From an uncultured Chloroflexia bacterium (GTDB lineage: Bacteria > Chloroflexota > Anaerolineae > Caldilineales > Caldilineaceae): 64,000 bases of DNA. Shown here one piece after another: positions 1 to 64,000 of this stretch (position 1 is its first letter; the number at the start of each line of letters is the position of its first letter). The notes beneath the pieces are model-generated. The model was not told the origin of the DNA. It worked only from the letters and a program-made list of their open reading frames with translations, and searched no databases. The position numbers and the translations under genes are program-made. The stretch lies in NCBI GenBank assembly GCA_963765875.1, contig CAVXYK010000029.1, forward strand, positions 111,153-175,152, in the 5' to 3' direction.

Positions 1-732
1 CTTCAACCTCAGCTGACGTCTTCATGGCAGGTGGTGCAAGATTCGATGTCGAGTTCCAACGTATGCGGGTTATGGCAGTCGTTACAGGTCTCGAAGCCCT
101 CTACGTGGGCGAAATTGCCGTCGTAGGTATCGAAGTCATATTCGTAGCCGCCCTTGGCCAGCGTGCCATACTTGGTTGCGGCAGCCGCGTAGTAGTGGAT
201 ATTCGCGAAACCCAGCTCTTCACTGACGGTGTCCACGCTTTCAAGCGCCAGTTCATCAATGGCGGCGTTGACGCTTACGCTTCGACTCACGGCCCTGATG
301 ACATTCCATACAGCGCGCCTCAGCGCCCAGTCCGGTCAATTCGAGGCCGGAAGGCATAATAACGCTGTCTTTGTGCATGGTGGCATCGTTGTGGCAGGTG
401 ACGCATTCAACAACCTCGGCCGGATCGACCGGTACGGGGCTGTTGACTACGCCGAATTCACTGCCATCGACGCCGTGGAAATCCAGATAGCCGCTGGAAC
501 TGTGGCATTTGGCGCAGTTTTCCGGTACCTCGGCAGGATCGTCTTCATCCCAATGGCGGAAGGCCTCGGCCTCGCTATCGGCATGACCAGATCCCATCCA
601 GTCGAGCAGGAATGGTATTTCGGGCTGAAGCTCTTCTGCTTCTTGAGCAAGTGCGACGCCACTTCCGACGCCCAGTGCGCTCATACAGACAAGTACGACG
701 AACAAGCCTGCGAGCAGTAATATTCGTCTCAT
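1..732 (-). CDS. Multiheme c-type cytochrome with signal peptide; 3' end runs off the window; apparent frameshift at 256-290
   Basis: Minus ORFs 256..732 and 9..290 read as one protein. Signal peptide MRRILLLAGLFVVLVCMSALG. Heme motifs CAKCH, CVTCH, CMECH, then CNDCH, CTTCH in the second frame. The frame switch lies inside the 35-nt overlap, and the ORF is still open at position 9. Confidence 0.7.
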
Positions 733-1025
733 GGTTCTCTCCTCTGGGTAGGTTGTTTATTTAGCCCGATTGGGCCTCAAGCCGGCAACCTAGTTGATCA
801 AATAATTGAACGGAATTCTTGTCAGGCATTCGTCCTTTCGTGGCTGGTTTCGAATGTAAGCGATGAATATATTTGATTGCATCTTGCCGGAAAAATTAAT
901 GCGTCTTTAATGTTCTACTAATCATATCAAATCGTGGAGAATATTACAATCTCGGTTTCTCCCCTTTTGTCATACGCCCAACATGCGCAAATTCCACACC
1001 ATCCACAGTCAGCGATTCCCGCTGT

Positions 1026-1892
1026 CTACTTGGGCTCGACTGTCGGCGTCAGCGGCACGAAGACCTCAACATCCTGGCGTGGTACAGTGGTGATGGCCGT
1101 CGTCTCAATGGTCAGAAACCGATAGGCACCCAACAACATCACCGTCGTGAGAACGATCGCGATCGGCCAATAAACCAGGTTTCTTCGCCGCACAACGTTT
1201 TGCGGCGGCCGGACCACCTTGACGCCCTGTTCAATTTCTGCAAGTTCCAGTTGATGCTCTTCTTCCATGACATGACGATCGATGTATCCGTTGAACATGC
1301 TCTTGTTGAAGTGCTTGAGGTGAACGTTGTACAGATGCCAGGAGAGAATTGAGAGCGTCGCCAGTAAAGCCTCGGCGCTGTGTGCGGCCTTGGAGGCCGG
1401 AATGATCTGTCCAGGCAGATATTGGGTCACCAGAACCGGGTTCCAGAGCGCAAACCCGGTGATTATCATAATCACTGTTCCCCAGATCACGGCCCAATAC
1501 TCAACCTTCTCGCCAAACGTATAGCGACCCATTTGCGGCGCTTCAGACGTCAACCCAAGATTGTAGGTGACCGTGTGGCCGGTGTCTTTGGCATCCTTTG
1601 GGCTGGGCAGCATGGTCAGCGGCAAACGCAGGACAAAGACCTTGTAACTCACCCGACCCAGATGATAGATGGACTCAAAAACCAAGATCGCCGCGGCCAC
1701 ATGATGGATGATGCGTGTCGTCTCGATTCCGCCCATCAATTGAATCGCCCCGTTGCCAAGAAACGAATCGGCATAGCGTTGGGGGATGCCGGTGATCACC
1801 AGCGTCGTGAAGCTCATAATGAGCAGCCCATGTTCGATCCGTGACCAAGTGTTAAAGCGCCAATATCTGGAAGGCTTATTGCTGTTCGCCAT
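1026..1892 (-). CDS. Integral-membrane cytochrome b-type subunit (FdnI/PhsC/hydrogenase cytochrome b-like)
   Basis: ORF 1026..1916. The ATG at 1892 (MANSNKPSRYWRFNTWSRIEHGLLIMSFTTLVITG) overlaps the stop of the upstream cytochrome gene. Several TM helices carry conserved His. Family assigned from motif memory only. Confidence 0.6.
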   Translation of the reverse strand: MANSNKPSRYWRFNTWSRIEHGLLIMSFTTLVITGIPQRYADSFLGNGAIQLMGGIETTRIIHHVAAAILVFESIYHLGRVSYKVFVLRLPLTMLPSPKDAKDTGHTVTYNLGLTSEAPQMGRYTFGEKVEYWAVIWGTVIMIITGFALWNPVLVTQYLPGQIIPASKAAHSAEALLATLSILSWHLYNVHLKHFNKSMFNGYIDRHVMEEEHQLELAEIEQGVKVVRPPQNVVRRRNLVYWPIAIVLTTVMLLGAYRFLTIETTAITTVPRQDVEVFVPLTPTVEPK

Positions 1893-3006
1893 GATCCTCC
1901 TCTTTCTTACGCGCACGTCGTTCTTTGGACGTACGATAGATGTCGCTTCCGATCAACAGCGTGAAGAAGCCAATCGTGATCGGGATGACGATGGCATAGA
2001 ACAGGTCCACCAGGTAGACCAATGTATTGTTCTGCAACGACGGCTTAAAGTGGCTGGTCCATGCATCGGGGAAATTCGTACTCGCATCCGGATGGCACTG
2101 TTGGCAGGTGACAAGCAAGTTTTCGCGGATCACTTGAGAATTTTCATCGCTGGCCGGCAGGATGTTGTGCACGCCGTGACAATCGTAACAGACTGCCTTG
2201 TTGGTCTCCTGATCGGGCGACTGTCTTTCGAAGAGTTCAACGGTCGTGCCGTGGAAGTCGGCCACGTAGGTGTCGAACACATCGGTGGAGATGCCATATT
2301 TGCCCATCATTTCTTCGTCTGCATGGCATTCGGCACACATCTCCGGCGACTGAAGCCTAAACTGGGCCGTCGTTGGATCTTCGATGTGGTGCACGCCGTG
2401 GCAGTCGGTACAGACCGGCACATCCGGATTGTCCTGGCCCATCAACGCCGCTCCGTGGACGCTGTGAGCATACTGATCGTTGATGGTAGAGTGGCATTGG
2501 GAGCAGGTCTGGGAGACACGTTCGCGTGGCTCTGCCGGCATCTGAATATCGTGGTTACCATGACAGTCGAAACAGGTCGCGGCATCGGCTAGGCCGGATG
2601 CATAGGCCTCGGCATGGACGCCGTCACGTTCTGCTTCGTAGATATCGATGTGGCAGTCCCGACACATGCCCTCGTTTTCGAAGTGGTAGCTGCGCAGACC
2701 TGTTAATGTCCTCGTCGGGTGAGGAAACTCGTACTGCTCCACGTTGCTGTGGCAGTCTGTGCAGAGCAATTGGCTATGCTCGTACTGTTCAGTCAGATGG
2801 AAGCCATGAACCGAGTTTTCCAACGTTTCCAGATCGACATTGAGCGGCAACGTGTCGCCCGAAAGCATGGTGATCTCGCTGGTCAGCAGCGTATGGCAGT
2901 TCTTACACTGGGCATCGGCCGGATAGACATGGGTATCGGTATGGCACGTCTGGCAGGTCTGATCCGGGCCCAGATTCGCAACCAGTTCGGCGTGGGTCTC
3001 GGCCAC
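1876..3006 (-). CDS. Decaheme c-type cytochrome with C-terminal TM anchor (probably the distal part of a larger gene, see the in-frame TAG finding)
   Basis: Ten CxxCH motifs (CQTCH, CKNCH, CTDCH, CRDCH, CFDCH, CSQCH, CTDCH, CAECH, CYDCH, CQQCH). C-terminal hydrophobic helix VYLVDLFYAIVIPITIGFFTLLIG plus a basic tail. The track start is a GTG in the same frame as ORF 3061..3573. Confidence 0.8.
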   Translation of the reverse strand: MAETHAELVANLGPDQTCQTCHTDTHVYPADAQCKNCHTLLTSEITMLSGDTLPLNVDLETLENSVHGFHLTEQYEHSQLLCTDCHSNVEQYEFPHPTRTLTGLRSYHFENEGMCRDCHIDIYEAERDGVHAEAYASGLADAATCFDCHGNHDIQMPAEPRERVSQTCSQCHSTINDQYAHSVHGAALMGQDNPDVPVCTDCHGVHHIEDPTTAQFRLQSPEMCAECHADEEMMGKYGISTDVFDTYVADFHGTTVELFERQSPDQETNKAVCYDCHGVHNILPASDENSQVIRENLLVTCQQCHPDASTNFPDAWTSHFKPSLQNNTLVYLVDLFYAIVIPITIGFFTLLIGSDIYRTSKERRARKKEEDHGEQQ

Positions 3007-3060
3007 ACGCTCGTCCTCGTAGGTCTCATGGCAGCTTTGGCAGGTGCCGACTGGGTCGGC

Positions 3061-3573
3061 CTACATGGCGTCCACCGGCTCGGCTTCATGCCCACCGTGG
3101 CAGTCGGTGCAGGTGGGCAGGCCTTCCTTGTCCTCAGCCATCAGATGGCCGGGATTATGAACCTCGCTCGACTCATGGCAGCGCTGGCAATTCTGCGAAA
3201 CATCCGCGGAGAATTCTTGGAGCGTTTCGGCGGGATTGGGCTCATGGGGAAAGCGGTAGCGCTGGGCGCCGCGATGGCAGTCAGTGCAGTAGACGTCCTC
3301 AGCGCTGTGCATACCGTGGACGGACTGATCGAGCGCCATAAGATCTACGCCCAGCGGCATTTCTTCACCGCTAGGCAACGTCATCATGTCCGTTCTGTCA
3401 CCGTGACAGCCGATACAGGCACTGTCCGGCGGAGGTTGGGCAGCCAACACAACGGCCGGCTGCGAGAGTCCGAGTAGTCCGAAAATTGCGATGGCAAATA
3501 GGACTGACACCGTTGCTAGGAGTCGCACACCTAAAATTCGGGCGCGCCTTCGTTGATCCATTGTTCGATCCAT
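3061..3573 (-). CDS. Tetraheme c-type cytochrome segment with N-terminal signal anchor (probably the proximal part of the 1876..3573 gene)
   Basis: TM/signal helix LLATVSVLFAIAIFGLLGL. Motifs CIGCH, CTDCH, CQRCH, CTDCH. Ends at TAG 3061-3063, in the same frame as the downstream decaheme ORF. Confidence 0.75.
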   Translation of the reverse strand: MDRTMDQRRRARILGVRLLATVSVLFAIAIFGLLGLSQPAVVLAAQPPPDSACIGCHGDRTDMMTLPSGEEMPLGVDLMALDQSVHGMHSAEDVYCTDCHRGAQRYRFPHEPNPAETLQEFSADVSQNCQRCHESSEVHNPGHLMAEDKEGLPTCTDCHGGHEAEPVDAM

Positions 3574-5207
3574 TCTAGTTCACGAGGAGCGAGGCTATTG
3601 GGATGCCCCGCCTTCTGTAGTTCGACGAGAAGGCTCTCGTCAGCATTGCCGGGAATGATCGCAGGTCCGAAGTTGCCTCCGTCCATCATCCCTTCGTAAG
3701 TGTCGAGATAGAGGCCGGCTGTGCCGCCATGGCAGGCAACGCAACGCGCCTCGAGGATCGGGCCTACGAGGTCATTCCAGGTTAAATCCGATTCGGGATA
3801 GGTCGGCAACCGAGCGTCAAGCACGTTAGTCAGCTCAACAATACTCGGCGCATTGAAGCCGGCATAAGTCCATTCCGTCGCATGACATGAGCTGTTAGCG
3901 CAGAAGCTTGTATCGCTGATTCCGCCGGGATCGCTGACCGTATGACAACCCTCACATGTGTCATCAAACTCGAAGCGATGGATAGAGATCCAATTGCTGT
4001 CGATGTGCGATTCAGGCTCGAATGATTCCTGCAGGGTCAGGATCGGTGAAGAGCCGTCTTCCGGGCTCTTGACAGGAATCGAATGACAGATGTTGCACTC
4101 AATGCGAATGCTCTCGCCTTGCGGTGTGAGATGTTTGCCATCATGGCAACGGAAGCAGCCGGCTGACTCGCTGTGGCCCAAGTTGTCAGGATGAGATCCC
4201 CAACTTGGTTCCATGGTGGAATACATCATCTTCTGGTAGAGATTCAGCACTTCATCAATTCCGGCACTGAGCGTCTCCTGATTGGCTGCGGTGTAATCCG
4301 GATAGTGCACCTCGTAGTAGCCGTTGAGACCCAGAATGGCACGCTTGGCTTCGTCCATATTGGGGTAATCGCGTTCAAAGACGGCCAGGGCGTTCTGCTT
4401 GAAATAAGGAATCTCCGGTGAGATGACGCCACGCGCCATGGAGTCATCGATCGCTGCACTCGGTGTCGGGAACTGATGGGAGACCCGATTGTGACAGCTT
4501 GTGCAGTCCATCTGCTTGATATTGTCGGCATTCTGCTCGACGAAGTCTGCCGGCAGATCGGCGTCAACATCGATAAATTCCTCAGATTCGCCGGAATCGG
4601 CGTAGTTGACGCGCACCCAGGGAATCTCCTGCTGGAGATGTGGGTCATCGGTGGAAATGTATTCGATGTCATTCTCAATGTGCCAGTGGATTCCCTTGCC
4701 GCGGCCCTCGCGTACGCTGCCGCCACCGGTCTTGAAGGACATATACTGGAGCAACTCCTCATTGTTCTGTTCGGCATCGTAATGCTTGAACTCGCGCAAC
4801 GAATCCGCTGAGAATTTCTCAGGATTGTGGCACTTTTCGCACACTTCAGTGGCCGGTCGGAACGACTTGGTGTAGACGGGCAGATGGTAGCCGGCGCCCG
4901 CATACTTGAGTACGTGGGTAATCTCTTTTGACTTGCGTGTCAACTGGGTGGCGATTGTGGCGCGACCAATGTGGCACTCGACGCACTTGACGTTAGCATG
5001 AGGAGATTCCAGGAATGAGATATACTCGGCCGGCATGGTGTGGCAGGCGGTTCCACAAAACGCATTGCTGTTGGTATATTCCCAGCCCGCTCCCATTATC
5101 AAGAAGACCGTTATCCCCGCGAAAAGAAAGAACGCGTAGGGCATAATGCGAACCCACAGGGGTGACGTCCGTGCGGGGGAAAAAAACCTACCTATGCGTT
5201 CAAACAT
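3531..5207 (-). CDS. NapC/NirT-like membrane-anchored multiheme cytochrome with C-terminal PSCyt1-like cytochrome c domain
   Basis: N-terminal TM helix followed by FCGTACHTMP...CVECHIG (NapC/NirT-like arrangement). Seven canonical CxxCH motifs plus CGTACH and CANSSCH. The C-terminus CVACHGG...IIPGNADESLL...WIEQWINEGA resembles the planctomycete cytochrome c domain. Confidence 0.7.
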   Translation of the reverse strand: MFERIGRFFSPARTSPLWVRIMPYAFFLFAGITVFLIMGAGWEYTNSNAFCGTACHTMPAEYISFLESPHANVKCVECHIGRATIATQLTRKSKEITHVLKYAGAGYHLPVYTKSFRPATEVCEKCHNPEKFSADSLREFKHYDAEQNNEELLQYMSFKTGGGSVREGRGKGIHWHIENDIEYISTDDPHLQQEIPWVRVNYADSGESEEFIDVDADLPADFVEQNADNIKQMDCTSCHNRVSHQFPTPSAAIDDSMARGVISPEIPYFKQNALAVFERDYPNMDEAKRAILGLNGYYEVHYPDYTAANQETLSAGIDEVLNLYQKMMYSTMEPSWGSHPDNLGHSESAGCFRCHDGKHLTPQGESIRIECNICHSIPVKSPEDGSSPILTLQESFEPESHIDSNWISIHRFEFDDTCEGCHTVSDPGGISDTSFCANSSCHATEWTYAGFNAPSIVELTNVLDARLPTYPESDLTWNDLVGPILEARCVACHGGTAGLYLDTYEGMMDGGNFGPAIIPGNADESLLVELQKAGHPNSLAPRELEWIEQWINEGAPEF

Positions 5208-7134
5208 TGCTGCTTCTCCTGGAGCGCACGATGCGCACCACTGAAAAGATCAAAATCCCCAATCCGACCAGTCCCGATAGGGCGTAGAAGCCATAGCGTA
5301 GCCAGAGCCCGGGCGTTGCTACCGGCACATCTACAGGCTGTCCGACGGACGGCAATGGCGTCGGAATGGGCGGTGCGGTTGGGGTCGGTCCGGGACCAAA
5401 GAAAGAGTTGTTGCCTTCCTGTTGTATCACTGAATAATCGATGATTTCCATTGCCCATTGCGGACTCTCACCAAGATCTGTGTGACAGAGATTGCATGCG
5501 TTCGGCATGACCTCCACGCCACCATGGTCAATACTGCCTTGGGGATTCGGTTGCAGGAACGTATGGCTGTGGATATCGTAGTCTACTGCGCTGGTGGCCA
5601 TCTTGGGCATATGACAGTCAGTACAGGTGAAGTCATACTCGGCGCTGGCCACTTCATGATAGGGCATATGCGTGATCAGTGCGCTCTTGTCGCCGTGGCA
5701 GTCGACGCAGAGTTCGTTCACCGGAGCCTTCAGTTGGGCCCGGCCGACACCGCCACCATGGACGGCATGGCATGATGCGCAACTGGTTGTATCGTCCGCC
5801 TGCATGCTATTGCCCGACGTCCAATCCAGGAATTGCTGATTGTGCAGCTTGGCGCTGCCGTCGGGCCAGGAATCCGCCGGATCCGCGGTGAAGGTGAAAT
5901 GGTCGGTCAGTTGATCGCCAGGACGGAAGGTGGCCGGAAAGGGGAATCCGTCCGGAGACATGCCACGGCTATGGCAGGCGCCGCAGACCTGGTCATCGAT
6001 CTGGGCAAAGGGCTTGACATTTTCCGGGTCAGCCACGTGGTCAGTCGACGGACCATGACAGCTCTCACAGCCAATACCAAATTCAGTGAACTCCCAGCTC
6101 TCGGTATCTAACCCCGTGATGTGACAGGTACCGCACGACTCGCGCCAGTCCGTCTCGTCCCAGGTCTCGGGATGATAGCTCGCCCATTCCTCAGTCTCTG
6201 AGTGCCACTCTGCCGGCAACACGTAAAAGCCGCCTTCGCTCCCCGTGATCTGTGCAGCCGACGTGATGTCGGTCGTGGAAGTCAGCCCCACTGTCCCGGT
6301 GATGCCGGATGCTGAGGCGATGCCGGTCGTCACTGTGATAAAACGCTGCATCCACTCGCCGCCGATGGTATAGGCGACGTCGGTCAGTTCGATGGTGCGA
6401 TGCGGGTCGTCCAGCGTAAAATCGGCGACGATGGCATCCGGATTGATCTCTACATCCTGAATCGTGCCGGCGTGGAGCGTGTCGCGCCAACTCAGGTAGA
6501 TGTCCTCATGGCAACCGAGACAGCGTCTGCTGCCACTGAAGTCGACAGCCCCTTCTCCGTAGCCAACACGGCTGTCAAAAAACGATTGCGCCCAGCCATC
6601 GGCTTCATCGGTGTGGCAATCCACACAGCGTTCCGGCATGACATCGACCATCCCCTCAAACGGCTCGACCGCGTGGGCGGTGTGGCAGTCCACACAGGTC
6701 GGAGCGTCCGGACCAGCCTCCAGATCTCCGTGGAACGGGTTGTGCGCATAATGACACGATTCGCAGGTCTGAGACGCTGTCAATGTGTAGGCGCGGCGAT
6801 CAGTGGCTGTGGTCGGTTCGTGGGGAAATCGGTACTCGGTGTCGTTGGTGTGGCAATCGGAACAGGAGATCTCAGTCTCTGATGAGGAACTGTGAGATGA
6901 GACAGAATGTGCCGATTGATCCAACAAATCTAGTGGCACCAACAACGGGAGCGTCTCGCCGGAGGAGAGCGTGAGTTCCCGTTGGTTGTCACCGTGGCAG
7001 CCGCGGCAGGCCAAATCCGGTGGCGACTGCGCATGGCTAGCGCCACCGGTAACTAGACTGAACGCTCCTACCAGGCTCAGAAGGAGCAGCCAACGGACAG
7101 CCGGTATCCTTCTGAACTCGCTAATCCTTTTCAT
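5200..7134 (-). CDS. 13-heme c-type cytochrome with signal peptide and C-terminal TM anchor
   Basis: Thirteen CxxCH motifs, including CTDCHMPK. Start chosen at MKRISEFRRIPAVRWLLLLSLVGAFSLV (ATG 7134); ATGs at 7161 and 7194 are also possible. Pro-rich linker plus TM helix plus RSRR tail at the C-terminus. Confidence 0.75.
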   Translation of the reverse strand: MKRISEFRRIPAVRWLLLLSLVGAFSLVTGGASHAQSPPDLACRGCHGDNQRELTLSSGETLPLLVPLDLLDQSAHSVSSHSSSSETEISCSDCHTNDTEYRFPHEPTTATDRRAYTLTASQTCESCHYAHNPFHGDLEAGPDAPTCVDCHTAHAVEPFEGMVDVMPERCVDCHTDEADGWAQSFFDSRVGYGEGAVDFSGSRRCLGCHEDIYLSWRDTLHAGTIQDVEINPDAIVADFTLDDPHRTIELTDVAYTIGGEWMQRFITVTTGIASASGITGTVGLTSTTDITSAAQITGSEGGFYVLPAEWHSETEEWASYHPETWDETDWRESCGTCHITGLDTESWEFTEFGIGCESCHGPSTDHVADPENVKPFAQIDDQVCGACHSRGMSPDGFPFPATFRPGDQLTDHFTFTADPADSWPDGSAKLHNQQFLDWTSGNSMQADDTTSCASCHAVHGGGVGRAQLKAPVNELCVDCHGDKSALITHMPYHEVASAEYDFTCTDCHMPKMATSAVDYDIHSHTFLQPNPQGSIDHGGVEVMPNACNLCHTDLGESPQWAMEIIDYSVIQQEGNNSFFGPGPTPTAPPIPTPLPSVGQPVDVPVATPGLWLRYGFYALSGLVGLGILIFSVVRIVRSRRSSNV

Positions 7135-8368
7135 TTGCGCTGCCGGCCTGATCTCGATCATGGTAGCCGATGGCGATTTCCTGCAACTCTTCATCCGTCA
7201 GGTTGTCGGCACGACCATCATCCCGATGACAGTTGCGACAGGCAAAATCCAACGCCAGGTATGGCTGCGAGAAAGCGCCGTCCTTGTCGAACTGAGATGT
7301 GGCATGTGGGTTGATGGCCATCAGATGGGTGCGGAGATCGCCACTGAATTGCTCAGGATCGCCCACAGCGCTCTTGGTCACACGCGGCATGTGGCAATCC
7401 ACACACTTGGCATGTCTACGGTCGGTGATTTTCTGGTAGATCTTGTTCTCGAAATGACAGCTTTCGCAATCAGTCTTGATGCCCAATCCACCTGAGGCGT
7501 ATTTGACCGTCTCATGCGGATTGTGGCAGTCGATGCAGCGCATGACGCGCTTCTTGGACTCAAAGAGTTCTTCATACTGCTCGTGATGCTTGATGAAACC
7601 GCCGCTGGCGTCGATCTCGGTCACTTCGCCGCGGATGTGACATTGGCCACAAAGCTCCGAGTCCCGGTCGATGGTGGCCGGCACCTGATAGGGATCGTTG
7701 ACATGGTTACTGCCGGGACCGTGGCATTCCTCACAGCCGATGCCGTCCTCTGCCCAGGTGCCGATTAGGCCCGGCAACCCATCTTGGTTGCCTTCGGGAA
7801 TGTAGCCGGTGGTGTGGCAACTGCCACAATCATAGGGCTTCTCTTCACCGGCATGGTAGGGTACCCAATCATCGCCCATTTTGAGCGTCTTGTTCTCCAA
7901 GTTGTACTGGGTGGCGGCATTCTCGTCGCCGGTGATAATGTAGCCTTCCTGGTCGATAAAGCGGGCCTTCCAACCGTAGCCGCCGATGACGTATAGGATG
8001 TCATCCCACGTGTACCCCTCTGGCGGATCCGACACCTCGGAGAAGGGATATTCAGGTGGCTGGCCGTCAACAACCTTGTTGAGCTTATATGGGTGGCCGG
8101 TCTCCCGATAGGTCGCGTAGAGATCTTCGTGGCATTCCTGACAGTTCTCTGAACCGACGTAGGTAGCAGGAGCCCAGTTCAGCCCATCTTCGCCGACAGG
8201 ACCGGCAGGACCTGCAAGACCTTGCGGACCAGGTGGTCCTGCTTCACCCTGGGGACCGGGCGCACCAGCAGGACCCATAGGACCTGCTTCTGGAGTCTGC
8301 AACTGGCAGCCGCCGCCCATGACCGCTACCATCAGTAGAACAGCCAGCAAAGCTACCGTACGTCGCAT
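7121..8368 (-). CDS. Octaheme c-type cytochrome lipoprotein with N-terminal collagen-like (G-X-Y)11 segment
   Basis: ATG 8368 is preceded by GGGAGGG. Signal plus lipobox MRRTVALLAVLLMVAVMGGGC. GPMGPAGAPGPQGEAGPPGPQGLAGPAGPVGEDG. Eight CxxCH motifs (CQECH, CGSCH, CEECH, CGQCH, CIDCH, CESCH, CVDCH, CRNCH). The track ORF start at 8521 lies in AT-rich leader and is unlikely. Confidence 0.8.
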   Translation of the reverse strand: MRRTVALLAVLLMVAVMGGGCQLQTPEAGPMGPAGAPGPQGEAGPPGPQGLAGPAGPVGEDGLNWAPATYVGSENCQECHEDLYATYRETGHPYKLNKVVDGQPPEYPFSEVSDPPEGYTWDDILYVIGGYGWKARFIDQEGYIITGDENAATQYNLENKTLKMGDDWVPYHAGEEKPYDCGSCHTTGYIPEGNQDGLPGLIGTWAEDGIGCEECHGPGSNHVNDPYQVPATIDRDSELCGQCHIRGEVTEIDASGGFIKHHEQYEELFESKKRVMRCIDCHNPHETVKYASGGLGIKTDCESCHFENKIYQKITDRRHAKCVDCHMPRVTKSAVGDPEQFSGDLRTHLMAINPHATSQFDKDGAFSQPYLALDFACRNCHRDDGRADNLTDEELQEIAIGYHDRDQAGSANEKD

Positions 8369-8662
8369 GTTACCCTCCCGAAAAGAGAATTCGCAAAGAT
8401 GCCTTGTGAAAAAAATAACATTAGTTTGCGTCCAAAAAAAGAAAGAAAAATCTAAAGATCGGTCGGTTACCCTGGATAGGGCAGACAATTCGTGATTTGC
8501 GGTGGGAGAATAATGTGGCATTGATTACAATGTCTGTCTATGATATCCTAACAACAAAATGAAAGCAAGTCCGTTTTGTTCTCCGTTTCAATTCCTGACA
8601 ACAGCAGACAACCCGAATATTTTATCAATTGTTGGCCATTTCGTACCCAGTGGAGGTGACCC

Positions 8663-9004
8663 TTGGCAGAGCTTCAGTGTCCGCATTGCCAGAGTGAAGA
8701 GATCGACCGAGAGGCTCGGCTGGTGGCATCTGACAGGTCGACATCGGTGGGGCGATGGCGTTTGAAGTATGGCCTTGCCAGCGCCATTGGGGCCGGGCTG
8801 TTCGGGCTACTCTGTTTGCTTGCAAGCTGGCTCTGGCTCGAGCCGCCGGCGAATGAAGCGGCCTTCATCATTGCGGTCCTGGCCTTCATTTTTGCCGCAT
8901 TCGTCCTCGGCACAACGCTCGCCTTCTCACGTTGGACTGATGTGACTCAATATCATTGCCGTGCCTGCGATCTGACTTGGATCGAAGAGGTCGAGTCGGA
9001 ATAG
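8663..9004 (+). CDS. Hypothetical small membrane protein with split zinc-ribbon (CPHC ... CRAC)
   Basis: 113-aa ORF with two predicted TM helices between the CxxC pairs. No family recognised. Confidence 0.4.
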   Translation: MAELQCPHCQSEEIDREARLVASDRSTSVGRWRLKYGLASAIGAGLFGLLCLLASWLWLEPPANEAAFIIAVLAFIFAAFVLGTTLAFSRWTDVTQYHCRACDLTWIEEVESE

Positions 9005-9230
9005 ACCTAACATCCTTGAGACATGTCCCGTTCTTTCCGGGACATTTGACCCTTGTTCGCCCTATCCTCTTCCTCTACCCTAGAGCAGCAACAGCGAGAG
9101 CAAACCATCGATCCATGCAGATTTTAAGGCGACTTGGGAATCCGGGTCCGCTGCTCTCGGTGTTTACGTTGTTTTCCCTGGTGATCAGATGCACCACCCA
9201 ATCCACCACCAAGAAGAGAGGTAACAGAGG

Positions 9231-10349
9231 ATGAAAGCAGACCGTATTTTTGCCATTTTTGCCATTGTCTTGATGGCGACTGTGCTGACGACCGGCTGTG
9301 TGTACATGCTCACACCCGAGGCTGAGATGCCAGCAGATACGGAAGCAGAAACATCTGCCGCTGAAGACTGGATGGCCCCTGAGGGCGCCCTGGTCGCAGC
9401 CAAGGTCGACACCGCACCAACCCTGGACGGCATGGCCGACGAGGCCGTCTGGGCGGATGCAGTCGCGATCAGTGTCGACGTCGAGGATGGCGCCAACATG
9501 GAAACGTCCACCGTCAACATCAAGTCTGTCTACGCCGACGACATGGTCTACTTCCTGGTGAAGTGGGCAGATCCGACCCAGAGCTTCATGCGCAGCCCCT
9601 GGCAGAAGCAAGATGACGGAAGCTGGGTCAAATTGAGCGATCCCGACGACCGCGGTGGCGACAACAATGTTTGGTACGAAGATAAGATGTCCTTCATCTG
9701 GCCCATTGACGAAGGCATTCGTAGCTTCGAGAGCAAGGGCTGTTTCACCGCCTGTCATGATGGCGAAAATGAAGACGCCAAGCCCTACGGCAACAAGTAT
9801 ACCGATGAAGGCATGGGCGACATCTGGCACTGGAAATCGGTGCGCAATGTCAACCAAATTGACGACCAGTATCTCGACTCGACCCAATATTCGCCTGAGA
9901 CCCCTTCTGCCGGACGCCACGGCGATCCCAAGGATGGCGGCGGCTACGTGAACAACGACAACGAAGACAAGTCTGCTCCCATGTGGATGGGCCCGGAAGG
10001 CTATCCTGTAGACGGCAGCCCCGGCTATATCCTGGACTCGGAGAAATTACCCTTCGACGATAGCCTTTTCGTGGCCGGCGACATGATTGGCGGCGTGACT
10101 ACGGCTCCCTTTGAGGGCGACCGCGGCGACATCTCTGCGGGTTGGGTCTATGAAGACGGCATGTGGACAGTCGAGATTGGACGTGCACTCGAGACCGGCT
10201 CCGAGTACGATGTCCAATACGACGACCTGAGCAAGCCCTACTACTTCGGCGTAGCAGTCTTTGACAACGCCCAGGTACGTCACGCCTATCAGTACAAGTC
10301 GGAACGAATTGGTCTTCCAGCCATAGAGCGTATGCTTCACAGTAGATAA
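9231..10349 (+). CDS. Lipoprotein with ethylbenzene-dehydrogenase/DMSO-reductase-type heme-binding (EB_dh-like) domain
   Basis: Lipobox LTTGC. AAKVDTAPTLDGMADEAVWADA..., VYFLVKWADPT, DIWHWKSVR and GCFTACHDG are typical of the EB_dh heme domain as I remember it. Confidence 0.55.
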   Translation: MKADRIFAIFAIVLMATVLTTGCVYMLTPEAEMPADTEAETSAAEDWMAPEGALVAAKVDTAPTLDGMADEAVWADAVAISVDVEDGANMETSTVNIKSVYADDMVYFLVKWADPTQSFMRSPWQKQDDGSWVKLSDPDDRGGDNNVWYEDKMSFIWPIDEGIRSFESKGCFTACHDGENEDAKPYGNKYTDEGMGDIWHWKSVRNVNQIDDQYLDSTQYSPETPSAGRHGDPKDGGGYVNNDNEDKSAPMWMGPEGYPVDGSPGYILDSEKLPFDDSLFVAGDMIGGVTTAPFEGDRGDISAGWVYEDGMWTVEIGRALETGSEYDVQYDDLSKPYYFGVAVFDNAQVRHAYQYKSERIGLPAIERMLHSR

Positions 10350-10390
10350 AACAGATGGGGGCCGAGCGATGCTCGGCCCCCATCTGTTTT
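10348..10390. terminator. Bidirectional rho-independent terminator between convergent genes
   Basis: Perfect 20-bp stem AAAACAGATGGGGGCCGAGC / GCTCGGCCCCCATCTGTTTT with A- and T-tracts on either side. It starts at the stop codon of 9231..10349. Confidence 0.85.
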
Positions 10391-10415
10391 ATCTACTGTG
10401 AATTCAACCACTCAC

Positions 10416-11797
10416 CTATTCAAAATAGACATCATCCTCTTCAAGCGCCCTGCGCAGATCCGCATAGGGCAAGGCCCGAATGTCGCAATCCGCAGCCGGC
10501 AGAGAGCGCGGCAGCCGTGCCCGCGGCCTGCCCCATGCCCATGCAGGAGACCGTGTTGCGCGTCGACATGTGCGCGTCGTGATCGGCCGTGATCATCATG
10601 CCGGTGGCGAAAAGGTTGTCCACGCCGGCAACACAGAGCGCCCGATAGGGGATGCCATAGGTGCCGCCGTCCTTGATCTGGAAGCGCGGCGCCATGTCGT
10701 GAAAGCCGTAGGCGAAGACGTCGTCCTCAAAGTGCCGGCCTTCCAGCACGTCCTCACGGGTGATGTCGTAGTCGCAGGTGATGAGCCGCCCACGCCGGGG
10801 ATTGATGTGCGGGCTGGTGCGCGGCGATGAAGGCCTTTTCGCAGCCGGGCACGAATTTGCGGAAGAGTTCGATGGCCGCAACTTGGCGTCGCCGCAGTTC
10901 CAACTCTGCCTCGGCTGTGGCGTCACGATCCGTGGGGCTGACCTTCATCTTGTAGTTGAGCTTGATGAACATGAAGTAGTCGTCGTGCACGGTCGTGGTC
11001 ACGGTGGCCATGCCGATGCGCCGGGCCTCTTCCATGAACTCGGTGGGCAGATTCTTACTGATGCCCATGAGGCGCACGATCTGGTCTTCCTTGCCGCTGC
11101 GCCAGCCCTCGGAATACTCCTTGACCGCATCGTTCTCTTTGAGAAATTCGTAGTACTTCTCAACATCAACGCCGCCTACGCCGATGCTGTTGGCCACCGG
11201 ATAGTCGTTGGGCTCGGAGAAATCGGCCCCGGCATAGGCGCAGAGCTCGCCGAGGCCGGTGCAGTCCACGAACGTGTGAGCGAAGATGGCCTCACGCCCG
11301 GATCGGCTCTCTGCGATGACGCCGGTGATGCGTGAGCCGTCCATGATGGCGCCGGTCAGCAACGTGTTGACGCAGACGGTCACGCCCGCCTCCACCAGCA
11401 TCTCGAAGGTGACGAGCTTGTAGATCTCGGTGTCGATGGCCGTGCAGATCGAGTCGTAGTCGTAACCTTCGGTCATCTCGGCGTGGCCCGACGTGCCGCC
11501 GGCCTCGGCCAGCCGATCGACGATCTCCTGTGGGATGCCCTTGACCACCTGGCGCTTTTCGACGCCGGGGAAGGCCTTCCACAGATTGTAATAACTGTGC
11601 AGCGCCGTTCCACCCTCGACCACCGTGCCGCCGGGATAGCCCTTGGCCTCGATAAGCACCGTGTTGGCCCCACGTCGTGCCGCGGCCAGCGCTGCTACGA
11701 CACCGCCTGTTCCTCCGCCGGCGACGACGACGTCAAAGGTACGGGCGGGTAGTTCTCTACTCGGTTCTTGATAGCGGTGCATAATGATTCCCTTCAT
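10416..11797 (-). CDS. FAD-dependent oxidoreductase (FAD_oxidored family-like), two apparent frameshifts
   Basis: N-terminal dinucleotide fold FDVVVAGGGTGGVVAALAAARRGA (ORF 10754..11797). The C-terminal part continues in ORF 10441..10926 (ITCDYDITREDVLEGRHFEDDVFAYGFHD...). A third frame near 10495 gives the plausible end ADCDIRALPYADLRRALEEDDVYFE*, stop at 10416-10418. Confidence 0.7.
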
Positions 11798-11993
11798 GAA
11801 GATGTTTGAAGTTGGTTGTTCCTTGGTTTTCGGTTGCTCTTACCTTTGTAGCCAATGGAGGGAAAAATGCATTGGTCAAGAAGATGGTGAAATCGTAGAG
11901 ACGCAAGATTTTGCGTCTCCGCTCGTCCATTCGACCCATTGTTTCATTCCAGCATGTCGTTGACCAATACACAATGGAGCAAAAAAGGATCGA

Positions 11994-12575
11994 TCAGCGA
12001 GTATCGCGGACATCAGACACCCAATGGCGCGGCTGCCGGGTGATGCCGGCCAGTGCAACCGTCTCTCCGGCATACTGGCCGTGACATTCCAGACGCTCAA
12101 ACAGGATCTCGTCCAAGGTCCGTAAATAGGTACGGATGTGCTCGAAGGCATCTTCAAGGTTGTTCGCCGGCGCCCCGTCCTTGAGGCTGATCAGCCACTT
12201 ACCCTTGAGCGCCTGTTTGCGGTTGTTGATCGCGCGGTTGACCCGCTGTCGCGGCATCATGGCCAGATCGACCACCGAAAAGAAGCAATATCGAGATTGT
12301 GCGCTGTCACGCACGAGAACCCCACAGCGCGGTGCGTGGCCGATGCACTTGCGCACCGTCAAATCATCCAAGATGAACAGGTCAGTCTCAAGGATTGCCG
12401 TCGGCCAGTGGGCGGCATTGTAGGGTTTTCGCTTCTCCTTGACCTCAAGCTGGAAAATGGGGTCGCCATGGCTGGAGAGGGTGAAATCGAGATCCTTGAA
12501 CGATCTCGTGTTGTCAGAGAAGTCTGCTTTCTGCCGTTTCAGATAGTCTCGGACTTCCTGTTGAAGAGAGGGCAT
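11994..12575 (-). CDS. Hypothetical protein (possible PD-(D/E)xK-like motif DLDF...LEVKEK)
   Basis: ORF 11994..12740. An internal ATG at 12575 (MPSLQQEVRDYL) is more plausible than the track start. Only a weak nuclease-like motif; no family recognised. Confidence 0.35.
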   Translation of the reverse strand: MPSLQQEVRDYLKRQKADFSDNTRSFKDLDFTLSSHGDPIFQLEVKEKRKPYNAAHWPTAILETDLFILDDLTVRKCIGHAPRCGVLVRDSAQSRYCFFSVVDLAMMPRQRVNRAINNRKQALKGKWLISLKDGAPANNLEDAFEHIRTYLRTLDEILFERLECHGQYAGETVALAGITRQPRHWVSDVRDTR

Positions 12576-12884
12576 GATGGCTTTGCATAGATGGAAAGTG
12601 TGGTTCTTGGCACTGACAGTGAAAATTGTAGCCGCCGGAATGTCACCTGTCAATCGCCGCGAACGCGGGTGCAGTTCACGCCAAAGGCGAGATCGTTTGG
12701 AATGACTTCCTGTCTTCTTCGACCACGTGTACTTCATCACGCGGCCAAACGCGGGCGATGTGCTTCGTGATAATTCGTGTCAGAATGGGATCCTTGTAGT
12801 CGGCTCACAAGTTTGCAACGAACCCTCGCGTCAGATGTACAATAGGTGAAACTCAATCAGACCACTCCCATCGGAAGGACCAGA

Positions 12885-14034
12885 ATGAACTATCAGGCAC
12901 TGATCGACTATTTCAACCAACATGAAGACGAGATGTTGGAAACCATCAAGTTGCTGGTCACCACTGAGACGCCCAGCGACGACAAGCCACGACTGGATGC
13001 CTTTGCCGAGCTGCTGGCGGGTCGGCTCAGCGCGGTCGGCGCTGAAACCGAAATCCTACCGACAGAGATCCAGGGCAACCATGTGCGTGCTCGCTTCAAC
13101 AACGGCGACTACGACGCCGACGTCAAACCGGCGTTGATTCTCTGTCACTACGACACGGTCTGGCCGGTCGGCTCATTGGAGACCCATCCATTCCGCATCG
13201 AAGAGGACGGCAAGGGCTACGGCCCGGGCATCTTCGACATGCAGTCGAGTCTCATGCTTTCCGAGTATGCGCTACGCGCGATTGGTGATCTGGCCTTGCA
13301 GTTGCCCCGCCCCATCACCATTCTGATGACGTCGGACGAGGAAGTAGGCAGCCCCACCTCCCGGGCGTTGATCGAAGAGGAGGCTCGGCGCTCCGAGTAT
13401 GCGTTGGTGATGGAATCACCGCTGCCTGGCGGCGTGATCAAGACGGCACGCAAGGGCGGCGGCAGCTTCGGCCTTGAGATCACCGGTCGCGCCGCCCATG
13501 CCGGTGTCGAGCCGGAGGCAGGCATCAGCGCCGTCCACGAGTTGGCCCACCAGATCCTCGCCATTCAGGCGCTAACCGATCTGGGAAAAAGGCACCACGG
13601 TCAGTGTCAATGTAGTCGAGGGTGGCACCAAATCAAATGTAATTCCGGCCAAGGCGGTCGCCAGCATTGACATGCGCGCCTGGACCCAGGACGAGGTAGA
13701 TCGGGTCATGACAGCCATGTACAGTCTGCAACCGGTGCTTCCCGGTGCAACGATCAAGGTGACAGGCGGGGCCAATCGCCCGCCGCTGGAACGCGCAGTC
13801 ACTGCAGCGCTCTTCGAACGTGTACGTGAATTGGGCAAAAAGATGGATCTTGAGCTTGAGGAAGGCAGCACCGGCGGCGGCAGCGATGCCAGCTTCACCG
13901 GCGCGCTGGGCGTGCCCACGCTGGACGGTCTGGGCATCCCAGGCCATGGCGCCCACGCCGATCATGAGCACATCGAGGTCGACCAGATGGTGTCGCGAGC
14001 AGCATTGCTAGTTGCGATGTTGATAGAACTGTAG
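12885..14034 (+). CDS. M20-family metallopeptidase (carboxypeptidase G2 / glutamate carboxypeptidase-like), one homopolymer frameshift
   Basis: ORFs 12846..13670 and 13672..14034 join. The second frame is already open from about 13586 and reads GTTVSVNVVEGGTKSNVIPAKAVASIDMRAW. The shift sits in CTGGGAAAAAGG at about 13583-13590. Motifs HYDTVWP, SDEEVGS, GRAAHAG, GGGSDASF. ATG 12885 has GGAAGGA upstream. Confidence 0.8.
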
Positions 14035-14063
14035 TTGGTCGAAGTCGGATTGTGAAATCTGTA

Positions 14064-14313
14064 GGGACAGGTCTGAGACCTGTCCCATGCGTATCAAGCT
14101 AAGCGTTATGTCTAGCGTTGCCGTTGGTGGCGGCAGGGATAAATCCCGCCGCTAACAACGACAAGCCGCCTCAGCGGCTGGAGTGAAGCGCCTGTGGGCG
14201 CTTTTCGCTGTTAGCAGCCGGCTTCAGCCGCTGCTGCACACCGGTTCAAACCGACGACAAATTTATCATAATCCTTAGCTTGATATCTGTGGGACAGGTC
14301 TGAGACCTGTCCC
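14064..14313. repeat. MITE-like structured element (14093..14284) between two copies of the hairpin GGGACAGGTCTGAGACCTGTCCC
   Basis: Terminal inverted repeats ATCAAGCTAAGCGTTATG / CATAATCCTTAGCTTGAT. Second copy in inverted orientation at 40517..40707. Flanking hairpins at 14064..14086 and 14291..14313, with outer GTAG / CTAC. Confidence 0.8.
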
Positions 14314-14328
14314 TACGCGCGTCTACGG

Positions 14329-15159
14329 CTATTGACAAACCTCACCCGCATAGACATCCGGACGTCGATGCTTGAGGTTGGGCAATCCGGCCCGGATTTG
14401 GTCTTGGGCTGCGTAGTCGATGTCGGCAACCACCACGCACTCTCGTTCAGGCGCCCGGGCCAGTACCGTTCCCCACGGATCGACGATCATGGTGTTGCCG
14501 TAGCAGGTCTTGTTGCCGGCGTGGACGCCGATCTGCGCGGGCGAGACCATGTAGACCTGGTTCTCGATGGCTCGTGCACGGATCAGCGCTTCCCAATGAT
14601 CCTTGCCGGTGTATAAAGTGAAGGCAGACGGCTGGAAAATGACGCGCGAGCCGGCCAGCGTCAACGCCCGGTAGACCTCGGGGAAGCGGATGTCGTAACA
14701 GATGGTCAGGCCGAATTGGCCATGCTCACTTTCGAAGGCCACCATCTCGGTGCCGGCCTCGTAGCGAGACGACTCGTTGTCCGACACAGTGCCTGTGATG
14801 TCGATATCGAAGAGATGGATCTTGCGATACGTGGCGACCAGATCACCGGCGGGATCATAGACCAGCGAGATATTCCAGGCTTTGTCGCTATCAGGCACCT
14901 GGACGGGAATGCTGCCGCCATGCAGTGTGATGCCATGTTGCATTGCCTTGCTCTGGAGAAAGTGACTGGTGGGTCCATCCATCGACTCACGACCAGCACG
15001 GATCTCGCCTGATGTCCCGTAGATGTTGAACATCTCCGGCAACGCCACCACGTCAGCCCCCTGGGCAACCGCCTCATCGATCAGACGCTCGGCCGTCGCC
15101 AGGTTGGCGTCCTTATCCCCCTGCGAGTTCATCTGAACCGCACCAATACGAAATGTCAT
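14329..15159 (-). CDS. Carbon-nitrogen hydrolase family protein (nitrilase/omega-amidase-like)
   Basis: MTFRIGAVQMNSQGDKDANL..., LPEMFN, ICYDIRFPE (catalytic Cys context); 276 aa. Confidence 0.8.
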   Translation of the reverse strand: MTFRIGAVQMNSQGDKDANLATAERLIDEAVAQGADVVALPEMFNIYGTSGEIRAGRESMDGPTSHFLQSKAMQHGITLHGGSIPVQVPDSDKAWNISLVYDPAGDLVATYRKIHLFDIDITGTVSDNESSRYEAGTEMVAFESEHGQFGLTICYDIRFPEVYRALTLAGSRVIFQPSAFTLYTGKDHWEALIRARAIENQVYMVSPAQIGVHAGNKTCYGNTMIVDPWGTVLARAPERECVVVADIDYAAQDQIRAGLPNLKHRRPDVYAGEVCQ

Positions 15160-15211
15160 CCCTTGCCCCCTATCAATCCTTGTCGTTAATCATTGAGATC
15201 AATCATTGAGG

Positions 15212-15817
15212 TCACTCCTCGTCACCGTCAATCACGCGCAATAATGCATGCACGAGTGTTCGATGTTCCGCCTGGTGCATGCGCTTCTCCAGCGTCTCCA
15301 GCGCGTCACTGGGATAGATCGGGACCGTCGTGGTCTCAAGCACCGGCCCGGCATCGACCTGCTCGTCCGGCACCAGATGCACCATGATCCCGGTCTCCCT
15401 GATCTCGCCCCGCTGGTAGGCATCAAACGCACGCTCGATGGCATGGGTGCCGGGGAATTTACCCGGTAGCGCCGGATGGAGATTGATGACCCGGTAGGAG
15501 AATTTGTCCAGAAACGCCGAGCTGAGGATGAGCATCCAACCGGCCAGCACCACCCAATCAGGCCGGTACTCCTTGACGATCTGAGCCAGATCGGCGTCAT
15601 AGTCACGCCGACTGCGTCCGACTTCTTTGTATGGGGCAAGCGAATGCACACGCGTGGGAATGCCCGCCTTCTCCGCCCGTTGCAGGCCATAGGCATCCTC
15701 CTGATTCGATACCACGACCACGATTTCGGCAGGCAAAATGCGATAGCCGATGGCGTCAATCAGGGCCTGCAAGTTTGAACCATTGCCGGAAATGAGCACC
15801 GCGATCTTGGCTGTCAT
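15212..15817 (-). CDS. purN: Phosphoribosylglycinamide formyltransferase
   Basis: KIAVLISGNGSNLQALIDA, INLHPALPGKFPG, and adjacency to purM. Confidence 0.85.
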   Translation of the reverse strand: MTAKIAVLISGNGSNLQALIDAIGYRILPAEIVVVVSNQEDAYGLQRAEKAGIPTRVHSLAPYKEVGRSRRDYDADLAQIVKEYRPDWVVLAGWMLILSSAFLDKFSYRVINLHPALPGKFPGTHAIERAFDAYQRGEIRETGIMVHLVPDEQVDAGPVLETTTVPIYPSDALETLEKRMHQAEHRTLVHALLRVIDGDEE

Positions 15818-15919
15818 GTTGGATTCCTTGATCGGTTTTGCTGAAAACAGCTTTTATTCAGCCACAGGTTTTCAACACAGAGACACAGAGAAGGCACGGA
15901 GGGCCACAGAGAAAACTGC

Positions 15920-16948
15920 CTACCCCGTGATCAACTTGACCTGTTCCGGTTGGCCGTTGCGCGGCTGGAGCTTGCCGATGACGATGGCCTCCGGCACGGC
16001 GGATACGACCTTGTCGGCATTGGCTGCGGAGACAATGCCGACCATCCCGATGCCCATGTTGAAGACCCGATATGCCTCTTGCTGATCCATACCACTCCAC
16101 ACGAGCAAGTTATCGAAAATCGGAGGGGTGCGCCAACGGCTCACATCGATTTCGGCGGCCAGGTTTTCAGGCAAGACGCGTGGAATGTTGTCTACAAAGC
16201 CGCCGCCGGTGATGTGGGCCAGCCCTTTGATATCGACACCGGCCTCGATCATCTGCTCGATTTCAGTCACGTAACAGCGATGGGGCGCCAGCAAGGCGTC
16301 GGCCAGCGTCTGTCCGTCGTCGAGGGTCAGATTCAGGTCCCGGTCGGCGACGAGGCTGCGGATGAGCGAATAGCCGTTGGTGTGGGGCCCGGAACTGGGC
16401 AATCCGACAATCAGATCACCGGCCTGCATGACATCTTGCTGGGGCCAGAGCGCATCACGGTCCACCAGCCCGACGACGGTGCCGGCAAGATCGAAGGCTC
16501 CTTCAGTGTAGACGCCGGGCATCTCTGCGGTTTCGCCGCCCAGCAGTGCACAGCCGGCAGCCTGGCAGGCCTCGGCCACGCCGGTCACGACCGCGGCCAC
16601 GGCCTCGGGCACAAGCTTGCTGGTGGCGATGTAGTCAAGAAAGAAGAGCGGCCGCGCATTCTGGACCAGGATATCATTGACGCAGTGGTTGACAATATCA
16701 TGGCCGATGCCGTGCCAGCGTCCGAGTTCGGCGGCCAGTTTGACCTTGGTGCCTACACCGTCGGTCGAGGCTACCAGCACCGGTCTAGCCGGCAGATTTT
16801 CCAATGCGTAAAGTCCGCCGAAACTGCCGATATCGGCCAATACGCCCGATGTATATGACGCACGCACGGCGCCCTTCATCATGTCAACGGCGCTCTGTGC
16901 GGCATCAATGTCGACGCCGGCTTGCTTGTAGGAATCGGAACTGGACAT
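15920..16948 (-). CDS. purM: Phosphoribosylformylglycinamidine cyclo-ligase (AIR synthetase)
   Basis: YKQAGVDIDAAQSAV, DGVGTKVKLA, GGETAEMPGVY, AHITGGG; 342 aa. Confidence 0.9.
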   Translation of the reverse strand: MSSSDSYKQAGVDIDAAQSAVDMMKGAVRASYTSGVLADIGSFGGLYALENLPARPVLVASTDGVGTKVKLAAELGRWHGIGHDIVNHCVNDILVQNARPLFFLDYIATSKLVPEAVAAVVTGVAEACQAAGCALLGGETAEMPGVYTEGAFDLAGTVVGLVDRDALWPQQDVMQAGDLIVGLPSSGPHTNGYSLIRSLVADRDLNLTLDDGQTLADALLAPHRCYVTEIEQMIEAGVDIKGLAHITGGGFVDNIPRVLPENLAAEIDVSRWRTPPIFDNLLVWSGMDQQEAYRVFNMGIGMVGIVSAANADKVVSAVPEAIVIGKLQPRNGQPEQVKLITG

Positions 16949-17202
16949 GGCTTCTCTTCGCTATGGTTGCTTGTTGGCGGTAGGCGGTCATTCCATTTGG
17001 GCGGACACAAAGGCACGCCCCTACCAGTTGGACGTGTCCATTGTAGATCATTCTGATGGTGCAACCGATCCTCGAAGGCCAGAACATTTTCTTGAGCGGG
17101 AACGTCTTTGGAGAGCAGGGATTTTGGCCGCTGGCCTCGGGCACATTTGTCCGGCTACAGAGTTCATGAAATGTCCGAACACAGCGCAAAGGAGTGGACG
17201 TC

Positions 17203-18814
17203 ATGTCATATTCAGATCGAGTTCGCGATCTGGGCGCCGATCCAGAGCAACTTGAAACGACCTATCATCAGGTCATCGAGATGGGCGATGAGCAAGCCTT
17301 CGCCACTGCCATCGACGGACGCCTACAACGAAGAGCCGGACAATCTGCTCTATGCCGCCTGGCACTATCGTCTGGCCCATTCCCTGGCCGATCGGCTCGA
17401 CGAATGGCGCATTGCCTGGGCGTGGGCCATCCCGCTTGCGATTGTCAACGGCCTGTTACTATGGTGGCTCTCTGACGATGCCCAGTTCAGCGTTCAGATC
17501 GCCGGGACAGGCGACATCCAGGGCTACAACTCGATCCCCAGATCCTGCTGCTCTGGGGGCCAATCAGCGCAGCTCGCTGTCCTGACCTATCTGTGCGTGG
17601 CCGGACGGCACGGTGGGCGCACCTGGTTGGCGTCGTCGCGGCGCTGGCGCTTCTGGTCGTCTACGTGCTCCTGTTCTATTCGCGCACGGGACCGGCCATC
17701 TTCCAGGAACAGTATCTGATGCTCATGGTCTTTCACCTGCCGCTGGCGGCCTGGTCAGCAGTCGGCATCTACCTGCTGTTCGGTCTGCCCGATGCCGAAG
17801 AACGATTTGCCTTCCTCCTCAAATCACTGGAGGTCGCGGTGCTGGCCGGGCTCTTTTTGATTGCGGGCATGGCCTTCGTCGGGATCTCCGTGGCGCTCTT
17901 CGATGCGTTGGATATCCAACTCTCCGAGCTGGTCATGCGGCTCCTTCTGGCTGGGGGCGGCGGACTGATCCCGGTGCTGGCCACGGCCATGACCTACAAC
18001 CCGGGGCCCACACCTGCCGGCCAAGCCTTTGGCTCTGGCCTGAGCCGCCTCATCGCCTTGGTCATGCGCCTGATGTTGCCTCTGACACTGGCGCTTCTGG
18101 CAATCTATCTCGCCTTCATCCCGATGAATTTCCGAGCGCCCTTCGAGAATCGGGACGTGCTGGTCAGCTACAACGCCATGCTCTTCGGCGTGATGGCATT
18201 GCTGCTTGGGGCAACACCCACGCGTGAGCGCGATGCAGCGGGCAAGACCGGCGTATGGCTCCGGCGCGGCATCATCTCGCTGGCCGTCGCTGGCCGTCCT
18301 TGTCAGCCTCTACGCACTCTCGGCCATCCTCTACCGCGCCTGGCAGGATCGCCTGACGCCCAACCGCCTGACATTCATCGGCTGGAACGTCGTCAACATG
18401 GCTATTCTGTTGTTGATTCTCTGGAAGCAGATCTCGAAGCGGGGAAAGTCCTGGTTGTCTGCCCTGCACAGCGCCTTCGCCACCGGCGCGCTGCTCTACG
18501 TCGGCTGGATGCTTGTCGTGATTCTGGCTGTGCCCTGGTTCTTCGGCATCAGCCAGGGCGATATCGCCGATCTGCCCATCTCGGTTCAGTCCATCGTTTA
18601 CGAACGGGCCGAACCTATTTTGCTCAAGTGTCCCACCAGTCCGCACATCTATCTGCTGGACGACGGCGAGAAGCGCTGGGTCCAGGACATTCCGACCTTT
18701 GAAGGAGAAGGCTACGTCTGGGGCGACGTGTCCATGATCCAATGTGACGATCTGCGCAGCATTCCCGACGGTCCGCCGATTCCGCCCGATGCCGGTGAAC
18801 CGCCACAGCCGTAG
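17203..18814 (+). CDS. Polytopic membrane protein, family not recognised; at least three apparent frameshifts
   Basis: ATG 17203 with AAAGGAG upstream. Successive pieces in ORFs 17194.., 17108.., 17593.. and 18206..18814 read on from one another (for example NEEPDNLLYAAWHYRLAH, many TM helices, soluble C-terminal domain). Confidence 0.5.
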
Positions 18815-19243
18815 CGTAGCAGGCACGCGTTGCTATCTGCCGCGGTCGACCCTGACCCGGCGGGTGATGCTCTCACTGGTAACGACCATCGACGACTGGG
18901 TGACGAGTTTGTCCGGTGCCCGAAAGAGCGTTTCCGCCAGCGCGCTGTGGGGATCGCGGTCCGTCACTCCGCGCTGCCGATAGCGGCCGCGCTCGCCGCC
19001 GGCATCCAGTCGCCGACTGATGCCATGGGTCTCTTCCGCCTCACGAACGGCCAGCAGGATGTAGGGAAAGAGCGCGTGGGCATTGCCGAAGAGGGTTAAG
19101 TCGAACATGATAGTATCCTCGATTCGGACCGTGGTTGTGCGCTACTGGGATTGAAGAGTGAGCACCATCGTGATAAAATATGACCATAGTCATGACTATG
19201 GTTTGGCGCTCGATTGTCTAGCTGATAGGACGGAGTGAATGAA

Positions 19244-19474
19244 ATGCAGACAGTCTCCAAGAGCAAATTGAAGGCCGAGATGTTGCGCATCTTCCGCGAG
19301 ATCGAAGAGTCCGGCGAAGAGTTGATCGTCACCGACAACAATCGTCCGGTGTTGAGTATCCGCCCAGTGTCACAGGGACGTAGCGTCGGGGAGGTCTTTG
19401 CCGATATAAGAGGCAAGGTCGTATTCCACGAAGACCCAAACACGCCAACATGGGATGACTGGGAGGATCTGTAG
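19244..19474 (+). CDS. Type II antitoxin, Phd/YefM family
   Basis: MQTVSKSKLKAEMLRIFREIEESGEELIVTDNNRPVLSIRPV. The stop abuts the PIN toxin start. Confidence 0.75.
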   Translation: MQTVSKSKLKAEMLRIFREIEESGEELIVTDNNRPVLSIRPVSQGRSVGEVFADIRGKVVFHEDPNTPTWDDWEDL

Positions 19475-19856
19475 ATGGTCGTCCTCGATACCGCTGCGCT
19501 TGATCTACTGGACGCTCGAAGCGGAAACCCTCTCGCCGGTAGCAGCCAAAGCCATTACTGAAAACCGGCAGGTCATCGCCAGTGCCATCTCTATCTGGGA
19601 GATCGGCTGGAAGACAAAACTGGGCAAGCTCACATTACCGATTTCAACGCGTGAATTCGCAACACGCCTCACTCAAGTTCAGAACGTAGAAATCGTGGCG
19701 GTGGACTCCGAAACCTGGCTGCGCAACGTAGCGCTGGATTGGGATCATCGCGATCCGGCTGACCGCACCATCGTGGCCACGGCTGAACTACGCGGCTGTC
19801 CCCTGGTGACGCCGGACCGGCGGATACGCGACTTCTACGACCTGTCGATCTGGTAG
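19475..19856 (+). CDS. vapC: Type II toxin, PIN domain (VapC-like), one apparent frameshift near 19497-19503
   Basis: The ATG at 19475 gives MVVLDTAAL, then the frame of ORF 19455..19856 gives IYWTLEAETLSPVAAKAI...DPADRTIVATA. One extra base in GCGCTTGATCTACTGG separates them. Confidence 0.7.
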
Positions 19857-19877
19857 AGCGAGGGGCGTTTCAGCTCT

Positions 19878-21253
19878 GTTTCAATCCACGCCCCCCGTGA
19901 GGGGGGCGACGTGGTGGCTAGACTCAGGATGTCTAATCCAAAAATGTTTCAATCCACGCCCCCCGTGGGGGGGCGACGCGATTGCCTGCACGTTATGGCC
20001 ACAATGCGAGCCGTTTCAATCCACGCCCCCCGTGAGGGGGGCGACCTTTATCGGCATCGAACTGGATGAGCAACTACACGGTTTCAATCCACGCCCCCGC
20101 GTGAGGGGGCGACGGCACGTTCGGAATTGGTCGACGTGGCCGAAGCCGTTTCAATCCACGCCCCCCGTGGGGGGCGACCAACAGCGCCGAGCCGGGCGGC
20201 GAATCCCGGCAGTTTCAATCCACGCCCCCCGTGAGGGGGCGACTGCTTCTGATCATTGGCCGCAGGCGATGCGAAGAGTTTCAATCCACGCCCCCCGTGG
20301 GGGGGCGACGTGATGACTTGGAGGATAATATGAGCGACGATCTGTTTCAATCCACGCCCCCGTGTGGGGGGCGACTTGCTTCTGATCATCGGCCGCAGGC
20401 GATGCGAAGAGTTTCAATCCACGCCCCCCGTGAGGGGGGCGACGTGGAACGCACCCTCTCCGGTCAGAACTATGCAAGTTTCAATCCACGCCCCCCGCGT
20501 GGGGGCGACCGGTGCCGTTCGTGTTGGCTATGACCATCAGCTATGTTTCAATCCACGCCCCCCGTGGGGGGGCGACCAGACGTGCAGTTTGATGAGCAAA
20601 TGTATCAGAGGCATGTTTCAATCCACGCCCCCGTGAGGGGGCGACTCGGATTGGTTGCCGTGGTCGACCGTGTGCTGGAGTTTCAATCCACGCCCCCCGT
20701 GAGGAGGGCGACATGATATTGCTATGTCCGTTGCCCGCCGTACAAAAGTTTCAATCCACGCCCCCCGTGAGGGGGGCGACGTGGGCGAAGGCTGTCGGCA
20801 TGAGCGCGATTGAGGTTGTTTCAATCCACGCCCCCCGTGAGGGGGCGACGGGATACGTTCAAAGCACTAGCAAGCAACTATATTGTTTCAATCCACGCCC
20901 CCCGTGAGGGGGGCGACGAGGTTGCAATTCTACAGAAACAAATAGCAGCACTGTTTCAATCCACGCCCCCCGTGAGGGGGGCGACCGCACTAAGCGGGAC
21001 AGCTGCACCTGACTGAGCAAGTTTCAATCCACGCCCCCCGTGAGGGGGCGACATTAAATCCACTTGGTCCATAGCACGATGCAACGTTTCAATCCACGCC
21101 CCCCGTGAGGGGGGCGACATAATGATTTTTCAAAATCGGCTCTTTGATTAGTGTTTCAATCCACGCCCCCCGTGAGGGGGGCGACGGCGTACGTTCAAGG
21201 CGAGTATGCATCTGAGGCCGGTTTCAATCCACGCCCCCCGTGAAGGGGGCGAC
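19878..21253 (-). CRISPR. Type I-C CRISPR array, 21 repeats / 20 spacers, transcribed on the minus strand
   Basis: Plus-strand repeat GTTTCAATCCACGCCCCCCGTGAGGGGGGCGAC. The reverse complement ends ...GTGGATTGAAAC, as in I-C repeats. Spacers are 33-38 nt. Repeat copies are 31-33 nt and differ mainly in C/G-run length. cas2 and the leader lie on the 21254 side. Confidence 0.95.
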
Positions 21254-21426
21254 CGCAACATTTAGGTGACAAACACATGCCGACCCCCTAAATATTGATT
21301 CTGCTATTTCAATTGTACCTCAACACTTGCCTTGAATGCCCTGGAATCGCGGTTGGTAGGCGCCGAAAAGGCTGCGAACCTGTAGGACAGAAACATGGTC
21401 ACTTCCAGTTCGCAATCGTCATGATT
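21254..21426 (-). promoter_or_regulatory. Putative CRISPR leader
   Basis: Non-coding, lower-GC stretch between the corrected cas2 stop (21427-21429) and the first repeat. Position is the only evidence. Confidence 0.45.
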
Positions 21427-21717
21427 TCAGGCAATCAAGGGTCCCTTCCAGATCAATGCTGCCTTTGTGCCTATATGCTCAACACGATTCCGCCATTCAT
21501 TGCCCAGATAGTAGAACCGAGGCTGTCCTTTTCAGGATCTATCAACTCCACCAATCGATGCTTCAACTGCCTCATCTGGGCTGCATCCACCAGGCACTCA
21601 AAGACCGAGTTTTGGACGCGCTGCCCGTAATTTTGACACTGTTTTGCCACCAATCGCAACCGTCGCTTTCCGGCATTGCTGGTGGTATTCACGTCGTAGG
21701 TGATCAAGAACCATCAT
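21427..21717 (-). CDS. cas2: CRISPR-associated endoribonuclease Cas2, at least two apparent frameshifts
   Basis: MMVL (ATG 21717), then ITYDVNTTSNAGKRRLRLVAKQCQNYGQRVQNSVFEC (ORF 21471..21707), then the third-frame end TKAALIWKGPLIA* (stop 21427-21429). Confidence 0.75.
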
Positions 21718-21741
21718 CGGCGTCTAGCCTCCTGCCAATGC

Positions 21742-22773
21742 CTAATTCCAGAAGAAGGGTGGATATGCGTCGATGTCTCCGCGCAGATGACGGGCCAGCA
21801 ACATGGCTTGGACGTGGGGAATCAGCCCAAAGGGAATGCGTTCTTTCAGATATGGGTGCATAATCTCATCTTGCTTGCGTTTCTGCCAGGCCCCCAACAC
21901 CGCCTTGCGGGTCTCGTCATCCATCAGAGTACCGCCGCTTTCCTTCTGAACAAAGCCCTTGCCGCTAACTTGCTTGCGATTGACCAGGGTGAGCGCCAGC
22001 CGGTCGGCAAAGACCGGACGAAGCTCTTCCATCATGTCCAAGCGCCAGAGAGGGACGGCCAGGACGATCAGCGTGCAAGAAGCCCACATACGGGTCAAGG
22101 CCCACAGTCTCCAGGGCGGACGCAACTTCATAGGTCAGCAGAGTGTAGAAAAACGAGAGCAGCGCGTTCATGTTGTCCTGGGGCGGACGTCGAGTGCGTT
22201 TCTCAAAGAAGAAACTCTCCTTCTGATGCAGAATCAGTTGCCCAAAGACCCCAAAGTAGCGTTTGGCCGCGTTGCCTTCCAGTCCTCGCAATGTCTCCAC
22301 CGACTCTCTCCCTCACGGATGGCAGATCAGCATCTCCTTAAGAAATCAGATGTAGTTCGCAAGCCGGCACATCGACCAGCAAGGCATGGTCACGAAGTGC
22401 CCGGTCGATAACCGTCCGGCTGTTGGCAATCTTCCCCAGCAAAGCCGACTGGCGATGGTTGCACTGGCGGCTTCGTTTTGAGAAAGATCATATTGCTTCT
22501 TGCGCAGCAGCAGATTGCCCTTTTCTTTGCCCGCTAACCCGTGCCAGAAAGCGCCCGCTGGGCTTGAGAAAGCAGAGCCCGATGTTGCGTTCGGCACATG
22601 CGCCCATCAGCGCCGGGCTCACCCCGGATAGTTGAAGCAGACGATGTTTTCCAGGTTGTGCAGCGGCAGGCGCATGGACGTTGTATCATCCTTCTTGACC
22701 ACGACGTTTTCACCATCCAAGGACACATAGGCTTTGGGTGTGGTGACATAGAGAACGTTGGCCAGTTTTTCAT
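21742..22773 (-). CDS. cas1: CRISPR-associated endonuclease Cas1 (I-C type), at least four apparent frameshifts
   Basis: Fragments [81 protein letters not shown] and [10 protein letters not shown] are spread over ORFs 22534..22773, 22346..22597, 21965..22300 and 21742..22131. The first shift is in the A5 run right after the ATG. Confidence 0.85.
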
Positions 22774-22825
22774 TGCCTACGCCCTTTCGATCTGTTGGCG
22801 GATGTATTCAGAGGCCGGCACAACT

Positions 22826-23448
22826 TCATTCTTGCAGATGGGGCAGGCAGATATCGGCCAGCGAGCAGGACTTGCACCCCTTGAACGGTTTTACTTTCGG
22901 CGTGTATCCTCGCTGAAAGTACGCGTGCATTTCCTTGGCCGCCTTGCGCACCAGGTCGCGCAGTTCGTCATGTGAGGTCCACAGCCACACGGCGGCGGGT
23001 TTGGCCGTAGTAGAGATAGCCGGTAGGGATCGAGATCGCCAGCATCTCCTCCAGGCAGATGGCCTGAGCGCATAGCTGGGCCTCGTCGCTGCGATCATGT
23101 TTCTTCTTGCCCCGCTTGTATTCCACCGGCGCGGCGAGAAAAGCAGCCCTCGTGCCCAGGCAGGTGGACGCCATCCGGCGATTCGGTGAACTCCACCACA
23201 TCACATATCCCCGACAGACCGAGCGAGCGTGAAGCCACCGGCACCGACCGGGCGACGATCACGCCCTTGCGCTTTTCGGTGAAGAAGGGATCGTCTGCCC
23301 GGCGGTGCATGATTTGGCCCTCGACGGTCAGCGCATTCTCCTGCCACTGACGCTCCACATGGATCAGCGCCCACTGCCGGCGGCAGAAGAGGAAGTGTTG
23401 GATGCCCGAGAGGGGCAGCATATCTTCGGGACTGGTTTCGGTGATCAT
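22826..23448 (-). CDS. cas4: CRISPR-associated exonuclease Cas4, at least two apparent frameshifts
   Basis: LSGIQHFLFCRRQWALIHVE (N-terminal Cys), EYKRGKKK, QLCAQAICLEEML, C-terminal CKSCSLADIC cluster. Pieces lie in ORFs 23095..23448, 22968..23204 and 22826..23098. The ATG overlaps the cas7 stop (ATGA). Confidence 0.8.
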
Positions 23449-23865
23449 AGTTTTTCGATGACGGTCACACCATCGGGCGCGCTGTCTGCGTCGATACTCA
23501 CGTCGTAATCGGTAAAACTGCGCGGCACCACGACATCTGGCTTGCGCGTGACCTTGACCAGATCAAACAACTGATGCGAAGGAGCATTGCCCAGATCGCT
23601 GTCATGTTTGAAGACGATCAGGGTGCGGCTCGCCATCTTGCCGCGGGCCGCCGAGTGGTCGTGTTCGAACATGTTGACCAGAGCATCCCACAGCAGATCC
23701 AGGTCTTCATCGGAAAATCCGGTACCTTTGGTGGGTGCGTTGGCGAGTTTGGCCGAGACATAGCCCTCTGCACGATATAGGCCATAGGGGACATAGTGCT
23801 TGCGGCCCATTTCTGTTGTCTTGTCTTCGTCCTTTCGCGTCACAGTGACTCGGTTATGGAAGCCT
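23445..23865 (-). pseudogene. cas7: cas7 (Csd2) C-terminal fragment, separated from the N-terminal part by an IS element
   Basis: VTVTRKDEDKTTEMGRKHYVPYGLYRAEGYVSAKLA...FSDEDLDLLWDALVNMFEHDHSAARGKM...LGNAPSHQLFDLV, typical of the I-C Cas7 C-terminus. Confidence 0.85.
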
Positions 23866-25455
23866 CTAGCAGTTTGTCGGAGAGAACCGACAGTCGGCTC
23901 TCTGACGGATCGGTGGTAATGTGAGAGCATGGCAAAGAAACGTAAGTTCAGACAAGCGGACTATGAGGCAACGGAAAAGACCCAAATCACGTTGGGCGAA
24001 GCGTTGCCGGAAGATCATCTGGCTCGATTCATCGTGAGCGTAGTCAGCCTGCTCGATTTGAGCAAGGTCTATGGTCAGTACAGCGACCGTGGGGGAGCGC
24101 CGTATGCGCCAGAAGTGCTGCTGGGGCTGTTGCTGTATGGCTACGCAACCGGGACCTTCAGTTCTCGCAAACTGGAGAGGGCGACGTACGAATCGATTCC
24201 GCTTCGATACATTGCCGGGAACATGCATCCAGACCATGACACTATTAACCAGTTTCGCAAGGAGAATCTGGAGACGCTGAAGGGATTGTTTGTACAGGTG
24301 CTGATGCTTGCCTACATATTGGGCCATGTGAGACTGGGCAACATCAGCATTGATGGCAGCAAGGTCCATGCCGATGCGTCCAAGAGCAAGGCGGTGAGTT
24401 ATGGACGTATCTTGTCGATGGAGAAGCGCTTGCAACAAGAGATCAATGAGTTGTTCGCCCTGGCTGAAAAGGCGGACAGCGAGCAACCGGACGATTTTGA
24501 TATCGACGATGAGATCGGACGGCGCACCAAGAAGCTGGTGGATCTTGCCCAAGCCAAGGCAATGATAGAAACGATGGCCGCTCAACGCCATGCTCAAGAA
24601 CAAGCCGAGTATGAACAGAAGATGGCTGCTCGCAAGGAGAAGGAAGAGCAAACTGGCAAGAAGACGCCAGGTCGTATCCCTCAGCCACCTGAACCCGGCC
24701 CGCGTGACAAAGACCAGGTCAATTTCACCGATCCAGAGTCTCGTATCATGAAGAATGGCAACAACAAGGCTTTCCAACAATCGTACAATGCCCAGGCTGC
24801 GGTGGAACATGAGAGTCGCCTCATTGTGGGCAATACTCTTTCCAATCACCCCAACGACAAGCAGGAAGGTGTGGCAACGGCCCAGGCGATCCCGGCTCAA
24901 CTGGGTACCCCGAATGCGGCGGCCATGGATGCCGGCTATTTCAGCCCTGGGACAATCCAGGGCTTTGAAGCCATGGGCATCGAACCTTACATTGCTGCAG
25001 GTCGAGACAGCCATGCGTTCGATCGGCGGACGCTTCTGGAGGGTGAGCCAGAACCCCCGCCCGAGAATGCCAGCCACAAGACCAAAATGCACTACAAACT
25101 GTGCACCGAAGCCGGCAAAGCCATCTACAAACTGCGCAAGAGCACGGTTGAGCCGGTCTTCGGCATCATCAAGGAGATCATGGGTTTCCGACAGTTTTCC
25201 TTGCGCGGACTGACCGCGGCGGCCGGCGAATGGAATCTTGTTTGTTTGGCCTACAATCTGAAGCGTCTTCATGTATTACACACGACCTGATTCTGCGCGC
25301 CCTCAGACGGGAGGGCTGAGAAGATGCGACGCTCTGGAGCATGCATATCCGTGATTATGTCTACTCCCTGCCTGCTATCGAGTCGATTTTGTCAAAAAAC
25401 ATGGCAACAGGCTCAACTATGTTCAATCTATGCTGTCTCTCCGACAGCCTGCTAG
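23866..25455 (+). mobile_element. IS1182-family (IS5-like) insertion sequence, 1590 bp
   Basis: Imperfect terminal inverted repeats CTAGCAGTTTGTCGGAGAGA (23866..) and the reverse complement of ..TCTCTCCGACAGCCTGCTAG (..25455). CTAG at both ends. Single transposase ORF. Flanks are the two halves of cas7. Confidence 0.85.
23929..25290 (+). CDS. IS1182-family DDE transposase
   Basis: 453 aa, uninterrupted. N-terminus LPEDHLARFIVSVVSLLDLSKVYGQY...GAPYAPEVLLGLLLYGYATGTFSSRKLERA (InsH-N/DUF772-like). The C-terminal DDE region ends VEPVFGIIKE...F.LRG...EW.LVCLAYNLKRL. Confidence 0.9.
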   Translation: MAKKRKFRQADYEATEKTQITLGEALPEDHLARFIVSVVSLLDLSKVYGQYSDRGGAPYAPEVLLGLLLYGYATGTFSSRKLERATYESIPLRYIAGNMHPDHDTINQFRKENLETLKGLFVQVLMLAYILGHVRLGNISIDGSKVHADASKSKAVSYGRILSMEKRLQQEINELFALAEKADSEQPDDFDIDDEIGRRTKKLVDLAQAKAMIETMAAQRHAQEQAEYEQKMAARKEKEEQTGKKTPGRIPQPPEPGPRDKDQVNFTDPESRIMKNGNNKAFQQSYNAQAAVEHESRLIVGNTLSNHPNDKQEGVATAQAIPAQLGTPNAAAMDAGYFSPGTIQGFEAMGIEPYIAAGRDSHAFDRRTLLEGEPEPPPENASHKTKMHYKLCTEAGKAIYKLRKSTVEPVFGIIKEIMGFRQFSLRGLTAAAGEWNLVCLAYNLKRLHVLHTT

Positions 25456-25919
25456 TTGTGAAATCGGATCAATGCTGCGCGAGAAGTTGATTTGTACTGG
25501 ACCTCGAACGATACCTGCTGGAACATCGGTGCTCATCACAGCACCAAAGGTGCGATATCGTAGAAGTTCGCACACATCCATTTACGCAATTCCTGAATTT
25601 TCTGCACATTGTTCCGGATTGCCTTTATTTCATTCTTTGAGGCAGGAATTCGGTGTAACGGTAGCAACGTATGCTGCCTCGTGTTGAGTATTCAAAAGGA
25701 TATTCTCTTTGACATAGATTTGATGCCCTGGAGCATCTTCATGTACCAGTTCCGCATAGTTGCGGATCTTGCGCTTCAAGCAGACATCGGTGACGATGCC
25801 GTGGCCGGTTTCTGGATCAATCCGTGGCATATTTCCGGCATCCGGATCGCCGTTGGGGTTACCGTTTTCCACATCGTAAACAGGACAAATTCGTAGCGGT
25901 TGTTGATAGGGGTAGTCAT
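25456..25919 (-). pseudogene. cas7: cas7 (Csd2) N-terminal fragment with additional frameshifts
   Basis: ATG 25919 ([14 protein letters not shown]), then [38 protein letters not shown] (ORF 25630..25872), then [39 protein letters not shown] up to the IS boundary. Confidence 0.8.
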
Positions 25920-25963
25920 GGTCTGATCTCCTGTGAAGATAGCTATTGGTTCTCGGGTTCTGA

Positions 25964-27816
25964 TCAGGATCGATTCAGAGGGCGGTTCGTTTCCTTTTTG
26001 GTGAAGAAGGCGGCGCGTTGATGGTAGTAGCCCAGCACGAAAATACCCTGTTCATCCAGGGTCAGCCGTGAAGGAATGGGGTTCTTCTCAACGTCGAGCA
26101 AATTCAGAATGTCTTGAATACGTCGATCGCTGGCATAGCCATATTCTGCCTTGGCAATGTGATGCTGAGAGAGTCGCAGAAGTGTAGGGAACACGGTCCT
26201 GGGCGAAGCGCAGGCCGAAGTGAAGTAGCGATCTTTGATGCTGGCGTTGACGTCACCGATGGCTTCTCCCTGAACTTTTTCCAACACGGCGAATAGGCGG
26301 CCCAGCAAATAGGCTGGAATTGTGGATTGCTCGTTGAGAGCCATGGTCAGTACCTCCTCGAATGGGTTTTGGGGTTGAAGGCGATATTTGCGCAACAAAA
26401 ATGCCTTGATCGCCGCGGCGCGCACGTAGTTAATTTTGTGGATGCCTTTTCCGAGTCATCCATGTCGGCACGGATGCGGTTGATGATGGCGTAGTAAAGG
26501 GCCGCCGGATACGGTGCGTTGGTGAGAATGGAACGAGAAACAACTCCTGCCAACAAGGGAGATGCATTCTTGTCTTTGGATTTCTTGGAGATGGTCTCGT
26601 TAAGAATTCGCCATACAGTCAGATAGGTTGGCTGATCATCGTACTCCTTGACTATCTCCAAGATCCCGATAGTGCGCCATGATATTCTGGACAATCTTCT
26701 CGAAGGGATCTGCGATGAAGAAACGCACCGAAACCCGTGCTGCATTGGGGGCCAGGCCAAGGATGTAAAAGCGCGGGTTTTCGTCCCTCAAATCTGCCAG
26801 CAAAGCATCCAAATCAAGCATTTGAGTGCGCTTGACCTTCTCGGATACTGTTTTCAAGGCGGCTTCGGCCTTTTTCCGTCCAGCCTGTTTTGCGGTCGCT
26901 TCATCCTCAACATATGTAGGATCGAAGATGCTGGCGAAGGCGGTTTCATAGACCCGGCTGTCGCTCTCGGCCCAATAGACCACCGTCGTGTCACCCAGAT
27001 AGAACTTCTTGTTCGGGTTGGCATCTGACAGCAAGTAATTCAGAACCGTCGTATAGGCGAAAGTCGCTTTTTCGCTGACCGGCGAATTGATACCCTGAGA
27101 ACGATTGTATGATTCGTAAGCAGCAGCATTGAAGCCTACTAATGTTGCCCCGCTTGACTGTGCCCCTCGTACCCGTTTCAAGCTTGGATGCAAACGTGCG
27201 ATGGATCGATCTTTCTCCAGTCACGAGGCATTGCATGTGATTCGCTCTCCTGTCCAGCTCTGGTGTTCTTCCCAAACCTCACGAATGCGCGGATCATTGT
27301 GTGCAAACGCACCGTTAATCAGAAAGACTAGATTTCCACCTGCCATAAGGGCGTCCAGGTTTCCGGCTATAGCAGGATAGTTGGCGGCCATGCGCTGGAT
27401 CATATTGTTCAAGAAACGCAAGCATGGCACGAGCAGGCTCGCAATCAACACCACTCAACAGATTCGTAATGCAACTGACGAAACGCACTCAAAGCGGTCC
27501 TGGCTGTATTCAGGCTTCTTATCGTCCCTTTCTGAAATCCCCAGAACATACACGCTGTTGTCCCACAGGAAATTTGGCGGCGACATTGACTGAGCGCTTG
27601 ACTTGGCCCGGCACAACCATCGGTCGCGGCACCTCCACCATCTTCTTGCCGCGCTGTTCCTGCGTAAACTGCGGCAGAATATCCAGCAACTCGCCCTGTG
27701 CTGAAATAGTTAAGTGCAAAGCTGACTCCAACCGTACTGTACCCAAACGGGGCGATCTCAGTTTTGGGATCTTCTACCAGAATGTCGTAATACCGATTCA
27801 AAGCTTGCAGAATCAT
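25964..27816 (-). CDS. cas8c: Type I-C large subunit Cas8c (Csd1), at least six apparent frameshifts
   Basis: [17 protein letters not shown]... at 27816, with an ATGA overlap with the cas5 stop. Collinear pieces in ORFs 27445.., 27519.., 27221.., 26991.., 26636.., 26347.. and 25964..26425 cover about 617 codons in changing frames. Position between cas5 and cas7. Confidence 0.75.
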
Positions 27817-28475
27817 TGCCGCACCTCAACTTCGGTCAGATCAATTACACCGTCTTGCATGGTCGCTTTGAAGAACTGAGGCCTAATATCCTGAGGATCT
27901 CGAAAGTCCAGGTCATAGAGCATCCAGCCCAACTCTTGTGTGCCGCTCAACGGGCTTTGAGGAATATTCCCCCCTTCGATAAGGTCCACCTTTGCGCCAA
28001 ACTCTCGGGTTCCCAGATAGGGTGCGTGGTAATGTTGCCCTTTGCGCAGACGGCGCAAGGCAATGTTGTAGTGCTTCTCCACCGTGTCATCTGGTCCGGC
28101 TTGTTCAGGTACAGGTTCAAAGTGGGCTTCCACAATGTAATCCACATTTTTCAGCACGAGGGCGGCGCGCTGTTGACGGGCATCGGTTGCATCCAGAAAA
28201 AACGGATCTGTCGCTCCATTCATGCGTCGCTCCGCCTCACGAGTTGAAATCTTCTCGCTCACCTCGTTGCGCCGGATATTGGTGAATTCGATCTCACTCA
28301 GTACATGGATCTTGTCGATCACCCAACGGATGGCCGGTTTCCAGTAGATGGCCTCGATGACACCTCGTGCCGCCGATGGCGTGATGACATCGTAGCTCAC
28401 CCGTTCGACCTTCATTTCGGGTCGAGTGAACAGAGCGTAATCGCCACGGATGCGAATCGTGATTCCGTATCCCAT
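27813..28475 (-). CDS. cas5: Type I-C Cas5 (Cas5d/Cas5c) pre-crRNA endoribonuclease
   Basis: ATG 28475 preceded by AAGGAGG. MGYGITIRIRGDYALFTRPEMKVERVSYDVITPSAARGVIEAIYWKP. Uninterrupted. Confidence 0.85.
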   Translation of the reverse strand: MGYGITIRIRGDYALFTRPEMKVERVSYDVITPSAARGVIEAIYWKPAIRWVIDKIHVLSEIEFTNIRRNEVSEKISTREAERRMNGATDPFFLDATDARQQRAALVLKNVDYIVEAHFEPVPEQAGPDDTVEKHYNIALRRLRKGQHYHAPYLGTREFGAKVDLIEGGNIPQSPLSGTQELGWMLYDLDFRDPQDIRPQFFKATMQDGVIDLTEVEVRQ

Positions 28476-28498
28476 AAGATGAACCTCCTTTCTGGTCT

Positions 28499-31400
28499 TC
28501 AATCAAAGAATATGGCTTCCCCGCCACGACTTTCCGGGAGGACAAGCCCGGTTTGGGGATGGTAATAGTGCTTCATCCAATCTTCGTCTAACACATGGCA
28601 TACATCAGCGATTGTCTGAATGACACCCAGACTCTGCAAACTCTGAAATTCTCGTTCGTAAATGTTGACGGTGTACACCTGCAACTTGCGCAAGGTGCTA
28701 AACGGATAGAGCGTGTGCCGCAATTCCCGCAGCCGAATTTTCGCTTCTTTATCATACGGAATCACCACCGACACCGTATCGTCATCAATCAACTTGAAGT
28801 TTTCGGCCGCTGTTTTGAAATCGAAATCCAAGCTTCGGGAACCTTTGTCGAGAAAACTTAGAATTCTCCTGGCATCGAAACTGGCTTTATCATGCAGGGT
28901 GTAAAGACGGTCGTAGTAGGCCTCAATTGCCGCAATCGTCGTTGGATCCGTACTGAAATCACGCAGGGTACTCTTGGCCACAGCACCCGTCTGTGCGATG
29001 AAGATCGGCGTGCGCTTGATGAAGTCGGTCTTGGGGTCGAACACGAGCATTTCCCCGATCGATTGCTTACCTTCCCGATTGATTCGCCCTGCCGCCTGGA
29101 TGATTGAGTCCAATCCCGCCAGCGCACGATAGCCGACCGGGAAATCCACGTCGATCCCGGCTTCCATAACCTGCGTCGAGACGACGCGGCAGACGTCCCC
29201 GTCTTCAAGCCGTTGGCGGATTTCCGTCAGGATTACCTTGCGGTGTACCGGACACATCAAGGTTGAGAGGTGAAATCGCCCTTCCCCGACCAGTCCATCA
29301 AACAGCCCCTTGGCATGGCGACGGGTGTTGACAATACACAAAACCTGGCGCTGCGCTTCAAGCTTCTCCAGTAACTCTTGATCGGGCAGAGTTCCCAGTT
29401 CCTTCACCTGTACACGGCGATAGAAATCGAACAACTGTTGGGGATTGGGAGCCAGTTCCGTAAACTGCGTACTGTCTGGGAAGAATCGCTGCAAAGATGG
29501 TTGCGTGGCTGTGCAAAAGACTGTGCTGACTCCGTAATTATGCACCAATTCCTGAACAGCCGATAGGCTGGGTGTCATGTATTCTCGCGGCAGCGTTTGA
29601 GCCTCATCGAAAATGATCACGCTCTTGGCGATGTTGTGCAGTTTGCGCGCCCGTGATTTCTTGCTGGCAAACAGGGACTCGAAGAACTGCACATTGGTCG
29701 TAACCACGATAGGGATGTCCCAGTTCTCGGCAGCCAATCTCAGCTTCTCATGTACGTCGTTGGTCTCATCGTCTGATGTATGTCGCAGCCCCTCCCAATC
29801 AAAATTGGAATGGTGCTCCAAGATGTTTTCCTCTCCCAGTATGCCCAATGACTCCCTAAACACCGCAGCGTTTTGTTCAATGATGCTGGTAAAGGGAATG
29901 ACATAGATGACTCGCTTCAACCCGTGAGCAATGGCGTGATTGAGTGCAAAAGCCATTGAGGCCAGTGTCTTGCCGCCACCAGTCGGCACGGTCAAGGTGA
30001 AAAAGCCCGGATCTTGGTTGGCTTTAGCCCGGCAGGCGTGCAGGGTTTCGGTACGCTTGCGGTTGATGGGCGTTTGCGGATCCTCGAAACGCTGCAAATA
30101 TCGGTTGAATTGCTCAGCCAATGCCTCGATACTGGCATACTGACCGCGGGGCTTTTCGACCTCTTGCATATACCGTTCAGTGTCCAGCCAGTCGGCATCC
30201 ACCAAGGTAGAGAACAACATGCGCGTCAAGAAGGATATTGAAAAGCCTGGATATTCACGATTGACTTTTATGTGCAGGGGCTGGAATTGTAGTTGGTTGG
30301 CATCAAGTTCCGTGGCATAGGCGCTGTAGTCTTCCAGTTGTTTCTTCTCCCGCCGCGCCAGAAGGGTTCCATCCGCTTCCGTATCACCAAGGCTGCCATA
30401 GTCGGGCAGACCAGAATGGTGCCCAGCGATGCAGTAGGACAGTAACTCGGCATAGGTGTTATCGGGCTTTGCGGGGAATAGGCTGACTATTTCCCGTGCG
30501 CCGGCAGTAGCATGATCGACTCGCTTGTTCGAGCCGCGCAACCGATCCTGAAAAGCCTGCGAGTATTTGCCAATGTCGTGCAAAATCCCAGCTACTCGTG
30601 CCAGTTCGGACACACCGGCATCTCGCCCCAGCTCAAAAGCCAGATCGCCAGTTTGGAATAAGTGGTCTCTCAGCAACTGCCACTCTGATTCATCGATGCC
30701 GGGCTTCGAGTGGGCATAGTATCGCTCGTCGAAGGTTTTGAACGCTGAAACAGCGTACAACTCAGCCAGCTGTCGTGCTTCTCGAATCAGCGACTCCCGC
30801 AATTTTACCGGCTCCAACACTTCGACTTTGCTGCCCCACCCGCGTATCCACGGCAACATCTCCTGCGGTTCGGCTACCCAAGCCCGCCAGAGCAGACTGC
30901 CGTCCGCTTCCAACACGGTCTGCTGCGACTGATGCCAGCGCGTCTCCTCCACCCGCTTGGCCACGCGTGGATGGAACTTGAGCACCACCTCCACCGGCTC
31001 GGCCTCCGTGTACCAGATGCCCCAGGCGTTAGCGAGCTTGGCACGCGGGTCAAAATCATCAGGAATCTCATAGCTGTCTCGGAGAATCTCGGCCGAGCGC
31101 AGCCGCTCCACCTTGAAAGTGCGCACAGCGCTTGGCGGCTCACGCCAGCCGATGACGTGTGCAGTCTGACCGACGGCATACGGTTCGATGAAGTAGGGCG
31201 AAAAGGTGTACTCAAAGACCCGCCCGTCTTCCATCTGGTGACTCACCTTCACCTTGCGCCCCACGGACCACGCCTCGGTCAGCTTCTGCAGCACGTCCAG
31301 GTAGACCGGATCACGATAGGCCGCAGCCTCGTCCATCATTTCGGCAGAACGCAGCAGATGTCGGCTCACGTTGTTGTCCAGACGCCGCAAGGCCATGCCC

Positions 31401-31729
31401 AGCTTGCGTAGCGACGACGCAGCATGGGGGTTCTGTTTGTCCGTACGCGTTGCCAGCAGACGGGTCGCTAAATGGATGGCCATGATTTCATGTAGGCTGA
31501 AGGACGCTTTGGTCAGGTCGGCCGAGCGGTCCAACTTGAGCTTATTGCCGTCTAGATCATCTTCGTAGATGCTGGGCGGCAGATGATCCTTGTCCAGATA
31601 GCGACCAATGGTAGATCGGTTCACATTCAGGCGTCGGGCGATCTCGGCCCGAGTCATGCCCTCCGGGTGCGCCCAGAGCAGTTCCTCGATCTGCAACAGG
31701 CGTTGTGATTTCTCTTGTGCCCTGTTCAT
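28499..31729 (-). CDS. cas3: Cas3 HD nuclease/SF2 helicase with N-terminal HTH-WYL-WCX regulator-like extension (about 330 aa)
   Basis: Single 1076-codon ORF. N-terminus MTRAEIARRLNVNRSTIGRYL (HTH), VGRKVKVSHQMEDGRVFEYTFSPYFIEPYAVGQTAHVIGW...RTFKVERL (WYL-like). Then the HD domain (AGILHDIGKYSQAFQ, CIAGHHSGLPD), Walker A VPTGGGKT, DEAQ and QAAGRINREG. Confidence 0.9.
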   Translation of the reverse strand: MNRAQEKSQRLLQIEELLWAHPEGMTRAEIARRLNVNRSTIGRYLDKDHLPPSIYEDDLDGNKLKLDRSADLTKASFSLHEIMAIHLATRLLATRTDKQNPHAASSLRKLGMALRRLDNNVSRHLLRSAEMMDEAAAYRDPVYLDVLQKLTEAWSVGRKVKVSHQMEDGRVFEYTFSPYFIEPYAVGQTAHVIGWREPPSAVRTFKVERLRSAEILRDSYEIPDDFDPRAKLANAWGIWYTEAEPVEVVLKFHPRVAKRVEETRWHQSQQTVLEADGSLLWRAWVAEPQEMLPWIRGWGSKVEVLEPVKLRESLIREARQLAELYAVSAFKTFDERYYAHSKPGIDESEWQLLRDHLFQTGDLAFELGRDAGVSELARVAGILHDIGKYSQAFQDRLRGSNKRVDHATAGAREIVSLFPAKPDNTYAELLSYCIAGHHSGLPDYGSLGDTEADGTLLARREKKQLEDYSAYATELDANQLQFQPLHIKVNREYPGFSISFLTRMLFSTLVDADWLDTERYMQEVEKPRGQYASIEALAEQFNRYLQRFEDPQTPINRKRTETLHACRAKANQDPGFFTLTVPTGGGKTLASMAFALNHAIAHGLKRVIYVIPFTSIIEQNAAVFRESLGILGEENILEHHSNFDWEGLRHTSDDETNDVHEKLRLAAENWDIPIVVTTNVQFFESLFASKKSRARKLHNIAKSVIIFDEAQTLPREYMTPSLSAVQELVHNYGVSTVFCTATQPSLQRFFPDSTQFTELAPNPQQLFDFYRRVQVKELGTLPDQELLEKLEAQRQVLCIVNTRRHAKGLFDGLVGEGRFHLSTLMCPVHRKVILTEIRQRLEDGDVCRVVSTQVMEAGIDVDFPVGYRALAGLDSIIQAAGRINREGKQSIGEMLVFDPKTDFIKRTPIFIAQTGAVAKSTLRDFSTDPTTIAAIEAYYDRLYTLHDKASFDARRILSFLDKGSRSLDFDFKTAAENFKLIDDDTVSVVIPYDKEAKIRLRELRHTLYPFSTLRKLQVYTVNIYEREFQSLQSLGVIQTIADVCHVLDEDWMKHYYHPQTGLVLPESRGGEAIFFD

Positions 31730-31817
31730 TCGACACTTCCTTTGTGGTTGGTGGTTGTCGCTGTGAACAACTTATCACAGGGTGCTGCGATTTCCTGCAA
31801 CACCCCGTGAAATTGGC

Positions 31818-32027
31818 CTATTTCCGTCGGCCGAATGGCCAAAGACCGCCACGTTCATCCTGGCTGAAGAGGATACCGGCCTCTTCCATACCCGCCAGCC
31901 GATGGCCAATGGTCGATACCGCTACGTCCAGTTCTCTCGCCAACTCAGCCTGGGTTTTACCCGGATCGCTCTCGACTACCTGCGCCATTGTTTCATACTC
32001 ATTCTTGCTCTTGCGCCAAATACCCAT
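31818..32027 (-). CDS. Small winged-helix DNA-binding protein upstream of the cas operon
   Basis: MGIWRKSKNEYETMAQVVESDPGKTQAELARELDVAVSTIGHRLAGMEEAGIL, an HTH pattern. Start uncertain (track ORF 31818..32051). Confidence 0.5.
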   Translation of the reverse strand: MGIWRKSKNEYETMAQVVESDPGKTQAELARELDVAVSTIGHRLAGMEEAGILFSQDERGGLWPFGRRK

Positions 32028-32587
32028 TTTGCACCTCCATGTTGGGAACAATCGGACTCGTTGTCCGAACTATCCCCAGCATGGAGGTGACATGTTGCAC
32101 CTACTGCAACACGCATAGATCAATTCCGAATACTCATCAAGTTCACCGGATTAGGCACAAGTCCATTCAAATAAGCCGGGATGACCGTTCAGTAGGCACG
32201 CCCACGTGCCGGTCGCTCCCGTGTAGAGCCGCAAGTGGGCGTGCTCACTGGACGTTATTTGAATTGTCTTGGGATTAGGCAGGCTCAAGCGAATGAAGCA
32301 GCAATCCGCTCCATTCCAAATCTGCTGTAGTATTGCTCCTCCAATAACAAACCACGCACTCCGGCAATCGCCGGGTGCGTGGGTCAAGAACATTTCCGTT
32401 GGCCAGAAACTCAAACCTCGCGCGGGAGATACGCATGATCACCCTTTCGGGGTGTGTGGAGCGGACACTCGACGGCGGCGGCAGTGCTGTGCCGGTCAAG
32501 TCTGTGGTGCTATGGATTCAGTATAGTTCTCCTCAAAAAAGGCGTCAATCAGGATTCCAGCGTTGGAGGGTTGTGACCCTCTGAACG

Positions 32588-32683
32588 ATTGTGGGCTGGA
32601 CAACCCGACCTCCGGGAGGTGTCTGAGAAACCTCTGGCTCGTACACCGTTTGTGGGCACCTCCCGGAGGTCTAGCCCCACAAT
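32588..32683. repeat. Long-hairpin repeat family 'ACCTCCGGGAGGT', copy 1
   Basis: ATTGTGGG..ACCCGACCTCCGGGAGGTGTC .. CACCTCCCGGAGGTCT.GCCCCACAAT. Closely related copy at 48133..48233 and a variant at 47001..47099. Confidence 0.8.
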
Positions 32684-32779
32684 TCTTCAGAGAACCAGGG
32701 TTGTTTGGCGATTGACACACATGTTGATGCGCCATATAATATCGCATGAGACATCACAAATTGTTCGAGCGAGGCAAAC

Positions 32780-33169
32780 ATGGCACGATATCCCCTAAAC
32801 CTACCTCAGCAGCTCAAACAGGATGCAGAGACCTGGGCTGGGAAACAGGGCATCTCCCTCAACAAATTTATCCTCTGGGCGACAGCAGAGAAAGTCGGTT
32901 CGCTGAACCAACAGCTTGACGATCCTGCATTTCCGCAGATCACCTACCGCCGAGGCGCAAGCGGTATTCCCACGCCGATTCTGAGAGGCACAGGGCTACG
33001 TGTGCAAGCGGTGGCCATCGCCCATGAACGGTGGGGCATGCAGCCTGCCGAAATCGCTGACGAGTACGGGCTTACGCAACGCCAGATCAAAGAAGCGCTG
33101 GCCTTCTTTGACGCGCATCGCGCAGAAATCGAAATGCACATAGCCGGAGAGCAGCGGCTGAGCGGCTGA
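32780..33169 (+). CDS. Putative antitoxin: RHH/HicB-like N-terminus fused to a DUF433-like domain
   Basis: YPLNLPQQLKQDAETWAGKQGISLNKFILWATAEKV (RHH-like), then RRGASGIPTPILRGTGLRVQAVAIAHERWGMQPAEIADEYGLTQRQIKEALAFF (DUF433-like). Confidence 0.55.
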   Translation: MARYPLNLPQQLKQDAETWAGKQGISLNKFILWATAEKVGSLNQQLDDPAFPQITYRRGASGIPTPILRGTGLRVQAVAIAHERWGMQPAEIADEYGLTQRQIKEALAFFDAHRAEIEMHIAGEQRLSG

Positions 33170-33181
33170 ACGGTTGAACAG

Positions 33182-33535
33182 ATGGCAATCCCCCGGCTAC
33201 ACCTCGATGCAGACGTTTCCTATCGCACCCTGCACATGGCCTTGAATGAACGAGGCCATGATGTAACGCGCACGCCATGTGAGTGGATGCCCATGGATGC
33301 CGATGATGAACAGCAGTTGCTGGAGGCCGGCGCACGTGGGCGTTGTATCATGACGTTCAACATCGGCGATTTCATGCGCCTGGCGAAGACACACCCTGAC
33401 CATGGCGGCATCGTGCTGGCTCAGCAGGTGGACTGGTCGCTCGCATCGCTAATTTCTGCGCTGGACAACTTGTTGACACAGACTGACGCTGCGGATTGGC
33501 CCGGTCAAGTGCGTTGGCTCACCGAGTGGAAATAG
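33182..33535 (+). CDS. DUF5615-like (PIN-like) putative toxin partner of DUF433
   Basis: 117 aa, 12 nt downstream of the DUF433-like gene. HLDADVSYRTL...MTFNIGDF pattern. Family from memory only. Confidence 0.45.
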   Translation: MAIPRLHLDADVSYRTLHMALNERGHDVTRTPCEWMPMDADDEQQLLEAGARGRCIMTFNIGDFMRLAKTHPDHGGIVLAQQVDWSLASLISALDNLLTQTDAADWPGQVRWLTEWK

Positions 33536-33544
33536 AGCTTCCTC

Positions 33545-34855
33545 CTACCCCAACACCCAAGGCCCCACCATATTCCCATCCTCATCAAAAGCCAGCGGCA
33601 CTTCGACGGCAATGGTCAAGCGCGGGTGAGCTTCAATGGTCGCGCGCAGGCTGGGGCTGGCATAGAAGCGATCCAGGGTCAGTGTGTCGCGGATGAAGAC
33701 CATGGCGGCCTCGTCCTGGGGCACGGCGCAGCAGCGCAGCGAGACGTTGAGCGCCTGCCGGTCGTTGGGCATCGTAAGGGGCAGCGCAGCCCGGTACATG
33801 CCGAAGATGCCCGAGGTGACGGCGTTCATGTAGGTGGCCTGCCAGTCGATCTTCTCGGCCACGCGTGCCGTGGTCACGTTGGCCAGGCCCAGGCCCGAGG
33901 CATTGCCGTGGGTCTCTTCGGTGAAGTCAAGCACCGTGATCACGGCCACATCGACCTTGCCGAAGGCCTCAGGCTGGCGCGGGATCATCAGGCGTGAGAC
34001 GATGTTGGTGTCCATGCCCGTGCCGCTGATGTTCTTGCCAAGGTCGCGCACGACCAGGACGTCGACGGCGTCGAAGGGCAGCCCGGCCAGCAGATCCTTG
34101 GCCTCCTGCAAGAGGTCCGCCTCGGGTTGCAGGCCGACCTGCTTGTCGGTCAGGCCGACGATCTTGGCGGTGTCGTCATAGGCGTTCTCGATGGGACAGA
34201 TGGCTCCTGCGAAATTGCTGTGGGTCTCGTAGACTCGGGCCGCCGGCGCCAGATATTTCTGGAAGTTGGCCCCGCCGCCGGAGTGCATCTGCGCGGCGCC
34301 GAACTGCTTGCCCAGGCCGATAACACACATTTTCGACGGGCCACTCTCCAGGTGCGAGCGGAAGTCGGTGTGGGGTTTGATGCGGCTGACCAGAATGGCG
34401 TGGTCTGCGGCCATCGAGTCCTTGCCCTGGTAGAGGGGCGGCCCGTTCTCGATGCGGCCGATCTGCTCGACCTCCATGGTGGCGCGCACCTCTGCGCCCA
34501 CGCTCTCTTCGGTGACGCCCAGGAAGGCGAGCATCTCCTTTTGGCCTTCGGCCGTGGCCCCGCCATGGCTGCCCATGGCCGGCATCACGAAGGGCTTCAT
34601 GCCCGCCGCGCGCAGCCCGTCCACCGTCGCCTTGACAATGGCCGGCAGGTTGGCAATGCCCCGGCTGCCCGCGCCCACAGCCACTGTATCGCCAGGGGTC
34701 ATGCGATCGAGAATGCCGCTTTCATTCAGCGCGGCGATTGTCGCTGCCGCGATGTCGTTCACCTTGGGCGCATCAAAACGCTGCTCCACTTCGAGTAGCG
34801 TGGACGGTAAATTGGCGGGGAAGTCGAGTTGGGAAATTTGGGATAGTAGGTTCAT
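33545..34855 (-). CDS. LarA-like / DUF2088-type domain protein (function unknown)
   Basis: ATG 34855 preceded by AGGAG. MNLLSQISQLDF...VAVGAGSRGIANLPAIV...AMGSHGGATAEGQ. The track fuses it into a 739-aa ORF through repeats. Family call is weak. Confidence 0.45.
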   Translation of the reverse strand: MNLLSQISQLDFPANLPSTLLEVEQRFDAPKVNDIAAATIAALNESGILDRMTPGDTVAVGAGSRGIANLPAIVKATVDGLRAAGMKPFVMPAMGSHGGATAEGQKEMLAFLGVTEESVGAEVRATMEVEQIGRIENGPPLYQGKDSMAADHAILVSRIKPHTDFRSHLESGPSKMCVIGLGKQFGAAQMHSGGGANFQKYLAPAARVYETHSNFAGAICPIENAYDDTAKIVGLTDKQVGLQPEADLLQEAKDLLAGLPFDAVDVLVVRDLGKNISGTGMDTNIVSRLMIPRQPEAFGKVDVAVITVLDFTEETHGNASGLGLANVTTARVAEKIDWQATYMNAVTSGIFGMYRAALPLTMPNDRQALNVSLRCCAVPQDEAAMVFIRDTLTLDRFYASPSLRATIEAHPRLTIAVEVPLAFDEDGNMVGPWVLG

Positions 34856-35356
34856 GGGATCTCCTGTTAGCTGCTGCGTGCTACTTGCTGCTTGCTGCGT
34901 GATTGGTTTTGGTGTCTTGAAGTGGTTGGCGAGATACGAAACTGGTTCTTCGCGGATGTTGTGTTTGTGTTGGTCGGACAGCATGGCTAGGAGCAGGCGA
35001 ATGATTCGGGTTAGGTTGTCACAACGGTGTTCAACGATGGCTGTACCCAGAATATGTCGTGCCCCGAAATACCAGGTGCGTGCTTCTCGGGCTGAACCGA
35101 GTGAATATTCGTAGAATCGAGCCCGGTCCTTCCCTGAGTTCTTGCCGTAGCCTTCGGCAATGTTGGCACCGATAGAACCGATAGCCCGGTAGAGCTGATC
35201 GGAAAGCGATCGAGTTCTCGTATCTCGGCTCAATTTGCTCACATCCGGCCAACTGATGTCGAGGGCAAAGAGTGCAAGTCGGTAAACCTGCAACCGCCAG
35301 AGCGGATCGCCGGTCAAATACGTTGGAACGGAAAGTTCCCACTCGGAGTAGTTCAT
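34856..35356 (-). CDS. Four-helix-bundle protein (23S rRNA intervening-sequence protein / Avd-like family), no in-frame stop before the next gene
   Basis: ATG 35356 preceded by GGAGGTG. LWRLQVYRLALFALDISW...SLSDQLYRAIGSIGANIAEGYGK...RFYEYSLGSAREARTWY. Reads through the left inverted repeat into the 33545..34855 frame. Confidence 0.7.
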
Positions 35357-35785
35357 CGCACCTCCAATCAGGGATGTGCTGCTTGCTGCTTGCTGCTTGC
35401 TGCTTGCTGCTTGCTGCTTGCTGCTTGCTGCTTGCTGCTTGCTGCTTGCTGCTTGCTGCTTGCTGCTTGCTGCTTGCTGCTTGCTGCTTGCTGCTTGCTG
35501 CTTGCTGCTTGCTGCTTGCTGCTTGCTGCTTGCTGCTTGCTGCTTGCTGCTTGCTGCTTGCTGCTTGCTGCTTGCTGCTTGCTGCTTGCTGCTTGCTGCT
35601 TGCTGCTTGCTGCTTGCTGCTTGCTGCTTGCTGCTTGCTGCTTGCTGCTTGTCTGCTGTGCTGCTTGCTGCTTGCTGCTTCTCGAATGAGGATAAGCCAC
35701 AAGGAGGACTTGTCAACCCCGAGACTCTCCAAATGCGGCAGCCCAATCTGAGCGGAAACCTCACGCAGCAAGCAGCACGCAGCAG
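34871..35785. repeat. Inverted-repeat-bounded intergenic cassette A (carries the four-helix-bundle gene and heptamer array)
   Basis: CTGCTGCGTGCTACTTGCTGCTTGCTGCGTGA at 34871..34902 and TCACGCAGCAAGCAGCACGCAGCAG at 35761..35785. Fills the gap from 1 nt after the 35787.. gene stop to 4 nt before the RBS of the 34855 gene. Confidence 0.85.
35377..35680. repeat. Heptanucleotide tandem repeat (TGCTGCT; AAGCAGC on the minus strand), about 39 perfect plus about 4 degenerate copies
   Basis: Perfect 7-nt periodicity at 35377..35650. All frames translate to QQAASSK / LLAACCL, which produces several artefactual ORFs. Confidence 0.95.
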
Positions 35786-35786
35786 T

Positions 35787-36452
35787 CTACCCCTTCACCC
35801 TCTCCACAATCTCCCGCAACAACCCCTCAAAATTCTCCTGCGCCACCTCGAATGCCTCGTTGCTGATCACAAGCGGCGCGCCAAAGACGACGATCTCTGC
35901 GCCCATGTCCAGGGTATCGATGGCTTGCTCGATGCTGAGACCGCCTACGGCCTGGACCGGGATGTCGACGGCGGCGAGGATGTCGGCCAGGTCATCGAGG
36001 GGGCTGAGGCCGGGGATCATATTGCGCTCGTCAAAGCCTGTGTGCACGATGATGTAGTCGACGCCCAGATCCTGGGCTTGCTTGGCGCGGCCGGGCTTGT
36101 CCGGGCAGAGCATGACGTCGGCCATGACCTTGCCGCCATACTGCTTGGCCATCTTGACCTGCTCGATGATGGAGGCGTCGTGGGCCACACCCATGACGAC
36201 CACCATGTCGGCCCCGGCCTTGAACATCATCTCGGCCTCCAGTCCGGCCCCGTCCATGGTCTTGAGATCAGCCACGATGGGCACGTCGGGAAACTCGGCG
36301 CGCATAACCTCGACACAGCGCAGCCCCTCGGCCAAGATGAGCGGCGTACCCGCTTCCAGCCAGTCCACGCCGGCCCTCACCGCAGCCCGCGCCAGGTCCA
36401 TGGCCTCATCAATAGAGGTCACGTCGATAGATACTTGAATAATTGGTTTCAT
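35787..36452 (-). CDS. OMP-decarboxylase-family enzyme (3-hexulose-6-phosphate synthase / KGPDC-like)
   Basis: MKPIIQVSIDVTSIDEAMDLA...DWLEAGTPLI...IVADLKTMDGAGLEAEMMFKAGADMV... Confidence 0.7.
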   Translation of the reverse strand: MKPIIQVSIDVTSIDEAMDLARAAVRAGVDWLEAGTPLILAEGLRCVEVMRAEFPDVPIVADLKTMDGAGLEAEMMFKAGADMVVVMGVAHDASIIEQVKMAKQYGGKVMADVMLCPDKPGRAKQAQDLGVDYIIVHTGFDERNMIPGLSPLDDLADILAAVDIPVQAVGGLSIEQAIDTLDMGAEIVVFGAPLVISNEAFEVAQENFEGLLREIVERVKG

Positions 36453-36513
36453 GAGGAATCCTTTTTGTGTAGGTAGAGTAGATGGGATTGGTGGTCAGGG
36501 TTTGTGAAACTGG

Positions 36514-36653
36514 CTGCTGCGTGCTGCTTGCTGCGTGACAATTGGCATGAACAACAGTCGAATCGATTGGAAACTGGTTGACAAGCCAAAACGATTCCAA
36601 GGACGAATTCGGATACTGCCCGAAGACCTCACGCAGCAAGCAGCACGCAGCAG
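36514..36653. repeat. Inverted-repeat-bounded intergenic cassette B (empty, about 90-nt core)
   Basis: CTGCTGCGTGCTGCTTGCTGCGTGA (36514..36538) and TCACGCAGCAAGCAGCACGCAGCAG (36629..36653), a perfect 25-nt inverted repeat. Confidence 0.9.
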
Positions 36654-36660
36654 ATCCCTA

Positions 36661-37699
36661 CTACCTAATCACCAAAACCGACTTCACATTCTCCCCCTCC
36701 TCCATCTTGGAGAAGGCTTCTTCCCATTGGTCCAGCCCATAGACGCCGCCGATGACCGCGTCCATGTTGAGCTTGCCGTCGGCCATGAGGCGCAGGACGC
36801 GCTCCCAGGTGGCGTAGGTGTGGCTGAAACTGCCCTGCAGCGTGACCGCTTTTTGCACCAGCGGGTCCAGGCTGAAGTCCATCGGCTGTGGTCCCCAGCC
36901 GATCTTGGTGATGCGCCCGCCGGCCCGCACCATCTCCATGGACTGTTGCAGCGCCCGAGAGACGCCGGTGCAGTCGACCACCAGGTCGGCCCCGAAGCCG
37001 TCGCCCAGATCCTGAATCAACTCCATGGGATCCTGGCGCTGGATATTGATGGCGTAGTCCGCGCCCAATTCGGCGGCGACCTCCAGCCGACGCTCGTCGA
37101 CATCCGTACCGAGCACGATGATGGGCCCGGCCCCGCGCAGCTTGGCTACCTGCAAGGCCATGATGCCGATGGGCCCCGGCCCCTGGATGACGGTCATGTC
37201 GCCCGGCTTGATCTCGGTCTTCTCCACCAGCGCGTTCATGGCCACGCAGACCGGTTCGGTGAGGGCGGCATGCTCAAAGGGCACATGCTCGGGGATGCGA
37301 TGCAGAATCTGCGGACGTGCGGCCACGTACTCGGTCATGGATGCCGCCGATCAGCGCGCCGTAGCCCAGCCGGTGCGGGCAGAGATTGTACTCGCCACTG
37401 AGGCAATAGGTACACTGGCCGCAGACTGTGGCCGCAGTCTCGCAGGCCACCCGGTCGCCTACTGAAAAGCCGGTCACGTTGGCCCCGACATCGACCACGG
37501 TCGCCGAAAATTCATGGCCGAGCACCAGCGGTAAGTTGATCTTCCAGCTCTGATGCTCGCGCCACATGTGTACATCGCTGCCGCAGACGCCCACCGCCTG
37601 CACCTTCAACAACACCTGGTCCGGCGACATCACCGGTTCAGCCACCTCCCGCACCTCCACGGCACGGTCTTCGTATGCGTATTTGACGACGGCTTGCAT
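36661..37699 (-). CDS. Zn-dependent medium-chain alcohol/polyol dehydrogenase, one apparent frameshift near 37335
   Basis: GVCGSDVHMW, LGHEFSATVVDVG and CGQCTYCLSGEYNLC (ORF 37274..37699) continue as MTEYVAARPQ...VIQGPGPIGIMALQ (ORF 36661..37338). Confidence 0.8.
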
Positions 37700-37734
37700 G
37701 GGATAGATCCTTGGCTAATATTGGATGATTTGTT

Positions 37735-37866
37735 GTGCTGCTTGCTGCGTGATTTTTTTTAGACCTATGCTCAACGCGATTGGGAACTTGTTGATTGAAC
37801 TAACTGATCCCAATCGCGAATCCGGATACTATCCGGAAAACTCACGCAGCAAGAAGCACGCAGCAG
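37735..37866. repeat. Inverted-repeat-bounded intergenic cassette C (empty; left repeat truncated to 18 nt)
   Basis: GTGCTGCTTGCTGCGTGA (37735..37752) and TCACGCAGCAAGAAGCACGCAGCAG (37842..37866). The core is homologous to cassette B (CGATTGGRAACTKGTTGA, CGAATYCGGATACT). Confidence 0.85.
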
Positions 37867-37889
37867 ATTCCCGCTCAGTATACCTTCCA

Positions 37890-38777
37890 TCAAAAATACT
37901 TGTCCCTCATCCCCTTCAAAAAGTCCACCGACTCCTTCATCTCGCCCATGCCGTTCATGCCGTCTTCGATGCTGACCCAGCCGTCGTAGCCGGCGTCGGC
38001 GAGGAGGGAGAAGATGGTATCGTAGTCGTTGAGACCCTGGCCGGTGATGCCATGCTGGAGCATGTCGGGATAGCCGATCATGCCGTCGGCCTGGAGCACG
38101 TCGTCCAGGGTGGAGCCTTCGGTCAGGTAGCGGTCGCTGGCGTGAACGCTGACGACGCGGTCGACCACGGCGCGCAGCAACGCGATGGGATCATCGCCGG
38201 CCACGATGGAGTTGGAGGGATCGTACTGGACGCCGAAATAGTCACGCTCGGGGATGGCGTCAAGCACCTTGAGGAAGACATCCATACGCTGGGCGAACTC
38301 GGGATAGAGCCAGTGTCCATCTTTGTAGTGGTTCTCCAGACCAAGAATGATGTCATACTCACGCGCCACCGGCAGCAATTGCTCGATGCACTCCTTGACC
38401 CAGGCCACGCCTTGTTCGACGCTGACCTCAGGATAGCGCTGGCCGGTGAGCACGCGGCAGATGGCCTTTGGCCCACCCATGCGCCGGGTGACCGCGATCA
38501 TCTCAGCCTCGTGGTCGACGGCCTGTTTGCGGGCATCGGCGTCCGGGTTGGTGAAGTCGGGTGAGCAGCACATCATGGGCATGGCGTAGCCAGCTCCGTG
38601 GATGGCATCGGCCACTGAATCGACATAGTCGTCGTCAATCTGCCAGAGAAAGCCTTCGTACATCTCCAGCCCCTCTGCGCCCAATGGCTCAGCCATCTTG
38701 ATCCAATCAAAGACGCTCATAGTGCGGTCATAGGAGATGGCGTCGAGATAGCACTTGGGAAATGCGGATATTTTCAT
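37890..38777 (-). CDS. Sugar phosphate isomerase/epimerase (xylose isomerase-like TIM barrel)
   Basis: ATG 38777 (MKISAFPKCYLD...). LGLENHY, VQYDPSN, VSIEDG motifs. The track start at 38882 is unlikely. Confidence 0.7.
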   Translation of the reverse strand: MKISAFPKCYLDAISYDRTMSVFDWIKMAEPLGAEGLEMYEGFLWQIDDDYVDSVADAIHGAGYAMPMMCCSPDFTNPDADARKQAVDHEAEMIAVTRRMGGPKAICRVLTGQRYPEVSVEQGVAWVKECIEQLLPVAREYDIILGLENHYKDGHWLYPEFAQRMDVFLKVLDAIPERDYFGVQYDPSNSIVAGDDPIALLRAVVDRVVSVHASDRYLTEGSTLDDVLQADGMIGYPDMLQHGITGQGLNDYDTIFSLLADAGYDGWVSIEDGMNGMGEMKESVDFLKGMRDKYF

Positions 38778-38883
38778 GATTGTACTGATCCTCGTTGATC
38801 TTTCATTGTGGTTGCGACCATTTCTATTCTGCACCCGAACGACCCGATTGGCAAGCATTTCAAAAATAGATAGCGCCTCCAAT

Positions 38884-38917
38884 CAAAAAGAAGGAACGCC
38901 AAAGTTGGCGTTCCTTC
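38884..38917 (-). terminator. Rho-independent terminator after the lipoprotein gene
   Basis: Stem AAGGAACGCC / GGCGTTCCTT followed by a T-tract on the minus strand (CTTCTTTTTGATT). Confidence 0.75.
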
Positions 38918-38939
38918 CTGAGAAAGTCAGAACAGAAAT

Positions 38940-39992
38940 TTACTGGACCGGGAAATTGACCGTCAGCGACACGCCCATCTGGCTCAACAGAGGCAGCACC
39001 TGTTGCAGCGGACCCTTGATGGCGCTCAACGCTTTGCCCGCACCTTCGGACATGTTGCCGCCCAAATCGATGAGATCAAACAGCTCTTGATTGTCATCAA
39101 ATTTGATGAAGGGCATAATCTCGCCATTTACCTTGATCAGAATACCGCTGGGCGTGACACTCAAACCAACACTTTCAATACCCATATCGGTGATGCTCTC
39201 AACCTGATCCGCCTCCAGGTTGGCAGCAGCCAATTGGCCCTGAATCATGCCCATCATCAGCGGATTGATGCCGGCCAGTTCAAACGAGCCATCCTCGGCA
39301 TAGTTGAGTTCCAATGCCAGCGCAGCCTCTGCGTTGGCAATCGCCTGCAAGTCAGTGGCAGCCAACGAATCAACAGATTGATCGCTATAGGTCATGGGTA
39401 TTTCAGACTCGCCGGCAGCGACAGGGAAGCGCAAGGCAAAGTTCATACCCAACTGAGGCAGAAGCGGCAGTAGCTTGCCGGCGTCGCCAATATCCTGGCC
39501 TGTGGCCTCAAGCACGCCCACGACCGAAGTCAACACGTCGGCATCCCAAACCAGGGCCGGGGCAGCTTTGCTGTTGATGTAAATCAACATGCCATTGGGC
39601 TGGTTGGAGAGCTGAACATGCTGAACATTCGCGTCCATCAGCCGCGCGACCGTCTCTGGATCCATAGAGATGCTGGACAAATCTTGGCCGAGCGATTCAC
39701 CCAATTCCGCCGCGGGAATGCCGGCGATGGTGGCTTCGCCCTGCTCATCAAAATCGACGTAGATCATCGGGATGTCGACAACCAGTTCATCTGCCGGAGC
39801 CGGAGCCGGGGCTGCATCACCGATACGCGGGCCACAGCCCGCCAGAAGCAGCATGGAGACCAGAAGCAGAGCTGTCAGTACCCAATACGCCTTGTGCTGG
39901 TAACTGTTACGTATGTGTCGCACTGTTCTTTTCCTCTTTTTGAATGAATTCGATTGGCTGATTGGCGAAAGCATGATCAATAGCGTGATCAA
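38940..39992 (-). CDS. Hypothetical secreted lipoprotein with an internal duplication
   Basis: Lipobox LLLAGC after a hydrophobic segment. Repeated ...LPLLPQLGMNFALRFPV / ...LPLLSQMGVSLTVNFPV. True start within the ORF is uncertain. Confidence 0.5.
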   Translation of the reverse strand: MITLLIMLSPISQSNSFKKRKRTVRHIRNSYQHKAYWVLTALLLVSMLLLAGCGPRIGDAAPAPAPADELVVDIPMIYVDFDEQGEATIAGIPAAELGESLGQDLSSISMDPETVARLMDANVQHVQLSNQPNGMLIYINSKAAPALVWDADVLTSVVGVLEATGQDIGDAGKLLPLLPQLGMNFALRFPVAAGESEIPMTYSDQSVDSLAATDLQAIANAEAALALELNYAEDGSFELAGINPLMMGMIQGQLAAANLEADQVESITDMGIESVGLSVTPSGILIKVNGEIMPFIKFDDNQELFDLIDLGGNMSEGAGKALSAIKGPLQQVLPLLSQMGVSLTVNFPVQ

Positions 39993-40055
39993 TGGGCTGA
40001 AATGCTGAAGATGTACCCATTTTATAGCACACCCTTAGGCCACGGTCAATCAAGA

Positions 40056-40373
40056 TTATTGACGTCCTGGTAACACATCGGCGGGTGACGTAGCGATCTC
40101 AAGAAGAAGTAGTCCCCTCATGGCAGCCTCGTTGGAGTCACGACACATCTCCATTGCGGGTCCAAGCCGGACACAAACTTGCGGTCGTTCGGGCAGGCCA
40201 AAGAGCTTGCACCGGTTGTCATTCGTCAGCTGGACACAGCGAACACCGGCCGGTTTGCCATTCGGCATACCAGGGATCGGCGAAGAGATCGACGGCGCAA
40301 TACAGCAGGCTCCGCAGCCCAAACGACAGTCCATGGCTGTTTCAGGTCTTTCGTCCTTCTTCATGCTCTTCAT
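40056..40373 (-). CDS. YkgJ-family cysteine-cluster protein
   Basis: CRLGCGACCIAPSISS...RCVQLTNDNRCKLFG...PQVC pattern. Start taken at MKSMKK. Confidence 0.65.
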   Translation of the reverse strand: MKSMKKDERPETAMDCRLGCGACCIAPSISSPIPGMPNGKPAGVRCVQLTNDNRCKLFGLPERPQVCVRLGPAMEMCRDSNEAAMRGLLLLEIATSPADVLPGRQ

Positions 40374-40516
40374 GGATCGGCGTGAATCAGATTCGTTTTC
40401 CCGACTCGGTTTCAGGGGGCGGCAAAACACAAGAATCCCGCCGAATACAGCTTGCTTGACAGCTACTTCGATAGTGTATCACATATGCTTGCGGCTGGGT
40501 TAAAAATCCGTGCGCA

Positions 40517-40707
40517 CCAAGCTAAGGATTATGTTAAACCCGCCACCGGTTCACACCGGCGTACAGCAACGGCTGAAGCCGGCTGCCAACAGCGAAAAGC
40601 GCCCTCAGGCGCTAGAGCTCAGCCGCTGAGGCGGCTTTTCGCTGTTAGCGGCGGGATTTATCCCTGCCGAAACCGACGACAGCGCTAGACATAACGCTTA
40701 GCTTGAT
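40517..40707. repeat. MITE-like structured element, second copy (inverted relative to 14093..14284)
   Basis: Its reverse complement aligns along the full length with 14093..14284 (same termini CAAGCTAAGG... / ...CTTAGCTTGAT, same internal hairpins such as GGCAGGGATAAATCCCGCC). Flanked by GGGTTAAAAA.CC hairpin copies. Confidence 0.85.
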
Positions 40708-40791
40708 GCGCACGGGTTAAAAACCCGGCGCTAACATACGGAAGCCTAACCACCTTTTGCCAACCAAAGACTGCAAAACCTATACTGTCGG

Positions 40792-43700
40792 CATGAACAA
40801 CCCGCCAACCCATCTGCATGTGCATTCGCACTTCAGCCTATTGTCAGCCACACCCTCGATCCAATCGCTATTGCGACCGCGCCGTGGCCGATAGTCTGAC
40901 CCATCTGGCGCTCACAGACACTAGTTCACTCTATGGGGCAGTCCAGTTTTCCAATGCTTGCCAGGCAGTCGGCATCCAGCCCATCATCGGTATGTCGACC
41001 CGCGTTCAATCGCTTGACACCGAAGAGGTGTCAGAGCCCGGTCGCATGCTCGTGCTTCTGGCCACCGGCCAAGCCGGCTACCGCTCACTCTGCCGGCTCT
41101 CTTCGCAATTGCAGGCCAGGCCAGACCGCGAAGAAAGGATGGTTCGAGGACTCGACTGGGCGACATTGAAGGAAAATGCGGACGGGATCATCTGTCTTTC
41201 GGGTGGACGACAGGGCTGGATCGAATGCTGTCTGCGCGCCGGAGAAAACATGGGCGCTGCACGATATGCGGGTCAACTCGGCGGCATATTCGGCAGCCGG
41301 GCCTACCTCTCACTCGAACTGCATGGCGAGAAAGACCACTCGACGGCCCGTGCCATCATGGCGCTGGGCAATCGCTTTGGACTACGTACGGTCGCTGTGC
41401 AACCGGTCTACACAATGCTGCCATCGGACCGCGCTCACCTGCGACTGCTGCGCGCCATCGACCGCAACTGTCCGCTGACCGAACTGCCGGCCGACGCCAT
41501 GCCGGACGCCGGACTGGACTCCAGACTGGACGGAGATGAAACGTCCATAGGACTGCACTGGCTCTCACCAGCCGAGCTCACCCAGCGCTTCGACGCTTTC
41601 CCCGATGCGCTGGCCGCCGTCGAAGAGATTACGTCGCTCTGCCAACCGGCCCTGCCCGACAGCAATCCCATCTGGCCCAGGCCTGCCTTGCCATCTGACA
41701 TCCCAGCCGACACACCTGTGGAAGAGGCGTTGTCCACCCTCGCAGCCGCCGGTCTAGCAGATCGATACGCGCGGTAGAGACGCAACATCTTGCGTCTCCG
41801 AAACGCCGTCAGACAGGTCGGCCACAGATAGTGCAGCCGACGGAGACGCAAGATGTTGCGTCTCCGAAACGCCGTCAGACAGGTCGGCCACAGATAGTGC
41901 AGCCGACGGAGACGCAACATCTTGCGTCTCCGAAACGCCGTCAGACAGGTCGGCCACAGATAGTGCAGCCGACGGAGACGCAGGATGTTGCGTCTCCGAA
42001 ACACCGTCAGACAGGTCGACCACAGATAGTGCAGACGACGGAGACGCAAGATGTTGCGTCTCCGAAACACCGTCAGACAGGTCGACCACAGATAGTGCAG
42101 ACGATGGAGACGCAAGATGTTGCGTCTCCGAAACACCGTCAGACAGGTCGACCACAGATAGTGCAGCCGACGGAGACGCAAGATATTACGTCTCTACCGA
42201 TGTGACGGACCGACTGACGCGTGAACTAGCCGTCATCAACGAACATGGATTTGCACCCCTATTCCTGGTCGTGGCGGATGTCGTGCGCCATGCACGCGAG
42301 CAGGGAATCCCGGTCAGTACACGCGGCAGCGTGGCCAATTCGCTGGTCGCCTACTGCACCGGCATCACCACCGTCGATCCCATCGAGCACGATCTACTCT
42401 TCGAACGTTTCTTGAATCCGGCGCGCATCACGCCGCCCGACATCGATCTGGATTTTTGCAGCCGTCGCAGAGACGAGGTGCTCAACTATGTGCGCGAGAC
42501 CTACGGCGCTGACCATGTTGCCCTGGTCGCAACCATCAGCACCATGCGCCCCAAGTCCGCAGTGCGCGAGACGGGCAAGGCCTATGGCCTCGACAATGCC
42601 GCGATTTCACGCCTGACACGCCTGCTTCCCGGCGGCTGGCATCCGGACCCTCGCCGGCGAGACCGGCGCAAGTTGCCCGACATTCTGGAACAGGTCGCCG
42701 ATCCGACCGATCGGCAGGTGCTGAGCGACGCCTACGCCATCGTCGGCACGCCCCACCACCTGAGCATCCATCCTGGCGGCGTGGTCATCACGCCAGGGCC
42801 CCTTACAGACCGCTTGCCCTTGCAGTGGACGGCCAAGGGATTCCTCATCACCCAGTTTGATCACAACGATGTAGAGCAGATCGGCCTGCCCAAGATCGAC
42901 CTGCTGGGCATCCGCGCCCTGACGGTGCTGGCCGATGCCACTGCTTTGGTGCGCAAACACCACGACGCCGGTTTCACGCTTGATCAGATCGATGAAGGCG
43001 ATCCTGAGACGGAGCAGATGCTGAGTCAGGGCGATACTGTGGGCGTCTTCCAATGCGAGTCGACGGGGGCCAGACGGACGCTGCGCCAGCTCAAGGTACG
43101 CAGCGTCCGTGACCTGGCTGTGGCCAACGCCTTTTTCAAGCCGGGTCCGGCCACGGGCGGCATGGCCCAGGCCTTCATTCGTCGCTATCGTGGCGAAGAG
43201 CCGGTCCACTACCTGCATGAAACCTTGACGCCGATTCTGAATCCGACCAAGGGCGTGCTGCTCTTCCAGGAACAGATTTTGCGTGTGGCCAGGGAGATTG
43301 CCGGATTGAGTTGGGAAGAGGCCGACCATCTGCGCCGGGGCATGAGCAAATTCCAGACTGCTGAGATGAAAGCCATGCGTGAGCGTTTTGTGGCCGGTTG
43401 TGTGCAAGCGAAGCCGGACGGCCCCGGCTTCTCACCGACCCAGGCAACGACGCTTTGGGAGCAGGTCGAGGCCTTCGCCGGTTACGGCTTCAACCAGGGG
43501 CACGCCACGGCCTATGCCGATGTGAGCTATCGATCGGCCTACATCAAGGCACACTGGCCGGCCGAGTTCTGCGCAGCGCGTCCAGTCGATTGGGGCGGTT
43601 TTCATCACCAGGCGATCTACATTGCCGAAGCAAAACGGCTGGGCATCCCGGTGCGACCGCCTCACGTCAATCAGAGCGGTCGCAAGTTCACCTTGACACG

Positions 43701-44364
43701 CCACAATGGCATACCTGTGCTGTGGATGGGGCTGGGACAAGTTCGAGACCTGCGCCGCACGTCCGTTGCCCAGATCATGGCGCAACGAGCAGAGCGCCCT
43801 TTCGTGGATCTGGCCGATCTCTTGCGCCGCGTGCAATTCCAGGCCAAGGAGATCCGCCATCTTATCCAATGTGGAGCGCTGGATGGGCTGGGCGACAGCC
43901 GTGCGGCCATGCTCGCGCAGTCGATCGAGCTGTGGCGTGCCGGCGGCGCACAACAGATGGCCTTCAGCTTCACGGCTGAGCCGCCGCCGCCCGAAACTGC
44001 CGAGGACCGCCTCCAATGGGAGCGCCACCTCCTGGGGCTGCCGCTCACCGATCATCCCTTGGATGTCGCTGCGGCGTATGCCCCTCCCGTTGGATTACCG
44101 GTTGTCCCGCTGCAAAACGTTGCAGACAGTGCAGGCAGACCCTGCGTGGTGCGCGCGGTTCGTCTGCCCGGCTGGACCGGCGGCAAAGGTTTTTTTGTCG
44201 GGGATCGCCGGACATACGCGGTGGCCATCGCCGCAAAAGGGCTTGCCTCGCCCAAGCCATGGCAACCGCTGGCGTTGCGCGGCCGTTGGCGGGTAGATGA
44301 ATGGGGCGGAGGTTGGCTGCAAATGGATGGGATTGAGATGTTGGAAAAGCAGGAAGGTGAGTAG
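40792..44364 (+). CDS. dnaE: DNA polymerase III alpha subunit (DnaE family) with two apparent frameshifts and an internal tandem-repeat insertion
   Basis: ATG 40792 MNNPPTHLHVHSHFSLL (PHP) shifts near 40870 into ORF 40818..41777. This stops at the TAG of the GTAG repeat head. The C-terminal frame (open from 41758) runs through the repeats into DRLTRELAVINEHGFAPLFLVVADVV...RGSVANSLVAYCTGITTVDP...FNQGHATAYA (ORF 42202..44364). Confidence 0.85.
41774..42197 (+). repeat. Tandem array of 6 x 66-nt units plus a terminal hairpin, bounded by GTAG ... CTAC, inside dnaE
   Basis: Unit GAGACGCAA-GATG/CATC-TTGCGTCTC CGAAACRCCGTCAGACAGGTCGRCCACAGATAGTGCAGMCGAYG. Units start at 41777, 41843, 41909, 41975, 42041, 42107 and 42173. 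Confidence 0.95.
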
Positions 44365-44370
44365 GTTCTG

Positions 44371-44449
44371 TGTAGGTGCGGTTTGGAACCGCACAATTCT
44401 CATGACGTTCAGAGGTAGCCATTGATCGTGCGGTTGCAAACCGCACCTA
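44371..44449. repeat. REPIN-like inverted hairpin pair with GTAG/CTAC ends
   Basis: GTAGGTGCGGTTTGGAACCGCAC (44371..44393), a 33-nt spacer, then GTGCGGTTGCAAACCGCACCTAC (44427..44449), just after the dnaE stop. Confidence 0.8.
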
Positions 44450-44539
44450 CGCCATCCCCGTGTTATTTCGTAAAATCCCAATATCCCGGACTCTGAAATG
44501 TCAAATGAACCTGGTCAAGCCAGAAAGCCCCAGGCGACC

Positions 44540-46981
44540 TCATTTCTCGATCTCAAACTGACCGACTGCAATTGAATCACCGGCCGATGTGTCGTCTACT
44601 GAGACGGGTAGCCGTTCCAGCGTCGTGAAATCGTAGAAGCCAACGACGGCCGAGTACTCACCGCTTAGCAGGTCCTCTGGGAGGACGAGATGGACGGTCT
44701 CGTGGACCGGCATCAGTGGGTTCCACGCACTTGTGGGCAGAAACCCATCCAGCGGGGGACTGTCAGCTTGGGCTACGAGTTGCCCATCGGCATCGAGGAT
44801 GTGGACGAAACGCGTATAATCTCCAGTGACAGATTCATCGGTTCGCCAACGCAAATCAATAGAGACAGTGCCCCCTTCGGCGGATCGATTCTGCGCCAAC
44901 CCGGCGTTCGTCAGTTCGATTGAGTCACCGAAGCGTGCAAGAGGTTCCGTCGGCGCCTGCCCTGCATCGGGAGCCCCAACCGCCAGATAGCCGACTGTCA
45001 CCGGAGCGCCCAGGTCATCCGTGGTGCTGGGGTCATAGAAGCGGACATCGATGCGATAGTAGCCCGGTGGCGTATCTTCGGGCAGTGTGAACTCTTGGCC
45101 ATCGGGCCAAACATCGCCCGGCTTCCACTGTGAGGTCCTCGATCCGAACGGCCAACCGTCGGCACGCAGCAACTCCTGTCCATCCGCACCAACGACGCGC
45201 ACCTGCCGGTTGTAGTTTGCCTCCATCGGACGCAAACTCTGCAAATAGACGGTCAACAGTAAATCTTCGCCTGGCTTCAACAGACGATCAGGTATCGACG
45301 CACCGCCAAATTGAATGGCATCCCCCCATTGCGCCAGGGGAGAAAGCCAGAGAATGCTCTCGTCCGGCAGATTAACGGGCATGTACGCCTCGTCCTCTGC
45401 GTACGCGATCAGTGCGACTTCTTCGTCGGCATCGTCATCTTCCACCCCGGTCAGAATGGCTCGCGGCGGATCTGACTCGACAAGCGTCGACAATTCTTCC
45501 AATCCCACGATGTGAAAACGAGCACGATCGAGATCCGATACCAGCGGTGAAACGCGCCATGCAAAGGGCCCGGTGGCAAACTCGGGATAGATGGACGCGC
45601 CGCCCTCCAGCGCATAGAGCGGAGCCAGCGTCAATACGTTGCCTGCTGTGGAAGCGCCGCCTGTCACACCAGGAGCTGACACCAGATCTTCGACAAAACG
45701 GCCATAGCAGTGCGCCTTCGTCGGAAGCCACTGATCCGGCTGGTTCAACAACGCCAAACCGGGTGCGTAGACAGGAATAGCCACCAGAACTGCGGCTAAA
45801 CCGCCCAGGAAATAGGCGTAGATGCCGCCGGCACGTAACGACGACGGCCATGCCGAGAAGGCATCTACAATGCCGAGCAACGCAAGCGGAAAGAGCGGAT
45901 AGAAATATTGGGGCTGAGAAGGTGTTGCGCCAAACGCGCCGATCAGGGCAAAGAACATCAACAACAGAACGAAAGTCAATCTCAGACGTAGAGCAGTGTT
46001 GGCCTCCGAATTCTTGTCGGTCGAAACGGTACCGTTGGCCATTGGCCGGCGGCGAATGAGTCTTCGCAAGGGCCATAGGCTGACAGCCAACGCCACCAGT
46101 GTGATCAGGCTTGTCGGCTGCTCTACCAACATCGCGCCGGCATAGAGAAGCTTCTCGACCAGAAGTTGATAGCCCGATACCAAGCCAGTTCCGGTCTCCG
46201 TCGCAGCATCAGAAGCAACAGTCTGTTGAAAGAATCGCGTGTTCAACCCCACATAGTCGAGATTGCCGAACAGAAAGGCTTGAGGGGCACGGAAAAACGA
46301 CGCCAATACAGAAGCCAGGCCCAGCAATCCACCCGCAGAAAAGAGTATCGTGCCCACCATCCGTTCGCGCATCGACCGCGCCGGCGCAAGCCAGATCAGC
46401 AACAAGAATGGGGCGACGGTTAGAGCAAAGGAGAGGCGCGTAGCAGTCGCCAGCCCTATAAGCAGACCGCTCAGCAAGAACCAGACGACGTTGCGCCGTG
46501 AAACACATGCTTCCCCATGCACGATGACGGCCAGCAACATCAGAAAGAGCGGGAGATCATGGTTCCAGGCGCGGCCGCTTGTGTAGGTGAAGAGGGGGAG
46601 CGCCGCCATCCATAGCGCGGCAAGGGCCGAAAAGCGCCAGCGAGACCACGAAACATCAGTACGTGCACGCTGCCAGGCAAAAACGAAGACCAGGACCACC
46701 GAGAGCCAGCCGAAGAAGATCGAAAGCAGGCGACTGCTCAGCAGGAGCGAATCGAAGAGAGTGTAGAGCAGTGCATAGACGTAGACCAGCAGCGGCACAT
46801 GAAAGAATGCAAAATCTCGGTAGGGAACCAGACCGTCGCGTGCGATGAGGGCTGCACCAGCGATGAACTGGTGCTCGTCGTGGTTGAGCTCACGTCCCAT
46901 ATTCAGGCCAAAAAGCAGCAGGAAGAGCAAGGCCATCAGCAGCGCTGTCGCACCGCGCATCTTCCATACGGACGGATGCAT
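44540..46981 (-). CDS. GT-C-fold (GT39/ArnT-like) membrane glycosyltransferase-like protein with extracytoplasmic C-terminal domains
   Basis: ATG 46981 preceded by AAGGAGAG; the track TTG start at 47008 lies inside a repeat. RELNHDEHQFIAGAALI, more than 10 TM helices. C-terminal module FVHILDADGQLVAQADSPPLDGFLPTSAW...YSAVVGFYD. Confidence 0.65.
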   Translation of the reverse strand: MHPSVWKMRGATALLMALLFLLLFGLNMGRELNHDEHQFIAGAALIARDGLVPYRDFAFFHVPLLVYVYALLYTLFDSLLLSSRLLSIFFGWLSVVLVFVFAWQRARTDVSWSRWRFSALAALWMAALPLFTYTSGRAWNHDLPLFLMLLAVIVHGEACVSRRNVVWFLLSGLLIGLATATRLSFALTVAPFLLLIWLAPARSMRERMVGTILFSAGGLLGLASVLASFFRAPQAFLFGNLDYVGLNTRFFQQTVASDAATETGTGLVSGYQLLVEKLLYAGAMLVEQPTSLITLVALAVSLWPLRRLIRRRPMANGTVSTDKNSEANTALRLRLTFVLLLMFFALIGAFGATPSQPQYFYPLFPLALLGIVDAFSAWPSSLRAGGIYAYFLGGLAAVLVAIPVYAPGLALLNQPDQWLPTKAHCYGRFVEDLVSAPGVTGGASTAGNVLTLAPLYALEGGASIYPEFATGPFAWRVSPLVSDLDRARFHIVGLEELSTLVESDPPRAILTGVEDDDADEEVALIAYAEDEAYMPVNLPDESILWLSPLAQWGDAIQFGGASIPDRLLKPGEDLLLTVYLQSLRPMEANYNRQVRVVGADGQELLRADGWPFGSRTSQWKPGDVWPDGQEFTLPEDTPPGYYRIDVRFYDPSTTDDLGAPVTVGYLAVGAPDAGQAPTEPLARFGDSIELTNAGLAQNRSAEGGTVSIDLRWRTDESVTGDYTRFVHILDADGQLVAQADSPPLDGFLPTSAWNPLMPVHETVHLVLPEDLLSGEYSAVVGFYDFTTLERLPVSVDDTSAGDSIAVGQFEIEK

Positions 46982-47000
46982 CGAACTCTCCTTAGTGAGT

Positions 47001-47099
47001 GTCCGCAAATAACCTCCGGGAGGTGGTCACGAACGTTTGGCTGAACGAAGTGGTTCTGACCACCTCCCGGAGGTTCAAACCGCTCAGTTGTTTGCGGAC
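47001..47099. repeat. Long-hairpin repeat family 'ACCTCCGGGAGGT', variant copy
   Basis: GTCCGCAAATAACCTCCGGGAGGTGGTCA ... TGACCACCTCCCGGAGGTT...TTTGCGGAC. Confidence 0.75.
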
Positions 47100-47175
47100 A
47101 GTTACTTACTCGGTCTTCGGCGTCTATGTCTTTGGCGTCTACATCTTCGGCGTCTGTCGATGACGGTATTGCCAC

Positions 47176-48045
47176 TCACTGGTGCATGCGCCAGCCGCCG
47201 CCCACATAGAGCAACTGGCCCGTCATCCAGCGCGCCTGCTCGGAGGCCAAGAAGACCATGACATCAGCCACGTCCTCGGGCGTGCCCAGGCGGCCGAGCG
47301 GCGTGCCTTCGTTGATCATCGCCTCAGATTCTGGTGTGATATAGCCGGTCTGAATGGGGCCAGGGGCGAGAATGTTGACGGTGATGCCATATTTGCCTAG
47401 CTCGGCAGCAGCGGAGCGGCTGTAGGATTCGATGGCATGTTTGGAGGCGGCATAGCTGATATTGGCGGTGTGGGCATGCGCGGCGTCGGTGCTGGTATTG
47501 ATGATGCGCCCCCAGGTCGCGTCACGCGCCAGATAGCGCTTGACGTATTCGGCCATCATCAGGACCACGCCACGCGTGTTGACGGTGAAGTGCAGATCGA
47601 TTACATCGGCGGACGGCAGCGAAATGCCGGAGTCTTCATCACTGGTCAATGACGGATCAAACGTTTCGAGGATACAGACCGTGTGGTTGTTGATCAGCAC
47701 ATCGACCGGACCAAAGGCCGCCTCACAAGCGTCAAAGAGCCTGTGCACATTGGCGATGTCGCCCAGATCGGCCTCCGTTGCCGTTGCCTTTCCACCGGCA
47801 GCGCGGATCTCCCCGACCAATTCGTCGGTGGTCTGCTGCTGATAAGCGCGGTAGAGCTTGTCTCCACCGACCGCCTCATCTTTCGCACCGGCCAGTTCCG
47901 CCTCGGAATAGACGGTCGGTTCTCGGAAATACGAGACAAAGACCTTGGCCCCCTGAACGGCAAATGCGCGTGCAGTGGCTGCACCGATACCATGGTTGGC
48001 GCCGGTGATCAGGATGGTCTTGTCAGTCAGTTGCGGGTCGATCAT
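47176..48045 (-). CDS. SDR-family oxidoreductase
   Basis: KTILITGANHGIGAATARAF, YAASKHA, PGPIQT. Confidence 0.8.
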   Translation of the reverse strand: MIDPQLTDKTILITGANHGIGAATARAFAVQGAKVFVSYFREPTVYSEAELAGAKDEAVGGDKLYRAYQQQTTDELVGEIRAAGGKATATEADLGDIANVHRLFDACEAAFGPVDVLINNHTVCILETFDPSLTSDEDSGISLPSADVIDLHFTVNTRGVVLMMAEYVKRYLARDATWGRIINTSTDAAHAHTANISYAASKHAIESYSRSAAAELGKYGITVNILAPGPIQTGYITPESEAMINEGTPLGRLGTPEDVADVMVFLASEQARWMTGQLLYVGGGWRMHQ

Positions 48046-48132
48046 TGTTGAGCTCCTGGGTGTCTCGACCTACAAACATCGAATTTCAGCAGTTCACGAA
48101 TTCAAGCAAAACAAGATTCGGCTCTTTGAGCT

Positions 48133-48233
48133 ATTGTGGGGACATATGGAAACCCGACCTCCGGGAGGTGTCCAGGAAATCTCTGCCCCGACGGCCATTT
48201 TGTGGACACCTCCCGGAGGTCTCGCCCCACAAT
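48133..48233. repeat. Long-hairpin repeat family 'ACCTCCGGGAGGT', copy 2
   Basis: ATTGTGGGG...ACCCGACCTCCGGGAGGTGTCC ... GGACACCTCCCGGAGGTCTCGCCCCACAAT. Confidence 0.8.
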
Positions 48234-48373
48234 TCCTCACAGAGCCCAAGATTCTTCGCTGGTCATTTTCCAGAGCAAAGTAGTTCGGCAGACCTACTCA
48301 GAATGACAATTCGTGAAGTACTATATTTCGCAATAGTGATGCGTCGCAGCCGGACATCGGCTATCACCGGCGA

Positions 48374-49712
48374 TCACTGGCTCTCTGATGAAGAGTTCAG
48401 AGAGCGTGCACAGCGAAACCCGCCTTGAGGCGCTCGAAAGTGCGGATCATCGCCTTTGTGCCCTGAATGGCGATAGGTCGTCATGCGATAGTTCCAGCCT
48501 TCCCGATAACATCCTCCCCGTGTCACGTGCCAATAGGACTCTTCCGGCCCCTGCGGGTTGTAGTATGGCGAATACTGATAGTAGCCGTCTTCCCATTTAT
48601 CGTTCACCCATTCCTTGACGTTGCCGGCCATATCAAATAGGCCATAGGGACTCACGTTGCCGACCAGAGAACCGACCTGGCGCGTCTGCTCGGGCAGACC
48701 GCAATCCCCTGAGGCCCGCAAATAGTTGAGGAGATCACAGGTGGGCGCTTCATCCCCCCAGGGCCAGGAGCGCATATCAACACCTCTAGCGGCCTTCTCC
48801 CACTCGGCTTCGGTCGGCAGACGCATCCCCTGCCAGGCGCAGTAGTCTTGGGCATTCTGCCATGACACATAGACGACCGGATAATAGTTGAACTTTTCGT
48901 CAGAGAAATATCGAGATCTTCCCTCTCCGTCTGCACTCGCGAGACGCGGGCGATCACAGTACCCTTCGACCACGCAGGTTCGATACTGGATATTGGTCAC
49001 CTCGTACTTACTCATCTCGAAACTATCCAGATAGACGGGATGCATGGGCATCTCATGCAAATTGCACGGCCACGCCGATATCCCTGGATAGCAGCCCATT
49101 TGGAACTCACCGGCCGGCACGACTCTCGTACTGTAGATGTCAGGCGGATCCGGCACAGGCGGCATGATCGTGAACGACCAGATCGGCCCAAACAGGGTCT
49201 GAGCGGAAGGACTTGTGGCGACAACCTGCCAGAAATACGTAGCGCCAAATTCCATCGTCGCCGTATCGAGAAAGCCGCCGGTTAGATTGCCGGCGATCAG
49301 CGAAATCGGGTTGGGGTTGTTTATGTCCATGTAGACATGAAAGCGATAGTCGCTTGGGTTGTCGACATCTAGCTCCCAGGCAAGGAAGATGGTCGGGCTC
49401 TGATCGGTCGCATTTTGGGATGGATGGGGGTTCTTGAGCTTGCTCGACTCATGAATGAAGGGCAGGAAATACGCATTGATCGCCGAGTCGTCGGAAGGGG
49501 CGGATGAGCGTGACTGTGATGAAGTCGAGTCGATGGCCGGATCCGGTTCGTACGAGGCGGCATCGATCTGGAAGCGAACGATAAGAAGAAACGAACAAAA
49601 AAACAGAGACTATCGCCACGATTATTGCGAGGGTGCGAGCGGCGGCAATTGCCAATGCTCGCTTCTGTATGCCATAATTGCAGCTTATTGATCTACCCGA
49701 TATAGAAGACAT
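48374..49712 (-). CDS. Membrane-anchored FGE-sulfatase (SUMF1) domain protein, one apparent frameshift near 49590-49600
   Basis: ORF 49449..49712 gives the TM anchor ALAIAAARTLAIIVAIVSVFLFV. After a T7/A7 run, the frame of ORF 48374..49330 is already open (..FQIDAASYEPD..). FGE motifs: YLDSFEMSKYEVTN, YPVVYVSWQNAQDYCAWQGMRLPTEAEWEKAARG, GNVKEWV, GFRCARS. Confidence 0.75.
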
Positions 49713-49833
49713 TATTCACCTATTTTCGACTGTCTAGCCCTTGCCGATATCGTATCGACTCAGGATCACGATCGGTCAGATACAGTGAAATTCTATCATA
49801 GGTTTGCGAGTAGAGAACACATTGAACCAGAAC

Positions 49834-52041
49834 ATGAATAGCCAAAAGACCGACGTTGCCAATGTGTTAGTCATCATGATTGCCGCACTGCTCGTACTTC
49901 GGCCCTTTTGGTCCTACGGCATGCCAAATGCCAACGATTTTCTGATGAGCGTGCACCGAGTCTTCGAACTGAAGACCGGATGGGAACTAGGCATCTTCTT
50001 TCCCAGATTCGGCGCGGATCTCACATTTGGATATGGCGCACCCCTCTTTCAGTTCTATCCGCCGCTGGCCAGCTATCTCGCCTTAATCTTCCACTGGTTT
50101 GGGCTGGGCTATGTCGATGCGTTGAAAGCCGTCTTGACGTTTAGCATGCTCTCCGGAAGCATCGGCGTATACTTCTATGCACGTTTTCTACTGCGCGACA
50201 GATGGGTTGCATTGACGAGCAGTTTGCTCTATCTGCTTACCCCCTACTTGTTGACCATCGTCTATGAACGCGGGGCCGTTGCCGAATCGATGACATGGGC
50301 GCTATTGCCCTGGTTTTTTCTATTCGCCCACCGCTGCTACAAGTACCCGAGACGGAAAGATGCGGCCATTCTCGCCGCCGTCGTAGCCTTGATGATTCTG
50401 GGGCACAATGCGACCGCCATGTTTGTTGTGCCCGGGGTCGCCCTCTTCATTTTTTTGCTCGCGCTCTTCGATCGCAACTGGCGACCGCTATTCATCGTCG
50501 CCGGCACCTTCCTGCTTGGAGCCGGAATCAGCGCGTTCGATTGGATGCCCGCACTCGGAGAACTTCACTATACCAACACGAGCGATATCATGCTCAATGC
50601 GGGCACCGATGTCCGCAACAATGTTGTGTCGTTGACGAATCTGATTCAGACCACGCTGGCCCATCAATTTGTCGGCCCCCAACGTTTCCGCTATTCGCTC
50701 TGGCCCTTTGTGCTCGGTCTCTGCGTTTTCATCCCATTAGTCATCCGACGGGGAAAAGTGCCGGCCATTACCTGGCTCTTTGGCGCGGCATGGGGCCTCA
50801 TCCTCATCCTACAAACAGATTTCGCTCTGAATTTCTGGACCGATGTCCCGTTTGTGGATTTCATTCAATTCCCGTGGCGGCTATACGGTTTTGCATCCTT
50901 CAGCATCGTCATGCTTGCGGGAACGGCTTTCATGGTAACCAAACCATCAAGCCGCACCGGGCTATGGGTCTGGGCCGTAACGATGGGGGCCGTGGTCGCG
51001 ATCGCATGGTATGCTGGGACCACCAACGCATCGCCGGGAAAGCTGTCGCTTTGGGCACAGATGGATGAGGGCCAGATCTCCAAACAGCAAATGTGGGAGC
51101 GAGGGGTTTCCGACTACCCCTTGTTTGATGATTATTCACTCACGACCCAGCAACTGCGCACGGCGCATCTGGCATTATCGCGTCCGGCAGAAGAAGGCAG
51201 TATTCTGCCGCCGACCAACACGCCCAGCATCAACGTAATCTCAGAGCATCCGATGCGCTATGTGCTCAATGTGCATGCCCCGCAGCCATGGACATTGAGG
51301 CTCCATCGTCTCTATTTCCCCGGATGGCAGATCTACCAGGACGGCGCTCCGGTTGAGACCAGGGCCGACGGCGTTGCAGGCCTGGTGACGGCGGAGTTGC
51401 CGGCCGGCGACTATCGTGTAGAGGCCAAGTTCGGTGATTCCCTCCTGCGCACCATCGCCACGCTTCTTTCAGTGCTGTCGCTGGCGATCTGGATCACACT
51501 GCTTGTCCGCTCCGGGACCGGCTGGATCGATCTGCTGATCATCGCGATTCTTGCTATCGGCATCGGCGTCTCAGTTCGCCTTCTGTCAGATTTCGGCAAA
51601 CAGCCCTATCAGCCGACTGCCTTTGAGACCCGTTTTGAAGGCGATGTCACACTCTACGGCTATCACCTACCGCCCGCGGCGCTCTGTGCCGGCGACCAGG
51701 TCCCCTTACGGCTCTACTGGTTTGTGAGCAAGACGCCTGAGGTCGATCTCAAGTACTTCATTCACATCAACAACCCGGAAGAGGATCGCATTGTCGCCCA
51801 ATTCGATAGCATACCCTTCGACGGGTTCAGCCCCATGACGCGCTGGGAATCGGGCGAATTGGTGCCCGATGAAAAGATGCTTGCGATCCCCGCCGATATC
51901 GCTCCAGGTGTCTACCAGGTCCTCGTCGGCCTCTATGACCCGGTAACCGTGCAAAATCAGATCGTGTTGGATGCGCCGGACGTGTTGCCCGGGGAGCGGC
52001 TGCCTTTGACTGAACTGGAGATCGTCGCTTGTCCCGAGTAG
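49834..52041 (+). CDS. GT-C-like polytopic membrane protein (YfhO / PTPS-related membrane protein-like) with the shared C-terminal module
   Basis: ATG 49834. NANDFLMSVHRVFELKTGWELGIFFPRFGADLTFGYGAPLFQFYPPL, many TM helices. C-terminus FIHINNPEEDRIVAQFDSIPFDGFSPMTRWESGE...YQVLVGLYDP. Confidence 0.6.
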   Translation: MNSQKTDVANVLVIMIAALLVLRPFWSYGMPNANDFLMSVHRVFELKTGWELGIFFPRFGADLTFGYGAPLFQFYPPLASYLALIFHWFGLGYVDALKAVLTFSMLSGSIGVYFYARFLLRDRWVALTSSLLYLLTPYLLTIVYERGAVAESMTWALLPWFFLFAHRCYKYPRRKDAAILAAVVALMILGHNATAMFVVPGVALFIFLLALFDRNWRPLFIVAGTFLLGAGISAFDWMPALGELHYTNTSDIMLNAGTDVRNNVVSLTNLIQTTLAHQFVGPQRFRYSLWPFVLGLCVFIPLVIRRGKVPAITWLFGAAWGLILILQTDFALNFWTDVPFVDFIQFPWRLYGFASFSIVMLAGTAFMVTKPSSRTGLWVWAVTMGAVVAIAWYAGTTNASPGKLSLWAQMDEGQISKQQMWERGVSDYPLFDDYSLTTQQLRTAHLALSRPAEEGSILPPTNTPSINVISEHPMRYVLNVHAPQPWTLRLHRLYFPGWQIYQDGAPVETRADGVAGLVTAELPAGDYRVEAKFGDSLLRTIATLLSVLSLAIWITLLVRSGTGWIDLLIIAILAIGIGVSVRLLSDFGKQPYQPTAFETRFEGDVTLYGYHLPPAALCAGDQVPLRLYWFVSKTPEVDLKYFIHINNPEEDRIVAQFDSIPFDGFSPMTRWESGELVPDEKMLAIPADIAPGVYQVLVGLYDPVTVQNQIVLDAPDVLPGERLPLTELEIVACPE

Positions 52042-55000
52042 CCCATTCCAGACGGCTGTGGATTGAGCTGCTATTGGTGGCATTACTCACCGCCGTTGCA
52101 CTCTTCATTCGCACCTTTCAACTGCAAACATTCCCCCCAGGCCTGTACATTGATGAAGCAGCCTACGCTCTCGACGCGCTCTCAGTGCTTGACGGCGATT
52201 TCGCCGTTTTCTTCCCGCGCAACAATGGCCGAGAACCCTTCTTCATCTACGTTCTGGCCCTCGTCTTCTCTCAGCTCGGCTCGACCGCCTACACGGTCCG
52301 CCTGACGGCAGCCATCTGTGGATCGCTCACGGTGGCGACGTCCTACTGGATGGTGCGAGAGATGTTCAAGTTCGGCGGCTACTTCCGCTCGGCACGCTGG
52401 TATGCTGCCTGGACAGCACTCTTTCTGACATTTTCGTACTGGCACATCAGCTTGAGCCGGCTTGGATTCCGGGCAATCACGTTGCCGCTCGTCACGACCG
52501 TAGCATTTGCGCTCATGTGGCACACGTGGCGACGTCTGCGTGATGGGACCGGCCTGCCATGGAGTTGGGCGATTGCCACCGGCGCAGCGTTGGGTCTCAC
52601 GGTCTACACCTACACGGCCGGACGCATGGCCCCGTTCCTGTTTTTGGCCATCGGCATGATCACGCTGATCTTCGCACATCACCTGAGCATGGACCGTGGT
52701 CGCGTCATCAAGGTCACGCTGTTGATCGTGGCGTCCATGTTGGTGGCCATGACGCCGCTGATCAGCTACTTCGTCACACACCCGGCTGCGTTTAGCGAAC
52801 ATGCGGCAATGGTTTCGGTCTTCAGCAATGAATTCACTGACGACGGCCCAATTGTGGCCATCCTGAAGAACAGCGCAAAGATGGCGCTCTTCTTTGTGAC
52901 AGAACCAGACAAGAATCCGCGCCACAATCCTGCTCAAATCCCCGCCTTCGACCCCCTCCTGGCGCTCTGGTTGGCGGCCGGCATCGGCATCGCAATCATC
53001 CAATGGCGCAAGCTGCCGTCCCTGTTCAGTCTGCTTTGGTTCCTCTGTTTCCTTGCCCCCGCTCTGCTCTCTGCAGAGGGGATGCCCCATTCATTGCGCG
53101 CCATCGGCCTGCTGCCCATCGTCTACGTACTGCCCTTAATCGCAATGGGGTGGACGACAACCAGAACGCCGCCTCGCTTCGATTCGATTGTGCGATGGCT
53201 GCCGTTGCCCTTCCTCTTGATCTCGGGCATCCTCGGCGTCAACAGCTACTACAGCGTTATCGATGAACCGGACCGGTTCGCAGCGCCCTTCTTCGTCAAA
53301 TTCTGGGAGCTATCGCTCTCGTTACAAGACAATCCCGACGATACTGTCTGGGTGCTGCCTTTGCCGCCAGGTGAAGATCTCACCGATCATCGCCTGTACA
53401 CGACTGAATTCGGACTGCGCGACCCCAACGTTCTGGTGACGATTCCACTTGATGAAGCGACGCTGCCCACGGATTTGGCGCGGCTGACGGAGGGGAAGCG
53501 TGTTGTCAATGTGTTGCGCACCTATGGAGAGGAAGGCCTCACCTACTACGACACTCGATTCATGGATCCGAAAGGCCGTCTTGATCTTCATTTGCGTCGC
53601 AATACCGACGCGCCGATCACACAGGGGGAGTGGACGGGAATCCCATACACATCCTATCCCCTGATAGAGTCGCCTGACTTCGAATTGCCGGAGACGGGAG
53701 AACCGACCGATATCCTCTTTGGCGACCTGGTACGCCTGACTGCGGCCAACATCGGGGTCACCGCGGCAAGCGAGTCGACGATCGACGATTCTGAAGAGAC
53801 TGCGGGTCCAGGGGGTGGCGAGCTGGTCCAGGATGTAGCGCATATCGCCAACGACCAGTCTGCTTGGGTCGTGTTGAACTGGCAAGCCGAAGAGGAGATC
53901 GAGGGCTATCTGAAGACGAGCCTGGTCTTGCGCAGCCAGACCGGGGAGTTTGCCGGGCAGATTGACGGCTTCCTGACTGGGGAGCGCTTCCCCAGGCACC
54001 CGGTCTGGAACGCCGGTGACGCCGCTAAGACCTACCACATCGTCGAACCGCTGCCGGCGCTGCCGCCGGGCCGATACACCCTCGCACTCACCGTGTACGA
54101 CGATGAATCAGGTCGGACCTATCAGGCTCAGATGCCTGATGGGACAGTCACCACAAATGTACCATTGGCGATCATCGAGATTTCGCCGCCACTGACGCCG
54201 GGCGCGGACAGCAGTCCACAGATCCCGTTGACGGATGCCTTCCTGGCCGACGATCTGCAGGTCGTCGGCATAGATCTGCCGAACTCGTTGGTCTCGCCGG
54301 GCGACACGATTCCGGTTACGCTTCATTTCCGTGCAATCGAGGTCCCCCAGGAGGACTACGTCGTCGCAGTCGAACTGCGCGACGAAGACGGCAAGCTGAT
54401 CCAGCAAGTTGAAGCGCCGCCCGGCGGAGACGGCTTCCCTACCAGTCAATGGCGAACAGGCGAAGTCATACGAAGTCAGTACAGGCTTCCCCTGGAAGCA
54501 GATACGGAATCCGGTGAATATACGCTCTCTGCCACAATGGCCGGAACCGAACCAGCGGAACCAACGGTCGTGGTTCTTGCCTCCGTCAGCGTGAACAACC
54601 GGCCCCGTCTGCTCATTGCCCCGCCCATGACCCATGAGATGGATGTCTCGTTCGAATCAGCCATTCGTCTGGCGGGCGTGGATGCACAAGAAGCGATATC
54701 TGTTCGACCGGGCGACGTCGTCACAACGACGCTGGTCTGGCAACCGACAGCGACCAGCACCAACGAAGCGTTGACTCGTTCCGCCCAACTCCTCAACGCA
54801 GAAGGGCAATTGGTCGCGCAGGAGGATACGATCCCCTGCGGCGGTTCATGTCCGGCCACATCTTGGCTGGCCGACGAGTATTTGCTCGACGACACTGCGG
54901 TCAGCTTGCCGGGCGATTTAGCTCCGGGCACGTACACACTCATTGTCGGATTCTATGATCCGACCACACAGAGCCGCCTGGTTGCAACAGATGAAAACGG

Positions 55001-55058
55001 AACGGCGCTGCCCAACAATATGGCCGCCCTTCCATTCAGTGTGATCGTGGAAGAATGA
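52029..55058 (+). CDS. GT39/ArnT-like membrane glycosyltransferase-like protein with three C-terminal repeat modules
   Basis: TTG start overlapping the upstream stop. FQLQTFPPGLYIDEAAYALDALSVLDG...NNGREPFFIY. About 400 aa TM region, then three copies of the ...VAQ.D..P..G.PTS.W...Y.L..G.YD module. Confidence 0.7.
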   Translation: MSRVAHSRRLWIELLLVALLTAVALFIRTFQLQTFPPGLYIDEAAYALDALSVLDGDFAVFFPRNNGREPFFIYVLALVFSQLGSTAYTVRLTAAICGSLTVATSYWMVREMFKFGGYFRSARWYAAWTALFLTFSYWHISLSRLGFRAITLPLVTTVAFALMWHTWRRLRDGTGLPWSWAIATGAALGLTVYTYTAGRMAPFLFLAIGMITLIFAHHLSMDRGRVIKVTLLIVASMLVAMTPLISYFVTHPAAFSEHAAMVSVFSNEFTDDGPIVAILKNSAKMALFFVTEPDKNPRHNPAQIPAFDPLLALWLAAGIGIAIIQWRKLPSLFSLLWFLCFLAPALLSAEGMPHSLRAIGLLPIVYVLPLIAMGWTTTRTPPRFDSIVRWLPLPFLLISGILGVNSYYSVIDEPDRFAAPFFVKFWELSLSLQDNPDDTVWVLPLPPGEDLTDHRLYTTEFGLRDPNVLVTIPLDEATLPTDLARLTEGKRVVNVLRTYGEEGLTYYDTRFMDPKGRLDLHLRRNTDAPITQGEWTGIPYTSYPLIESPDFELPETGEPTDILFGDLVRLTAANIGVTAASESTIDDSEETAGPGGGELVQDVAHIANDQSAWVVLNWQAEEEIEGYLKTSLVLRSQTGEFAGQIDGFLTGERFPRHPVWNAGDAAKTYHIVEPLPALPPGRYTLALTVYDDESGRTYQAQMPDGTVTTNVPLAIIEISPPLTPGADSSPQIPLTDAFLADDLQVVGIDLPNSLVSPGDTIPVTLHFRAIEVPQEDYVVAVELRDEDGKLIQQVEAPPGGDGFPTSQWRTGEVIRSQYRLPLEADTESGEYTLSATMAGTEPAEPTVVVLASVSVNNRPRLLIAPPMTHEMDVSFESAIRLAGVDAQEAISVRPGDVVTTTLVWQPTATSTNEALTRSAQLLNAEGQLVAQEDTIPCGGSCPATSWLADEYLLDDTAVSLPGDLAPGTYTLIVGFYDPTTQSRLVATDENGTALPNNMAALPFSVIVEE

Positions 55059-55074
55059 TCGCAAGAAAGAGTGG

Positions 55075-55315
55075 CGTCCGCTGCAAAAAGGGATCTTGAC
55101 AAGAATTCACACAGATTATCACGAATTTTCTCTCTGGGGCGACGACACAATTCGTAAAAATACGTGACCATTCGTGACTCCACTGCAAAAAGGGATTGGA
55201 CACGAATTAACACAAATCTGCACGAATTCTCCCTCTGGCGCCACACTTCATTTCGTGTAAATTCGTGACAATTCGTGTCCAGAAAAGGCTTTTTGCAGGA
55301 GAGTCATTCGTATCA
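55075..55315. repeat. Two tandem ~105-bp units plus a terminal inverted repeat between convergent GT39 genes
   Basis: CTGCAAAAAGGGAT..GACA.GAATT.ACACA.AT....CACGAATT.TC.CTCTGG.G... occurs twice. Closing GGCTTTTTGCAG is inverted to the CTGCAAAAAG heads. Rich in ATTCGTG words. Confidence 0.7.
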
Positions 55316-55367
55316 AGAATAGACTTTCTCCCGTTGAGCCACAGTGAATTTACACCTTGAACCGGCC

Positions 55368-58300
55368 TTACTGCACGACAACTTCAATCGGCAGCGTAAT
55401 CAAGCCGTCCTCATGTCGCTGGCCGTCACCATCGACCGCTGAGGGGCGCACGAATGTTTCGGGCTCGTACCAGCCTACGGCCATGGTATAGGTTCCGGCA
55501 GCAAGATCGTCCGGGATGGCCACAGAAACGGGATCGACCAGGTACTCATCGGCGAGCCATGAGGTGGACGGGCAGGATCCGTCACAGGGCACGGTGTCCT
55601 GTTGAGCCACCGGCGCACCATCAACACCCAACAGATGCACGAATCGAGTGAGCGGCGTCTGCGCTGGATCGATCACCTGCCAGATCAGATCAAATGTGGC
55701 GATCTGACCTGGTTCGAGGGTCAGCTCGGTCGGTCCATCGACACCGATCAGCCGCACCGTCTGATCATACTGAGCGTCAACCGATTGCGTAAGCAACGGC
55801 TCCTCAAATAGACGCGCAATCCCCTGTACCTCAATGACGCCGAGTTGAATCGGCCCTGGCTGACCTGATGTTCCATCCGTCTGTGCGCTATCCGCCAACA
55901 TGAGCGCATAGAGGCCGGTCTCTGTATCGGGCGGAATCGACAGATTTTTCCAATCCCTCACCACTTCTTCGGCCCGCCACGAGCCGGTGGGGAAACTCGA
56001 TCTCCCGACCATCGCTTGCATCTCAGCCACCGGCCGGGCATTGGCGTCAGCGAGCGTCAGCGTAATCCAATGATCTTCTGATGGGGCCTCCTGCGCCTTC
56101 CAATAGAGCGTGACCGGGACCTGTTCGCCTGGAGCGACCGATGTTCGCGGCAGGTCATATCCGGCCAGCAACAGATCTGGGCCGACGGAAAATTCAACCT
56201 CGGGTTGGCGCTCAGGCTCGACCATTTGCGGACGCACGGCTGGCTCAACCTCAATCGACCCCAGATGGAGTTCCTTGTTCAAGAGCGCTCCATCTCGGTC
56301 TACAACCGGATAGGCGCGCTTCGATTCATCCTCGTAGACACGAAGAGAAAGGTCGTAGATGCCCGGTGAGACGCCGGGCCAGAGCGGTAGGATATGGTAA
56401 CTCTTGGTCGGCTCACCGGCCGCCCAGATGCGCTCTACCGGGTAGCGGTCATCGACCAACAGATCATCGACCTGGCCGGCCAGGTTGCCGGCATCATCTC
56501 TGATCACCAGGCTTGCCTTCAGATCGACATCGATGGGTGCAAGCGCCTCCCAATCTAGAACGACCCAGAGCTTTTCGCCCACGGCGACGCGGTTCGTAGA
56601 AAGATCCGGGGCAGAAAGATCTGGCGCAACAAGGTCCGGTGACACAGAAGAATCGACGGCCGTGTGGCCAATGTCATGGCCATTCAGCGCCACCTGACCG
56701 GCAAACGATGCATGGGTCTGGGTAAACTCATTGTGGACCGCATAGTCGGCCTGATCCGGCAGTTTGTACAGCGTGAACGGGATGCCGCTCTCGTTCTCTT
56801 CATCATCGATTTTCTCAATGGGGCTGCCGTACTTTTCCAGCAGAAATTCGACCAGGTTCTTCGGATCACCCATGATATAGGAGGCGCTCGTGATCTCAGT
56901 CATCTCCTGAGAGCGCACGAGATAGGCGAACCGTTTGTCCTCCGTGATGTCGGCAAGCGACGACGAAATCGTCTCATCGTCAAGCCAAGCAAAGCCAACA
57001 TCGGCGCTGCCCTGATGCATGAACTCCAACGGATAGAAGGTATTGTCCGACCAGTGATAATTCGGTGACAATGGCCAGATCCAAATACCGTCGGCATCGC
57101 CATACGCCGACATGTCAATCGACTGAAAATCGGACAGAAAGGGGCCACGAAAGCGATCAGGATTCTGCCATGCGCCGAAATAGCTCTGCACACCGATGGC
57201 GGCGCTGATCAGCAGGAAGGGCAGCGGCGTCCAGACCATTGCCGGTATGAAGCGATGGGAAAGTGCTTGCCCAATGGACATCATGCCGATCACACCAAGA
57301 AGATAGGCCGGGACCACCATGCCGATTGCCCGCAGCGAGTGAGGAACGCCTTCAGCCGTGACCACAGCCGGGATGGCGAAGAGCAGGAAACCGGAGAGGG
57401 CGAAAAAGTACGGCAGTGTCCGAATGCGCAGGACAGCGATGATGATTCCAGCCAGAAGCCACAGCGCCATCAGCAGATCAAAGACGGGTCGTTGTGCGGG
57501 ATTATGGCGCAAATTCGGGTCGCCTTGATCGACAAACATCCTGGCCGTATCGATGATGCTGACAGCCAGTGCTCGTCCAGGAAGATCGCCGGCGAAGTAG
57601 GGGTTGAAGACTGAGACATCGGCGGCCCGGCCATAGAACTGTTCGGGATTGAACAAAAAGTAGCCGCCGAGAGGTACAAAGACCAAATCGCGCGACCCCC
57701 GTGATCACGCCGAAGGAGGCAGCAAGTCGACCCAGCCCAACAGTGCGCCTTACCTGGATCGCGCCAACGAGAAAGGTGAGGGCGAGCCAGAGTGGCGCTA
57801 ATCTAGCGGCGGTGTAGGTGTAGAGGCAGAGTCCCGTGAGGACGCCGCATAGAACCAGACTCAGCCAGGGAAATCTGCGGCCATCAACCGATCGATGCCA
57901 GGCTCGCCAGAACAATGCCAGTGCCAATGACACGACCAGCGGGAGGAGGATGGCGCGAAAACCAAGCCGGCTCAGGCTAATATGCCGATCGGAGAAGGCA
58001 ACGAAAAGGGCCGTCCACAGACCAAGCCAGCGTGAGGGCAATCGGTCGTATCGAAACGCTTCACGGACCATCCGATCGACGGCGGGAACGGTTAGGGCGC
58101 CGATGACGGCGGGGACCACGCGCAGTGCGTGCGGCGTTGCGCCGAGCATGCCAATCGCCAGGGCCTGAAGATAGATAAGAATCGGCTCGCGTCCGGTGTT
58201 GCGTTCGAAGAAGACTGAAAAGCGGCCTCCCAATACATCGAGGGCATCCACGCCGTTTGCGGCCTCATCCACATAGAGCCCGGGCGGAAACGCCTCAAGT

Positions 58301-58386
58301 CGATAGAGACGCAGAGCGAGCGCCACACCCAGCAAAAGTATGACGATCGAGAATTCGATGGTTTTGTTTTTGCGAGAATCACTCAT
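55368..58386 (-). CDS. GT39/ArnT-like membrane glycosyltransferase-like protein, paralog of 52029..55058, one apparent frameshift near 57690
   Basis: ATG 58386. LYRLEAFPPGLYVDEAANGVDALDVLGG...NTGREPILIY (ORF 57502..58416) continues as VFVPLGGYFLFNPEQFYGR...NLRHNPAQRPVFD (ORF 55368..57686). C-terminus FVHLLGVDGAPVAQQDTVPCDGSCPSTSWLADEY...YTMAVGWYEP. Confidence 0.7.
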
Positions 58387-58654
58387 TGCTGGTTCTGTCG
58401 AGGCGACCACATCCAAAGTTTTCAGCTCTCCCGGCGGCTACATCTGGAGGATCTTCAGCATCCCTGTGTTAAACTCAAGGAGCGATGAATCGTCACTTTC
58501 TGTCGCCTTTTTTGGAGAATCTACTATACCTCAACGAGTCTCCAACCCGAGAATTCGATGGCTTGTCTGGAAATACGGCATCCATCGCGAACGAATAGCA
58601 ATAACTGATCAGCAAGTCAGTGATCACACCCAACCAAATCGGAGTACGTATCAA

Positions 58655-60019
58655 ATGGCCAAGATCTGGTTCACAGAGGAGTTCGGTGGCGTCCGAGTCG
58701 TCAGTTTTGTTCTCATCTATCTCATTTGCCAACTCATGCCGGCGACAGAAATCATGCATGCGATGCCCAACAACCGCATGGCCGACGAACCAGGCAAAGA
58801 GGAACATACCCTCTACTTTCCCAACCTCCTGTACGAAAACTATCGTGACTACACAGTGCCGTCCACGCCCTATCCCCCAGACGGCGCGACCGATGTGAGT
58901 ATCAACACGTTTTTTCGCTGGAACAACAATCCACGCACACTGCCGGACGATTCTTCGCCATACGATTTCGAAGTCTATCTTGCTCCCGGAGAGACTACAT
59001 CTGACCTGGCCATTGTCCGTGTGAGCCGAAATGCGGTCGACACCGGGACGTTGATGCCTGACACCCTCTACACATGGCGAATCGTCTCCATCGATCCCGA
59101 AGGCCGACGCTACCCCGGTCCTGAATGGCGCTTTAGGACGCTCTCCGTTGCGCGGGACACCTCTGAAATTCCAGATCTGAACGCCATGGTCCCAGTGCCT
59201 GCCGGAGAATTCACTATGGGCTGCGATCGAAACAATCCTCATGATGAATCCAATAATCCCTGTGAAGACGGCACAGGTGTTGCATCTGAGCCCTTACACA
59301 CGGTCTACCTTGATGCCTTTGAAATCGATAAATACGAAGTATCGAACGCCAGCTACAAGGCATGTGTCGACGCCGGCATCTGTGATCGCCCACGCGAAGA
59401 ACCGATAGAGGAGCGCCTGGAACGGTATGGGCTTGAAGAATATGCACGGTATCCAGTGGTCTATGTTTCCCGGCAAGATGCGCTGGACTACTGCGGCTGG
59501 CAGGGAAAACGGCTGCCCACCGAAGCCGAATGGGAAAAAGCCGCTCGAGGGCCAGTTGACACGCGATCGTGGCCCTGGGGAAACGAGCGGTTTTCGTGCG
59601 ACCGTATGCACATCGGGCGTGATAGTAAGTGCAGCGATTGGATTGACGTCGTACCTATCGGGTCGTTTCCCAATGGGATGAGCCCGTATGGTGCGCTCGA
59701 TGTCTCGGGAAACGTCGCCGAATGGGTCAACGACAAGTTTGATCGAACCTATTACAGTTGGTCACCTTATGCCAATCCGCAGGGCTCGGACGTATCGCGC
59801 GTTTTCACAGAATCCCTCGAAGTGACTACGGACGATTGGGGATGGCCAACCTATGTGCTGCGCGGTGGTGATTTTTGGGGCCGCTTCTACTATCACCACG
59901 TCTACTATCGCTATTGGGGTCACTGGGGCGAATCTGCTCACCTCGATGATATCCCCCTCTTTCGCAACCGACGGACCGGCTTTCGATGCGCACGTTCAAT
60001 TTCCGATGGCAGTCAGTAG
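58655..60019 (+). CDS. Membrane-anchored FGE-sulfatase (SUMF1) domain protein, paralog of 48374..49712
   Basis: ATG 58655 MAKIWFTEEFGGVRVVSFVLIYLICQL (anchor). Fn3-like PPDGATDVS...YTWRIVS. YLDAFEIDKYEVSN, YPVVYVSRQDALDYCGWQGKRLPTEAEWEKAARG, GNVAEWV, GFRCARS. Confidence 0.75.
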   Translation: MAKIWFTEEFGGVRVVSFVLIYLICQLMPATEIMHAMPNNRMADEPGKEEHTLYFPNLLYENYRDYTVPSTPYPPDGATDVSINTFFRWNNNPRTLPDDSSPYDFEVYLAPGETTSDLAIVRVSRNAVDTGTLMPDTLYTWRIVSIDPEGRRYPGPEWRFRTLSVARDTSEIPDLNAMVPVPAGEFTMGCDRNNPHDESNNPCEDGTGVASEPLHTVYLDAFEIDKYEVSNASYKACVDAGICDRPREEPIEERLERYGLEEYARYPVVYVSRQDALDYCGWQGKRLPTEAEWEKAARGPVDTRSWPWGNERFSCDRMHIGRDSKCSDWIDVVPIGSFPNGMSPYGALDVSGNVAEWVNDKFDRTYYSWSPYANPQGSDVSRVFTESLEVTTDDWGWPTYVLRGGDFWGRFYYHHVYYRYWGHWGESAHLDDIPLFRNRRTGFRCARSISDGSQ

Positions 60020-60100
60020 CGGCTCTACCCTAGCTCCATGGGCCGTCAACTCAGGAATCCGAGTCGTTTCCCGTGAACTCAGCATTCGGTCTGGACAAAG

Positions 60101-63100
60101 ATGATGTCACGCCATCAACTTAAATTCTCTTGTCAGCGAACACCGATCGCTGAAGCAGCCGGTCTTGCACTAGTTCATTTCGTTGTCGCTCTATATGCAA
60201 AATTTGCGCTTGGTATCGATATCGCCGCTCATACGCGTGGCAACTACTGGGACTATTTCTCACAGACTCTTCCCAGCGAGCTCCTGAAAAATGATCTCTG
60301 GACCAGCATTTGGCTACTCCATGCACAGCCGCCGCTCTACAATCTGCTGGGCGGACTAACGATCAGGCTATTCCCAGTAAAATACCCGGATATCATTCAT
60401 TTCCAATACATTCTATTGGGATCGTTGATGGTTGGGTTACTCTATATCGTCCTATACCAGTTGACCTCGAATCGGTACTTTTCAGGAGTGATGGGCTTGC
60501 TGCTGGCTCTGTACCCTGCCATTCTGCTATACGAAGCCTATTTTTTATATTCATTGCCCGTGGCATTTCTGATCACTTGTAGTGTCGCTATGCTGTCATG
60601 TTTCTCGCTTTATCAGAGAAATTCGTTCCTCGTCGCATTCATCGTCTGCATCAACCTCCTTATCCTGACGAGAAGCGCGTACCATATTTTGATCCTCTTG
60701 CCCACGATGGCCGCTGTTTGGTTGGCCGTTCGAACAGATACGCGACGTATCCTGACCATCGCATTTCTGATCTGTCTGATCTCTGTCGGTTGGTATTCGA
60801 AAAACCAGGTGCAGTTTGGCTTCTGGGGCAGCAGCAGTTGGATAGGCATGAACTTATTTCGAGCTGCCGAAGCTAACTATGGAAACAACGAACTCAAGGA
60901 GTTAGCCGATGAGGGCGTCATCGATCAGCTGACCGGATACGTAAAGCCGATGGCAAGGCCGAGCGTTTACGGCGAATATGGATACGTCTCAGACTCTGAG
61001 CTACCTGCGCTCTCAGGGGACCATTACAACAATCAGATCTTTCTGACGCTATCGCCCATTTACATGAGGAACACGCTTCGGCTCGTTTCCCATGATCCGA
61101 AGCGCTATGTGAACGGCCTTGCAGATTCGATCATGAGGTTCGCGGCGCCCTCATCGCGCTACCCACATCTTGCCGCCAATGCGGCATCGTTGGGCATCTA
61201 CGAGTCCTTCGTATCCCAAACTTTGCTTGGGCAACGACTGTTTCCCTCTGTTGACGATGAACCCAAAGGATCCATTCTTCTCTTTCTGATGCCGCTCAGT
61301 TTGATCCTGTACGGCTATCTGCTGTTCAATCTGTCTCGCCGGCCATGGCCGGCCGGGCAGACATGGGGTCATTTGCGCCGGCAGCTTGCTCCGGACATTG
61401 CACTGCACTTCATGTTCGTGATCTTCGCATACACACTGGCTGTCGGAATTCTGTTCGAACATGGCGAGAACGAACGATTCAAGTTCATGATCGAACCGAT
61501 CTGGTGGGTATTCTTCGCGACGGTCTTGTATCGGACAGTCTATCTATTCCGCCATCGGGAATCCGATCTGGGAACCAAAGAACGACAAGAGACTCCATCG
61601 TCATTCGCCGAACCAAGCTCCGCCCATTATCCGGCAACCGTGATCGTACTGGTGGCCCTGATGCCGCTGGCAATCTGGGTACGCTGGCACTATGTCGCCA
61701 ATGTCGGTCTCCACGTAGACGAGTTCAGCACGCTCTGGGGCAGTCGCCAGGTCATGAATTCGGGTCTCCCGCTCATGCCCAGCGGCGTGCTCTACACCCG
61801 CGGACTCTTCTCAACCTACCTGATAGCGGCGGTCGGCAAGTTGTTTGGGCTCACCTACATAGTCGGTCGCATGCCGAGTTTGATCTTTGGCGTGCTGGCC
61901 GTACTCGCGACCTTTTTCTTGGGTCAGCGCAGTTGGAATGCACGCGCCGGCTTGCTGGCGGCTGCCCTGCTGGCGCTCCTGCCGGAGGCAATCGAAGCAT
62001 CTGGCCGGGCCCGTTTCTATGCGCCGCTCTCGCTGTGGTCTCTGCTTGCCGTCGGCATCCTCTTTTTGACGGTCCGACATCCACTGAAGGTCGAAAAAGA
62101 TCACGCCCTTCGTTATGGCAACCACATCCTCTTTGGCCTCTTCTTCGCGGCCTCGCTCTTCTCGCAGGAAGCAACCATCCTGCTCTACCCAGCCTCGCTG
62201 CTCTGCATGATCTGGTGGCGCGGCTACCGCTATCTGCTGAAGTTGCCAGTGCTGGTGGGGCAAGGCATCGCCGTCGCAGCCATCGGCCTGCGACTGGCCA
62301 TCGAACAGATCGGCCAGCCGGGCCAGTTGGAGAGCATCCAATCCGGCTCTCCCTATCTGGCGCTCTCGCTCGATATCCCTGCGGCCTGGCGGGCGTTTGA
62401 TCAACTCTTTGTGTCGCCCGTTCGCCTACCTTGGACCATCGCAGCACTGGTCGCGGTGACTGTCGCCCTCATTGCGATTCGGCGAAACCGATGGCGTATC
62501 GCCGGCCTCGCGCCTTTCCACCAAGCCACGCTCTGGTACGCAGCCCAGTTCCTCTTTGTCCTCGGGGTGCTGCTCACCGTGGTCGGCGAAGACTGGCGTC
62601 ACCCCCGCTACGTCCTGTTCATCCAGCAATTCTGGTTGCTCGTCGGCGCAGCAGGCGCGATCTGGGTCATCGACCGGCTCCTGAAGGGCGGGACAGGTCG
62701 TTGGATTGCCACAGCGGCTGTGACGGGGATGGCCCTATTCTTCATGTGGTCCGATGCCATTGACATGACAGAAAGAGAGATGTTGGGCTATGAACAGGGC
62801 TTCGCCTATGTGGCAGACCAGAGAACGCCGGGCGATGTGGTAATGACGCCGCAGGCAGCCGGTTGTGCGCTTGTGCTGGGCGATCCATGCGACTATTACA
62901 TGCGTCAAGCGGGATATGAGCCATTTGTGATCAGACGCGAAGGCGAACTAATCGACCGCTGGTCAGGCGCACCACTGTTGCAGTCGACGGAACAGCTTCA
63001 AGCTGCGATTCAATCGAGCGAGCGTGTGTGGATGGTGATCGACGGCGACCGGCTGGCAACCACGTTCACGCCGCAGTTCACAGCGCTGATCGAGGAGCAG

Positions 63101-63967
63101 TTCCAGCCAGTCTTCCAGACGGGAAAGACATCGGTACTGGTGGCTGAGAGATGGGAGGAGATTCCTGACTACACATTCGCTGAAGAATTCGATCCTGCGT
63201 TGGCCTGGCCGAGCCTTGCGCTCGTTGGCTGGGAACGGAGCGAGCCTGTCTCAGGCGAGCCGCTGGCCGTACGTCTGTATTGGAAGCTATTGGGCGACAT
63301 CGATGACGACATTCATACGTCGTTGCAGTTGATTGCCCACGACGGCGCCAACGTGGCACAGATCGACGGGCCCATCAATCAAGGAATTCTCTCGCTGGGC
63401 GACATCGAAGATCAACCGTTCCCCGAGTTCAAGCAACTCGGAGTACCAGAGCTTGTCCCTGGCCACTATCGGCTAGACGTTGTCGCCTATGACATCGATG
63501 ACAAAGACCCGATCGGACCGCCGATATCCGTGGGCTGGTTCAGCATTGGTGACACTGAGTCACTGCCGGTGGAAGCGCCAGGCGCAACATGGGCCGAGGG
63601 TCTCAGTCTGGATACACACAGTTCTCTACCGGAATCCCTAATCCCGGGCGATATGCTTACCCTGGATCTGGCTTGGTTGACGAAGAGCCCGCTTGACCGA
63701 AATTTTATTGCCTTCGTGCATGTGCTCGGTCCGGAAGGGACAGTCATCGCCCAACGCGATCAGGCCCCGCTCAATGGTTTCTTTCCTACCTCACGATGGC
63801 CAACGGGCGAGCCGGTGACGGACCGATACGATGTACAACTGCCTACTGCTTTGGCCCCAGGCGCCTACCGTCTTGTCGTCGGCTGGTACGACGGCGAGAC
63901 AGGTGAACGTCTACCCACTGTCGATGGTGGTGATCTCATCGAACTGGGCAATTGGCTAGTCCAGTGA
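60101..63967 (+). CDS. Very large (1288 aa) two-module polytopic membrane protein, GT-C/GT39-like, with the shared C-terminal modules
   Basis: Uninterrupted ORF. The first TM block is family-unknown. The second block starts HVDEFSTLWGSRQVMNSGLPL... (GT39-like). C-terminus FVHVLGPEGTVIAQRDQAPLNGFFPTSRWPTGE...YRLVVGWYDG. Confidence 0.6.
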   Translation: MMSRHQLKFSCQRTPIAEAAGLALVHFVVALYAKFALGIDIAAHTRGNYWDYFSQTLPSELLKNDLWTSIWLLHAQPPLYNLLGGLTIRLFPVKYPDIIHFQYILLGSLMVGLLYIVLYQLTSNRYFSGVMGLLLALYPAILLYEAYFLYSLPVAFLITCSVAMLSCFSLYQRNSFLVAFIVCINLLILTRSAYHILILLPTMAAVWLAVRTDTRRILTIAFLICLISVGWYSKNQVQFGFWGSSSWIGMNLFRAAEANYGNNELKELADEGVIDQLTGYVKPMARPSVYGEYGYVSDSELPALSGDHYNNQIFLTLSPIYMRNTLRLVSHDPKRYVNGLADSIMRFAAPSSRYPHLAANAASLGIYESFVSQTLLGQRLFPSVDDEPKGSILLFLMPLSLILYGYLLFNLSRRPWPAGQTWGHLRRQLAPDIALHFMFVIFAYTLAVGILFEHGENERFKFMIEPIWWVFFATVLYRTVYLFRHRESDLGTKERQETPSSFAEPSSAHYPATVIVLVALMPLAIWVRWHYVANVGLHVDEFSTLWGSRQVMNSGLPLMPSGVLYTRGLFSTYLIAAVGKLFGLTYIVGRMPSLIFGVLAVLATFFLGQRSWNARAGLLAAALLALLPEAIEASGRARFYAPLSLWSLLAVGILFLTVRHPLKVEKDHALRYGNHILFGLFFAASLFSQEATILLYPASLLCMIWWRGYRYLLKLPVLVGQGIAVAAIGLRLAIEQIGQPGQLESIQSGSPYLALSLDIPAAWRAFDQLFVSPVRLPWTIAALVAVTVALIAIRRNRWRIAGLAPFHQATLWYAAQFLFVLGVLLTVVGEDWRHPRYVLFIQQFWLLVGAAGAIWVIDRLLKGGTGRWIATAAVTGMALFFMWSDAIDMTEREMLGYEQGFAYVADQRTPGDVVMTPQAAGCALVLGDPCDYYMRQAGYEPFVIRREGELIDRWSGAPLLQSTEQLQAAIQSSERVWMVIDGDRLATTFTPQFTALIEEQFQPVFQTGKTSVLVAERWEEIPDYTFAEEFDPALAWPSLALVGWERSEPVSGEPLAVRLYWKLLGDIDDDIHTSLQLIAHDGANVAQIDGPINQGILSLGDIEDQPFPEFKQLGVPELVPGHYRLDVVAYDIDDKDPIGPPISVGWFSIGDTESLPVEAPGATWAEGLSLDTHSSLPESLIPGDMLTLDLAWLTKSPLDRNFIAFVHVLGPEGTVIAQRDQAPLNGFFPTSRWPTGEPVTDRYDVQLPTALAPGAYRLVVGWYDGETGERLPTVDGGDLIELGNWLVQ

Positions 63968-64000
63968 GATCCCCAAGTTCTCATTAGCGACTTCTCGCGA

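Follow-up and report, generated by a model that had tools for sequence, protein, structure and literature searches.

GTAG double-foot REPs are palindromic elements, not autonomous themselves, that are associated with RAYT/TnpA_REP (HUH-Y1) transposases. The E. coli BIME-2 elements, by comparison, are extragenic, and two REP types alternate in them with two linkers. Double-foot REPs of TnpA_REP subclass 2.4, or RAYT group 4, have been described by Quentin et al. (2018, BMC Genomics 19:475, PMC6006769); proteins of this subclass carry NH[IFV]H, WQ and YIxNNP, have a length of about 194 aa, and are encoded by genes that contain in-frame REPs. GTAG-tagged REPs, including intragenic ones, have been reported by Di Nocera, De Gregorio & Rocco (2013, BMC Genomics 14:522, PMC3733652); these authors place them in frame in DNA synthesis/repair genes, dnaE2 and R. 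conorii dnaE included, describe tandem REP clusters with flanking DNA, and note TAG stops that can be provided by the GTAG end. The same article cites the Rickettsia palindromic elements (RPE), termed "selfish DNA in protein-coding genes", which are Rickettsia-specific, mostly 100-150 bp long and present as single copies.

Here we analyze a REP array inside the dnaE gene of a Chloroflexota metagenome-assembled genome (MAG), using a window of 64,000 nt (the whole stretch of DNA under study). The array probably represents a GTAG-tagged double-foot REP that was amplified into an intragenic cluster in a variable linker of DnaE, the frameshifts of the gene being most likely consensus errors. What is new is the unusually large size of the case; intragenic GTAG REPs and tandem REP clusters were already described in 2013.

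Structure of the repeat array

The tandem repeat detected by TRF in the window extends from 41777 to 42194, with a period of 66 nt, 6.3 copies, 95% matches and no indels. Six 66-nt units (41777..42172, + strand), each formed by a 22-nt hairpin and a 44-nt spacer, add up to 396 nt or 132 codons and are followed by a terminal hairpin, and the array is bounded by a 5' GTAG that starts at 41774 and a 3' CTAC that ends at 42197. The first REP hairpin, including its 5' GTAG foot, occupies 41774..41798 (+; GTAGAGACGCAACATCTTGCGTCTC), and the terminal one, including its 3' CTAC foot, 42173..42197 (+; GAGACGCAAGATATTACGTCTCTAC). This layout had been proposed in the initial annotation and was recovered by both TRF and a pattern search. 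In the latter, GAGACGCAA-N4-TTGCGTCTC, allowing up to two mismatches, matched the window at eight places, seven of them in the array and the eighth at 11898-11919, with zero matches expected from 100 shuffles. The solitary copy had also been noticed before, with coordinates displaced by 1 nt; it has the same sequence (GTAGAGACGCAAGATTTTGCGTCTC), spans 11895..11919 when its GTA foot is included (no strand assigned), and lies between the minus-strand ORFs 10754-11797 and 11994-12740.

The hairpin loops read CATC in units 1 and 3, GATG in units 2, 4, 5 and 6, and GATA in the terminal hairpin. CATC and GATG are reverse complements of each other, as anticipated in the initial annotation. The units fall into two variant groups, 1-3 and 4-6, that differ at linked positions, and their few differences include two synonymous ones (ACG/ACA and GAC/GAT) and two nonsynonymous ones. 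The six spacer copies have a mutual identity of 95-100%, and no further copy of the spacer is present anywhere else in the 64 kb; searches for its source found no exact match among JGI metagenome contigs and a best match of at most 12 nt in the window outside the array or in any fetched locus. A CRISPR array, in which unique spacers separate identical repeats, usually close to cas genes, was considered and rejected, since all six spacers are the same sequence. The window does contain a real type I-C CRISPR array at 19878-21253, whose repeat is different from that of the dnaE array.

The closest relative found, a 22-kb locus designated L001 with 89% nucleotide identity, carries only one REP, in frame and at the identical codon of dnaE, from 9899 (GTAG) to 9926 (the end of CTAC), as a perfect 28-nt palindrome (GTAGAGACGCAAGATCTTGCGTCTCTAC). 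The comparison of DnaE orthologues at this junction, which the initial annotation had suggested, thus gives one REP in L001 and, in about 85 more distant orthologues, a variable linker of 6-21 aa, in which the RDAxxCVS motif is absent. The combined dnaE/REP junction pattern had no match in JGI metagenomes, and the P0002 contig begins 3' of the dnaE junction.

We consider it improbable that the assembly process created the array, or inflated its copy number, at a locus that in truth has one hairpin, as in L001, or fewer units. The assembly is noisy, the copy number of a 400-bp array could be off, a second tandem repeat of the window, (TGCTGCT)x42, counts only about 4 units in L001, and the array is seen in no second assembly (JGI metagenomes, 5.8 billion proteins). 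However, the units are not identical, and an expanded collapse would not give the linked differences between units 1-3 and 4-6 together with alternating loop orientations; there are no indels between units, and the outer GTA/TAC feet are exact, as they are in unrelated short-read assemblies such as that of locus L117.

Identity and phylogenetic spread of the REP

The hairpin has the consensus GTAGAGACGCAA-N4-TTGCGTCTCTAC of a "double-foot" GTAG REP, with a 9-bp core stem (11-12 bp with its flanks) and a 4-nt loop, within the range of REP stem-loops (about 6-13 bp). The 5' foot, GT[AG]G, appears as GTAG twice in the window, at 41774 and 11895, and once in L001, at 9899; the 3' foot, C[TC]AC, is represented by the CTAC that ends both the array (42197) and the L001 copy (9926). 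The solitary copy at 11895 has the 5' foot only. REPs are expected to be dispersed in many copies in the host genome; loci are visible at only two places in the 64-kb window and at one in the 22-kb L001 locus, a low count that speaks against the REP assignment.

A scan of 185,579 species genomes found the same REP in at least 119 loci from more than ten phyla, the source genome not being among the matches listed. Among the matches listed, GTA directly precedes the GAGACG of the hairpin in 94 of 150 copies and TAC follows the hairpin in 94 of 150, with both feet in 56 of 150, against a chance expectation of about 1.6% for either foot. The arrangement gta-(hairpin-spacer)n-hairpin-tac recurs in L117 (52 nt x3) and L114, and REP doublets with reverse-complement loops occur in L112 and L120. 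In-frame REPs inside real genes were also observed elsewhere: F1 and F3 are the only frames used in the AcrB, PurL-like, T9SS and subtilase proteins that carry one. One exact REP sequence spanning phyla may be of interest to those working on RAYT/REP evolution, and intragenic REPs are now extended to the Chloroflexota.

The only gene found recurrently beside the hairpins, at five loci among the matches listed, encodes a RAYT-like protein of about 180 aa. Its best match is the NCBIfam "REP-associated tyrosine transposase" (E=1.2e-15), with scores of 57.6 bits for NCBIfam REP_Tyr_transpos (cut-off 80) and 21 bits for Pfam Y1_Tnp (cut-off 23). The copy in L008, of 179 aa, contains PNHFH, EWQSRYHDH and YIFNNP, which correspond to the motifs of TnpA_REP subclass 2.4 (PMC6006769), and its gene has hairpins on both sides, at 1187 and 1845; in L078 and L108, the hairpin lies in frame inside the RAYT-like gene. 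All-vs-all ORF clustering over at least 119 loci gave no other shared neighbour. Against a REPtron, in which the same REP flanks its cognate RAYT gene, tblastn searches of the 64-kb window and of the 22 kb of L001 detected no homologue of RAYT.

Other identities were also considered. That the hairpin travels with 23S-rRNA-IVS (four-helix-bundle) genes was rejected, as the ORFs between hairpin pairs are unconvincing and the same clustering returned only the RAYT-like protein. PF05635 is found near dnaE, and some hairpin pairs are about 370-390 nt apart, two observations that had prompted the idea. A permissive Rfam search of 41600-42400 yielded only sub-threshold chance matches to miRNA/sRNA models, and a literature search for the two half-sites returned only BsmBI cloning primers.

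Reading frames of the apparently interrupted dnaE

The array is located at the PHP/palm junction of a Chloroflexota DnaE (DNA polymerase III alpha) of about 1,040 aa. The true start of the gene is ATG 40793 (MNNPPTHLHVHSHFS), and its 5' end is read in frame 2 (40793..40872, +; MNNPPTHLHVHSHFSLLSATPSIQSL), as indicated by the L001 alignment and by tblastn of P0003 residues 4-24 in that frame. A 1-nt insertion relative to L001 at about 40873 (+; the position is approximate, since any deletion in 40864-40881 restores the frame) separates this end from the rest of the gene. The PHP-domain part follows in frame 0 (40874..41772, +; Pfam PHP, E=3.7e-23; NCBIfam DnaE models, profile positions 28-311) and ends in ...AAAGLADRYA(R). 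In agreement with the initial annotation, the N-terminal frame stops at the TAG of the GTAG head, ...GLADRYAR* (TAG 41775-41777). The TAG of the REP becomes an in-frame stop because of an extra G at 41773 (+), where the window has GCGCGGTAG and L001 has GCGCGTAG.

The frame of the downstream polymerase is open from 41758 through the whole array, as had been stated and as translation confirms, and encodes (DA[RTG][CS]CVSETPSDRS[AT]TDSA[AD]DG)n followed by ...VTDRLTRELAVINEHGF; within the array, this translation would include SETPSDR and SATDSAADGDAR. The openness is by itself weak evidence, because stops are missing across the array from three of the six frames, two of them forward. The remaining dnaE, comprising palm, thumb, fingers, HhH and an OB-like end, is in frame 1 (42198..44364, +; Pfam DNA_pol3_alpha, DNA_pol3_finger and HHH_6). 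In the deposited assembly it appears as a separate 720-aa ORF, P0121, which starts at GTG 42202 (stored with M).

A single 1-nt correction within 41758-41775 had been expected to rejoin dnaE. The site was well chosen, as L001 lacks exactly the G at 41773; the correction is not sufficient, and two are required, because of the second frameshift at about 40873. Without both inserted bases, dnaE has no in-frame stops and no larger deletions, and the real gene is probably a single ORF of 1,189 codons.

As deposited, the N-terminal frame stops at TAG, the C-terminal frame is its +1 frame and the 720-aa ORF stands apart in the annotation, which could suggest a programmed +1 ribosomal frameshift at CGG-TAG or a natural split of the gene, with PHP and polymerase core made as two proteins. 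Both are very improbable: the shift from CGG to GGU offers no re-pairing, and L001, without the extra G, reads through; the C-terminal frame offers no start codon before GTG 42202, 3' of the array, and no Shine-Dalgarno sequence at a suitable distance; all orthologues are single polypeptides; and the frameshift at about 40873 would need a separate explanation.

Origin of the frameshifts and class of the polymerase

An assembly prone to indels most likely introduced the frameshifts at about 40873 and 41773 as errors of the consensus. Neither inserted base is present in L001. Other genes of the window are frameshifted relative to intact L001 proteins, and converse cases exist. Csd1 is left only as a fragment of 184 aa. 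About half of the 21 repeats of the window's CRISPR array differ in the length of their C/G runs. Given the frameshifts in adjacent genes and the variation of homopolymer length among the CRISPR repeats, the dnaE frameshift is probably a consensus error. The practical lesson for annotation is that, in noisy long-read MAGs, a one-base error can turn the GTAG foot of a REP into a TAG stop, with the consequence that a probably intact polymerase gene is annotated as fragments.

Alternatively, the frameshifts could be real, and this could be a recently inactivated dnaE copy, perhaps a dispensable DnaE2-like paralogue, in which the array expanded freely. We find this unlikely, and a disrupted paralogue, which the initial annotation had offered as its second option, is less likely than a tolerated REP array. 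The two frameshifts of the window dnaE within 3.6 kb represent a density somewhat above that of neighbouring genes, and the L001 dnaE has its own 1-nt indel eight codons 3' of the REP, both in favour of inactivation; however, similar frameshifts affect neighbouring genes in both assemblies, alongside the homopolymer noise of the CRISPR repeats. The dN/dS between the window and L001 dnaE is 0.136 in the N-terminal half and 0.107 in the C-terminal half, values that argue against inactivation, although a very recent one would also allow them. The absence of further stops or larger deletions after the removal of the two bases, and an array length exactly divisible by 3, point in the same direction.

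The class of the polymerase bears on the same question. DnaE1 was defined by passing the DnaE1 model, a PHP-Pol3-HhH-OB-CTD architecture and a QxxLF clamp motif, and DnaE2/ImuC by the absence of the CTD, an imuA-imuB cassette, proline at positions 1 and 3 of the clamp motif and a degraded PHP site. The Chloroflexota family has no C-terminal tau-binding domain (CTD), its proteins stopping about 100 aa past the HhH, which fits DnaE2, since the CTD is missing from every DnaE2 (PMC3919608). With no CTD and a score below the curated DnaE1 cut-off, the essential nature of the gene, as stated in the initial annotation, is an assumption. Its PHP motif is TDT in place of TDH, which fits DnaE2 in part. 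Full-length orthologues score 698-740 bits with the DnaE1 model NF004226, below the curated cut-off of 1002, and 644-650 bits with the error-prone model NF004225 (cut-off 939). Some Chloroflexi have both DnaE1 and DnaE2, and the REP-tagged polymerases reported so far (PMC3733652) are mostly DnaE2. Against a DnaE2-like paralogue, the DnaE1 model is ahead of the error-prone model by about 90 bits; a conserved Q-x-A-F-x-F at the place expected for the clamp motif opens with Q and not with the proline typical of DnaE2; and the nearest 10 kb contain neither imuA nor imuB in any of the three loci (window, L001, L121), a comparison to be read with the existence of split cassettes in mind.

The encoded peptide

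The peptide encoded by the repeat is acidic and rich in Ser/Thr, and no homologue was found among 5.8 billion proteins. It is predicted to be disordered, with a pLDDT of 24-32 against mostly more than 85 in the polymerase core; low values are partly expected, because the AlphaFold alignment does not cover the repeat. An intein or split-intein DnaE was rejected, as Pfam and NCBIfam recognize only polymerase domains and the insert is a 22-aa low-complexity repeat without a homologue.

The initial annotation had also raised the exaptation of the array as a protein linker, of which we found no sign in this peptide. More generally, the array could have been co-opted, either as a flexible acidic linker tuning the cooperation between PHP and polymerase or as a cluster of RNA/DNA hairpins that controls the expression of dnaE. 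In favour of this, the reading frame is kept, with a unit length divisible by 3, two of the few inter-unit differences are synonymous, and the predicted fold of the region, computed as single-stranded DNA, is very stable (z = -14.5 against shuffles). Nevertheless, co-option appears improbable: the array is missing from the 89%-identical L001 and from all other orthologues, its peptide has no homologue and is predicted to be disordered, the substitutions are too few to show selection, and the same REP is inserted in many unrelated genes.

A further possibility, which we put forward tentatively, is that the frameshifts are errors and this dnaE is the only replicative polymerase of the cell, made with a disordered, acidic, REP-derived insert of about 140 aa between PHP and palm. 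If true, no REP-encoded segment reported so far in a protein would be larger, its carrier would be a core replicase, and tandem REP amplification could create a new linker in an essential enzyme while two close lineages diverged.

A proposed model for the growth of the array

Returning to the amplified intragenic REP cluster that we favour, its growth may be outlined in three steps. One REP would have entered the variable PHP-palm linker before the window genome and L001 diverged; the shared position is observed, and the mode of entry is our proposal. It would have landed in F3 (R-D-A-x-x-C-V-S-T), one of the two stop-free REP frames. The window lineage would then have gained the 44-nt segment between two hairpin copies, and the resulting 66-nt unit would have been amplified in tandem to six copies, most plausibly by replication slippage or unequal exchange between hairpins, with RAYT cleavage and rejoining as a possible route. 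With a 66-nt unit of 22 whole codons and a stop-free frame, the array adds 132 codons, for a REP-derived stretch of about 140 aa, and the surface linker may tolerate the added acidic peptide.

The GTAG/CTAC feet, the linkage with RAYT elsewhere, the in-frame copy of L001 and the variability of the linker all fit the proposal, made in the initial annotation, of a REP-like array tolerated in a protein linker. Such a history would imply that a selfish palindromic element can grow far inside a core replication gene without loss of the reading frame, with six in-frame copies reached after the divergence from a relative with a single one.

Comparison with known REP systems

The array resembles BIME-2 of E. 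coli in having tandem REPs with a constant linker and an alternating hairpin orientation; the difference is that a single spacer is used here, in one orientation, and only the 4-nt loop flips. With the REPs of subclass 2.4, the window REP shares the 5' GT[AG]G and 3' C[TC]AC feet on a long stem, a distribution over many phyla in which Bacteroidetes are prominent, and in-frame REPs in the transposase gene itself, which encodes a protein of about 180-200 aa with NH[IFV]H, WQ and YIxNNP (PMC6006769). The connection to a transposase is made through other genomes with an identical hairpin, unlike in subclass 2.4, no transposase gene having been found in the window or L001.

Like the RPE, as cited in PMC3733652, the window REP is a palindromic repeat located in frame in a housekeeping gene and tolerated as an extra peptide, but it is a REP of 22-28 nt amplified in tandem. 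The closest likeness is to the GTAG-tagged REPs of that article, which also have a GTAG foot beside a palindromic stem, a TAG stop and in-frame insertion in a replication gene. The stem of the window REP is AGACGCAA, and its likeness to the 24 GTAG REP families is drawn from these described traits. Its host, a Chloroflexota MAG, is unlike the GTAG REP hosts treated there, and its REP-derived stretch of about 140 aa compares with 43-82 aa for the largest clusters reported there.

Structure of the repeat array

Tandem Repeats Finder (TRF) reports positions 41777-42194 as one array with a period of 66 nt, 6.3 copies, 95% matches and no indels. The palindrome GAGACGCAA-N4-TTGCGTCTC, whose expected count in shuffled sequence is none, was found by a pattern search of the window seven times within the array and once more at 11898-11919, while the 44-nt spacer occurs six times, always in the array and nowhere else in the window. 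GTA precedes the first hairpin, giving a GTAG foot from 41774, and TAC follows the last one, giving a CTAC foot that ends at 42197. Units 1 and 3 have the loop CATC, units 2, 4, 5 and 6 have GATG, and the terminal copy has GATA, so the loop is present in both orientations; the units form two variant groups, 1-3 and 4-6. The frame of the PHP domain stops (...GLADRYAR) at the TAG of 41775-41777. Downstream, the polymerase frame has no stop from 41758 onwards, encodes a 22-aa repeat that runs into ...VTDRLTRELAVINEHGF, and has its first start codon, GTG, only at 42202. An open frame is in itself little evidence here, since half of the six frames are free of stops throughout the array. The initial annotation had described the array accurately, including its seven hairpins, its feet and the open downstream frame; the solo hairpin that it reported does exist, 1 nt away from where it had been placed.

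Insertion site and host gene

The N-terminal part of the gene matches Pfam PHP and the DnaE models as far as profile position 311, and the C-terminal part takes up the match at position ~314-321 (DNA_pol3_alpha, finger, HHH_6). Hence hardly any coding sequence is missing, and the array falls precisely on the PHP/palm junction, equivalent to residue ~376 in the Pol III alpha of Thermus aquaticus. The closest proteins are "DNA polymerase III subunit alpha" sequences of ~1,024-1,060 aa from MAGs of Anaerolineae, Caldilineaceae and Promineifilaceae. In about 85 of them, the junction is a poorly conserved linker of 6 to ~21 residues between "GL..RYG" and "RL..EL.AI", indicating that the insertion site is naturally variable in length; the hairpin-encoded motif is absent from this linker in all of these proteins.

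It is ambiguous to which class this polymerase family belongs. Scores are 698-740 bits with the DnaE1 model and 644-650 bits with the error-prone model, both under their curated cut-offs. The family lacks a C-terminal domain, as do all DnaE2 and only a minority of DnaE1 (PMC3919608), and its clamp-type motif begins with Q, as in DnaE1. Neither imuA nor imuB was found nearby in three loci. Because of this ambiguity, it is only plausible that this dnaE is an essential gene.

Comparison with the closest relative and the reading frame

The DnaE of the closest relative (P0001, 93% protein identity) is encoded on L001, a 264-kb ENA/NCBI contig that shares synteny and about 89% nucleotide identity with the window. 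In L001 the orthologous codon holds a single perfect 28-nt palindrome, GTAGAGACGCAAGATCTTGCGTCTCTAC, through which its N-terminal frame continues (...GLADRYA-RRDARSCVS-TDVTDR). The hairpin is thus older than the split of the two lineages, and the 396-nt expansion is specific to that of the window. With frames restored, dN/dS between the two genes is 0.136 in the PHP half (dS 0.52) and 0.107 in the polymerase half (dS 0.32), values indicating that dnaE stayed under purifying selection while holding the hairpin.

Two 1-nt insertions set the window's dnaE apart from that of L001. One is a G at 41773 (GCGCGGTAG versus GCGCGTAG in L001), which brings the TAG of the REP into frame. The other, at about 40873 (window 40864-40881), cuts off the true dnaE start, ATG 40793 (MNNPPTHLHVHSHFS..., including the PHP domain's HxH motif), from the remaining gene. 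Searches by tblastn with orthologues pass through frames 2, 3 and 1 across dnaE, and deletion of both inserted bases yields one open ORF of 1,189 codons. The initial annotation rightly had the N-terminal frame end at the TAG and placed a 1-nt correction within 41758-41775, where the extra G lies, and it missed the second frameshift; the N-terminal ORF that it started at ATG 40818 is an artefact of that shift. In the deposited annotation, the C-terminal ORF of 720 aa is called separately (P0121). The N-terminal part of the L001 dnaE is not called as a gene.

Frameshifts occur elsewhere in both assemblies. Genes that L001 has intact, for a 536-aa protein and an FGE-sulfatase, carry frameshifts in the window, and at other sites L001 is broken and the window intact, for example eight codons past the L001 REP, where L001 has its own 1-nt indel in a locally divergent stretch (9938-9960). 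The window's type I-C Csd1 (26636-27193, minus strand) is only a 184-aa fragment. Moreover, about half of the 21 repeats (GTTTCAATCCACGCCCCCCGTGAGGGGGGCGAC) in the CRISPR array at 19878-21253, whose spacers are unique, deviate from the consensus in C6 or G6 run length; these differences look like consensus error and offer an internal gauge of assembly quality. Together, the reciprocal frameshifts, the Csd1 fragment and the run-length variation make both assemblies look indel-prone in their consensus. The dnaE frameshifts are probably sequencing or consensus errors, and the gene break that gave the feature its drama is most likely an artefact of this kind. In both assemblies, errors or mutations lie directly beside the palindrome, and basecalling trouble at hairpins or methylated GATC may be their cause.

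The CRISPR array belongs to a segment of ~14.7 kb (18814-33540) that is missing from the syntenic L001 and that also includes the type I-C cas genes, among them Cas5d (27813-28502) and Cas3 (28499-31729), both on the minus strand; GC content falls to 0.515-0.525 at 24-30 kb of the window. Either one lineage acquired the cas locus or the other lost it. Besides the array in dnaE, the heptanucleotide microsatellite (TGCTGCT) at 35377-35680, with 43 copies and 98% matches (TRF) against about 4 copies at the same place in L001, is another large tandem expansion peculiar to the window genome or its assembly. This microsatellite is located on the 5' side of a PF05635 (23S rRNA-IVS / four-helix-bundle) gene. 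Another repeat, a 101-nt direct repeat at 55077-55277, has two copies with 79% matches and many short internal repeats (ACAATTCGT...).

Identity of the hairpin

We scanned 185,579 genomes, one per species, for GAGACGCAA-N4-TTGCGTCTC and found it in at least 119 loci, where a rough estimate for 18 fixed bases gives about ten by chance in the scanned DNA. Hosts among the loci listed include Bacteroidota (the most frequent), Planctomycetota, Chloroflexota (at least nine loci), Acidobacteriota, Desulfobacterota, Myxococcota, several CPR groups and Spirochaetota, among others. Bases beyond the search pattern are conserved too: among the 150 copies listed, GTA flanks the 5' side in 94, TAC flanks the 3' side in 94, and 56 carry both. 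The consensus, GTAGAGACGCAA-N4-TTGCGTCTCTAC, forms a hairpin in which each strand carries a GTAG foot.

When all ORFs of the loci listed were clustered, the sole shared neighbour gene encoded a ~180-aa protein, present in five loci. Among NCBIfam models, this protein best fits "REP-associated tyrosine transposase" (RAYT; E=1.2e-15), and it also has a weak match to Pfam Y1_Tnp, both under the cut-offs of their models; it carries the motifs PNHFH, WQ and YIFNNP. Its gene has a hairpin on each side in locus L008 and contains the hairpin in frame in L078 and L108. The TnpA_REP of subclass 2.4 (RAYT group 4) have the motifs NH[IFV]H/WQ/YIxNNP and "double foot" REPs (5' GT[AG]G, 3' C[TC]AC), which are also found in frame within the transposase gene itself, and show a scattered distribution in Cyanobacteria, Bacteroidetes and other phyla (Quentin et al. 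2018, PMC6006769). The ~180-aa protein and its hairpins in other genomes agree exactly with that description. The reading of the hairpin as a REP in the initial annotation is thus borne out by its GTAG/CTAC feet and, in other genomes, its RAYT-like neighbour. Neither the window nor L001 has a RAYT-like gene, so for this genome the transposase link is inferred.

One exact REP, GTAGAGACGCAA-N4-TTGCGTCTCTAC, is common to more than ten phyla in the loci listed, from CPR to Bacteroidota, Planctomycetota, Chloroflexota and Leptospiraceae. Normally, a REP is confined to its own lineage. The cross-phylum breadth suggests either that the cognate RAYT of subclass 2.4 has spread horizontally or that its recognition site is strongly constrained.

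Proposed history and encoded peptide

The site shared with L001 places the entry of a REP into the dnaE linker in the common ancestor, presumably by RAYT-mediated single-strand transposition. A 44-nt segment would then have been enclosed between two hairpin copies, and the resulting 66-nt unit amplified through slippage or unequal exchange between hairpins; the variant groups 1-3 and 4-6 would fit stepwise duplication. No source of the spacer was found in the window outside the array, in any fetched locus or in JGI metagenome contigs. In a gene under selection, an array would survive only if its unit is a multiple of 3 nt long and the frame through it lacks stops.

In an AlphaFold model, whose alignment does not cover the repeat segment, this segment has a pLDDT of 24-32, while the polymerase core is confident (pTM 0.77). 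No homologue of the repeat peptide was found among 5.8 billion proteins, and neither this search nor the model gave any sign of exaptation. We conclude that the peptide is a tolerated, disordered and probably neutral insert.

Comparison with other REP clusters

The layout gta-(hairpin-spacer)n-hairpin-tac, with a locus-specific spacer, recurs in other loci. A Muribaculaceae MAG (L117, 5777-5956) has three 52-nt units plus a terminal hairpin between both REP feet; that array is intergenic, whereas the one in dnaE has a 66-nt period within a gene. Four hairpins are found in L114, a run of ~14-nt half-hairpin repeats (GATTTCGCGTCTCT)n lies between two feet in a Mucilaginibacter MAG (L075, 3273-3505), and doublets with reverse-complement loops are present in many loci (e.g., L112 and L120).

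Among the loci listed, 30 of 151 hairpins fall within ORFs that run from stop to stop over 200 aa or more. Of the hairpin's three frames, one contains TAG, and all 30 are read in one of the other two, as VETQxxASL or RDAxxCVST. In-frame REPs in otherwise full-length genes were found at seven sites (L090 5777, L034 4257, L099 3430, L020 3390, L067 3837, and L013 3698 and 6099), in genes for two AcrB-family transporters, a PurL-like FGAM synthase, a T9SS-sorted LRR protein, a subtilase and T9SS-tailed proteins. In the T9SS proteins, the REP lies just ahead of the C-terminal sorting domain (VETQxFASLP).

GTAG REPs have been reported inside genes, many of them for replication and repair, including dnaE2 and the dnaE of R. 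conorii; TAG stops are often supplied by the GTAG ends, and tandem REP clusters with flanking DNA code for as much as 43-82 aa (Di Nocera et al. 2013, PMC3733652). The array is a REP cluster of this already described kind, unusually large in that its REP-derived stretch, in a Chloroflexota Pol III alpha, reaches about 140 aa, compared with the 43-82 aa of those clusters.
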